From NCBI GenBank assembly GCA_018398765.1, contig JAHBMJ010000396.1, forward strand, positions 1 through 49,132: 49,132 nucleotides of DNA. The letters run 5' to 3'. A program made the position numbers and the translations under genes. Within the stretch, counting starts at the first letter, position 1; every line of letters begins with the position of its first letter. The notes below the pieces were generated by a model, which worked only from the letters and a program-made list of their open reading frames with translations, made no database searches and was not told where the DNA came from. This document shows, one piece after another, positions 1 to 49,132 of the stretch. Origin of the DNA: Chromera velia (lineage: Eukaryota).

Positions 1-820
1 TCTCAACCAACACGCAACTACAGACCGGAACTGCCACAATCCAAGCCTGCTGCAGAAAGACTCGACCTTCTCACATGGCTAGGCAGTCAGAAGGCGGGAG
101 TCAGGAAAGTGTGGATCATGGGGGAAGGGATAGAAACCCTTGAGGATTTTTTGAATCCGACAGGGCTGGCATGCAAGATGAAAGAGAAGTGGTTGAAGGA
201 GAATGCAAGACCAAGGGAGATGAAGATTGCAGAGATATGTAAATGGGTGGTGGATAAAACTTTACAGTTTATAGAGAGTCTTCCAGCAAAGTAGATGAGG
301 AGAGCGCTTACAAAAAAGGTTGAAGAAGACCTGAATGGGCATGTAGACCTTTTGACAATCATCCGGGGTCTGACACTGCCCTTAGTTGTAGACATCTTCC
401 CGGCAGAGACCCAGACTAGAGCGGAGGTTCTCCATACGAAGTATCGCAGCAGGAAAGGGGAACACGACTTCTGTACACATACCTCTGAGTTAAAGTAAAA
501 CATATTCCTGTCACAGTGTTTCTTTTTGTTGAAATCTTTCTTGTTCCTGTCTCTCTATCTCTCTGTCTCTCTGTCTGTGGCCCGTTCTCCACTTTTTGTT
601 TGTTTCTCTTTGGAGGTCTGTAGAAGGACGCGGGAGAAGAAGTGAGCCAACAAGAAGCAGGGGGACTTCTCTCTATCTTCGCCCTCACGAGAATTGATAC
701 ACGCATAAACCTGACTCTTGCAGAAAGAGAAGAGAGCTTAAGAGAGCTATAGGAAGAGAGACTGGTGACACAACATGTTTTTTATTCCTTCTTTCCTTAT
801 TTATCCATCTGGCTTTGCAG

Positions 821-906
821 TTACCCTCGACTTCTGTAGTCGCACTTCTGTAGTCGCCCCTCACCGCCGCCTAGCATTGCCACCCCCGACCGCCCAGGGC
901 GCTTCC
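821..906 (+). repeat. Left inverted terminal copy of the origin-like unit
   Basis: TTACCCTCGACTTCTGTAGTCGCACTTCTGTAGTCGCCCCTCACCGCCGCCTAGCATTGCCACCCCCGACCGCCCAGGGCGCTTCC matches the reverse complement of the 96-bp unit. It begins at the TT^AC end of the nonanucleotide. Confidence 0.9.
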
Positions 907-988
907 TGTGATGACCTTGAATTCAATTTAAAACTATGAATGCTAGTATAAAGAAACTGATTATAAACATAGAAATCGAAATTCTACA

Positions 989-2119
989 ATGCCAGTTGGC
1001 GGAGCTTTATCTTGTTTACAAGCTGTCGAAAGGCCCAGTTTGTACGCTTTTCAATTATCGTTAATTAAAAAACCTAAATTATTTAAAGTAGGAATTGCTA
1101 CTAAGGCAGAGCAACGCTTGAACCAATATCATTTGACGTATCCGTGGGGCGTTGACATGATCTGCCTCCTCGTCTTTCCTCTACATTTTCCTCACCAAAC
1201 ACTCAGGCTAGTTGAACAAACATTCTTTGCTAACGTGCCCCTCAAACATCGACTCAATACCCTGACACGCAGCTCACTTCGACGACAAGAGTGGATTGTC
1301 AACTACTCACGTCAGTTGGTGCTGCAATCCTTTTTTGAGCTCAAAACACTGGTCTATGCAAAATTCGGCTTCGAAAGTTATGTCCTGTACTCCGACATTC
1401 ACTTCTCTCCTGACTACCAAATGACCACCCAATCTCCCATCACGTTCACAGATCAGCAGAAACGGGACCCAAAATTTGTGGATGACCACCGCGTTCCGCC
1501 CTCCGTCAGTCTGTCGTCCGTCGAGCTCCAGAGAAACCAGGCGGCCGTCTGCAGGATTCGCAAGAGGGCACAACAGCAACTGAGCAAGATGACACCACAG
1601 GAGGTAGAATGGCATGCGGGATTCGGATTCAAAGCATGTGATGGAGTTCTTGAAATACTGCACGATTTACGGAGGTCTGCGCACACTTCAGCTCAGGGTG
1701 TCTCACTCGATGCTCATATGACCGAAGGAGACACATGGGAACCAGAAACGAATCTTCCGCCCGATCTTCTTGCTGAGTTCCATTCATCATACAACTCAAA
1801 CGGAGAAAATGAAATCCTTGCGGACAAGATCATTGACATCATGGATGATGATGAGCCTGATGAAAGCGAAGAACAGTCACTGATCCTGCGAGATGCACTT
1901 GCATCCAGCACCGAGAAATCTCAAGCAGACAACACGGAAGAATGCAAGGCAAAAGAGTTGCCTCTCACACAGCAGATCGAACAAATCGAGCGTCTGCGAT
2001 CAGCAGAGCAACGACCATCGTCCCCTCGAGGCGAACACGCACCACACCAGACGAGACAACACGCAACAAAAAGGTTCGTACACCTGCCAGACGGGTGGAT
2101 AAAAATCATACGTCAATGA
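989..2119 (+). CDS. T5orf172/GIY-YIG-like nuclease domain protein with chromodomain-like remnant
   Basis: N-terminal LYAFQ...FKVGIAT..EQRL..Y.LTYP...VEQ...RRQEWI fits the T5orf172 pattern. DTWEPETNL..DLLAEF resembles a chromodomain C-terminal half. Confidence 0.6.
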   Translation: MPVGGALSCLQAVERPSLYAFQLSLIKKPKLFKVGIATKAEQRLNQYHLTYPWGVDMICLLVFPLHFPHQTLRLVEQTFFANVPLKHRLNTLTRSSLRRQEWIVNYSRQLVLQSFFELKTLVYAKFGFESYVLYSDIHFSPDYQMTTQSPITFTDQQKRDPKFVDDHRVPPSVSLSSVELQRNQAAVCRIRKRAQQQLSKMTPQEVEWHAGFGFKACDGVLEILHDLRRSAHTSAQGVSLDAHMTEGDTWEPETNLPPDLLAEFHSSYNSNGENEILADKIIDIMDDDEPDESEEQSLILRDALASSTEKSQADNTEECKAKELPLTQQIEQIERLRSAEQRPSSPRGEHAPHQTRQHATKRFVHLPDGWIKIIRQ

Positions 2120-2154
2120 GGGTGGACATCACACTCACACTCCACTCACCTGAT

Positions 2155-3612
2155 TCACGCACCGCCCAACCTGTCGTCTCCAGAACTTACGACCTCGGGA
2201 TTCTCGTCAAGATGTCGAATGATCGCATTTCTCATGGTGCTGTGGACAGGAACGAGAACGTTCGGATCCTGCCGCTGCCAGAGCACGTTGGCCTCGCACA
2301 GGTAGTCGGAACACTTCTTCAGGCCCTTCTGCTGTCGAACCTGAGCGAGAGGGAGCTCCCAGTTATGCTTCTTCAGCAACCGCAACAAACTCATGCGCCT
2401 GTCCCACACCCAGTCGTCCCACTCCGACTCCGTCACGTTCTTCTTGATCTCATCAAAATCGGGGCCTTTCTGAGCGACAAGCTGCGCATTCAAATATGCC
2501 CTCTTGGCAGCCAGCCTCCCCTGGATTGCCTCGTCCAGCGTCGCCCCTCTTCTGAGCAGCCTGTGGAGCTCAAATAGCTCCCCTACATGCCCCCCCACGA
2601 GATCCCACACCTTCTCAAACTCCTCCTCCGTAAAGATGTTGGGGACCAGAACCTTCCGACCCTCATCTTTCAGCCACTCTTTCACTTCGTACGCTTCGAA
2701 TGATTGCTCGGAAGCCACTATATATTCCAACAACTTGGCCCACAGGAATTCGGAAGTCTCGAAGATGACAGGAACGTTGGAGTTTCCCTGCTTTCGCGAT
2801 TTGAAGCTCGCCAGCAGAGCTTTGAAAAGCTCCGGAGCAAGCTCCTCACCCTCTTCACTCGCCAAATTCTGCGCTTCCCGAATCATCAAAATGGGGCGGC
2901 AAGACGTTTTCTTATGCAGCCTTTCCAAAACCCCCAGAAAAATCTGATATTCGGTCTGTCGGGGCAATTCCCGCTCGCGGATGTAGTTCTGGAGAGCGTC
3001 AAGCCCTGCCTCCAACCCATCTCCTTGGCGGAATGCTGACACCACACCTTTCGCTGTCTGAGCCACTTCCGACGCGCGAATGTTGGGGACACGTAGGTGT
3101 GTACTCCCTTCTTCCAAACGCTCCGCTGCTTCCTCCCCTGCTATTTGTAGGAAAGTCAAACGCAGCCGATCTCCCTCTTGTTGGAGGAACTTCCACAACA
3201 GGCGACCAACGTCTTTCACCCTGTACGGGTCGTCTTTCAAATCCAGGTCGATGACCAGTCGACTGTCGTTTCTCCACTGATCTCTCAGTTCTTCCAAGGT
3301 CCGCGTCTTGCCGACCGACTTTGGCCCGTAGACCATGAGTATGCTGCGAGATGGTTTTTCGTTCACATACCGATTCGTGTCATTCCTGTACTTCAAATGG
3401 TTGAGGCAAGGAAGTTCTTCATCACCATTCCATCTTCTGAGGTGACTGTCAGAAGGACTTTCCTCACTTTCAGCACGTAGGAAAGCTAAAAACAACGTGG
3501 AGGAGCCAGGCCTGGTCGCACTGCGAAAAACCACTTTTGGTTGAGTGAGACGGGGCAAGTGGCGGAAGCCCTCGAGGGACACCACACACAGAATAGACGG
3601 AAGTACTTTCAT
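2155..3612 (-). CDS. P-loop ATPase (archaeal-ATPase/STAND-like)
   Basis: 485-aa intronless ORF with Walker A ILMVYGPKSVGKT, a degenerate Walker B PILMIREAQ, sensor strand VIFETSE and a downstream VGGHVGEL motif. Confidence 0.65.
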   Translation of the reverse strand: MKVLPSILCVVSLEGFRHLPRLTQPKVVFRSATRPGSSTLFLAFLRAESEESPSDSHLRRWNGDEELPCLNHLKYRNDTNRYVNEKPSRSILMVYGPKSVGKTRTLEELRDQWRNDSRLVIDLDLKDDPYRVKDVGRLLWKFLQQEGDRLRLTFLQIAGEEAAERLEEGSTHLRVPNIRASEVAQTAKGVVSAFRQGDGLEAGLDALQNYIRERELPRQTEYQIFLGVLERLHKKTSCRPILMIREAQNLASEEGEELAPELFKALLASFKSRKQGNSNVPVIFETSEFLWAKLLEYIVASEQSFEAYEVKEWLKDEGRKVLVPNIFTEEEFEKVWDLVGGHVGELFELHRLLRRGATLDEAIQGRLAAKRAYLNAQLVAQKGPDFDEIKKNVTESEWDDWVWDRRMSLLRLLKKHNWELPLAQVRQQKGLKKCSDYLCEANVLWQRQDPNVLVPVHSTMRNAIIRHLDENPEVVSSGDDRLGGA

Positions 3613-3907
3613 GACGACGGTTGCATACGATGCTTGCCTGACGACATCACTGGTGGCTCTTATGACTGGCCAAGCCGTGTGGAGTTTTTTTTACTGTCGG
3701 GAAGTCGGAAAATCTAGCGGAAAATTCAAGGAGTGGTGTCTCAGCCGCGTCTCCTTCTATATTGTGTGGGGCCACGGTTATGGCCTGCCGGCCGCGGCAC
3801 ACTAATATCGGGGGCCACGGCATGTCCCATTGCGTGGCTTTAATCAGCTTCAAGAGAAGCCGTCTCCTAAAAAAAAAAGAAGAACCATCGCGCAACAAAT
3901 CGCAACA

Positions 3908-4837
3908 ATGCCACAACCTCAACTCCGAAACTTCTGTTTCACCATTAATAACTGGACAGACGAGGACGTCGAGCGGCTACAGAACCTTCCGTTCTCTTAC
4001 ATTGTCTTTGGAAAGGAGATTTCTGACCGTGGGACGCCTCATTTGCAAGGGTACTGCGAGTTGAAACCTAGGTTGAAACATCCAAGCAAGTTTGAAAGCC
4101 TGAAGAGGCGTCTCACCAACTCTGCCCACATTGAACGCAGAGCGGGCACAGCACAACAGGCTATCCAGTATTGCAAGAAGTCAGGTGACTTCGTGGAGCA
4201 AGGAGATTCTTCCAAGCAAGGAAACCGGTCAGATTTAGATCACAATCGACAGCTTGCTCTAGATGGTGGTTTGCGTGCAGTCTCGCGGATAGGGAACCAT
4301 CAGCAGATCAAGGTCGCAGAACGTTTTCTTGACCATCACGAACCTCCCAGGACATGGAAACCCATTGTTCTTTGGTTTCATGGGGTGACTGGTACTGGGA
4401 AAAGTCGGACAGCTAATTTGGTGATGCAATTCTTGTTCGGTGACGATTATTATCGGAAGTCACGTGGAACGAGATGGTGGGACGGGTATGATGCTCACCA
4501 AGGAGTCATTCTTGATGATTTTCGTGGATCTTGGTGGTCTTTCACTGATACTCTGGATCTACTTGATCGTTATGAGACGAAAGTCGAATTCAAAGGAGGT
4601 TCCAGACAGTTTCGACCCTGGGTCATCATTGTAACATCAGCGGTTCCTCCAGAGACGGCTTACCAAGGAGTTTCCAATGAATGCAACAACCAGTTGCTTC
4701 GTCGCCTTGATGTGACAGTGGATTATACTAAACAACGAACAGCTGGGAGAATTCGAAAAGATTTACTTCATTTTTGTGTAATACTTGGCGGGGAAGCGCC
4801 CCGGGTGGTCGGGGGCGGCAATGCTAGGCGGCGGTGA
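3908..4837 (+). CDS. rep: CRESS-DNA virus (circovirus-like) replication-associated protein
   Basis: RCR motifs I FTINN, II PHLQG and III YCKK; Walker A GVTGTGKS; WWDGY; Walker B ILDDF; KGGS; motif C IVTS; arginine finger LLRRL. First in-frame ATG is at 3908 and the frame is open from 3830. Confidence 0.95.
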   Translation: MPQPQLRNFCFTINNWTDEDVERLQNLPFSYIVFGKEISDRGTPHLQGYCELKPRLKHPSKFESLKRRLTNSAHIERRAGTAQQAIQYCKKSGDFVEQGDSSKQGNRSDLDHNRQLALDGGLRAVSRIGNHQQIKVAERFLDHHEPPRTWKPIVLWFHGVTGTGKSRTANLVMQFLFGDDYYRKSRGTRWWDGYDAHQGVILDDFRGSWWSFTDTLDLLDRYETKVEFKGGSRQFRPWVIIVTSAVPPETAYQGVSNECNNQLLRRLDVTVDYTKQRTAGRIRKDLLHFCVILGGEAPRVVGGGNARRR

Positions 4838-5134
4838 GGGGCGACTACAGAAGTGCGACTACAGAAGTCGAGGGTAATACTTGGTGGGGAAGCGCCCCGG
4901 GCGGTCGGGGGCGGCAATGCTAGGCGGCGGTGAGGGGCGACTACAGAAGTGCGACTACAGAAGTCGAGGGTAATACTTGGCGGGGAAGCGCCCCGGGCGG
5001 TCGGGGGTGGCAATGCTAGGCGGCGGTGAGGGGCGACTACAGAAGTGCGACNNNNNNNNCCCGGGCGGTCGGGGGCGGCAATGCTAGGCGGCGGTGAGGG
5101 GCGACTACAGAAGTGCGACCACAGAAGTTGAGGG
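4778..5134 (-). repeat. 96-bp tandem array with CRESS nonanucleotide AAGTATTAC (minus strand) and iteron-like CGACTACAGAAGT doublets
   Basis: GTAATACTT occurs at 4778, 4874 and 4970 (period 96). An N gap at 5052-5059 hides the true copy number. Confidence 0.9.
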
Positions 5135-5640
5135 ATGCTTTGCCCGTGACGTAGAGGCACATACGTCAACTACGCCAGAGCGCGGAAAACAAACAAACAA
5201 AACACGAACACAAACAAGACGAGGTAGAACAGGACAACTACCGAATATGCATGGCTACGGAGGTGTATGAAAGGGTGCAGCGGAAGAGGACCCGCTCCTC
5301 TAGCTTTCTTGCTTTCATGCCTAACTCTTCTTGCTCTCCTGCCTGGCTGAGCCTACGCCCACCCAGCAGGAGACCCCTTGTCTCCTGCTTCTCTTTCTTA
5401 TCACCGCCCCATCTAGTCGCCTATCTGGGAGAACAGATTAACGAGAGAGAGAAACGGATAAAAGGGACGAACAGTACCTCTGGCCTATCTAGTTCCTTTT
5501 ATGCCCAAACCCAAACCCTAGTTGTCCCCACCCTAAGCAAAAAACAAAACCCTATACACGCCTACCTGCAAAGGGACGACAGAAGGGAAAGAGCAGACGA
5601 CAGAAACAGAACACAAAAGAGAGAAAGAAAAAGCCCCGCA

Positions 5641-5652
5641 CCTCTCCCCTCC
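5641..5652 (-). promoter_or_regulatory. Polypurine tract of element A; candidate 3' LTR starts at 5640 (TGCGGGG...)
   Basis: The minus strand reads GGAGGGGAGAGG immediately followed by TG, just downstream of the RNase H. Confidence 0.6.
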
Positions 5653-5673
5653 AGAAATTCCACGCCGCCGGAT

Positions 5674-7347
5674 TCATGCCATCTCTCCACTGGGGAGGGC
5701 GCACTTGGTCATCATGTTCACCACGTTATTCGATCGTACAATTCACTGGAGATCTGCCCCAAGGACACGCATCTCCTGAATATACCACTCTAAAACGCCC
5801 TGCATGGTCACATCGGTCTGGGCCTTGCCAGACCGGAACTGGTCGTAGAGGGGGCCGGAGTCCGTGTAGACGATCACACGCACCTTCTTGAGGCCCCATA
5901 TTACCTTAACGAGGGCAACGATGCCGAAGAGCTTCTTGAGAAGAAACTCAAAGGCGTGCACCTCCCCGGCGGTGGAAGACCTAACCTTCCTTCCCGCCCT
6001 CTTGGTGGCCCACGCGATCCAGTTCTCTAGGAGGGACCGCAGGTCCCCTCGCAGCTCGATCGAGTGTAAGATCCTGACAACATAACCCAACCGTGCAGCG
6101 TAAGTCGCGAACTTGAACGCTGCGTCGAAGTACGCATGTACGACGGGCACGAGCCCCACGCTCATGAAAACCCGCTTATCAGGGTGCCCCTTCAGCATCT
6201 CGATGATGCGCACGACCATCTTGAAGACGCGCCTGGAGGGCTTTGAAATCGACTGCGCTACCGTGTGGCCCCACACCATACGGAACGGATTCATCCTCAC
6301 CCCCCACTGTAGAGTCCCGACTCCAGCACGGATCAGCTTCTCATACTGGTTGTCGACCTCTTCCTCGCTGGAGAGCTCAACACTCTTGCCGTCCAAACCC
6401 TTCCAGGGTTTGCTTGGACGCTTCTCCTTCAAAATCTCCCATAGAGGAGCGGTGTTGGTGTTCTCGAGGTACGAGACCTGGGAGAGATGAATCTCCTCCG
6501 TGGAGACTCTGAAGATATCCACTCCAGAAAACTTCCTCTCTGATCCCTCCTTAATCACACACACGGACCCAAAGCCCAGCCTCTGGTTGAGGGTCTCCTG
6601 AAGGGCCTTGTGCTCCTTTGGAGGAGCTCCAGTCAGCAAATCGTCTATCCAATTCATGACGATGGCTTAGGCTCTCCCTCTCTCAGGGGGAGCCTTGACT
6701 GCGATGGCCGTGTCCACACGCTTAAACCCCAACTCCTTGCATACCCCCTCCAACTTATGATCGAAAAGCTAGGCCGCACAGGGCAGTCCGTAGAGGCCCA
6801 TCTCCACCAAGTATGTACCCCCGGGCTCGTACTCGGCCACCATCCTCCTCAGCTCCTCGTACTTGTCGTCAGGGATGTCCTTTAAGGGGTTCTCCTCAGG
6901 GACTCGAGGCAGCACAGAGGGCAGTGTCGCGCCAACCCGCTTGGCGTTGTGATCTTTGGAGGTCAAGAAGGTAGCGGTCACATCTGTCGCCCCCATCTCC
7001 ATTCCTATAGACACAATGAAAAGGCAGACGGTGTTGATCCCCGCGACGGATGGCGTTCCGACGTAGGTGTTAACGAGTCGGCCATCCAGGAAGCCCTTTA
7101 TGAAAAACCTCGCCTTAGGCTTCCAGGCCCCATCGTCCATCTCTTTCTAAGTGCATTGCCAGCCCATGCCGACGACCGCCCGAACCTCGTTCCTCTTGAC
7201 CCTCCTGCCGAGCATCCGATTTCTCACAATGTTTACCAGCCACTCTTTCAGGGCAGCGAGCTTGTGAAACGCCGAGTCGATCTCCTTCTTTGTGGCGGGG
7301 AGCTGGGTAGAGCCCTTCTTGAAACGGCTCATCTCCTCCTCGTACAC
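5674..7347 (-). pseudogene. Copia-type reverse transcriptase and RNase H (element A)
   Basis: RT motifs WKPKARFFIKGF, DVTATFL, LYGLP and WIDDLL; RNase H motifs AYFDAAF, SSTAGEV, VYTDS and NMMTK. In-frame stops interrupt it. Confidence 0.85.
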
Positions 7348-7485
7348 GGCGGCAGCTCCCGTGAACAGGAATCCTGACCGAGGGTTCCTGGATAAAAGGC
7401 AAAACAGGTGAGGAAGACCGCACCACCTACTCTTGGTGGGGCTTTTGAGCGTCCCAGCCCATTTGGGACTGCCCTCTTCCCTCTC

Positions 7486-10400
7486 CTACGCCATCGCCCC
7501 AGCGAACGATGGAATGCCTCTCTCCTCCTGGAAATTATCATTCCAGTTCCTCCCCATCACCTCGGGCACTCTCCTTGCTCGCTCCTCCCTCAAAACCTCT
7601 ATCGCATAGAGGGTGTTGAACCGCTCCCACTGTGGGCCCTGCAAAACCTCATCTACCTTGTTCATCTCCTCAACCTCCTCCTTGGGCGGATTCTGCCTCA
7701 CGGTGGGTCCTTCTCCTGCCCTGGGAAGTTTCCAACCCCCCAGGACACCCCACTCTTCATCCGAGCAGCTGTTGTCACTCCCGAAGCCCAGGCCGCTTGC
7801 TTTAAACGTTGACAAGCTGGCATCTGAGACATACCCGTCCTTGTCCGTAGACACCACCAGAGACGGAGGCTCCTCATCCGTCTCCACATTCTCTGCAATC
7901 AGGCCTAGTGGCTCAACTCCCCCAACCTCATTCCCTTCATAAGATGCCCCCTCGGCAGCAGGAGGACCTCCATAATGCTCCGCTCGCTCCTCTCCGCTTA
8001 CGTTCGAGGGAATAACAGGTTGAGACTCAGCAGCCTCGGGGACAACACGTAACTCCCTTTTGACAGGAGGCACAGCAGGGATGACAGAAGAGGAAGGCAC
8101 AGCAGAGGAAGACGACGATGTGGAGGGTTCTGCAGAGACCGTATCTGCAGAGCCTTTCGCACCCCCTACCCTTTCTTCCTCCGGCAGTTTCTAAACTCCA
8201 ACTTCACGGAGCTGGACGGGGTCGTCAATCATACGCACAGCCTCTTCGGGGATTCTCCCTCCCCGAATGTCAAACATGTGCTTGATGGATGACTGCTTCA
8301 CTCTCCCGTCCCTGATTTCCTTGACCTTCAAAGCGAGGGGGTCCCTTACTGAAAGATCAGGTGCGAGGTCTGCCCATCCGTAGCTCCTACGCGCCTTTGA
8401 ATGGAGGGCCACAAGCTTTCTTCTGTTATCCCTCTGGACAACTGCCCTCTTCACGGGGTAGGCCTCCATTGGCTGACGATCGTACGAGGAGAACTCCAGC
8501 GCAGCTGGACCCAAAACTCTCCTTTATTCGATGGGAGTTCCTTGTTCGGACCGGGACCTATCTGCGCCTCCCGGGTGCGCGGAAGGGTCAATCAGCCTAT
8601 CCTCCGGTTCCAACTCGTCACCTCTACCCCTCTCGGCAGAAGACTCTGCCCCTCTTTCGTCGTCTCCGTCATCCCCGGAGAAGATCCTTCTCCCAGACGA
8701 TCTCCGCGGCCGTCTGCGAGCCGATAGATAGATGCGGGCCCTCTCCCCAACGGAGATGCCGTGATGCAGAGCTTGGGAAGATCCGGGAGGAACGTCCCCC
8801 CCGCCTTCTCCACCTCCCTCATCATCAGTTCCCCTGCCCCAGTCTCCTCCAGAATAACCCCCTGAAGGTGGGTCGTGTGGAAAATCGTTTGGGGAAGTGT
8901 CCTCTTGAACTCCATTTCCGTCAGGATGATCCCCCCCGTTATCTTTATTGTCTAGGTCTGACCCGCTCGATCTGCCCTACAGCAGAGACTCAGAAGCGAA
9001 GGTGTCTTCCTCAGTTTCCTCATCCTCAGCACCCGAAACACGAGCGCGAGGGGACCCTTCCCCTCCCCTTCTCTCTCTGCCTGTCTTTGCCATAGACGCA
9101 TCTGAAAGCTCCTCCGACGCTCGGTCCCCGCGGCCGACCTCGTTCTTGTCGACCCTGTCTCTGGGGTCCTTGGGAGGGACGACCTCTACCGTGGGGTCTT
9201 CTCTCTCGAACCTGATAGGGCGCGATCGGTCATCGTGGTGCTTCGACTGGTGGAACATGCACCTAACCTGGTAGCACATCTCACACACGAGGCACCACGC
9301 TTTCTCATCTTCGTTGCTTTCTGTCCCCCGGAACACGTCCTGAAAGTGTTCCATCATCCGATCTCCTCCTTCCGTGTACGCCCGGATGGTATTGCTTGCA
9401 GCCACCGGATCCGGGTCGTAGGAGCTCGGAAGAACATAGTTCTGGAACTCGATCCGCTTGTACCCTAGGGCCTGGCACTTATATTGGGTTACAGGTTTCA
9501 ACACCCCCTATACATAAGGGTATACCCCCCTGTAATGTTACTCTTACTTCAAAAGTGGTTCCAATCGATCAATCTTATCAGGTTACATCTAAAAATATTG
9601 AAAACATCTTCTGTTGATTGAGGTTACATGAGAAACTAACAAAAAACGATATGTCCCTTTCACTTTGTAGCCAAACCCCTTGTAAACTTGTAACCTGTAA
9701 CCTAAAATGACCCTCTTCAAAAGTTATATAGCCTTCGTTTACATGCATTTTAAAGTGTTTTTGAAGTGATTTAAAGAGTTTTTGAAAGTTGACTTTTTGG
9801 TTGGTTACGGACCTCAAAACCGCCTGTAACCTTGTAATCTGTAACCTTGCTAGGGGACATATATAATAAGAGGTGTAACCTCATGTAACCACATAAGCTA
9901 TACAGTAAAAGTGATTGATTTCGAAGTAACTCAACATGCCGGACCTCCAGCTTGTGTGAAAAGCTCGTCCAAATGTTTTTTGATTCATTTTTTATGTTAT
10001 TTTTACACTTGTAACCCTATATGAGCCCAACAGTGCCCCCCCCTAGCTTGTACCCATAGTACCTCTCAGGAAAACTAACAGCCATGGACAGCCCGACTGT
10101 CCAGAACTTCCCCTCCAAAGGGGTCCAGTATACATACTCGGCTCCCGGGGGCTCAATCTGAGACAGACCGTCTGTCTTCCTCAATTCCCTGTCAGCCTCG
10201 ATCCACTTCTGCTTGGGCCTGTCCAAGTAGTTGAGCACCGTGTGCATGTAGTATCGCCCCCTACGCTTGCCCCCAGCCGTATCGGGAGCAATGGAGACTC
10301 GGAGACTCATCGAAGTGGTCCACCCCTCTGGGATCTCAATCCGACAGGGCTGTGGAGGCGAGTGCAGATAGACGCCCTGGTTCTGTGACATGATCTTTTT

Positions 10401-11800
10401 GAGGCTCTCCTCCTCAAGATTGAAACCCATGTGTCCAAGGAATACCCCACGTGCTTCTTGGATTTCGTCCTCCGTCCTTGTTGCACTCCTGCTTCTCCAC
10501 GAGTCCCTTTGACGTCCGTCATCAGTCGGGGTGTGGAGTAGTTCTTAAAGGTATCCAGAACCTCTCCCTGCATAATCTCCCCCAAGTCGGAGTGGAGCAT
10601 GAGCACGAAACGACGAGTCTAAGCGTCATACACCCCCCGGTGGTATGTCATGAACACCGGCCGCTTCACCTTCTAATTGTACCCCAGGGGCTCCCCGTCG
10701 GCCCCCAGAAGGCGGTTCCCCTTCTTGTCACAAAAGACGGGGCCTGAATCCTTCACCCGCCTTCCCCGTGAAGGAGCGCGAGTGTGCTTCCGCACCGTCC
10801 CAGGCGTGTGCAGCACCCCAGGGCCTGACGGGTCCAGAATAGTCCCCTTCATTGAGGAGCCGAGCGGGACAAAGAAATCCGGCAGCGGCGACTCCCCGGA
10901 GTCGACGGAAGCCCTGTTGGACACAACAGGAGAGGGAGACCGTGCTCGGGCACCCGCCGCCCCTGCTTCTCTTACCGAGGCCTCGGCCTGAGCAGGGGAG
11001 GGGTCGGAGGGTTCTACAGGAGCAGGGGGAGGGAAGGAGGGAGGCAGTGCAGAGGGGAGGGCAGATGAAGACGATGACGAAGCCGATGCCTGCGCCTCCA
11101 TGCTCGAAATCTCTTGATAGCCCTCACGAAGGTGAGTGAGGCGAGAGGCTTCCCGTAAGCCCACAACACCTTCGCCCTCATCCGCCAGTTGGAAAGAAAA
11201 TTTCCTCGCCGGCCACTGTGTCTCTCGCTGCAACCCCTCGTACCGTCCCACCGAAGAGGTGCCCGGAAGGACTAGAGGGAATCCCCTGTGATCGAGGTCG
11301 CTCCTACCTGCCCGTCTGCGGTAGCGAGCACCTGTGTCCCCCTCCTGCCTTGCAGAAATTTTTCAGAGTCAGGGATCCTCCTGGTCTCCACCCGCCGGAG
11401 CCAGGAGGATGGTTCCTTCTTGATCAAAACGAGGCCCCCCCCGAAGGCGGAGGTTGTTCAGGACCGTCTGCAGATGCTCCGAATGGACTTGCAGGACGGT
11501 AAAACGTTCCCCTTGAATGTTTTTCTCCTTGTGTCTGTGAAGGACCGCGACAACATCGTGCGTGAGCGGAGCCAAAAACTGCATAATGACTCCGCACAAC
11601 TCCATTCCCAGGGAAGGTATGGACACCACCGCTGTGTCCCCCACTCTCCATCCAGGAGGCGCTCTCCGGAATGTCAGGGTAAAAGGGATGCCCCCCACCG
11701 TTCTGTGAAATGCACAGGAATACCCCCAACGTTCCTCCATCGCCATGAGGTGAATCACAGTAAGGGGAAAACGGTGGTTCGGGTCCGACATGAGGAAGGC
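7486..11800 (-). pseudogene. Extra coding region of unknown function between integrase and RT of element A
   Basis: A chain of same-strand ORF fragments (7486-8100, 8191-8514, 8592-8915, 8977-9504, 10017-10430, 10307-10606, 10673-11251, part of 11369-12043). It includes a [15 protein letters not shown] cluster. Confidence 0.5.
9486..10017. mobile_element. AT-rich MITE-like insertion in element A
   Basis: Inverted termini GGGTTACA...TGTAACCC, many internal GGTTACA/TGTAACC motifs, (T)ATAT on both flanks, and a sharp drop in GC content. Confidence 0.75.
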
Positions 11801-13901
11801 TACTCCCTCCCGATTGCTGCAGATGCAGCGCTCAACTAGAGCCTGCAGACCCTTTCCAACGTTACACACGGTACGGAGGTCCCTGATGGTACTCAATGGG
11901 GTGGAGTCTGGGGGACCCGTCCCTCCGGAGCCACGACTGGAAGGAGGCCCCCGCTCCCACCTTCTCTTCATCCATGCACACCAGGTGCAGACGCCCCAGC
12001 CAGTGAGCAAAGTAATACGCGCAGTCGATGAAGGAAGCCTCATCTTTCTCCTTAGCTGGATGGGCCAGAGAGAACCCAGCTCCTGGCTTGTAGAGGATGA
12101 CCATCATTCCGAACCCCCCTGTCTCGGCCTTTGCGAGACGGTCCTTGAAGAACCAGATATCGATGATCCAGACCGTTCCCTTGATCGGCCTCCAATCTGC
12201 CGACAACTTCTCACTCCTTTTATGGATGCGGGGAGTGATCGCGTTCTTCAGCTGACAGAGGAGATACGCAGAAACCTACCCTCTGCAGTCCTCATCGATG
12301 TCAATGCCCTCAGCCGTGAGAGTCTCCTTGAGATCATCGAAGTTCTGGTGTCCGTAGCGCACGTGCAGTGCCATCACCTCACGCTTCTGGTCGACCATGA
12401 CGGCCGAGAAGGCAGCCAGGTACGTCCGTTCGTACCCGTAGTCCCATGGTTTGAAGTGGGCTGCACCTCCAGCATCAAACTTTCTTACCGCGAGAAAGGG
12501 ACCTTGCTGACAGTGGTCCGTGTCCGCCAGCTCCGAGGCAGTCCATCCACCCACGACCCAATACGTGATCGGGTAGGCAGCCACAGGGACCTCAACGCCG
12601 TCGGGTATGGCTCTGAAGTCCTTCTTGGCCGACTGCTTCTTCTCCGCATCGGGGAGAGGGGTTCGGGGAATCCTCTCATAAGGATCCCTCTGTTGCCTCA
12701 GCTTTTGCACCTTGTTCTGCCGGTCCCACACCTCCTGCAGTGACTGGAACCAGTACCCACATGAACCTCCTTGGGGACCGCCCCCATGGAAGTGCTCAAA
12801 GGACTCGTTCGGGACGGCTTTGTGGTGCGGGCTGCGGTCATACACTGCTCGAGGGAGGTGGTTGAGGCCGTACCCGTCTGGCCTGTCTCCCCAGGGCTTG
12901 TGGATGATGCAGGCCTCCAGTGCTCCCACCTTGAAGGGGGTGTCCATAACCTCAACATCAACCTGCAGAATGCCCTGACGCACCCCCTCCTGGTACATCA
13001 GGTCCATAGACAGCCTCACCCTATGTGAGATCTGCCTCTCCTCCTTCGTTTTCTCAGCCCACACACAGTAGGCGGGAAGGACATCCTTCGGCGAAGAACG
13101 AGGGACAAAGAGACGTGCACCAGGAGCATTACGAATCAGCACGTCAGGGAGATTCGGCTGATCGACCGTGTGGAGGAAGCAGGGGACGACAATGTTCTTT
13201 GGAGCGCCGGAGGGGTCGTGAGTCCCGAACTGGATTCCAAGAACCGTAGGACAAAAGAACACTGCCTCATCCCCCAGTCCCCATGACTGGAGGGGCATCT
13301 CCAACTGCACCTTCCACTCAATGAAATCCTGTCCCGTGATAAGATGCTCATAGTGCCGATACCGCGTCCTTCTGGGTAGCCCCCCGTCTGGGGGCCCGTC
13401 CCCCTCCTCCCCAACACCCCCGGTGAACAAACCCGTCCAGTCCAGGATATTCGGCCCCCCAAAGGCACGGATGAGGCTCCTCACCTTCCTCCAGGAGATA
13501 AGGTTCCCGAACGTACAGGAGTCAATATGGATTTTAAAGACCCTGTACTTGACGAGTTCGGGGTTTTGGGATCTCGTATTTCCCGAAACCTGGTAGACCT
13601 CGAACTTCTCCAGAAACTCAGCCCGTCGCCGGGTCCTGCTCAGGTCGTTCATCAGTTCACTCTCGTACTGGGAGACCATGTAGATAGCAGACTTCGAACC
13701 AGAGGGCACCGCACCCATGGTGATCTCGTCCTCCGGACCCCGCGTGCAAGAGATGGCCTCAGGGAGATGGGGGTCCTGCTCCTCCATCATATCTCTGATG
13801 CGCTGGACTCCTCCTGCAGTGAACTCCGACTGGAAGGCTTGCATGACCGTCATGCAAGTCTCTAAACCTGCAGGGAAGATAGCCCACCCTATATGTTCCA
13901 A
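11800..13901 (-). pseudogene. Aspartic protease and integrase of element A
   Basis: [14 protein letters not shown] at ~13501-13540 (DSG-like). LHVRYGH...C..LLC zinc finger near 12360-12250. WIIDIW and VCMDEE are candidate catalytic Asp motifs. Confidence 0.7.
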
Positions 13902-14447
13902 GCCTGTCCGTTCAGGCTCATCGGATAAGATCGTTTGCCAGGCTCCACGGACTCCTTCTCTCCATACATCGACCCCTGTGTAGGTCCCAACAGGATCTCA
14001 GGCAGACAGGCGCTCCATAGCCCCATCATGCCATACATGGAAGGTCGTTGTGTTGTAGTCGGGCGAGTACTTGGCTCCAGGCTCATAGTACATAGGGAAA
14101 CCAAGCTGGTCTGCAAAGTGAACCTTTTCGAGAGACCCCTCCCCGTGAGTGATCTTCTCCTCACCCTTAGATGCGTCGATGGTCAGGTTGAACGGGTCCC
14201 CCTTCCTACGTGAAATGCCACCCATCACTACGACATCATCATCATCGTCCTGACCCCCAGGACCGACAATCTGCGAGGATACAGGAGGGACACTACCCCC
14301 CCGCTGCGCCTGTCCGGAGTCTGAGTTCTTCTTCTCGAAGTTCTCGTTGTTGAACCTGCCAGGAGAAAGGGTACGCCCACCACGGCCATGACCCCCACCG
14401 CCTCCTCTCCCCCCTGAGCCGCCCCTACGACCAGGATAGGGAGACCC

Positions 14448-16886
14448 TCAACGGTCTCCAGAGCCGCCTCCACGGCCTCCTCCTCCCGGAGGACCCTTAG
14501 AGCGGCCCTCCGAGCCGCCCCTGTCCTGCCCGGTCTTGTCTATCTGCTTCATCATCCACCGCTTCTTCGCGTTCTTGTCAGGGCAGTTGTTGGGAGCATG
14601 GCCCATCGTTCTATACGATGGGCAGCCGTCCTTCTTCTGAATCCAAGGACAGGCCCCATGGCCCCCCCACTCTGCATATCCGTCCAGACGGTTGCATCTC
14701 AGGCACTGCCCATCGCGGTACCCGTGGGGAAGGCTCTTCCTGCTGGCAGGATCCCAACACGCTTTGTCCCACAAAGACCCAAACTCTCCATCCCACTGAC
14801 CGGGCTTGATTGGAGTTTCTGCAGGTCCTGCCATCGTCCCGATGAACGCATCTGACCCGGATCTATCCCGGTGTCGGACACCATATCGATCGAGAACGGG
14901 GTTCCTGTTGGGGCCCCTAGGGTTGACAACGGCCTGAGTGGGAGGACAGTCCTTTCCTTCCACCCCCTTGTCATTGTATCTACTGAAGGGAGCAGAGGAA
15001 TTGGACCCAGGAGAGTGCCCCCGATTGGAGCTCCCCCCGCCATCCCCCTTGCCGAAACCCCCTCCAGCACTGCCCTGCCTCCCGCGATCAGAGTTGCCCC
15101 TGCCCTTCCCACCAGAGTCAGGGGTCTTTCCACCTGAAGGTTTCCCTCCCTTTGCCTTGGAAGGGGACTTCCTCTGTGGGACTCCTCCAGGCCCCGCGAA
15201 TGCCACGAAAGGAACCTTCGAAATGATACCCCCCCACGAGGCACCCCCGGAGTCCCTCACCCCGAAGGTTGCCGCCTTCTGTTCCCACTCTCTCTTCAAG
15301 TCCTCGACTCTTTTAACCAGACCCCGGTCCCAGGCATCCCCGAGAGACTTGTTGAAGGTCTCCGCCTGGGCAGCGATGACGTGGATCTCCTTAATGATCT
15401 CCACTTCGCTGGTGAGGTCCACCGGGTTTTGCCTCTCCTGCCACCTTATGATGAGGTCGTTTGGCAGGTGTGCCGTTAGGAGCCCGAGCATGTACTTCAC
15501 ACCAAGCTCGTGGACGATGTTCTCCTCAATCAGGTGGTTAAGGAGACGCTTGTGATGTGCGAGCAGCTCTGTGTAGGTACCGAACCGACAGGGCTTACAA
15601 GCAATCCTCTCATACTCCAGGACGAGGGCAGAGGTCGAGTACTGGATCGTTTTGAAAAAGTACGCAAAGATCATCGCCACGACCTTATCTCGCATCTCCA
15701 CAAAGGTCCTCGGGACCGATGTCAAGATCTCCTCCAGGGTGTAGGCGATAAAGGGATCCTCAGGGTCACACTTGGGCCTCCCCTGAGTTCCACTCGACTC
15801 CCTAACTCCCAGGAAAGAGAAGATGTCAGGTGCACCCGGCGCCCCGACATCCCCAGTATGCACCCCCCTACCTATAGACACCGTCGCAGGTTCAGGGGGA
15901 GACACAGCAGGATACACCCCCCCACCCGTAAGGGGGGTCATCTGGAATACCAAAGGCAGGCGACCTTCAGTAGTACCTCTAGGGACACCCTTGGCCTGGG
16001 GAGGAGGAGAGAGCACGTCTATCTCCTTGCAGAGTTTGTCGGCCTGCTTGTTCAGAGCAAACCCATCAGATACCAGCTGGTCAATATGACCTTGCAAGAT
16101 CGCTACCAGCGTATCCTTATCAGCCTTCTCAGCGTCAAAGACCTCTTTCTTCTCGGCCCAGGATGCCAGTTCTGATGCGTACGCCTCTTTCCCTTCAGAC
16201 CCCTCAGGGAAATTGTCCCTCTTGGGCATGCTACTCAACACGTCATTCTCCTCCTTCTGGATCTCTAGAATTTAGAGCTTGTCAGCACCTCGTACGGCGT
16301 CCAGACCCGATATCTGGGCCACGAGGTCCTCGTACTGCTTCCTTTTCTTCGCCATCAGGGTGGTGTCAGATCGCACACCGACCACCTGCACCCCCCCATT
16401 GGAACTGCTACTGCTACTGCTACGGCGGTCCCGCTCATCAGAGGCCGGACGCTGCTCACTGGACATGGGGATGGACATCTGACGGGAGGTGTCTGGTCCC
16501 GCTCCTGTCTCCTCCTCCGTCTTTACTTTCGTCTCTGTTGAAGCTCCCTCATGGAGCTCCCCACCTAAAGAAAACACAACAGGGCGAGACAGAGAGAGGG
16601 AGGAGGGTTCCTTCAGAGTCTGCAAGCAGAGGATCTGCTCGTTCAGAGACTTCAACTGGGGACCAGAGATTCTCTCCTTCTCTTGACGTGAGAGAAGCTC
16701 CCTGATTTCTATGATCCTCGCCTTGCCTATTCTCAGGACGTCGGTCCGCTGCAGATATCTCTTCATCCACTCCGCATCGGGCGGAGAGACGCAGTCCACA
16801 ACGTGCCTGTGGAAAATCCGGAGCTGCTTAGAGACTTCCAAGCTGAGGTGGGGCACTCGTTCCACCACCTTCTCCAGCACTTCCAC
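14448..16886 (-). pseudogene. Gag-like protein of element A
   Basis: ORFs 16272-16886 and 14448-16241 are in frame across a single stop. They give a coiled-coil N-terminus, a Gly-rich region and C-terminal CLRC...H..C / CPSY...GH....C knuckle-like motifs. Confidence 0.6.
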
Positions 16887-18067
16887 CTCGGTCCTTGCGA
16901 CGTAGTGCTTAACGTTGACCCCTACCTTGTTCTTGTTGGTGAGGGTGAGCTCGCCGCACCACTCATCCGAGTCCCCGAGAATGGCAACAGCATCTGCATA
17001 TTACCGTACCCACTCGATGATGTCCGCATCGTCCGTGAGGCCGAAGACGCCCACGGTCTTCGCCTCCATACCCTTGATTGCGATGCACCCATGGAAAGCG
17101 TCCTTTTTAGGACCCATGGTAAGTTACCTGCAGTAGGGAATCGGGAATACAACAAGGGGAATGTTGTCAGAATGACAATGGGAGACTCTCTCAGTGACGG
17201 TGCCAGTAAAAAGTAGAGTCTCACCTCTCTTGAGATTCCTTTAGTGGAATCCTATGGGCCCTCCCGTGTCGATCCTCTAGCCTATCCAGAAGACTCCTCA
17301 GACTGCTATACTCCCGAATTCCTGGCCCTCTCCTATTGGAGGACCACAGCGAATACGTCTCCGTGACGTACTCGTCTAGACCGATACAGATAATCAGAAA
17401 TAAATACCTGATCAGTCTCTTCACCAGACAGAAAATCTATGAACCCCCACAGTCCACAGTACGCTCCTGCTGGTGGCCTCGTGCAATACTCAGAGCACAA
17501 GAGAACCACAGAGACACATAAGGCACAGTACAGATCCTACACATGAAGTTCTGTCAATCCCTAGGTCACGTCTCTCATTCAGACGGACGGTAACCGCCGT
17601 GCACATCTATCTGACTGTCTAAAAATTAATTTGGGACCGGAATTAATTCTGATGCCTCCGATGGCATAACTGCATCATCGGCCTATTTAAATCCCATATG
17701 AAGCCTCAGAGCACACACTACCACGGTGAGTGCCTCGGGTGTATTTCTTACGCCAAAGTGGATGCAGGCCATACCATGGAACTCACAACATGCACACCTC
17801 TATCGCAGGCGCCCCGCCACCCCATGTGGACGGGCCGCTGCGTGTGCGTCGCTCCTTTCTCTGGCTCGGGGCGAAGGGACGAATGGAAATGCCGGGACCG
17901 GAATTCATCCTCCGCGAATCCGACCAGGAACGGGACCGTCGTTTTCTTTCACATTTGTCAGTATATGCATATGATGAGATAGGATAGGATATAATATTTA
18001 GTATACAATATTAAATTGATTGATTGATTGATTGATAGATAGGTTCTGCAGTAGGCCTTCCCGCTAC

Positions 18068-18383
18068 CGTAAAGTAACAGACAAGGCTCGCGGGCGCAGG
18101 ATGCATAGACAAACGTATAAAACAATATCCCGCGCACAAGTATGAGCGATAAATACAGAATTAAATGTAGAACAAATTGCAATTAAAGCATGCTATTGCG
18201 GCCTTTTCCAAAGGTGCTCATGCGTACATGCTTGATTTACCAACCGTTTCAAAGTGCAAAAGGCCTTTCCAATGGCCAAGAAGTAAGACGGTATGTTTGA
18301 TAGTTCTTCTCTGTAAACGAACACTAAGTTTCCGTTTGCCTGTCTGGGATCGTTCACACTTGATTCTAGACCGTATTCTTACA
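18068..18383 (+). repeat. 5' LTR of element B
   Basis: Direct repeat of 23790-24112; reads CGTAAAG...TTCTTACA. Confidence 0.95.
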
Positions 18384-18401
18384 TGGTGCCGGCTCCCGGG
18401 A
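18384..18401 (+). promoter_or_regulatory. Primer-binding site (tRNA-Phe-like)
   Basis: TGGTGCCGGCTCCCGGGA lies directly after the LTR. Its complement TCCCGGGAGCCGGCACCA resembles eukaryotic tRNA-Phe 3' ends. Confidence 0.6.
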
Positions 18402-18689
18402 AGGCCGGGGAAAACATGCAGTTTTCTTTCCTCTTCTTTCTCGGGTTCAAGGTTTGAGTTTTACAAGTTGAAATGCGGACTCCAATCCTTGGAGGACATT
18501 TGGAGGATGTGCGGAGCGGTGAAGCAGAAGACTAGCAGCAGCAGCAGCAATTATCACAGCTGCAGTAGCAGCAGCAGCAGCAACAATCATCACAGCAATA
18601 AGAGTACGCGCAATACACATACTTTGAAGAATATATCCCTCCAGTATATCCTCCCGGTCTCTCTGGCTCCCCTCATCGCACCCCTTTGC

Positions 18690-20356
18690 CCTCCCCTTAC
18701 CCGTGGACCTTCAATCTATACGGATCCCCGATGACTCCTCAACAGCAGCAGCAGCAGCAGTATCCGGCGGCTCCTATCATGATAACCAGAAGAAGCAGTC
18801 AGGCACAGAAGATCCTCGATGAAGTCCCAGTCTTTACCGCAGAGCCTCCCACAGACGATCAGAAGCCCCACAAGCCCCACCTCACCATTGACATATGGAA
18901 GTAGTAGATAGAAGATGCTATTGCGGAAGCGAAGACAATCGATGGTACCCACACTTTTGGTCCCTTTGATCAAGCCATCTTAATCAAACGCATAATTTCC
19001 CTTTCTGTCCGAGACGTTCTGAAATTCCAACCCCAATAGGAATCGAAGCAGAACGACCCAGAGTGGCTGCTCGAAGAACTGGACAGCCTATACCTTGGAG
19101 CAAAGCATGAAAGGGTCTTGATTTCCTGGCAGGAGGTGAAGTCCCTCTCTCCTCGAATCCGAGAATCCATCGTAGACTACTTCGCCCGCTTCCGTAAATC
19201 CCTAGGTCACCTCCGAAAGCTCATCCGCGCTCTCTTGTTCGGAGATCCATCCATGACCGAATTGGAATACGCTTTCCTGCTTGATTCCCTTCCTGCAGCG
19301 AGCGCGGCTAGGAGGTACGTTCTCATAAACATCACAGAATGCACTCCACTTGGTTTGTTCGAATGCTTGCGTAGGTACGAGCAAATTTACCTCCAGCAGT
19401 CCCCCACTACTTCCATTTGCCTAGCGACAGTGCCCGGACAGGGACGCACTCCCTTCAAAAGAGCTCCCGCTCCTTCTTCGCACAAGCCGAGTTCTCAACC
19501 CGCAAACCGTAACTCGCAGCGAAAGGATTCTAACCGCAAGAAGAATCCTAATCCGAACAGAGCCGAGCTTTTGCCTTGCAAATTCTGTGAGACATCGCAT
19601 CCGGTTGGGCAGCATACTCGTTATATCTACTGTTACGGGGCCTCACACAAAGACCGCTCAGACTCAGCCTGTCCCGTTGTCGCACACAAGTGCAAATATG
19701 GAAAGGTTAGACACTTTGAGCATGCGCGTCTCTTCGAAAGAAACAAGGCAAAGGATGCCAACGGAAAGAGTGCACACATCAAGCATTTTTTTGTCTCGTT
19801 GACAGCCGAGGATACTGGTGCAGCATTTGACCTGTATACACATTGGGGGAAAAATGATGGGGCAAACGTAGATGCAGTGGGGGAACATTATTTGAGGACA
19901 GTCATGGACATTGCTTACACAGTACGAGAGCTCCCCGCCCCCATCCTTGTTTACACCACAAAGGAGACTGAGATTTCTGTGTACACAGCACAAGAGGCCG
20001 TTGTTCCTCAGATAATTCTTGGACCTCTCTGAGAAACCGTTTCTTTCCTAGTTCTTCCCGACTCCCCTGTTCCTTTCCTCTTCTCCAAACCGCTTTGCAA
20101 GCGGCTCGGGGCTGATTTCACCTATCGCACTGGAGAGATGGGAGTTTGTGAAGACGGAGATAAAACCATTGCCAGCCTCCCCTGGATCGATGTGGGACGA
20201 TATTTTGCTCTGCCTTTCCGTCAGAATCCCCCCAAAAATCTCGATAAACCCTCCATTATGATGGTAGTTGAGGGACCTGCGTCTCCCGCTATTAACTCCC
20301 TACAGGAGTTTGCCGTCGATGATACAGACATCAGGCCTGTGCAAGTGGGTGCATAG
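18690..20356 (+). pseudogene. Gag/protease region of element B
   Basis: Broken ORFs. ESIVDYFARF is gag-like, and there is a CKFC...H...H / C..H..C cluster. Confidence 0.6.
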
Positions 20357-20545
20357 CTGCATGCAGATGACGAGACCGAGTCCGTCATTGAGAATTCTGA
20401 CGCAGACGGGTCCTCAGAGGAATTAGAAGCCAACCCCGATTCTTCTGAGCCTTCTTCTGTCCCCGAAACCATCTCTGCCGTCTTCCTTGAGTCCAGTGAG
20501 GTTTTCTCTTTCCCTCGTCGCAACCTGTATCGTCTTATCCAACAG

Positions 20546-21706
20546 GTGCATTGCGACTACGGTCATGATAGTGTGTCTGAAGTCCTTGCCCAACTCAGTC
20601 GTGTCTTTACCTTTTCTTTTTCTGGACGTACTCTTCGTAAAGTCGTCCGTCGAGTCCTCCGTGCCTGCCCGGAGTGCCCAAAAGTGAAAAGGCCATGCGG
20701 TTTCACTATTCCCGGTGTTTCGTGCACTTGTGGTCCTTATACTAGCTACAGTCTTTGCATAGACAGTCAGTATTTCGGGCCGTCCGAGACCGCATACACA
20801 CACCAGATGTCCATTATTGAAGACACCAACAATCAGGGTTTCGGTCTCCGATATTCTGCTGCCCCTACTTCTGAAGAGTCCCGCGATTTCCTCCAATATG
20901 TCTGGGTTTCTCGGTATGGTGTTCCCATTGAAATCCACTGTGACCCAGGTCTAGAGTTTCAAGGAGTATTTAAAGAGTATGTAGAGTATGAGTTGGGCAT
21001 CAAAGGGGGGCCCACTTATACTCCAGTTAACTATTATGATCCGATTGTGGAAAGATGGCAGCGTGAAGCCCTTGCCATCATGCGTGCGACGCTCCTTGAG
21101 AAAGGTCTCTCCCCTCTTAAATGGCCAAAGCTCCATGACCTCGTCATTTGGCGTTTAAACTCTCGCCTCACTCTTACAGGCAAGCCCTGTCAGACCCAGT
21201 TGCACTCTTTCCCTCCTTTGCCCTGTTTTCGGGAGTTTTTCACTTCTGTGCGTCGCCCTTCTCCCCCCTCTCTGCAAACCTTTGAGGTGGGAGATATGGT
21301 TATATACAACCAAGGTGCGGGCCTGGGAGGCCGTCGATTGGGCATAGGTCACAAGTGCGGTCCTGTTTATGTACCGTACAGGGTGACGGAGAAGAAGAGA
21401 AACCACTTCTATGAGCTCAAAGCACTTGATACAAACACTTGCCCATTCTACACAACCGCAAGCCCCCACCAACTCGGTCCCACCACTGTTCCCTTTCCAG
21501 ACCTGGATAGAGATCCAGTTTCTTCCGACCCTCCCGCACCCTCAGTGCTGCCTTCGACTACTCTAGTACCACCGGATATACCTCCCATTCCCTCATTTTC
21601 TGTTCCCTCCGCACTTTTGCCTCCCAGCAGTATGGTTGTCGTATCTTCGCCAGAGCATTCGCTACTCTGGATAGAAGAGATATGCGGTATGATTCCTTCA
21701 GGATAG
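20546..21706 (+). pseudogene. Integrase of element B
   Basis: HCDYGH...CPEC zinc finger; LCIDS, IHCDPG and VERWQRE form the DDE triad. Confidence 0.9.
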
Positions 21707-22249
21707 GGGTCAAGCTGCAATGACCCTCTGTACAAGATTCACGCTTGGGGAAGTCATCAGCGCTCAGCCCTCCATCGCCGCCAATGGCATCCCGGGCATT
21801 ACATCCGCTCTGGGGCGTACGTGCAATACGACTCACGGGTCTGAAACAAAGACTCTGAGTTGATGGAAGCCAATCACTCGCGCATCAAAGCAGCCAACTT
21901 CGAGATGGTATCTGGATAAGGAAACAGAGGTTCCCGTCTCCCCCCTGATCTGTGTGAGCGCTTGGCAGCAGGCATTGATGGATGCCGCTTCGGAGCTTAT
22001 CCTGGGGAGAGTGACCCCGATCCGTCTGTCCCTGTCTCTGTGTCCTTTCTCTCTGCCGCGTTCACAGAAATCAACGCTGCCACCACCCATCAGCCCGTGA
22101 AGATGCGCGATCTTCCCCCTAATGAGCAGGTGAAAGTTCGAAAAGCAGATAAGTGAGAGGATAAAGGGTGGGCTGATCTGAAAGTTTACGAAAAGGTCCC
22201 TCTTTCCGCTGTCCCCCCTGGAGTAACCCGAGTGCCGCTGAAGCGCGTC

Positions 22250-23743
22250 CGCACCAGCAAGCTCACCGATCATGGTTCACGCAAATACAAGACTTGCACT
22301 GTCTTCAAGTTGTTAGGTAACCTGATGTCTTGACTGGGGCTTGATGTCTCCACCAGCCTCTGTCCTGCAGAGTCCATGCGCCTTATTTTTCAGATTGCCC
22401 TCGACATCTACAAATGTCGAGGTATCAAACTGTCTATGAAAAAGGCAGACATCACCCAAGCGTACCTTCAGGCCGATCTTCCCCCTGACCGAGAGGTCTG
22501 GGCCATTCCCCCCCCCGACCATCCTAGCTTCGGTCAGTTCCTCTGGCGGCTACGCAAGGCTGTGTATGGGATGCCGGATGCAGGAAAGATCTTCGAAAAG
22601 CACCTTCGTACAGTGCTTCTAGCTGTTGGATGGGAGGAGAGTCTCTTTCATGGATTGTTCTTCCTTCGGGGTGAAGATGGCGAACTGCGTGGCATCATTG
22701 CTACCTATGTCGATGACCTGTTCATCTTGGGGCTTAGAGAAGATGCGTCTTCTCTTGAAATTCCCATCCGAGAGACTCTCAGTGTGGGAGAATCTGCAGA
22801 GATCACCGAGGAAAGATTTATCGGTGTTCAGTTTAGGACCACCGCTGATGGCTCCCTGTTCACCCACCAATATGACTATGTCTCTTCCATGGTCCTCCTA
22901 TCTGATGCTCCCGGTACCGATCGCAGAGCAGACAAGCCTCTCCCCGTAGGTGCCACCCATGAAGACGATGAGAGCCCTCTCCTTTCAGACGAGGGCGTAC
23001 GAGTATTTTGAACCCTCCTAGGACAGGTGGGTTATGTTGCCAATTGTACAAGGCTGGATGTTGCACTCGTTTACAGTTATCTATCCCGCTGGATGTCTAT
23101 CGCCACAGAGCGCGCTTTCTGTCTGCTCGTGCAGACCGTTCGTTACCTTAAGGGAACACCCAATCTCGGAATCCCCATCCGCCCGTCTCCCAATCCACAC
23201 GAGTTCACAGGGGTATATCATGCAGACGCATCCTTTGGAAACGCATCATCTCCCCACCCACAGAGCAGCCGAATCCTCTTTCTGAATGGGTCTCCGATTG
23301 GATATAAAAGCAGACGCCAGCCACGTGTTGCACGCTCCACCATCAGAGTAGAAGTCCTCTCCCTGGAGGATGCCGTTGACGACGCAATCTACACTACACT
23401 GTGCATATCCTCTTTCTATCAGACTGTCCGTCTAGCTGTGGGCTGCGATGCAGCTAACGTCTTCCATCTGATCAAATCTGGGGCTCCCACCTCTGCCGAA
23501 CGTGCTCTGCTACCAGTCCTCAAGGGGCTCAACAATAAAGCGTGTGTTGTCCCTCTTTTGGCTGCAACCGACCTCACTGAGCTTCACCAAATCGCAGTCT
23601 TCAAGATTCCTACCGATCAAAACATTTCCGATGTCCTCACCAAGGCTCTCAACGTTGGTTTTCTCAATGGACTGATGCAACTAACCAGCACGGTGCCCTC
23701 TGTATTCGGGGAGGACATCGTTGCATCTACTCCGCCCTTTTAA
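22250..23743 (+). pseudogene. Copia RT and RNase H of element B
   Basis: RT motifs ADITQAYLQA, LRKAVYGMPDAG and YVDDL; RNase H motifs HADASFG, STIRVE, GCDA and NISDVLTKAL. In-frame stops are present. Confidence 0.92.
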
Positions 23744-23789
23744 GTGAAGTGATTTCCCTCCTCGCTACCGCTACAAGGAAAAAAAGAGC

Positions 23790-24112
23790 CGTAAAGTAAC
23801 AGACAAGGCTTGCGGGCGCAGGATGTATAGACAAACGTGCAAAGCAATAATAATCTTGCACGCAAGTACAAGCGATAAATGCAGAATTAAATGTAGAACA
23901 AATTGCAATTAAAGCATGCTATTGCGGCCTTTTCTAAAGGTGCTCGTGCGTATATGCTTGATTTACCAACCGTCTCAAAGTGCAAAAGGCCTTTCCAATG
24001 GCCAAGAAGTAAGACCGGCGTACGTTTGACAGTTCTTCTCTGTAAACGAACACTAAGTTTCCGTTTGCCTGTCTGGGATCGTTCACACTTAATTCTAGAC
24101 CATATTCTTACA
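23790..24112 (+). repeat. 3' LTR of element B
   Basis: Preceded by the PPT AAGGAAAAAAAGAG; direct repeat of the 5' LTR. Confidence 0.95.
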
Positions 24113-24391
24113 GCTACTAGTATGTCCATCTGTTGCCAGAGCTAGCAGGGCGGGGCGTTCCTTAGCTAGGCTAATGTTGTCTTATATCACAGTAGCCGTC
24201 ACCCCATGGCCCCATGATCGATCCACTGTCGGGTTTCTAAATGTAGTAGTTGAAGTTACATTGTTACTGATTTCTAGATTGATTTAGCTCATTTATAGAC
24301 TTAAAATTATATAGTAACTTCCTTAATTGCTTGTATAATACTTCAGAAAGTTAACTAAAACACTGTCAATGTCACTGGTCTATATTAAAAG

Positions 24392-26776
24392 TGTTATGAA
24401 CCACCCTGGTTCATACCTAACATCCGGTTTGTGTATGCTTAATTATGTGCGTCACGGGTCAGCCTCATCCTTTATGGTGCAAGCAGTGCGCCGCCCTAGC
24501 TTGCAATGCCTGTCAGTCGGCCTCGGATGGCAATGGATGGCATGTGTATGGGCCTATCGCATTCATTGGCATATAGCGACTGATCGATCGATGTGTATCC
24601 TCACACTCAAAGAATATGATCGTTGTCCGTATCTTGTGATTGTGCTTGATACTGGACTGACATTTCTTCCTGACTGATGGAGTCCAACCTATGTGAATCT
24701 GTCAGCTAAGCCCACTAGTCGATCCTCCACCTTAATGGTTCTTATCATGGTAGCAGTCCTGGTTATATAGGTGTGACAGAAGGACTCCATAGGAGGTAAC
24801 CTGATTGAGCAGTCAGAGTTATATGCCCGATTTGCAGTACAGCTGAGCCGCGTCCTGAAAGCCCGCTGTTTTTCATTGGTGCATCTTCCATTGATTCACT
24901 CTCGGGCACTGTCTTCTTTTTTCTTAGACACTCGGCCATTTTACTTCAATCCTCTGACTCATTCCCGTCTCCTTTAAAATTTCCTTCCAGAAAATGACTT
25001 TTATTCTTCCTCGCGTTCTGGCATCCGTGAGAAATCTACAGCAGGCCTGTGCGTTGATCCTGCTCTTTTCGGTGACTGTGTGTGGGGGGACGTTCTTGGA
25101 CCTCCTCCGTGTGGCCGAAAAATTTTTGGACGTCTTGTAGAAGACTTCCTTTGTGGGCTATTCTGGCATTAAAATGAAGACAAACCGAAATTTTTTTTTT
25201 TAACCCGACAGGGGAAACAGCGTTCCTGTAGTACCCCATCCTCTTCCACCATTGAAGATGTCTGTGTTGCAGAAGCAGTTGGGGATGCAAAGGGCAAGAC
25301 TGCAGATGCAGTTGGGGGTGATAAGGATGAGACTACCCTACCCCCCTCCATTGATACTCTGTGTTTGACATCCGCCCCCCTACATAGACTCCAGCCTCCA
25401 GCTCCTGCCCAAATTGGTGTATAATCTCTTTCCACCATCGTTGAGGTCGAGGTGATGCCTTCTTTTCCTTCTGTTAAACTTTCTTCCTTTGACGCTGCAT
25501 GTGAGCAGCCCCCAGCAATAACGAATGGAGGTGGGCATGGCTCTCCCCCTACCCCGTCATTCAGCCCTGTATATTCTCTTGTTCTGTGTGACAGCGTGGC
25601 AGAGCAGCCGTCTTCTGTACATGACATTATATTCCGGGAGGAGACTAAGGTTGAAGCAGAGGTATACCCATGCATGGAGGAGCATCCTGTAACTCCTGTC
25701 TCCCCTCTTTCCCAGCAATCTGCCCCTCTTCCCCCCCAAAGGGAATCGCAGGGAAAGAAAAAGAATCAATCTCGTCATACACGCTGTAGGGCAAGTGTCC
25801 AAGAAAAAACCAAGCCAGAGGCAGGCATTCCTGCTTTCTTATGTAGCCCTCACACACTTCTACCAGATGAAGGAGCCCCATCTTCTTCCTACAAGGAAGT
25901 CTCTCCTTATCAGTATCCAGATGACCTACCGCTCATCACTTAGGTTAAATCCGCAGTCGATGAAGACAAGGATGGGCTTCCCTGTCCCGCCATCTTACCT
26001 GCACCCAACCTAATTTCCGAATCTAAGCAATCAAGTCCTCTTCTTTTCCCTATCATGAACACTTCAGAACCTCCTTGTTTTGTGCTAGCCAGTGCAGCGG
26101 TTGTTGCATCTGACTGTACCGTTCCGTCTCCAGCAGACCCGCACCCAGTCAAGAACCCCCAACCTTATGCAGACGTCAACCAACCAGAATCTGCAGTAGA
26201 TGAGTCTATCACCGATGTTCAGCGTCCTGAACTTTCAGAGCGCCCCCCTAAGTGGCAGAAGAAAGCAGACAAGCGTGCTGTGAAGAAAGAGAAGAAGAAG
26301 GGGAACGGGGGGTCGTTCAAAGAAGTCTGCCATCAGCCTGCCATGACAAGTGGTATGACCGCCATGCTATACAACGATGGCGTCGACTGGAGTCCCCAAA
26401 GAGTTGGACCGTGCTGCAACTACGGCATTTATGAGTCGGATTCCATGATGATGTTTACAGTTCGTTTCGGATCTCCGACCGTGGCTGGGGTGTACTCTCA
26501 GTCTGAGATCACTTGGAGGTGTAAGATAGGGGGGTGTTCTTCTGTCTGAGACATTACAGAGGACAGCATAGAGTCCGCACCATTATGTGCTTTACTTTGC
26601 TGTATTTACTTTTCGGTATGTCCGTCTGTTGAGTCTGCAATTTATTTGTTTGTTTATTTTATGCTCAGAGACTTTTAGACGTCCGTCTCCATTCGATGAA
26701 GTAAGAGAAATGAAAACAGCTGAGAGAGACAGATAGACAGAGAAAGAGAGAGCTAGAGAGAGAGAGAGAGAGTCTC

Positions 26777-26819
<43 letters not shown>

Positions 26820-28023
26820 TTGCGTCTTCTATCGTTTCCTGATGTTTCCTGTACTGATTTCTTTTTCTTTATTCCTCTCCCTCCCAACCTTTTTACACTA
26901 GCCAATCCGTTTGTCTCATTCCTCTTCCATCTCTGCCGTGCGGCTCACTTACGCTGCGAGAGACCTTTGCTGGTCCCTAGTCCCTAGCCCAGTCTGATGA
27001 GTCGAACTGTGTCACACTTCCTTTTTTTGCCCGTTTCCACCGTTCTTCAATTTGTCTTTTCGACACCTGCACTTGCAGTGCCACCGTCAACCATCGTCTA
27101 TCTTCTTTACTTTCACGTTGGCGTGTTTTGTGATAGACACACACACACACACACACATACCTACACATACACAAAGAAAATGAAAGAAGGAAAGAAAGAA
27201 AAGAAAACTCAGATGAAGAAGGAAGGAAGGAAGGAAGGAAGGAAGGAAAGAAAGAAAGCAAGAAAGCAAGAAAGAAAGAAAGAAAAAGAAAAGGGATGTA
27301 TGTTATGAACCACCCTGGTTCATACCTAACGTCTGGCTTGTATATGCTTAATTGTATGCGTCGCGGGTCAGCCTCGTCCCTTGCGGTGCAAGCAGCGCGC
27401 TGCCCTAGCTTGCAGTCGGCCCCGGATGGCATGTATGCAGGACTATCGAATTCATTGGCATGCAGCAACTGATTGATCGATGTGTATCCTCACACCCAAA
27501 GAGTATGACAGAGATGTTAAATTGATTTAGCACTAAAGCTAAGCCAAAAAAGAGCCTTTGACTGGCTGATTGGCTGAAGTTAGCCAAACATTCAAACATG
27601 TTTCTTATGATGCTAAATCAAAATTCATCTACAAAAAAGCTTGTTTTCTAAGGGAAAATGACCCCTTAAAAGAAAAAATTTTCCCATCTAAACTCAGTTT
27701 TTTTACTCATACAAACAGAATATACTCACCAAAACTCAAAGGAACAGTAACCAATATACACTCAACACTTTTAGCACTAGTTAGCACTGGCATTGGCTAA
27801 GCTGGAAAATAATCTTTGGCTAGCTACTAGTAAGCCAATGGCTAAGCCAATCATTTTACAACTCTGGAGTATGATCGTTGTCCTTATCCCATGATTGTGC
27901 TTGATACTAGTACGTACTGGACTGACATTTCCTCCTGACTGATGGAGTCTAACCTATGTGAATCTGTCAGCTAAGCCCACTAGTCGATCCTCTACCTTAA
28001 TCAGATCATGATGGTTCTTATCA
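24392..28023 (+). mobile_element. Non-autonomous LTR element (element C)
   Basis: TG...CA LTRs at 24392-24747 and 27301-28023; TSD AAAAG on both sides; PBS TGGTAGCAG (initiator-Met-like) at 24748; purine tract before 27301. No recognisable gag or pol inside. Confidence 0.9.
27509..27866. mobile_element. hAT-type MITE inserted in the 3' LTR of element C
   Basis: 8-bp TSD GAGTATGA (27501-27508 and 27867-27874). Imperfect TIRs CAGAGATGTTAAATTGATT and CAGAGTTGTAAAATGATT. Absent from the 5' LTR. Confidence 0.88.
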
Positions 28024-28630
28024 AAAAGTCCCCCCTGCAAACGGCAAGGGTTATATAAAAAATGCGCCGCATCGCTGAAACTTATGACCGTACTCCAGCA
28101 TGTCAGTCACTTTAGTAATCACTTTAATTTTTTAGTTAAGTTTTTTTTTTTTTTTAGCCGGACATTATTTAATTGCCTTTGTATGTCATAATAATGAAAG
28201 TTTAGATAAAAGTCTCATCGCCGTAGTACTGTGGTTTTCATAAGTTGAGTCATGATATCTTAGTTTTAGACTTTTAGTGGCTTTCAACCAACACATACAG
28301 TTTAGAGTCGTGAAAGTTAATCTGAGGGGTAGATCTAAGGATGCCAGTGGATTTTCTAGTGGATTTCTAGATTCATTCGCCACTGCGTTCAAGTTTTGCT
28401 AAGTTTTGCTGCAAAGATACTGAAGGAATGAAGACAACTTGAAGAAGGAAAAAAAGGGACGGAGCTGTCGGCAAAAAGTGACATGAGGAACGTGCAAGAA
28501 GCCCTTTACCTCGCCTCACTTCCGCGCCTTGGGTGGCGAAAGAACAGACGCACAGATCGGGCCAAGGCACCGCTTCCCTCACTTCACTTCATCCCCCCTC
28601 AAAACGACCTAAAAGAATGCCGTTGCATGC

Positions 28631-28713
28631 ATGCAGGGCCCTGAAAGAAATCAGTGCCGCCCTCCCCTCGACAAAAAGGGTTTCTGGGCAGCACTTCGCA
28701 CAGGGGGCTGCAC
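28631..28713 (-). promoter_or_regulatory. Candidate form-2 SECIS element with non-canonical GCGA core
   Basis: The minus strand reads GTGCAG CC CCCTG TG CGAA GTGCTGCCC AG AAA CCCTT TTTGTC GAGGG GA GGGCGGCAC TGAT TTCTTT CAGGG CC CTGCAT. This gives helix I, a GA/GA core, an 11-nt spacer to an unpaired AAA, and an apical mini-helix. Confidence 0.7.
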
Positions 28714-29620
28714 ATCCCTTACCTCTTCCTCTTCTTGTGCCCTCCTCCCCCCAAAGGAACCCTCACCGTCACAGTGACGGCGACCGAATCTTTCGACGAT
28801 CCGACACTGCAGGCGCACAGGAAGCCCCCCTCTCGGTATGCCAGCGAGAGGGAAAGGGGCCCCGGCAGCATTCTGTTCTTTCCGCAGTGGGCCTCAACTC
28901 TGGGGTTGTTCCCTTGAAGGGCATTGCTCACAGACATGAATGAGGTTCGTTTTCTTTGACTACTACTTGTGCGTACATCCATCCGTCCGTCACGTGCACA
29001 GGTGGGTGTTCTCTTTGGTCGGTCCAGCTGGTCGGTTGGTCAAGTTTCAGACAGGCTGTCTATTCTTGAAATGATTCCTCTATTTCTTCCGTCAGCTTTC
29101 TTGACTTCCTGCGATACTCCTTCCTTGATGCCTCCGAATACATCGCTTCTCTTCTTTTCGCTGCCTACTTGAGTGACCCCCTTTTCGCGTCCCCACTCAC
29201 GTACTTCAACCTGGTTTTTTCGTCTCACGGACTTCACTTCATTGTTGCAAGACTCCCTGCCAATTCCTTACAGAACAATGCCGAGTGCAAAAGAATACAT
29301 GGCTTTAAAAGCCCACTCAATTCACCTCCCAAACAGAAGCAAAAGCACAGGAACGCAAAAAAAAGTCTCCCGCCCTCCACGCCTTGCTCCACCCTCAAAG
29401 TGACTACGGTGCGCACGTACACCCTTTTCATTTTCTCCTCTTTCCTCGTCAAAGACACCAGAGAGAATCTTCAGAACCCCCTCCGAGTTTCTGTCCCCGC
29501 AAACAGAGAAAAAGAAAGAACAGGAACACAACTACACATCCCCCCCCCCACTGCCGGCCCTCGAAGACCCCACACAGACAGCTGTTCGTTCGTGTCTGCA
29601 TGCTGTGGAGGGAGATCTAT

Positions 29621-30130
29621 CTAGGCCACCGCCGTCTCTCTGGAGATCCCCAGTCTGGCCAGAACCTCGACAGCCTCCGGGTGTTCGTTCGGGACTCTGT
29701 CCTTGAAGGCGTACACCAGACGACCTGTCTTGTCAATCAGGAAGGTCCCTGCAGGAGGGAGGGATCGAGACAGGCAGGATCGAGAGAATGCGTGCATGGT
29801 GGGGGGGGATGCAGCAGCATCCTTGCGTGCGTCCATGCAAAAAAACCTCGCTCATAACATGTGCTTAAGGTGCAGGACCATGCACGTGGCTCGGTTCGTC
29901 CTTGAAATCAAATCCGGGTTTTGAGCGTGTCATCCATCACTCTTGAGGGATTTCGGGAACTCATAAACGCTGCAGTAGAACCTTCAGAGCGAAAAAAGGA
30001 GACGGCACTCTATCGAGGCATATGCAGAGAATTTGGCGACAAGCGGCCGGCACAGATTGGTAGAGAGGCGCCGAGACCGGGTAGGACTCTCGAAGGAAGG
30101 AAGGAAGGGAAGGAAGGAAGGAAGGAAGGA

Positions 30131-30161
<31 letters not shown>

Positions 30162-32643
30162 GGAAGAAAGGAAGAACTGAACCTCTCGGAAAGGGTAGCA
30201 GGAGACAGGAGAAGGACGCGACAGATATGGAACACTCGATGCCAACCTTTCCTCCCTGCACTTTCTTTCACCGTCTTCTTGTCCTTCGATCAGTTGCACG
30301 GCCGTCGCGTGAATCCCTCTACATATGTATGTCTGCATACAGGAACGCATCTCAGAAGTAAACCCTACTAACCTCCCTGCTGCTTCACTGTCTCTGCATC
30401 CTTTGGTTGCACCGCCGTCACATCGTATCCCTTCATGACATCAGACAGCTTAGCGATGCCCTTCTGCAGCTCTGCAAAGGCAGTGAAGGGGTTCAGCAGC
30501 AGCTTGAAGAAGTTGTAGTTGTCAAGTTTCACAGGGACTCCGATGTCCTCCAACAGACCCATCGCCTTGTAAGCGCTGCAGCATGAGTGAGTAACATGTG
30601 GGGAATTTGAAGAGAGAGCAAAACGTATTTTTTTGTTTCTCTGCTCGTCTTTTCCGTTCCCGACAATCTCGGATAAGCCTGCTACCAGCTTGCGAACACT
30701 CAAGAGAAAATTCAAGAGAGAAAGGGAGAGGGAGAGAGACAGAGAGAGAGGGGGAGAAGGCGTCCTTTGGTTCGAGACCGCACTCAGTCAGGCACACGTT
30801 GAATAATCAAATTTGAGCATAAATCCTCTCCTGGCCTTTCCATTCTTTTTCATGCATCGTCTAGCTTCCAATCTTCTTTCTGCGAAGAAGTACTTTTCGC
30901 TGCTTCTCCCTCCTATTCGAAAAGAAGCCCCGCACCTGCACCTGCAGCATTTCGTTCCCTCCACCGACAAAAGCACACAGGATCTAGCTGTGTGCACTGA
31001 CAAAAGACAATCGAGAAGTTGGGTCCTAGCACTAGTAGGTCCTCTGACAGAGGACGGAAGATTGCTGCGAAAAGACACAGCAACGGAACCAGCCTAGCGA
31101 GAGTTTTCTCCCAATTGTCATGTCATGACACTACGCAAGCGACCACCTCCCGGAAGGGCTTTGCAGACGGAGCAACAATACCCCACCCACCCACTCCAAC
31201 CACTTCCCTGTACCCCTTTCCCTTTTCGTACAAGAGAAGTTTCGCGTGCACCTTATTCATGGAACCAGAGACCGAAACCATTGAACAAATGGTAGACATA
31301 AGAATACCGAATACTGTATCTCTCTCTCTCTCTCACACACAGCCTGGTTTGACGAACGAGACTTCGCGAAGGGTCTCAAGGCTTTCAAGAAGTCCCGATG
31401 GGGACACATCCCCATCGAGTCGGGAATCGATAAAGAAAGAATTTGAAGGATGTTCACAACAGTCAACAGAAATCGACGTACCTTGGCACTCTAGACGACG
31501 AGAGGAGAAAGCTCCATGAATTTCAAAAGAAAGAGAGAGAGAGAGACAGGGAGAGAGGGGAAGAGAGAAAGAGAGATGGAGACAGAAAGAGAAAGACAGA
31601 AAGAGCCAGAGAGAGACAGAGAGAGACAGCAAGCCATCAACTGACTGACACTCTGTCGGGGTCCACAAAGAAGGAGGCGGGCCCAAACGCCCCCGTCTTC
31701 TCCACCACGAACCTTCCCTGCTCTGGCTTCCCCACAGCCACCAGCACAACGTCCACCTTCGACACAGGATTGTTGTCCATCAGGTCCTTCAATTCATAAA
31801 TTTCTTTGGCATACTCCCTGCACACATTCAAGGAGCTAGGAGACGGGATCTGAGAGACGGTACGGAGACGGAGACTCCGTGAAAGACAGGGGAAAGACCC
31901 AGGAGACGGCAGGAAAGGAGGGAAAACAGAACAGCAGGCAAAGTTTGTATCACGCAGCAATGGAACGCCTGTAGGGTGAGAAAAGGCGAGATCGAGGCTC
32001 TTTCGTGGAGGGTTCAGGAGACGGCATTCGAGAGAGAGCCTCGTGCAGTTGACGGTGCGTTATAGCAGCAAAGAGCAGTTGTGGAGGTGACGAAGCGTCA
32101 AATGAGCCAAGGCACCAAACACTGGCCACCCATACTTGGCGAGTGGGCCAGACACACAGTCTCACGGAGACGGGATCGACTCTACTGCATGCGTACCAGC
32201 AGAAGGGTCAGCCCACATGGCGAAGGAAAACCACGAGGGCTGCGCTCTCTCCCTTGATGTGACGGTCCAGCACGTCTCTCACAAGCGTGGCAGATCCGTC
32301 ATCTGCAAACACAAAAATAAGAGACTTGTCATCTGCAGCACTCGTGCAAACAGAGGCACACGCTCACAACGCGTAGGTAGGCATTCCCGTCTCTTCCACT
32401 CCTGAAGCCCTACCGACCGATTGCGTACAGCGTCTGGTCCCGGAGAGTCTCCACAATCGAGGGGTTCGCATCCAAAACCTGGGACGCTTCGTTGGGAAGG
32501 TCGGCCACACGCAGGGCGGTGGTTTTCCTTCCCGCATCCGCAGCTTGCCGCCCAGCACCCGCTAAAGTGCCAGTGCGGAGCACGAAGCTCTGCGTGACTG
32601 CGCACGCAAGCAGGCCCAAAAGGGCAACGAAATTCCACGACAT
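29621..32643 (-). CDS. Peroxiredoxin-like AhpC/TSA_2 (SelU/PRXL2-like) selenoprotein, predicted plastid-targeted; 5 exons
   Basis: Exons 32643-32418, 32302-32197, 31817-31650, 30575-30373 and 29748-29621 are all GT-AG and phase-compatible (831 nt). Motifs are VVFLRHVG-U-PFCWEY, FFVDPDR.AYKAMGL and QQGGTFLID...HP. The TGA is at 32210-32208. Confidence 0.88.
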
Positions 32644-33161
32644 CGAGCAGTCTCCAGTCTATTTCTCTACTCAGGTTCCGGAAAAATGGCAGACAACGAA
32701 AGAGGTGCAGAGCTTTCGGATGACAATTGAACGCGCGACTTTGCTCCTTCTTGTGATTTCCAGTGTATACGTGCACGGCAAAATAATCGACGCACGCAAG
32801 TCTATACGGCAAGTAACACCATGCATTGACGCACGGCAAAGCGCGCAGAACGAGCGCCGCGGCCTTCGCGGTTTTTTTTAATTAATTAATTTTGCGCACG
32901 TTTTCTTGAATGTGTATATATATATATGGCCGGAACGTATTAATATAGTTTGTGTCAAAGATGTCCATGTTCCGACCCCTAAAGGGACAGGAGCATCCTA
33001 AAAACAGTCTTCTGGAAGTCTGGGAGTCATTTTACACTTTGAGACGCTCACTGGTTCCTGCCTCGCTTAACCTGTTTTCACTCACTCACCTGCCTGCACT
33101 TCTTCTCCCTCTCTACATATTTTCGCTTTCTTCCCTGCTGAGCGCGTTCGATCGGTAAAAA

Positions 33162-33764
33162 ATGAGCCGGGAATTGTACCCCGAGCTACAGGAGGCAGTG
33201 GCAAAAACGCGGCTCTGCCGCCACCACCAGAACGGATTCTGCGCGAGGGGCCAGAAGTGTCAATTTGCTCATGGTCAGACTCAGCCAGATCTTCATGCAA
33301 CTCTAACAAAAAGTCAGCAAATCACTCATTCTTGGTCTGTTTGCATTCTCTTTCATACGCAATTGGCTCTGCAGGAATCCATCAGCTCCGACAGCCCGTT
33401 GACTTCAGAAAGACCGCCAGATGTCGGAACATCTACGCAGGGCGACCTTGCACGGCCGGATCACTCTGTCGCTTTGCGCACACGCCCCCCTCAGTGCAGA
33501 GGGTCACGAATCTAGGCGCAAGCATCCTGCAGGAAAAGGTTTCTCTTGGTCTCAGCCTCCACGGAACCTTATCCAAACTTTAGAGACCCCTGAGGTCGAT
33601 GACCAGAAGGCCTTATCCAGAATCGAAGAGGTCGGCTTTCCACCCTCTGCCCGGCTCTCTATCATGACTGTATTTTGTATGCCCCTCTCGAGTGCTTTCC
33701 CTCCTTTCGATTTGTTTGTGAATATTTGTGCGACCGCAAGTGCACCTGTATTAGCCTATGGTAG

Positions 33765-33812
<48 letters not shown>

Positions 33813-34018
33813 TATAAGAGAGAGAGAGAGAGAGAGTCTGCGTGTGTGTCCGCGTGTGTGTATGTGTGTGTGTATTTGTGCGTGCATAAGCGTTTATGTG
33901 TATGTGCCAGTGTATGTGTATGTGTGTGTGTGTATGTATATGTGTGATGCGCTGGATGTCTATGTGTATTGTATGTGTGAGTGTGTATACGTGTATGTAT
34001 GATTGTGTGTGTAAGTGT

Positions 34019-34052
<34 letters not shown>

Positions 34053-34265
34053 ACATATGCCATTCAACTGCAGGAAATCCAGAAGCTCGAAAAGGAAAGA
34101 GACAGGATCAAAAGTCTTAGAGCTGTGATGGCAGCCGAGGTCCGTTTTCTCTTCCTTTCCTCCCTCCATCCCTTCTCCCCTCGCCCCTCCGCCCTCCCTT
34201 CGGTCCTCCTTTCCTTGCTTATTTGTGTCTCGGCTTCTTTCCTTTCCTTTCCTTCCTTCCTTCCT

Positions 34266-34298
<33 letters not shown>

Positions 34299-34730
34299 AC
34301 CTCCTTCCTGATTGCCTGCCTTCCTGCCTGCTTGACTTCAGAATATGCTTTCCCTGCATGAAAACTTTGTTTGTCGCCTCCTCTGTTCCTTTCTCCCTTT
34401 CTTGCTCCCGGCCTTTTTCGGAAACCGAACGTGTCTGCTGCCATCTCTTTGCGCATGCATGTCGAGCTATGTTGACGTGCCCACCGCTTAATTCGACTGT
34501 CCGACAAGGTGTTTGGTTTTTGCATCTTCGCAGGCTACGACAGCGGCAACATACGACACTCCTCAATGCCCCACCCTAAGCCAGTGGCAGAACGGACGAC
34601 GACAAAAACTAAGGGTCAACAACTTGGCAATGCAGGTGGGCATAAACTTTGGGTTGCGCTGCACCCCAGTCTATTGATGTTTTCCTGATTCTGGTCGGTG
34701 CAGGTAGGCGACACTTTGAACACGACGTGA
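33162..34730 (+). CDS. Tandem CCCH zinc-finger protein (multi-exon)
   Basis: Exon 33162-33273 encodes KTRLCRHHQNGFCARGQKCQFAHG. Exon 33375-33538 encodes RKTARCRNIYAGRPCTAGSLCRFAH. Downstream exons are less certain. Confidence 0.75.
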
Positions 34731-34779
34731 CAGGGCTGGCGACAAAGCAGGAAGAGACAGCGAAAGAGACGCAGCGAGA

Positions 34780-35235
34780 GCAGAGAAACGAATTTTTTAT
34801 GACAGCCAGCCAGCCATGATTGTATCAAAACACGTTTGTCGTGGCAAATGCCAGACTGCGTGAGGGGGGCAGCGAAAGAGTTTGAAGGAAGAGAAAGCGA
34901 CGGAGAGGGAGCAGAGAAACGAATTTTATATGACAGCCAGCCAGCCGTGATTGTATCAAAACACGTTTGTCGTGGCAAATGCCAGACTGCGTGGGGGGGG
35001 CCCCGAAAGAGTTTGAAGGAAGAGAAAGCGATGGAGAGGGAGCAGAAAAACGAATTTTATATGACAGCCAGCCAGCCATGATTGTATCAAAACACGTTTG
35101 TCGTGGCAAATGCCAGACTGCGTGAGGGGGGCAGTGAAAGAGTTTGAAGGAAGAGAAAGCGACGGAGCGGGAGCAGAGAGACAAATTTTAAAACTTTCAG
35201 CCATGTTTATATCAAAACACGTTTGTCGTGGCAAA
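34780..35235. repeat. ~131-bp tandem minisatellite, about 3.5 copies
   Basis: GCAGAGAAACGAATTT...ATCAAAACACGTTTGTCGTGGCAAATGCCAGACTGCGTG recurs near 34780, 34911, 35042 and 35172. Confidence 0.9.
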
Positions 35236-35802
35236 CTCCAGGCCGGTTTTCTGGATGACCACAGAGATTCGCATTCACAGAATTTGCTTTAACTTGATTG
35301 ACTCATGTGGCACGTGATGGCTGTTTGTCTTTGATTGGGTCACTCATGTTGCCTGCCTGATGTTGTGCGTGTCGTTTTGGTGTGTTCAAGTGTATCCACA
35401 CAGGGTAGCACACAGGTGGTTTATGATGTTATGAAGCTCTTTTTGAATCAGTCGTGTTCGCGCCTGCAAGTCCATAGGTCTTCCTGCTCACAAAAGAACC
35501 TTCAATGTTTCTTGCGAATTTGTCTCTTTTCATGCTTCTATGAGTCCGTGTTGTAGCCTTGCAGGGATGCTGCAGGTATGGACCTAGCTCGAAGTCCTTG
35601 ACTTCTCTGAGGCTCTTGCACTCAATCGACTCATGATTTGGTCAGTCACTTACAACATAAAGTGGATCCCCTCGCACTGCATGCATGATATACATGCAGG
35701 GTCCTGTCAGTGAGCGTCGAGAGAGGAGCAGGTCGAGGGACAGGGACAGGGATCTCCCTTCCCCCCGCGGATTTCGTGACGTCTCCCCCCCCCCGGATCT
35801 CG

Positions 35803-36092
35803 NNNNNNNNNNNNNNNNNNNNNNNNNNNNNNNNNNNNNNNNNNNNNNNNNNNNNNNNNNNNNNNNNNNNNNNNNNNNNNNNNNNNNNNNNNNNNNNNNN
35901 NNNNNNNNNNNNNNNNNNNNNNNNNNNNNNNNNNNNNNNNNNNNNNNNNNNNNNNNNNNNNNNNNNNNNNNNNNNNNNNNNNNNNNNNNNNNNNNNNNNN
36001 NNNNNNNNNNNNNNNNNNNNNNNNNNNNNNNNNNNNNNNNNNNNNNNNNNNNNNNNNNNNNNNNNNNNNNNNNNNNNNNNNNNNNNNNNNNN
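35803..36092. other. Assembly gap
   Basis: Run of N, flanked by repeated CCCCCGGATTTCG-like motifs. Confidence 0.95.
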
Positions 36093-36738
36093 CCCCGGTT
36101 TTCCTGAGGTCTTCCCCCCGGCCCCCCGGATTTCGTGCGCAACTCCATCCGCTCCTCCCACTTCCTCTCCCCGTCCGAAAGAGAGACAGAGATATTGAGA
36201 GAGAGAGGGAGATGCTTGGACTTTGAGCCGAAGACAAGCCGCCAGACTCTGCTTGTGTGTGAGCGTGCGCATTCATTCATTCATTAATTTTTTGTGTCTT
36301 TAGTTGAGTCGACGTGAAAAAGAGTGACTGGTCCAGGGCGAGTCGAGGGAAGTGCAGAGGGCAGGGGGTGTGAAGGAATTGTCGAGCAGATTGCCATCCA
36401 ATTAATTTCTGGAGAAAAACTAAGAAACCGAAAATACTGCAGCAAGGAAGGGAGGCGACTAGCTGAAAAAGTGGTTTCGTGATTCATATTCGTTCTTCAA
36501 CGGACTAGTCAATGGATTGATCAATCGATCAATCGATCGATCGAGTGACTCTCTGTCGTGCCCTCTCTGACCCGTGAACTGGATTTCGTTCTTTCGTTTG
36601 ATATTACCTTCCCTTTATCTCTGTCCTCTTCTTTTCTTTTGCCTTCACTCTGACAGAAGGTCGTTGCATTCTGCAGATGAGTGACTGAAAGTCTTTTCCT
36701 CCGCCTCCCTGCCCTCCCGTCCAGAGAGAAAACCTTTT

Positions 36739-36773
<35 letters not shown>

Positions 36774-38078
36774 GTCTTTCTGTCTTTCTGTTTGGAGGAG
36801 CTAGGAGTTCAAAGGCAAACGCAAAATGTAACTCCGACCCGCTCCGACCTTCCTTCCTTTTCTATAGCAACTGTGTGTTACACCGCGAACGCGACGCAAC
36901 AGTGCAAGAGAGGAAGGAAGGAACGGGAGCCGCCCATCTGTCATCCTTTCTCTTCCCAAAGCCGCAAAGGGAGAATGAACGAATGAAGGCCACTGTACCT
37001 ACACCCTCACAAACGAAGGAACGCTACCCGAGGATGATGGGAAGAGTCCTCGGAAGACAAGCCGTGCTGTACGTGCCTTCTGATCTCTCTTCTTCTCCTG
37101 CATGTGTTGTCGACGTTCCAATCGAATGTCAAAAGAAAGGAAGAATCACAGAAAAAAAGAGGTTCAAGAGGATCGAGAGAGATCGAGTGAGGTGATGCAT
37201 CCACAGGAGAAACTCTCGAGCTTCTATGCAGCTGGATGAAGCTAGGAAGAGGGAGGATCATAATTCAAATGGAAGAGGGAAACTGACCTAGAAATTAATG
37301 GAAAAGAACAACTGCACTGCATGTATCAATATCATGGATTCATTTGATTGGTCCGCTGCAACTTTGGTAACTTATGACGGCAAGTTAACACAAGCAGGGC
37401 AGGTTCGTTCACTCAGCCTCACAGAACTACCATGTGATTCGATGATATGAAAGCTTACACTAAAACTAGCAGTAAAAAGTACTGATCATGAAAAGCAACA
37501 ACCAGCCTGAGAGCCTAGAGCAACAATCAAAATTCAAGTTTATTTTTTTAAAAAGACTTTAAAAAGTTAAAAGTTTAATAAAATATTAAAGTTTTAAGAT
37601 TTTGATAATCGAACTGCTAGATTGTACTAGATTGTAAAACGTTTGTGTAGTCGTTTTAAAGGCTTGGCTTTGCACTATAAAACTCTAAAATTAGATTATA
37701 AAATCACCTAAGTAGCAGAGACTAGCGCTTAATGCACAGCTCACAGCTAAAAACAAAGTCAGAATGTCAAAGTAACAAAGTTTCAAAATGTTAAAGTGAT
37801 GAACAGGCGGGTATTTGTTATGCATACTGCGTCCTCATATATAAGGGGCGCATATAAGCAGCTAATACTAATTAAATGCTAGTAGTAGATTAAAATGTTG
37901 TATAACTTTGTGTCTATCTCGTTTTTTAGTACTATGTGCGTCTATATGCACTTTAAAGTTCAAAAAAGCCACCAAGCAAATGCACTTCATTATGTCATAA
38001 GAAACCTAACTCAAACACATTTTTTTCATCGTTATTTTATCATGTTTGCTCGCCCACAAATATATGCCAAAGAATTTA

Positions 38079-38341
38079 TTATTTTCGCTTTCCTTTCTTT
38101 TTTTTTTCTCCTGGATTTCCAGCTTGTGGATCTGTCTCTGCACTCAGACTTTCAGACTGCCCCCTTGCCGCCCCACCCCCTGAGGTCCTCCTGGAGGACC
38201 TCCCTCCCCCCCCTTCTCCGCCTGCGACTCCAGTGGCTGCCGTTGGCGCCTGGCTGCCTCTGTAGATTTTCATTGAAGTCAAAAAGAGATCCTCCAGTCC
38301 TGACACACACACACACACACTCACACACACATACACGCACG

Positions 38342-38380
<39 letters not shown>

Positions 38381-40335
38381 GGAGAGAGAGAGAGTCCGAA
38401 GACCAAAGCCCTGCTCAGCACAAGAGCTCAACGAGCGTCTTGCACTCACTCGGACGATCTGGTTGGGCGTTCTACATTGACTGCCTTTCTACTATCGAGG
38501 ACTTTTCATTAGTTGGTTGGAGAAGAGCCTTCCTTCTGCGGTCTGGGGACGACAACGCAAGCAGAGCGGGGCGGGGCGGGGTCAGCAGAAAGAAATATCT
38601 AATTGGATGCATGCAGAGGGAAGGGGAAAGAGAAAAGAGAGAGACTCACATGCAGATGAAAAGCATAAAAAACAAAAACAAGTGAAATTGAAGTGCACCG
38701 CCAATCACTTGTATCACCCATCCGACATATCCTTATCCTTCCTACCTGCCTGTCTGCAGAGGGAGGCCAGCTGGCTCATCTCCTCGGGGCCCAGTTGAGA
38801 CATGCGACGGGGCAACGCTCTCATCGAATCGAGGTCTCCACCCTCTCTTCCTGCAGGCAGTCAGCTAGGCAGCTAGGCATCAAGCGCCAAAACATAAAAT
38901 GCATGGGTCCGCACGGAGAAAACAAAATCTATCATGTCAGAGCAGGACTGTCCAGACTTCTCTCCTCTCCTCTCTTCGGAGAGGAGAGACAAACACGAAG
39001 AGAGGCTTGCAAGACAGACGAGAGCTGCGCAGCTCGCTTTCTTTGCACTCTTCTGGATACAGCTGGAGAAACGGATTGAATTCTGGTGAAAGAAACAGAG
39101 AGGATGGAAGAGGGTGCATGGGCATCGAGAGAACGAAGGAAGGAAGGAAAGAATGAGTCGTCATTTCTCTCCCTCCCTCCAGCACAACCTTATCTGTGCG
39201 CACCGATGCTGATGATCACATGATGACTGACTGACCTTCTGTGATCTGTTCACCCCTAACGACAAAATGTTTCCAGCGAAGCCGTTGGAGCCGGGACACG
39301 TACTCCTGCACATGCATAAGAGAGCGAAGCATTTTTGAGGAAATCAAAAGAAAGAACAGGGGAACCCAGAGAAAAGGAAAGTACGGGAACCGGCCAGTTG
39401 GACATCTTATGATGAGTGCGCTGTCTGAAATCTTACAGCTAGGTTTCTGTTTTTGTCTTGCTCATTGGGAAACTGACGCGGATCGGAGCAACCACAGACG
39501 CTCAGATAAGCTGGGAGTAAGCTGGGAGCAAGCTGGGAGGAAAATGCGAGCATTGAGGGAAGCTGGGGAAGCTTCAGACAAAAGAGAGAGACTACTGTAC
39601 ATAGACACACAGAAAGCCCTGCACCCACCTGTACGCACTGCTCGTCGCCCTCGACAACGATTACTCCAGGGTACCCTGCAGCATCGATGCGTTCATTCTT
39701 TCCGTTCATCCTTTTTGCGTTTATGTGTATGCAACGAAGAGCCGAAAATTACAAAACGACTCTCGGAACCCTTCTTCAATCCCGATAGGTCGACTGATCC
39801 TCCGGCACCCACATGTATGTAGCGAATTCAGACTCACGAAGTTTGGGAACGTTCATACAAACAAACATGCATGCATACAGACTCTATCAATACATGGATG
39901 GATCCAACAGCACGAATGATCGATTGCTGAGGGCCATTTTGTTCACAGGTGACATGACCAGAAGTAGTCGCGTTGTTCTCACACACTTCCATGAGGTCAA
40001 GTTGAATCACATGCAGGGAGCAGCAGGATGGATGGATGGATAGATGGATGGATGGATGGATGGATGGATGGATGGATAGATGGATGGATGGATGGATGGA
40101 TGGATGGATGGATGGGCTCGCTTTTCAGAGGAGAAGATCTCGACGAACAAAGCGCATCGATGGATGTCCTTTGATCGAATCCGTTCAGTTTCCTGTTGCG
40201 ACAGAGATCGATCGAGACAGCTAGCTGGACCGTGCATACAGAATTCTTTTTCTGTATGAAAATATTGCGACAGACATCGAGACAGCTATCAGGTGTACCA
40301 AGGGTGAATTAAGTTAAACACCATGCAAACAGCTG

Positions 40336-40366
<31 letters not shown>

Positions 40367-40370
40367 AAAA

Positions 40371-40406
<36 letters not shown>

Positions 40407-40487
40407 CAGACAGACAGACAGACGGACGGACAGACAGACAGACAGACAGAAAGCAAGAAAGAAAGCAAGAAAGAAAGAAAGAGAGAC

Positions 40488-40582
<95 letters not shown>

Positions 40583-41221
40583 AAAAAAGAAAAAAATAAA
40601 TAAAGAGAATCGACGGACCAACTTTGGAGTACCCCCCGAGGCCGAGTTCAGCCGCCCACCTGCATGCATGTAGCAGGAGGGAAGAAAGACCACATGTGCC
40701 CATGAGAAAGAAAGCACGGACATCAAACTCCAATTAACAAAACTGAAACTGAGGAAAGGAAAGGAGAGGGGCAGAAATGTGACTCAAGGAAGCCGAGACA
40801 GGACGTGGGCGACATGAATTCTGCAGAACGTGCAAACAACCCAATTAATTAAACCACTGACTCCAGAATTGCTCTTTTTTTGGACTCTGCCCTGATGTGG
40901 TGAGAGTAGAGAAGGCGTCGCCCAAGCACGGGGGGACCCGCACGTCGAAATTCCACGGGGAATGTCCCCATGACCACCCTGGGGCCAGAAGAAGAGGAAG
41001 CGCCGTCTCCGTCTTCCTCTTCGGACTCTCCCCCAGATATGGCATCCTGCATGCGTGCAGTGATTTCATTACATCGATACTCACTGAACATGCAGATTCG
41101 TGTATGTGCATGCCTGCGTACAGTCAGGCCCTATCGCGTTCAGTCGTCTTGTCTGAAGCAAGAGGAAGCTGGATTGGAGGCTATCGCCCTATTTCCCCTG
41201 ACATACACACGTACGCACACG

Positions 41222-41269
<48 letters not shown>

Positions 41270-41719
41270 CACACACACACACACGCACGCACACATACAC
41301 ACACAAAAAGAGAGAAACAGTAGGCGCCAGAGAGACAGAGTCGGCACGCCCAGGCTCCCCAGCTTGCTTGTCTTTAATTCTGTCTGCCTTTTTGTCTGCA
41401 GGAGCTCATCAGTCGGTGTCCCGCTCTTCTCCTTACCATAAAGACAACCTCTCAGCTTTCTTTTTGAAACTCTCTCTTTCTCTCTGCTTGTGCATAACTG
41501 CTCTCAACCGAATACATTCAGGAATCCTCTCTGACCTCTCCTTGACCTGCGTTGCATCTTAAGAAGCGGTTCATGAAGAGGACAAAATACGACTCACTTC
41601 ACTTAACTACGGCCAAGCGCGTATAAGTCAGAGACTTCCCCCAGAGTCTTCAGAAGGTCTTTGTCGATTCCCTCTTTTGGGAGTTTTGTGTGCGCGTGCA
41701 TATGCGTGTTTATGTATGA

Positions 41720-41792
<73 letters not shown>

Positions 41793-43209
41793 GGTGTGTA
41801 TGCTGACCTCCGTCTGGATCCCCTGAAGTCTTTGGAAGGTTTCGAGAAACTCCAATTCTTCTCTCTTGTCTTCTGCGATCTGCTCGCGGCAGCTTTCCTG
41901 CATGCGTGAGTGCGTGCGTCAAGAAGAGTGGGAGGGTAGGCCCGATAGACAAATGAGAGGACGAAACAGTTGTGTTACAGTGTGGATTGGGGATGTGTGC
42001 AAGAATTCATTTGCATGGGAGTGGAGTATGGGTTGATCGGTATTCTTCAAGAAGGTGTGTGAAGAAGAGAGGGAATACGAACGGAAACGAACCACACAGT
42101 GTGGTTATCTCTTCCTCCTGGTTTCTCTTCTTGTGCACTCGCATGTCTGTTTTTGGTGTTTCCTTGAAAAAAAAAGAAACACGGACTAACCGACCCGTGC
42201 AGCCTCCACCACTTGAAAAAGACATTCCTGTCCTGCAGACAAGCAATCGATTCATGCATGCATTGTATTTCTCTGGATTCACGCAGCCAGCCAGACGACT
42301 TGGAGGATGGATGCGGCTGACTGCGCTGCAGTCAACGGATGCACCGAAACTCAGAAAAGAAAAAGAAAAAGAACACAACGCACATGAGCAGATAGAAAGA
42401 ACATCGCAATCAGAGAAACGAAGAAGAAAGCGTCGCACGGCTGGGATGGAAGAGGAGTTCTTTTCTGATCGACGCATGCAGGAAAAAGTCGGGACTGGAA
42501 AAGGAGAGGAACAGAACGTTCCCGCGGCACAAGAAAGAAAAAGATCATTCGTACAGCCATCTTTTCACGCGGAGATCTCTCCCGGCCAACATGCCACATA
42601 TATACAGGCAGTCTGCATGGCACATGATGGCAGTTCAAACTTCAAACCTGACCTGGCACCTCTTCTGCTGCCGTCCTTGCCGATGCCGCAATCCGCTCAC
42701 ACCTAGATGGCGGCAGCTCTCCTGACACCACACAGAACTTTGGAGCGTCGCACTGCAGATGCATGCACACGCACACAAAGTTTATATTCTCATTTATAGT
42801 GGGAATGTTCGACCCCTTCTCGTCTTCAGCGGTGTGCATCAGGGGGCTTGACGCTCACCTGAGGATACAGCAGAGGAAGAGAGACGCTCATGGAGACCCT
42901 CCCTGCCTGCAGACCCCCGTCTCCCTTGCGAGCGAGGGTCACCAACAGTGACAAGAGGGGCGGCAATGTTGCCGTCTCTGGACACTTACAGAATGCCGAA
43001 GCAGCATTGCGGGCCTGTTCGTCGAATTCAATAATCCCGTCAAGACTGTACATGGCCTGTACTGCTTCCAACTCCTCTAACTGTCGCGTCAAGGCGTCGC
43101 ACACCTCGCTGCGGGACGGTGCACTGCCGCTCTCCTCCGGCCCTTGACCTGCAGCTTGGTCAGGCGGAGAAAGCGCCGTCTCCTTTTCCTTCGCCCTCCA
43201 CTGATACAT
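38079..43209 (-). CDS. RWD domain-containing protein 2-like (RWD + DUF1115), multi-exon
   Basis: Exon peptides in order: [12 protein letters not shown]...[81 protein letters not shown], ending at a stop at 38079. Confidence 0.85.
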
Positions 43210-43921
43210 GTTCGAGATTGATGTCAGTGCATGGCATGCCGATTCATTCCTGGCACTGCGAACGCAGTTGCGAAGAGGCTGTTACGAACACTCGCGGCTG
43301 CGCAAGGTACTATCAAGCGGCTGTAGGCTGACACCATGCAGTCCTGCATGCATGCCAGATGCGGTATTTTGGTGCGGGATAGACGGACCGCGCGCAGGGA
43401 GTTTTTTTCTTTGGCCCCGGATCGAAAGCACATGGCGTGGGGCACTTAAAAAAATTGTGCCGGAATGGCAGCATGCATGTTCAACTGATTGTTGCAGGGT
43501 TGCAGTGATGCAGGTAATTAAATTCTGCACGCACGAGACCCTCTCGAAGACAGATACAGCGAGATACAGTGAGTTCTCTCTGAAACATCAAATCTGCTGA
43601 CAGTTCACCGTATGCCCCCTGTTGCCTGGCAATCAGACAACCACAGATTCCGAGACTTCCTTCCACAGTTGTATATATATTGATGTATATCTGACAATCA
43701 GAAGACAGTTCGTTCTTTCTTACAAGCTTTTTTTCGCAAATTGCACGTGTTGTCGATTGCTGGCACTGGCTGCCCCTGAACGCTTCACTTCTTCCTGATG
43801 ATGAGATTTTGAACAGACAGCAACACACAGGATTGCTGCCTTGTGCAATAGACGCGGCTCGGGAAAACACTGGACTGAGCGTATACGTGTTGCATGTTAT
43901 ACGCGGTTGGTGTAAATCCCA

Positions 43922-45301
43922 ATGTTGAACTTACTGGCGGCTGCGCTTGCATGTATCCCTTTTCTGTACGCAAGCATTGACAATGCGATGCTGATCGACG
44001 CTTCTCAGATTCCCAGTGGTGCCCACGTTCATCTGCGTTCCTCAGAAGGGGAGGAAGGGGAGGAAGGTGGGGGGAAAGATCAGTTTCTTTCTGTCAGGAG
44101 CCTGCACACGGCCCCAGGGACAGGCGTCTGTTTGCGAGGCAACCGAGACGCGTGGGAGAGCTTTGAGTGGATCGTCCACAAAGAAGTAGACGGAGGGGGC
44201 ATGGTCGTGTCGTTGAGAAACGCGAAGGGGGGGTGTCTCTCTCCCAGCAGGGGGGGGGGCTTCACCTTCCGGTCCTGGTGTAGTGCGTGGGAAAGGTTTC
44301 AAGTGGAGGTGGTGACAGAGGAGGCAGACTGGCCGAGAGCTGCCGTCACCCTGAGGGTGATGCAGCCAGAGGCAAGAAGGGGCGAGGCCGTCCAGGTCAA
44401 GGGGCAAAGGGGATCTCCCCGCTGGATTGTGCACTTCGCCGAAGCCCCCAGACTGAACTTGGCGCCCCTGTTGACACTCTCGGGCTCTGCAAGGTTTGCA
44501 TATACGTATGAAGACCTTCCCACTGACGCACGCAGCCTGGTAGATCTGCTTGTGTGGGCCCACAAAGACACGGGCTTCTTCCTTGCCTACGGCCATGGGG
44601 TGGACGTGGGGGTCCTCGAGGCGTTGAAGGCGGAGACGGCAAAGGAGCCGGAGAGCCGTCTCCCGATCTCCTATACAGGAGGGGATGACTCTAAGCACAA
44701 GACCAACACAGGGCTGGTGGAAGAGCGGAGACATAAAAGGAAGTCTTCTCCCCACCTAGAAAGGGGAGTCCGACCTTTAGAGCTGAAGGAGAGGGTGCAG
44801 ACGTACATGACTGAGGTCACCCGTCTGGCCGAAGATCTCCTTCTCCTCTTTGCCTTTGGTGAGGCACGGGGAAAAGGTGGAAGAGAAGGGAAAAGCTCTG
44901 AGTCAAAAAGCAGCATTGAGTCCGTAAAGTGGGTACAGGACTTCATGGGCCCATCCCGTGTCCTGGGACTCCGTTTCCTCGTCTACCCCCCAGGACCGAT
45001 GGAAGACGAAGAGGGAAGGAAGGTGGTGACAACGCACCGCCATACGGACGCGACGTTCATCACCCTACTGGTGGAGGACCAGGTGGGTGGACTGCAAGCG
45101 AAGGCGAGAGGGGACAGGTGGTATGAGGTCAGAAGCGCCTCGGGAGATATTATCGTGAACACTGGGAATGTCCTTGAGGAGCGCTCTGAGGGTTTCTATC
45201 CTGCTGTATGCCACCGAGTTATCCGACAAAACGAAGATCGGACAAGAGTGAGCATGCCATTTTTTTACGACTTTGCGGGCTCAAAAACGAAAGGGTGTTA
45301 A
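43922..45301 (+). CDS. 2OG-Fe(II) oxygenase (IPNS-like) with signal peptide and fascin-like N-terminal repeats
   Basis: Oxygenase motifs GFFLAYGHGV, HxD (HTD), GGLQ, VNTG, HRV and RVSMPFF. The N-terminus is hydrophobic and followed by LRS..FLS..WESF / SLRN..CLS..WERF repeats. Confidence 0.85.
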   Translation: MLNLLAAALACIPFLYASIDNAMLIDASQIPSGAHVHLRSSEGEEGEEGGGKDQFLSVRSLHTAPGTGVCLRGNRDAWESFEWIVHKEVDGGGMVVSLRNAKGGCLSPSRGGGFTFRSWCSAWERFQVEVVTEEADWPRAAVTLRVMQPEARRGEAVQVKGQRGSPRWIVHFAEAPRLNLAPLLTLSGSARFAYTYEDLPTDARSLVDLLVWAHKDTGFFLAYGHGVDVGVLEALKAETAKEPESRLPISYTGGDDSKHKTNTGLVEERRHKRKSSPHLERGVRPLELKERVQTYMTEVTRLAEDLLLLFAFGEARGKGGREGKSSESKSSIESVKWVQDFMGPSRVLGLRFLVYPPGPMEDEEGRKVVTTHRHTDATFITLLVEDQVGGLQAKARGDRWYEVRSASGDIIVNTGNVLEERSEGFYPAVCHRVIRQNEDRTRVSMPFFYDFAGSKTKGC

Positions 45302-45835
45302 GTGAAAATCAATTCCAAAACGTGCTGTATCTATTGTTACGGTGGGCTTGAACAACAATAATGATAATAATAATAATAATAATACACACGGCAATAGGTT
45401 TCCCTTCATATTCAAGTGTAGTAATGAACTACTATGTGCACAAAAAATCTTTAAAACTTTACTCGTATTAAAACATAACTTTCTATAGTCTAGAATCTCT
45501 CACTACTTCTTCTCCACACACTCATCAGCACTGAGACTCCTGAAATGTAGCTACTAGCTATAGTCATAAACTCATATATATAAATAAAAAATATCTCTAG
45601 AAATATGTTTTGATTGATTGATTGATTGATATGTTCCACTTTAGGGCCTTCCCGCTATGTCTAGGCTAGTACTAAGGGCAATGACAATAAACGCACTGAT
45701 TAAATGGGTGGTGAGACCTCAATTATTTAAGATACAATCAATCAATCAATCAATAGCGGGATCTAGAGCGGGATACATACTTTATTACATAGTGGGAAAG
45801 CGTAACGCAAAATTAATCAATTAATGAAATCACTG

Positions 45836-46123
45836 ATCTATGGGTCAGCTGACACTGCCTGACAGTGTAAATACTTCACTATTCATTTATTCATTCATTC
45901 ATTTATTCATTCGTTCAATTCAGTGAAAGCTATTTCTATAGAAGAAATTAGAATAGTATACTATTCATGAACAGTAAACTATTTGGAGTGCAAACAACTT
46001 TAAATGTTAAAAACAAATTGAAAGAATATAGTTAGTTCTGAAATAGTTACAGTAAGTTACTATTCTGAATTTTTTTAAATAGTTGCTATTCTGACAGTTA
46101 AAAAAAAAAGCCGACCCATAGAT
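45836..46123. mobile_element. Possible small MITE
   Basis: 15-bp inverted ends ATCTATGGGTCAGCT and AGCCGACCCATAGAT (one mismatch) around an AT-rich core. Confidence 0.5.
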
Positions 46124-46401
46124 ACGCGATGGCGGCGGCGGCGCGGCATGCAGTGACTGGCACTAGTAGTTATTCCAAAGTTTTTTTTTTTTTCGCTAGA
46201 ATATTCAACGTATAATACATACTATGTAACATATACGTATGATAATCTAGATATTGATATATACTAAGTCCAAGACTCTAGAGAAGAGTTGTAAGTCATC
46301 AATTCTTAATTTTTTATTAGTTTTCATTAGTTTTTTGTATTCAAGTTCAGGATCAAAATTTCTGCTGGCTTGGTTCCTCGTGAATCATGATAAGCGAAGA
46401 T

Positions 46402-47033
46402 TCAACGTAAAGCTGCAAACAAAGAGCCAGTCACGTCAGCGCGTATAGAGGGACAGAGATCCTGATCGCTTTCGAGTCTCTTGCGGTAGCGTCCAGCGTG
46501 AGAGGAAAAACGGGGTTTGTCTCTTTCCGACAGTTCCCCTCCTCTCACAAGGAGCTCCTTCACAATCTTCCATTGTTCACTCGCGATCGTGGACATCAAC
46601 GGGCTCTTCACATGTTCAGCTCTAGCTCCTGTCGCGTTCACAGCGACGCCCCTTTCAAGGAGCGCCATTACCCCCACCTCCCAGCGCTCCTCGATGGCGG
46701 TGCGGAGGGGCCACCGCTTCTGGTACCACTTCTTGCTTCCCATGTCATTGGAGTTGGGGTTGATTCCGTGGGGCTTTTCCAACTCCCTCAGAGGAACCGA
46801 CTGGATGATCTGCAGGAGCAGGGGGCCCTTCACAGGCCTGCTGGCAAGTCGCGCTTCGTCGCCCTCGAAAAACAAGCTGGAAACCCAACCCTCGTCACAG
46901 CAGATCAGGTCAGCAAGCCATGACCCAGACCCCCATTCTGGCCTTCTACTAGTAGCGTCTGTCTCAGGGGGCCACCTAGTGGCCAGAAGGGCAGGGTCTG
47001 CTCCCATCTGCAGGAGAGCAAAGAATGGAATCA

Positions 47034-47106
<73 letters not shown>

Positions 47107-47254
47107 ATGTGTGTGTGTGTGTGTGTGTGTATGTGCATGTGTGTGTGTGTGTGTGTGTGTGTGCATGTACGTGTGTGTGTGTGTGTGTGTGTGTGTGTCT
47201 GTGTGTGCGTGCATATGTGTATGTATGTGTGTGTGTGAGTGTGCGTGTGTGTAT

Positions 47255-47295
<41 letters not shown>

Positions 47296-47475
47296 CGTGT
47301 GTGTGTGTGCGTGCGTGTGTGTGTGTGTGTGTGTGTGCATGTACGTGTGTGTGTGCGTGTGCGTGTGCGTGTGCGTGTGCGTGCATATGTGTATGTATGT
47401 GTGTGTGTGAGTGTGTGTGTGAATGTGTGTGTGTGTGTGGCATGTGTGTGCATGCGTGTGTGTGTGTGTGTGTTT

Positions 47476-47518
<43 letters not shown>

Positions 47519-47537
47519 TGAATGTGTGAATGTGTGA

Positions 47538-47571
<34 letters not shown>

Positions 47572-49132
47572 AATCACGTGCACTCGAGAATCAAATCAAA
47601 TTAGTCAATGAAGAAAACTAGCTGCTTTACGTATCTACGCGTGAGAGCAGAAGATTGATGCGTGAGAGCAACAGTAGAGTACAGAGTGAAATTCCAACAC
47701 ACCAAAGAGGTGAATGAAGAAGAACACGCAAAGCTCGACAAAAGACAGGCAGACAGTACCGCACGGATTTACTAGGGCACCCTGAGCGAGAGGGACAGAG
47801 GGAGAGAAGGAAAGAGTGCAAGAACATATATCGGCTTTACTTTCTCACTCACCTCCACAAGCGTTTCTACCAAAATCCAGGACTTTTTGAGCGCCATGTT
47901 TGCTTCTCGCTCTAGCTCACGCTCTCTGTCCCACTCCGCTCCAGAGTCTTCGGAGTCAGAGTAGAATTCCTCACACCATGCATTCATGCTCGCATTCTCG
48001 GTTCTCCTGTGCGTCAGGACTGCTGCTAGTGGGCACCCCATCTCCCAGACCTGCTTATTTTTTATGATGACCCCACTGGCGTTCGGATCTGCCCCCCCGC
48101 TCTCGCACAAGAAACGGACGAGCGCTGAATCTCTCATACAACACGCAAACAGTAACGGAGAAATCCTGCTCTGCTCAGGCAGCTGCTGGGTCTCAACCCC
48201 GACCCCTTCGCTCGCTTCGCTGTCGGGGAGGAGGGCCCGCGGGGCGCAGCGGGCCCCGGCGTGTACCAGGAGCTTCGTAAGCTCTGCGACCTCCCGCTCA
48301 GAATCGGGCCCCCCTGCAGGGGCGACCAGTCTGTACATGACAGCCTGCAAGGGATACGCCCTCGTGGCCGGAAGACTGAGTGGCTGGGGAGGCTCGAACA
48401 GCCCGATCTCGTTGGGGTCTGCCCCTGCCTGCAGAAGCAAGGAGACCAGACTGAAGCGGGGGGGGGAATGGGAGGCCGGGCTGAACACAAGTGCTTCACT
48501 CAGAGGCAGCCTCCGCTTTCGCCCCAGGGCCTGACCCCCGTTCACTGCCGCCCCTTTTCTCACAAGAGCTTCCGCGGTTGACTTCATGTTGCGGCGGCAT
48601 GCCAGAGACAAGGGAGAGTGACCATCGTTGGCCAGCCTCCTATTCAGGTCTGCCCCCGATTCTGCAAGCACCTCGACCACCCTCGCCATCATCTGGTCAG
48701 GACGGTTTTGCCACTCACGCAACATAACGCGCGTGCCTGCTAAATACGGAACAGAAACGACATACGGCACTGGATAGTCCTGTAGATCGGATACCGGAGG
48801 GTCATCGTCGTGAACCCCAGGGATATTCGGGTCTGCCCCTCCTTTCTCGCACAACAGTCTGACGAGCTCGAGGCTGCACATGCAGGCGGCGTGCAAGGGT
48901 GACACCCTGCTGCGAGGAGGTGCGTCGTTTTGTTCCTCGGAGGGGGGGTTCGTCTCCTCAGTCTGACTGCATCTGGCACCGTGGTCTATCAGCAGCTGAG
49001 CCGTTCGCACAACAGTCTCAGCGTCAAGGCCATTGTTGTCCAGCTGCGAGGTTGCGATCAGCTGCAGAGGGGTGTAGAGTCTCAGAGGGGGAGAAGAGAG
49101 CTGGCCCCACAGGGTCCTCCTCTTTGCTAATC
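46402..49132 (-). CDS. Ankyrin-repeat protein, 5'-truncated by the window end
   Basis: Repeated SPLHAAC..LVRLLCEKGGADPN, SPLSLAC..LVRKGAAVN and LLQAGADPN motifs. A GT-AG intron at 47852-47008 contains a (TG)n tract. Confidence 0.85.
47035..47568. repeat. Compound (TA)n/(TG)n microsatellite in an intron
   Basis: Directly visible. Similar simple repeats occur at ~26720-26815, 33770-34050, 40027-40113, 40335-40600, 41205-41305 and 41722-41795. Confidence 0.95.

What the first reader, a model, noticed from the sequence alone, without database searches (positions are those of the whole stretch)
821..5134. Capsid-less CRESS-Rep element bounded by inverted origin arms: candidate new HUH transposon or linearised ssDNA replicon
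Seen: an intact circovirus-like Rep, two other intronless ORFs and no recognisable capsid, enclosed by ~86-bp inverted repeats. The left repeat starts at TT|ACCCTCGACTTC and the right array ends at the equivalent position (GAGGG, 5134). Established: CRESS Reps nick the nonanucleotide at TATT^AC and stay covalently bound to the 5' end. Helitrons use a different (PIF1-type) helicase. Inference: both termini sit at the nick position, so the Rep may have mediated integration, and joining the two ends would rebuild a long origin hairpin. This suggests a mobile Rep + nuclease + ATPase unit rather than a random viral fragment.
Basis: partly seen in the sequence, partly recalled or inferred. Interest (0 to 1): 0.9.

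Follow-up and report, generated by a model that had tools for sequence, protein, structure and literature searches.

The report
Capsid-less ssDNA virus turned genomic repeat
A small single-stranded-DNA virus derivative, lacking a detectable coat gene and carrying a host-type ATPase gene, sits in several diverged copies in a protist genome with its ends at the viral cut site, and likely spreads by using its own replication enzyme, like a virus on the way to becoming a jumping gene.

Summary
823-5134 carries an intact CRESS Rep (HUH plus SF3 helicase), a divergent ATPase_2-like gene, a weak T5orf172-like ORF and no detectable capsid. It is bounded by an 84-nt arm and an inverted array of 96-nt units that repeat the viral nick site without its stem.

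Contigs of two DNA runs show a family: at least three Rep variants joined to arrays, a diverged copy with the left arm beside ORF1, deletion derivatives, and arm depth far above the interior. Putative RNA runs cover Rep and a spliced ATPase transcript. The host is very likely Chromera velia, where such Reps are already listed as viral fossils.

The clean-transposon reading is weakened. The two flanks belong to different repeats and are not one target site, the junctions are 1-3 nt imprecise, an 8-N gap splits the right array, and no end-to-end junction was seen.

Best reading (0.55): a linearised, capsid-less viral replicon whose Rep likely copies out nick-ended molecules that host repair reinserts. 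It works like a rolling-circle transposon but is not a Helitron or Replitron. Transposition itself is not shown.

The parts
823..906 (+). Left arm: one 84-nt origin unit, starting at the nick-equivalent base and ending before the next nonanucleotide; inverted relative to the right array
   Evidence: 1 mismatch in 68 nt to unit 3; 2-4 mismatches to the other units; linked to the interior by contigs
821..822 (.). Left junction; other copies of the flanking repeat match through 821 and then continue with unrelated sequence (empty site)
   Evidence: table 7 (2 contigs, agreement 0.98)
989..2119 (+). ORF1, 376 aa; N-terminal T5orf172/MUG113-like (GIY-YIG-type) domain predicted, acidic low-confidence tail; TATA-like box at 947-952
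   Evidence: Pfam E 0.055; Atlas 0.91 for residues 10-150; no homologue found; model pLDDT 36
1121..1548 (-). Inferred 3' untranslated exon of the ATPase transcript, antisense to ORF1; a poly(T) loose end sits at 1121
   Evidence: tables 5, 7, 8 (runs X3, X7, RNA by guess)
1549..2149 (-). 601-nt GT-AG intron just after the ATPase stop codon
   Evidence: table 5 (X3; a similar skip in X7); splice sites
2155..3612 (-). ATPase_2-like P-loop protein, 485 aa, of a protist family; lies where the closest free viruses have their capsid gene
3613..3907 (.). Intergenic region between the divergent ATPase and Rep genes; likely bidirectional promoter
   Evidence: sequence; no putative-RNA cover at 3753-3939
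3908..4837 (+). CRESS Rep, 309 aa: HUH endonuclease with one catalytic Tyr, plus SF3 helicase; motifs intact; last residues are read through the first array unit
4778..4786 (-). Innermost nonanucleotide, at the Rep 3' end on the Rep-antisense strand as in the closest free viruses; no stem
4780..5051 (-). Tandem 96-nt origin units (two whole, one partial), each with two 14-nt direct repeats after the nick; further nonanucleotides at 4874-4882 and 4970-4978
5052..5059 (.). Assembly gap of 8 N inside the array; unit arithmetic needs about 37 nt plus a multiple of 96, so the array length and the link to the right flank are unresolved
5060..5134 (-). Outermost partial unit, ending one base short of the nick-equivalent position, with 2 nt of microhomology to the flank
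   Evidence: (table 7: 10 and 8 contigs show the flank's empty form)

Best explanation
This is a capsid-less derivative of a small ambisense CRESS DNA virus, present as a family of diverged copies in the host genome, that likely spreads when its Rep nicks stemless origin units and nick-ended linear copies are joined into new sites, probably by host repair. Shown: intact Rep, no capsid, host-type ATPase in the capsid gene's place, origin-derived ends at the nick, several copies, a far more abundant origin unit. Inferred step 1: Rep binds the 14-nt repeats, nicks a nonanucleotide in the right array and stays on the 5' end, while host polymerase and the Rep helicase displace the minus strand. Inferred step 2: without a stem, termination into a circle is inefficient, so linear, truncated and concatemeric products form; the 96-nt origin-only arrays would be non-autonomous passengers. 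Inferred step 3: the inverted left arm arose when the growing strand switched onto the displaced strand and ran off at its Rep-bound end, which explains why it stops exactly at the nick and lacks a nonanucleotide. Inferred step 4: such molecules are captured at breaks with 1-3 nt of loss or gain. The ATPase is likely cargo.
For: Rep nests among free small CRESS genomes. In 11 of 13 loci of that clade the best nonanucleotide lies on the Rep-antisense strand, and 8 of 13 have an Arg/Lys-rich capsid-like ORF on that strand, which is the layout here with the ATPase in the capsid position. The sequence after the nick matches L016 for 14 nt and sister L019 for 9 nt. 124 of 159 relatives have a stem of 6 bp or more; the element has 0-1 bp. 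In porcine circovirus the stem serves termination, while the octanucleotide and downstream repeats serve initiation, and template switching regenerates the palindrome (PMC2690592, passages). Three Rep 3' variants (0, 38 and 41 differences) each join an array; a diverged copy has the left arm beside ORF1; joints 3521>4854 and 4572>4888 mark deletion derivatives. Summed arm depth peaks at 12,873 against 29 for the adjacent interior (inflated by contig overlap, not a copy number). Both host junctions lie within 1-3 nt of the nick (p about 0.0013).
Against: No new insertion, extrachromosomal form or Rep activity is shown. Only two host junctions were seen base by base. Three further contigs end at 823 in X1 (agreement 0.67), and one may be a tandem variant; 24 loose-end rows were not displayed. 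Some arm contigs end elsewhere (844, 873, 880). Copies differ by about 10-15%, and some carry frameshifts (table 4), so many may be old. No full-length second copy could be seen, because only short contigs and no genome were available. The right flank may belong to another locus across the N gap.
Confidence: 0.55

Rival explanations
1. A true two-ended HUH transposon: Rep itself cuts at inward-facing origins at both ends and joins them to a target by strand transfer.
For: Both termini are at the nick position on opposite strands. A joint 981>4890 on opposite strands, 95 nt or more on each side, may be a copy whose left end is also an array with an intact nonanucleotide; the table allows a second reading. 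Three junctions between unique DNA and the unit fall at unit position 82-84 (906, 4888, 4890).
Against: The empty form of the left flank does not continue into the right flank, nor the reverse. The junctions lose or gain 1-3 nt. This left arm has no nonanucleotide to nick.
Confidence: 0.18
2. A viral fossil amplified passively: one or a few defective genomes integrated once, and host recombination, segmental duplication and satellite expansion made the copies; Rep is irrelevant today.
For: The locus lies among high-copy repeats (flank depth up to about 3,100 in X1). Mismatched flanks fit ectopic recombination. Copies are diverged and partly broken. The top-listed differences show no significant excess of synonymous changes (6 of 16 and 4 of 11 against about 23% expected). 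Nicotiana GRD repeats are a precedent reported to drift neutrally (PMC5014472, passages).
Against: Two unrelated host repeats are each joined at the nick position. Rep motifs are intact, and Rep is covered in putative RNA of two studies. Host gene capture and origin reiteration are easier to explain in a replicating element.
Confidence: 0.2
3. An episomal plasmid-like or satellite replicon (circular, or linear with a panhandle) that still exists in the cells; the chromosomal copies are its occasional accidents.
For: Minus strand reads as one genome length from nick to nick; joined ends would restore a stem like that of L016 and L019. A capsid-like fossil is listed elsewhere in C. velia (PMC10193959 supplement), so a helper virus once existed.
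Against: No hairpin or end-to-end joint among the listed joints of two DNA runs (contigs drop rare forms). Contigs exact to this copy have ordinary depth (about 21-25 in X1). No match in viral or metagenome collections.
Confidence: 0.07

Closest known systems
Draupnirviridae-assigned Rep fossils in Chromera velia (Kinsella and van der Hoek 2023, PMC10193959)
   Same: Same likely host; 8 rep-like rows and 1 cap-like row are listed for C. velia, so the Rep copies are probably already catalogued.
   Different: In the passages, section 7 and supplement rows I read they are used only as host evidence; no termini, origin arrays or cargo genes are described. I did not determine whether this locus is among the rows.
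Nicotiana GRD and Dioscorea EGV1/EGV2 endogenous geminivirus elements (PMC5014472)
   Same: Capsid-less rep plus origin sequence, multi-copy, partly transcribed, proposed to be Helitron-like.
   Different: Those are geminivirus Reps in head-to-tail repeats with a stem-loop origin (EGV1). Here the Rep is circovirus-like, the origin is stemless, reiterated and inverted at the ends, and a host-type gene is carried.
Replitrons (Craig 2023, PMC10288648)
   Same: Eukaryotic, multi-copy, one-Tyr Rep with HUQ motif related to CRESS Reps.
   Different: Replitrons have no helicase, have short direct terminal repeats, are only weakly linked to CRESS Reps and were not detected in alveolates. This Rep keeps the SF3 helicase and is 50-55% identical to free viral Reps.
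Helitrons
   Same: Inferred rolling-circle copy-out, host gene capture (capture recalled), no clear target duplication.
   Different: Two-Tyr Rep fused to an SF1B helicase; here one Tyr and SF3.
Tuber melanosporum geminivirus-like transposon (Liu et al. 2011, PMC3198968)
   Same: Multi-copy Rep-bearing element with terminal inverted repeats and no obvious target duplication.
   Different: It carries two transposase ORFs and an interrupted Rep. Here Rep is intact, no transposase was found, and the inverted repeats are origin DNA.

Membership tests
CRESS DNA virus | Rep with HUH endonuclease and SF3 helicase | tested here: met
CRESS DNA virus | Nonanucleotide nick site | tested here: met
   three copies on the minus strand
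CRESS DNA virus | Nonanucleotide in the loop of a stem-loop | tested here: not met
   stem 0-1 bp against 6 bp or more in 124 of 159 relatives
CRESS DNA virus | Capsid gene | tested here: not met
   profiles of 171 non-Rep ORFs from 159 loci against 63 element frames: best corrected E 0.07, in a shadow frame of Rep; control 8 of 8; Pfam blank for ORF 1942-2577
CRESS DNA virus | Circular genome | tested here: inconclusive
   no end-to-end joint listed; contigs cannot show absence
Draupnirviridae (Rep lineage) | Rep falls inside the family in a tree with reference Reps | not testable with these tools
   no named references were available; the tree holds only unclassified Reps; the host match to PMC10193959 is a lead
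Replitron | Rep without fused helicase | tested here: not met
   RNA_helicase hit E 5e-10
Replitron | Short direct terminal repeats | tested here: not met
   termini are long inverted repeats
Replitron | Multi-copy family with non-autonomous derivatives | tested here: met
Helitron | Two-Tyr Rep fused to an SF1B helicase | tested here: not met
   single YxxK motif and SF3 helicase
HUH transposon (any) | Insertion into a single target site, with a matching empty site | tested here: not met
   the empty forms of the two flanks do not join; the N gap leaves a misjoin possible
HUH transposon (any) | New insertions catalysed by the element's Rep | not testable with these tools
   needs clonal lines or a biochemical assay
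GRD/EGV-type endogenous elements | Capsid-less rep plus origin DNA in many genomic copies | tested here: met
GRD/EGV-type endogenous elements | Geminivirus-type Rep | tested here: not met
   Pfam Viral_Rep, best solved relative a circovirus-type Rep

The most novel reading that the evidence does not exclude
Probability: 0.33. Interest if true: 0.88.

Novelty: new variant of a known kind. Interest (0 to 1): 0.66.

Why it matters
Helitrons and Replitrons are thought to descend from Rep-encoding plasmids or viruses, but their origins are ancient and the intermediates are lost. Here the Rep is still 50-55% identical to free viruses and the viral gene layout is recognisable. The changes that would turn a virus into a genomic parasite are visible: capsid replaced by cargo, origin stem lost, origin reiterated and inverted. 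In a culturable alga this makes the virus-to-transposon step directly testable.

Tried and rejected
No whole genome was held, so copies could only be seen as short contigs. No listed run is on record as RNA; X3 and X7 are RNA by guess, though they give zero cover on the high-copy right flank at 5249-5800 and show a GT-AG skip. Searches for the origin unit found 0 matches in viral contigs and 0 in metagenome contigs. The ATPase found no relative in viral contigs; the alignment query was too variable to run. ORF1 found no homologue among 52 candidates of similar length; its single-sequence model was too poor for a fold search. The Arg-rich overlapping ORF 1942-2577 was considered as a hidden capsid and rejected. 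The synonymous/non-synonymous count used only 27 of the 40 listed differences, out of about 1,200, and was uninformative. Assembly artefact was rejected for the left arm but remains open for the link across the N gap. No target-site duplication is evident in 22 nt on each side. The first tree run timed out; the FastTree run used 67 rows (31 of 120 listed protein hits, 35 locus Reps, and the element). Three look-ups of earlier findings returned nothing. Nine literature searches found no description of this architecture; the library lacks most subscription papers.
Full report
Observation. The coordinates are right. An 84-nt arm at 823-906 (86 nt with the preceding TT) is the reverse complement of units in a 96-nt tandem array at 4778-5134, which an 8-N gap interrupts. 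Between them lie ORF1 (989-2119, +), an ATPase_2-like gene (2155-3612, -) and a CRESS Rep (3908-4837, +). Rep motifs align with those of 22 close relatives. AAGTATTAC occurs three times on the minus strand, once per unit. The left arm begins at the base after the nick; the right end stops one base short of it. Under a uniform model, two junctions this close to the nick have a chance of about 0.0013.

Host. The nearest ATPase relatives are Chromera velia proteins at 71-77% identity, with more distant ones in Chromera, Balamuthia, Hemimastix and metagenomes. The host is therefore very likely C. velia, and the ATPase belongs to a protist family rather than a viral one. Kinsella and van der Hoek list 8 rep-like and 1 cap-like Draupnirviridae-assigned fossils in C. 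velia (PMC10193959: passages, section 7 and supplement rows).

Viral ancestry. The best Rep hits are 50-55% identical and mostly lie on 1.6-1.9 kb contigs. Of 159 related loci, 124 have a nonanucleotide with a stem of 6 bp or more, 111 have an Arg/Lys-rich capsid-like ORF, and none encodes a relative of the ATPase or ORF1. The element's Rep nests in a clade with 13 of these loci. In 11 of the 13 the best nonanucleotide is on the Rep-antisense strand, and 8 of the 13 have a capsid-like ORF on that strand. The element has this layout, with the ATPase where the capsid gene would be. After the nick the unit matches L016 for 14 nt and the sister locus L019 for 9 nt, so it is real origin DNA. It has lost the upstream stem arm (0-1 bp). 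Profiles from all 171 non-Rep ORFs found no capsid in 63 element frames, while the control recovered 8 of 8.

A family, not a single fragment. Eight runs of five studies hold part of the region, all from one organism; one may be the source of the assembly. In X1, three Rep 3' contigs with 0, 38 and 41 differences each run into an array. In X2, a contig with 70 differences and 24 gaps links the left arm to ORF1 (858-1317). Both runs show joints 3521>4854, 4572>4888 and 981>4890. An X1 contig spans 845-1010. Summed depth on the arm peaks at 12,873 against 29 on the adjacent interior, and many unit variants join head to tail. This figure is inflated by contig overlap and is no copy number, but the unit is clearly far more abundant than the genes. 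Two putative RNA runs cover Rep (one contig has 4 differences in 839 nt) and the ATPase. X3 skips a 601-nt GT-AG intron on the minus strand, X7 shows a similar skip, and X7 has a poly(T) end at 1121. The RNA over the middle of ORF1 is thus likely the antisense 3' end of the ATPase message.

Against a clean transposon. Both flanks are repeats whose empty forms are visible. The left flank continues after 821 with sequence that is not the right flank. The right flank is preceded, in 10 and 8 contigs, by sequence that is not the left flank and is absent from the window. The two ends are therefore not one opened target site. Either the scaffold joins two loci across the gap, or arrays recombined later, or each end was joined on its own. 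The left arm is closest to the last unit before the gap (1 mismatch in 68 nt) and farthest from the unit after it (4 in 75), which fits a misjoin weakly. Either way, two unrelated host repeats are each joined at the nick position. The joins are imprecise: one extra base on the left, and one base lost with 2 nt of microhomology on the right. No hairpin or end-to-end joint was listed, though contigs drop rare forms.

Mechanism. In porcine circovirus, cleavage needs the octanucleotide and downstream repeats but not the stem, which serves termination; template switching regenerates the palindrome (PMC2690592, passages). Reps cleave short stemless oligonucleotides (PMC7826260, passages). Each 96-nt unit has an octanucleotide and two 14-nt repeats but no stem, so it is predicted to initiate well and terminate badly. 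I infer that Rep nicks in the right array, the minus strand is displaced, and linear, truncated or concatemeric nick-ended products are captured at breaks by host repair. A switch of the growing strand onto the displaced strand would copy it back to its Rep-bound end and give an inverted arm that ends at the nick without a nonanucleotide, as seen. None of these steps is shown. ORF1 resembles T5orf172 nucleases only weakly, and no role can be assigned to it or to the ATPase.

Comparison. It works like the rolling-circle transposons but fails their defining tests. Replitrons lack a helicase and have direct terminal repeats; Helitrons have a two-Tyr Rep with an SF1B helicase (PMC10288648: parts 1-3 of 7 and passages). 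The nearest described cases are capsid-less endogenous geminivirus repeats (PMC5014472, passages) and a truffle element with inverted repeats and separate transposases (PMC3198968, passages). Nine searches found no account of this architecture.

Verdict. A real, expressed-looking, multi-copy virus derivative with origin-defined ends: new variant of a known kind, interest 0.66. The chance that it is an autonomous new HUH transposon group is about 0.33.

Noticed in passing
L100:3478-3710: A free relative in the same Rep clade has a direct repeat of about 96-107 nt just downstream of its origin; the repeats lack the nonanucleotide. Origin-proximal reiteration may occur in this virus group before integration.
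   Followed up: partly
window 906, 4888, 4890: Three different junctions between unique DNA and the origin unit fall at unit position 82-84, inside a small hairpin just upstream of the nonanucleotide; a possible template-switch hot spot.
   Followed up: no
proteins P0123, P0258-P0261: ATPase homologues with repeated C-terminal modules lie on five metagenome contigs of 10.4-11.0 kb; the uniform size hints at another mobile element carrying this family.
   Followed up: no
window 5135-17000 (-): A large degenerate retroelement-like region with several long ORFs and no Pfam hit in those scanned; its end at 5135-5800 is very high-copy in the DNA runs.
   Followed up: partly
window 19040-23740 (+): Broken Copia-like element: integrase zinc-binding hit and RVT_2 hit.
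   Followed up: no
window 34762-35235: Tandem repeat of 131 bp, 3.7 copies, 90% matches.
   Followed up: no
window 43916-45298 (+) and 47775-49130 (-): A 2OG-Fe(II) oxygenase ORF and an ankyrin-repeat ORF, ordinary host genes.
   Followed up: no
window about 4060: This Rep copy has an in-frame 12-nt insertion that other copies in all four runs lack, as do the 22 aligned relatives.
   Followed up: no

What the first reader, a model, noticed from the sequence alone, without database searches (positions are those of the whole stretch)
29621..32643. Hidden selenoprotein: UGA in a UxxC redox motif of a probably plastid-targeted peroxiredoxin-like protein
Seen: exon 2 reads GTT TTC CTT CGC CAT GTG GGC TGA CCC TTC TGC TG|G, i.e. 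VFLRHVG*PFCW. The TGA (codon 107) falls exactly at the first Cys of the family CxxC motif, and three further intact in-phase exons follow. The N-terminus MSWNFVALLGLLACAVTQS-FVLR is a signal peptide followed by a Phe-starting transit-like peptide. Established: SelU/PRXL2-family proteins have UxxC forms, and Phe at +1 marks import into complex red plastids. Inference: a Sec-containing plastid redox enzyme that ORF-based annotation misses.
Basis: partly seen in the sequence, partly recalled or inferred. Interest (0 to 1): 0.85.

Follow-up and report, generated by a model that had tools for sequence, protein, structure and literature searches.

The report
Plastid selenoprotein with unusual SECIS core
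A spliced, expressed gene of the alga Chromera keeps an in-frame UGA where its relatives have a catalytic cysteine, so it most likely makes a selenium-containing redox enzyme, predicted to enter the plastid, and its likely selenocysteine signal in the 3' UTR has a C where such signals nearly always have a U.

Summary
The five-exon minus-strand gene gives 276 codons with one internal TGA, at codon 107. All four joints appear in 6 of 6 runs from 3 studies, with no listed change at the TGA. The public model (Chromera velia Cvel_17182) starts 17 codons after the UGA. The UGA aligns with the first Cys of CxxC in PF13911 (SelU/PRXL2) homologues. A published table lists SepSecS and selenophosphate synthetase for Chromera.

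New here: 924 nt after the stop, inside the transcript, lies a type II SECIS-shaped hairpin, the only one in the UTR. None of 300 shuffles gave one as stable. Its core reads CGA/GA, not UGA/GA, which all four SECISearch1 patterns require. Rfam misses it.

Signal peptide plus Phe recurs in the Vitrella homologue, which supports plastid import.

Sec-type SelU is common in algae, and this scan has found the family before on other DNA. Sec insertion, SECIS function and location are inferred, not shown.

The parts
32418..32643 (-). Exon 1 (coding part): ATG, predicted signal peptide (residues 1-19), Phe20, transit-like peptide (about 20-45) and start of the mature domain
   Evidence: Sequence; covered by transcript contigs from about 32657-32693; aligns with Vitrella P0020 residues 33-80, 20 of 54 identical, E 9e-7 pairwise
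32587..32643 (-). Predicted signal peptide, residues 1-19, cleavage proposed before Phe20
   Evidence: Hydropathy; V-[TS]-Q-[SA]-F shared with P0020; judged by eye, no SignalP run
32303..32417 (-). Intron 1, 115 nt, GT..AG
   Evidence: joint in 6 of 6 runs
32197..32302 (-). Exon 2 with the redox motif U-P-F-C (residues 107-110)
   Evidence: aligns with CxxC of homologues
32208..32210 (-). In-frame TGA, codon 107, inferred selenocysteine
   Evidence: no other letter listed in 6 runs
31818..32196 (-). Intron 2, 379 nt, GT..AG; also seen retained in contigs of study P1
31650..31817 (-). Exon 3; holds Met124, where the public 153-aa model starts
30576..31649 (-). Intron 3, 1074 nt, GT..AG
30373..30575 (-). 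Exon 4
29749..30372 (-). Intron 4, 624 nt, GT..AG
29621..29748 (-). Exon 5, coding part, ending in TAG
28234..29620 (-). 3' UTR, about 1.3-1.4 kb, unspliced
   Evidence: Contigs of 6 runs end between 28234 and 28356; contigs cannot fix the true end
28630..28718 (-). Type II SECIS-like element. 5' core G-CGAA (C at 28698, GA at 28697-28696), 9 further pairs of helix 2, unpaired AAA (28683-28681), 5-bp helix 3 with a 6-nt loop, 3' core UGAU (28653-28650), helix 1 of 5+6 bp
   Evidence: Fold -42.7 kcal/mol, z -3.19, 0 of 200 shuffles; only hit in the UTR, shuffle test; on one contig with the UGA in X6; no variant listed in 6 runs; no Rfam match

Best explanation
This spliced, expressed nuclear gene of Chromera has an in-frame UGA at the first position of its CxxC motif, and most likely encodes a selenocysteine form of a SelU/PRXL2-family redox enzyme that is predicted to be imported into the plastid. 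Step 1 (shown): four introns are removed and one mRNA carries the UGA and, about 1,430 nt further on, the hairpin. Step 2 (inferred, about 0.9): UGA107 is decoded as Sec by the cytosolic machinery. Step 3 (inferred, about 0.8): the signal is the type II SECIS at 28718-28630, which keeps the tandem G.A pairs, the spacing and the unpaired AAA but has C in place of the near-invariant U. Step 4 (inferred, about 0.75): the ribosome is brought to the ER by the signal peptide, Sec is inserted during import, and the Phe-led transit peptide takes the protein to the stroma. Step 5 (inferred from the family, about 0.6): the selenolate of U107 reduces a hydroperoxide, endoperoxide or disulfide, resolves with C110 to a selenenylsulfide, and is re-reduced by plastid thioredoxin, as the CxxC of prostamide/PGF synthase (PRXL2B) is thought to work (recalled). 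The substrate is not known; photo-oxidised lipid peroxides are the likeliest guess.
For: Splicing and TGA retention in 6 of 6 runs, 3 studies. One X5 contig spans all five exons with 0 other letters; one X6 contig carries all four joints, the UGA and the hairpin. A profile of 12 non-chromerid homologues scores the read-through protein 100.0 bits over residues 45-265 against 66.5 for the part after the UGA, and puts UGA on the first Cys. GC3 is 0.68 before and 0.75 after the UGA, against about 0.5 GC for the region. A metagenome homologue has TGA at the same position (L001). All three Vitrella records lack the motif region: P0020 runs from the exon-1-like part straight to the exon-3-like part, as expected if a gene caller dodged a UGA. 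SPS and SepSecS are listed for Chromera and Vitrella, not for Arabidopsis. The hairpin is the only SECIS-shaped hit in 1,387 nt under three settings; 7 of 300 shuffles gave any hit and 0 of 300 one at or below -19 kcal/mol (observed -24.6). Phe follows the cleavage site in most Chromera plastid proteins (PMC6668581). P0020 also has a signal peptide then Phe and a basic peptide. A plant hit is named chloroplastic AAED1. The best solved relative is prostamide/PGF synthase, 9us9, E 1.2e-18.
Against: No protein-level evidence of Sec. The SECIS core departs from UGAN/KGAW, which PMC2647825 calls invariable apart from Toxoplasma and Neospora SelT. Rfam gave no SECIS family among 8 matches at E up to 10. 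A 71-nt cut of the hairpin is weaker: z -2.30, 4 of 200 shuffles as good. My scan criteria were set after I had seen the hairpin, and looser ones give 52 of 300 shuffles with a hit. No homologous UTR was obtained, so there is no covariation. No Vitrella DNA was seen, so its UGA is inferred. PSTK is blank for Chromera in the same table, though also for Toxoplasma and Plasmodium. A second possible cleavage site (A-C-A, after residue 15) would not expose Phe. The tree does not firmly join the Chromera and Vitrella proteins (71/83) or tie them to the plant plastid clade.
Confidence: 0.72

Rival explanations
1. It is a selenoprotein, but the signal peptide sends it to the ER, the periplastid space or outside the cell, not to the stroma.
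For: No targeting program was run. A-C-A at 13-15 is an equally valid cleavage site by the -3/-1 rule (recalled). The transit-like stretch has one Asp and only 4 Ser/Thr in 27 residues. PMC6668581 warns that precision may drop because its reference set has few endomembrane negatives.
Against: V-[TS]-Q-[SA]-F and a basic, acid-poor peptide recur in Vitrella P0020. There is no ER retention signal and no second hydrophobic segment among the top five windows. A plant relative is named chloroplastic.
Confidence: 0.15
2. Sec is inserted, but the CGA hairpin is not the working signal (a decayed or chance structure), and another element does the job.
For: The core breaks the consensus. No Rfam match. 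No covariation data.
Against: No other SECIS-shaped fold in the UTR under three settings. Spacing, AAA, the 3' UGAU and helices 1-3 all fit published geometry. No variant falls in it in 6 runs, whereas study P1 differs elsewhere in the UTR, a weak point given so few variants.
Confidence: 0.07
3. The UGA is a true stop: the gene is a transcribed pseudogene, or only the 153-residue Met124 product of the public model is made.
For: This is the public annotation. Intron 2, right after the UGA, is partly retained in study P1.
Against: The stop falls exactly on the catalytic Cys, and the frame is intact and conserved on both sides. The Met124 product would lack the redox motif and the targeting peptide. 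Of three coding differences in study P1, two are synonymous. No diverged copy over the exons appeared at 80% likeness. A SECIS-shaped element lies downstream.
Confidence: 0.03
4. UGA is read through as Trp or Cys without selenium (code change or leaky stop).
For: The Chromera plastid genome reads UGA as Trp (recalled, not checked). UGA read-through as Cys occurs in some ciliates (recalled).
Against: The gene has spliceosomal introns and so is nuclear. The six homologue rows that align cleanly at this column have Cys and none has Trp. SepSecS, which serves only Sec synthesis, is listed for the species.
Confidence: 0.03

Closest known systems
Selenoprotein U (SELENOU/SelU) family, Pfam PF13911 AhpC-TSA_2 (PRXL2A/B/C, recalled equivalence)
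   Same: PF13911 at 43.2 bits against a cut-off of 27 on the truncated protein. R-H-x-G-U-x-x-C motif, D-P-x-R-x-x-Y-x-x-x-G-L and Q-Q-G-G blocks. Sec forms of SELENOU occur in more than half of 36 algal genomes (PMC7539508) and in Ostreococcus and Thalassiosira (PMC2375036).
   Different: Not reported from chromerids in the papers searched. It carries a bipartite-type presequence. It is divergent: only two Vitrella proteins reach E below 1e-7 among 18 hits. Orthology to SelU1, 2 or 3 was not tested.
Plant chloroplast 'thioredoxin-like protein AAED1' and green-algal relatives
   Same: Closest named non-chromerid hits; same domain span, N-terminal extension and CxxC-W/Q context.
   Different: These have Cys, not UGA, and a primary-plastid extension without a signal peptide. 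The tree does not resolve a joint clade.
Prostamide/prostaglandin F synthase (PRXL2B; PDB 9us9, 9usa)
   Same: Best solved relative, E 1.2e-18 over profile positions 14-191, same R-x-F-G-C-x-x-C motif.
   Different: Cys enzyme of animals; its prostanoid substrate cannot be assumed for an algal plastid.
Eukaryotic type II SECIS; the GGA/GA variant of Toxoplasma and Neospora SelT
   Same: Tandem GA/GA, 12 nt to the unpaired AA and 29 nt from AA to the 3' GA, inside the published 10-13 and 15-39 limits. 3' KGAW is met. G precedes the quartet, as in Ostreococcus. Helix 3 is present.
   Different: The first quartet base is C (CGA/GA), neither U nor the coccidian G. It fails the NTGA that all four SECISearch1 patterns need.
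Bacterial and choanoflagellate/haptophyte AhpC-like UxxC selenoproteins; NCBIfam NF040769 SelL-related
   Same: UxxC redox box (PMC3753652); L001 has TGA at the same place.
   Different: NF040769 score 45.9 on the truncated protein is far below the cut-off of 120.

Membership tests
Eukaryotic selenoprotein | In-frame UGA kept in the spliced mRNA | tested here: met
   6 of 6 runs show all joints; no change listed at the TGA
Eukaryotic selenoprotein | UGA aligns with a conserved Cys/Sec, with homology on both sides | tested here: met
   L001 has TGA there
Eukaryotic selenoprotein | SECIS-shaped element in the 3' UTR of the same transcript | tested here: met
   shape only, with a deviant core
Eukaryotic selenoprotein | Sec machinery in the genome | tested here: inconclusive
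   SPS and SepSecS listed, PSTK blank; tRNA-Sec, EFsec and SBP2 not checkable (no tRNA in the window; no chromerid in the Secmarker supplements)
Eukaryotic selenoprotein | Selenium in the protein | not testable with these tools
   Needs 75Se labelling or mass spectrometry
Canonical eukaryotic SECIS (UGAN/KGAW) | U as first base of the quartet | tested here: not met
   C at 28698 in the window, with no other letter listed in 6 runs; consensus
Canonical eukaryotic SECIS (UGAN/KGAW) | Tandem GA/GA, KGAW, unpaired AA 10-13 nt above the core, helices 1-3 | tested here: met
   limits
Canonical eukaryotic SECIS (UGAN/KGAW) | Match to an Rfam SECIS model | tested here: not met
   0 of 8 matches at E up to 10
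Canonical eukaryotic SECIS (UGAN/KGAW) | Conserved, covarying structure in relatives; SBP2 binding | not testable with these tools
   No chromerid UTR could be fetched (one search gave only L001)
SelU/PRXL2 (PF13911) | PF13911 above the gathering score | tested here: met
   43.2 against 27 bits, E 5.7e-11
SelU/PRXL2 (PF13911) | [CU]xxC motif before the PF13911 region | tested here: met
   U107-P-F-C110
SelU/PRXL2 (PF13911) | Orthology to a named subfamily (SelU1-3, AAED1) | tested here: inconclusive
   Tree of 24 rows has an open backbone and no animal rows
True peroxiredoxin (AhpC/Prx) | Peroxidatic P-x-x-x-[TS]-x-x-C motif (recalled) | tested here: not met
   The seven residues before U107 are VFLRHVG
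SelL-related redox protein NF040769 | Score above the curated cut-off of 120 | tested here: not met
   45.9 bits for the 153-aa part; full-length plant relatives reach only 56.9 and 68.2
Stroma-targeted protein of complex red plastids | Signal peptide, Phe at +1, basic acid-poor transit peptide | tested here: inconclusive
   Fits by hydropathy, composition and the Vitrella homologue; SignalP and ASAFind not available; an alternative cleavage site exists
Stroma-targeted protein of complex red plastids | Observed plastid location | not testable with these tools
   Needs a reporter fusion or organelle proteomics

The most novel reading that the evidence does not exclude
Chromera decodes selenocysteine with a third kind of SECIS core, CGA/GA, besides the universal UGA/GA and the coccidian GGA/GA, and uses it to build a selenoenzyme that crosses four membranes into a photosynthetic secondary plastid. 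If the C core recurs in other chromerid genes, pattern-based searches have been blind to part of the selenoproteome of apicomplexan relatives, and their SBP2 reads this position loosely.
Probability: 0.5. Interest if true: 0.72.

Novelty: new variant of a known kind. Interest (0 to 1): 0.55.

Why it matters
The protein family is known, and this alone would be a routine annotation fix. Two things add weight. First, a natural CGA/GA core tests the rule that the U of the SECIS quartet is invariant; a reporter and an SBP2 binding assay can settle it, and the answer changes how protist selenoproteomes are searched. Second, it gives a concrete candidate for a selenoenzyme in a photosynthetic secondary plastid, in the closest photosynthetic relative of apicomplexans, a lineage for which my searches found no selenoprotein study. 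The public records of both chromerids lose the catalytic motif (and in Chromera the targeting peptide), so plastid proteome predictions built on them cannot see this protein.

Tried and rejected
No whole genome is held, so the Sec machinery and other Chromera SECIS elements could not be searched. The run search listed no holder on record as RNA; this is no evidence either way, and the spliced joints were used instead. Single exons gave no Pfam hit below E 0.1. The word-index search with P0002 found only itself, 1 of 132 candidates. The one metagenome scan confirmed 1 of 271 stretches, a distant bacterial-like locus, and no chromerid transcript. Two other folds were tested as recoding elements and rejected: the 66 nt around the UGA on unspliced sequence (z -1.14) and 29495-29440 (z -0.51). 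The upstream in-frame acceptor for exon 2 (AG ending at 32333) is not the one used in any listed joint. The motif count (17 of 37 non-self proteins match, all Cys) used a pattern that demanded C, U or X, so it was not used as evidence against Trp. The tree did not place the protein. The ESM Atlas search only repeated PF13911. The 26-letter loose end of X4 does not match the window. Paper searches: selenoprotein+Chromera gave 1 unrelated paper; selenocysteine+Chromera gave 5, none by title on chromerid selenoproteins, and the one opened has the word only in a reference; the Vitrella/chromerid search listed 25 of 4,717 with no such study; SECIS core searches showed no CGA core, and one search returned no SECIS paper among 30 of 91 listed. 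The Plasmodium selenoproteome paper is not held. The supplement of the algal selenoproteome paper could not be read and may hold SECIS variants. Files 13-16 of the chromerid genome paper were not searched. No structure or complex prediction was run.
Full report
The gene model. The minus strand of 32643-29621 holds five exons (32643-32418, 32302-32197, 31817-31650, 30575-30373, 29748-29621) separated by GT..AG introns of 115, 379, 1074 and 624 nt. Joined, they give 831 nt, that is 276 codons and a TAG, with a single internal stop: TGA at codon 107, 32210-32208. Exon 2 ends VFLRHVG-U-PFC.

Transcripts. Six public runs hold the stretch, from three studies, each labelled 'RNA? (a guess)'. All four joints are present at the predicted bases in 6 of 6 runs. 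No other letter is listed at the TGA. Spliced contigs of X4, X5 and X6, one per study, bridge it. One X5 contig covers all five exons with 0 other letters, and one X6 contig runs from exon 1 through all joints to 28356. Some intron and flank bins have zero depth, which fits RNA, but no DNA run was available as a control. The four runs of study P1 share differences from the window, three of them in coding sequence: two synonymous and one A59E. They look like a second strain (inference), and it keeps the TGA too. Against a fully tidy picture: P1 also has contigs that retain intron 2, and one X4 contig leaves the sequence inside the TGA with 26 letters that match nothing in the window.

Identity and annotation. 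Exon 3 finds one protein, P0002, whose record names it Chromera velia Cvel_17182 / A0A0G4FIZ9. It is 153 residues long and equals residues 124-276 of the model. The public model therefore starts at the first Met after the UGA and lacks both the redox motif and the N-terminal signal. P0002 matches Pfam PF13911 at 43.2 bits, cut-off 27. A full scan gave 18 hits at E up to 0.001; the two best after itself belong to Vitrella brassicaformis clusters, and the named plant hits include 'thioredoxin-like protein AAED1, chloroplastic'. A profile of 12 non-chromerid homologues scores the read-through protein 100.0 bits over residues 45-265, against 66.5 for the downstream part, and places the UGA on the first Cys of CxxC. 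A bacterial-like metagenome homologue has TGA at the same spot. None of the three Vitrella records holds the motif. P0020 has an N-terminus that aligns with exon 1 (20 of 54 identical) and then jumps to the exon-3-like region, dropping residues that its 95% identical cluster mate P0003 has. That is what a gene caller avoiding a UGA would produce, but I did not see Vitrella DNA. The nearest solved structure by profile is prostamide/PGF synthase, 9us9, E 1.2e-18. The protein lacks the peroxidatic motif of true peroxiredoxins (motif recalled) and is far below the NF040769 cut-off. A 24-row tree left the backbone open; the three chromerid rows group at only 71/83.

Its core lies 924 nt after the stop and about 1,430 nt after the UGA on the mRNA, inside the transcribed UTR. 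The 89 nt at 28718-28630 fold at -42.7 kcal/mol, z -3.19, 0 of 200 shuffles as good; a 71-nt cut gives z -2.30, 4 of 200. With the quartet held open the fold is a type II SECIS: helix 1, internal loop, tandem GA/GA, helix 2, unpaired AAA 12 nt above the core, a 5-bp helix 3, and UGAU on the 3' side. It is the only such hit in the 1,387-nt UTR under three settings. Of 300 dinucleotide shuffles, 7 gave any hit under the strict setting and 0 one at or below -19 kcal/mol for the upper stem (observed -24.6); under a looser setting the counts were 52 and 1. In the whole window, both strands, there was one other hit, at -10.6. The criteria were set after I had seen the hairpin, so these counts flatter it somewhat. 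The odd point is the first quartet base: C, giving CGA/GA. No other letter is listed there in any of the six runs. SECISaln (PMC2647825, main text read) states that UGA/GA is invariable except for GGA/GA in Toxoplasma and Neospora SelT. The four SECISearch1 patterns all need NTGA (PMC3753652 supplement passages), as did the search in PMC2375036 (passages). Rfam gave no SECIS family among 8 matches at E up to 10. Three searches for core variants and passages of PMC11227280, PMC3316567, PMC2761289 and PMC10778597 showed no CGA core. The library lacks most subscription papers and one relevant supplement was unreadable, so 'unreported' is provisional.

Machinery. Supplementary file 3 of the chromerid genome paper (PMC4501334, rows seen) lists EC 2.7.9.3 and EC 2.9.1.2 for both chromerids and neither for Arabidopsis. 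PSTK is blank for the chromerids, but also for Toxoplasma and Plasmodium, which use Sec (PMC6155587 passages for Plasmodium; PMC3753652 for both). tRNA-Sec, EFsec and SBP2 were not checkable.

Targeting. Residues 5-15 are hydrophobic, and residues 20-46 start with Phe and hold 5 Lys/Arg and 1 Asp. The Vitrella homologue has the same layout and shares V-[TS]-Q-[SA]-F at the proposed cut. Most Chromera plastid proteins have Phe just after the cleavage site (PMC6668581 passages); the gene is not in that paper's supplement. No predictor was run, and a cut after A15 is also possible, so plastid location stands at about 0.75.

Mechanism. Shown: splicing, UGA retention, and the hairpin on the same transcript. 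Inferred: Sec insertion at codon 107 directed by the CGA-core element; import through the ER into the stroma; a U107/C110 redox cycle fed by thioredoxin, acting on peroxides or disulfides. The last step rests on family knowledge (recalled), and the substrate is a guess.

What is known. Sec-containing SELENOU occurs in more than half of 36 algal genomes (PMC7539508 passages; its main text does not mention Chromera or Vitrella). UxxC AhpC-like selenoproteins are described from many protists (PMC3753652 passages). This scan has noted the same family in a diatom and in several prokaryotes (unchecked notes). Searches for chromerid selenoproteins found no study. Selenoproteins predicted in plastids are not without precedent: I recall one proposed for the Plasmodium apicoplast, but that paper was not held, and PMC9404770 and PMC13103439 gave nothing on the point.

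Verdict. A real, expressed and mis-annotated member of a known selenoprotein family. It ranks as a new variant because of the CGA/GA SECIS core and the predicted secondary-plastid location. Interest 0.55; 0.72 if the core is shown to work.

Noticed in passing
window 3806-4837 +: Intact-looking ORF with Viral_Rep (E 1.1e-14) and RNA_helicase (E 5.8e-10) domains: a CRESS-DNA-type replication protein in this algal genome, followed by short tandem repeats near 4770-5170.
   Followed up: partly
window 947-2119 + and 2155-3690 -: Two long intronless ORFs beside the Rep: a 390-aa ORF with no Pfam hit and a 511-aa ATPase_2/AAA ORF with a hydrophobic N-terminus.
   Followed up: partly
window 5743-23743: Retroelement-like ORFs on both strands; RVT_2 at 22334-23011 (E 7e-15) and a weak integrase zinc-binding hit at 20357-21706. 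The long minus-strand ORFs at 12276-16271 and 5743-6666 have no Pfam hit.
   Followed up: partly
window 43916-45301 +: Intronless 461-codon ORF with a signal-peptide-like start and a C-terminal 2OG-Fe(II) oxygenase domain (E 1e-18); the N-terminal half has no Pfam hit.
   Followed up: partly
window 46402-49130 -: Ankyrin-repeat coding sequence (Pfam Ank hits for 47775-49130).
   Followed up: partly
window 31789-32225, 31967 and 32396: Runs of study P1 hold contigs that retain intron 2, and three of them show identical loose ends inside introns 1 and 2, which may be strain-specific insertions.
   Followed up: no
window 32209: One X4 contig leaves the sequence inside the TGA codon with 26 letters not found in the window; probably a chimera.
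   Followed up: partly
L001 939-1472 +: Bacterial-like PF13911 gene with TGA at the first Cys position; the database protein P0034 (128 aa) starts after it.
   Followed up: partly
proteins P0003, P0004, P0020: Vitrella has two paralogues (99/94 support); all three records lack the redox motif, so both are candidate mis-annotated selenoproteins.
   Followed up: partly
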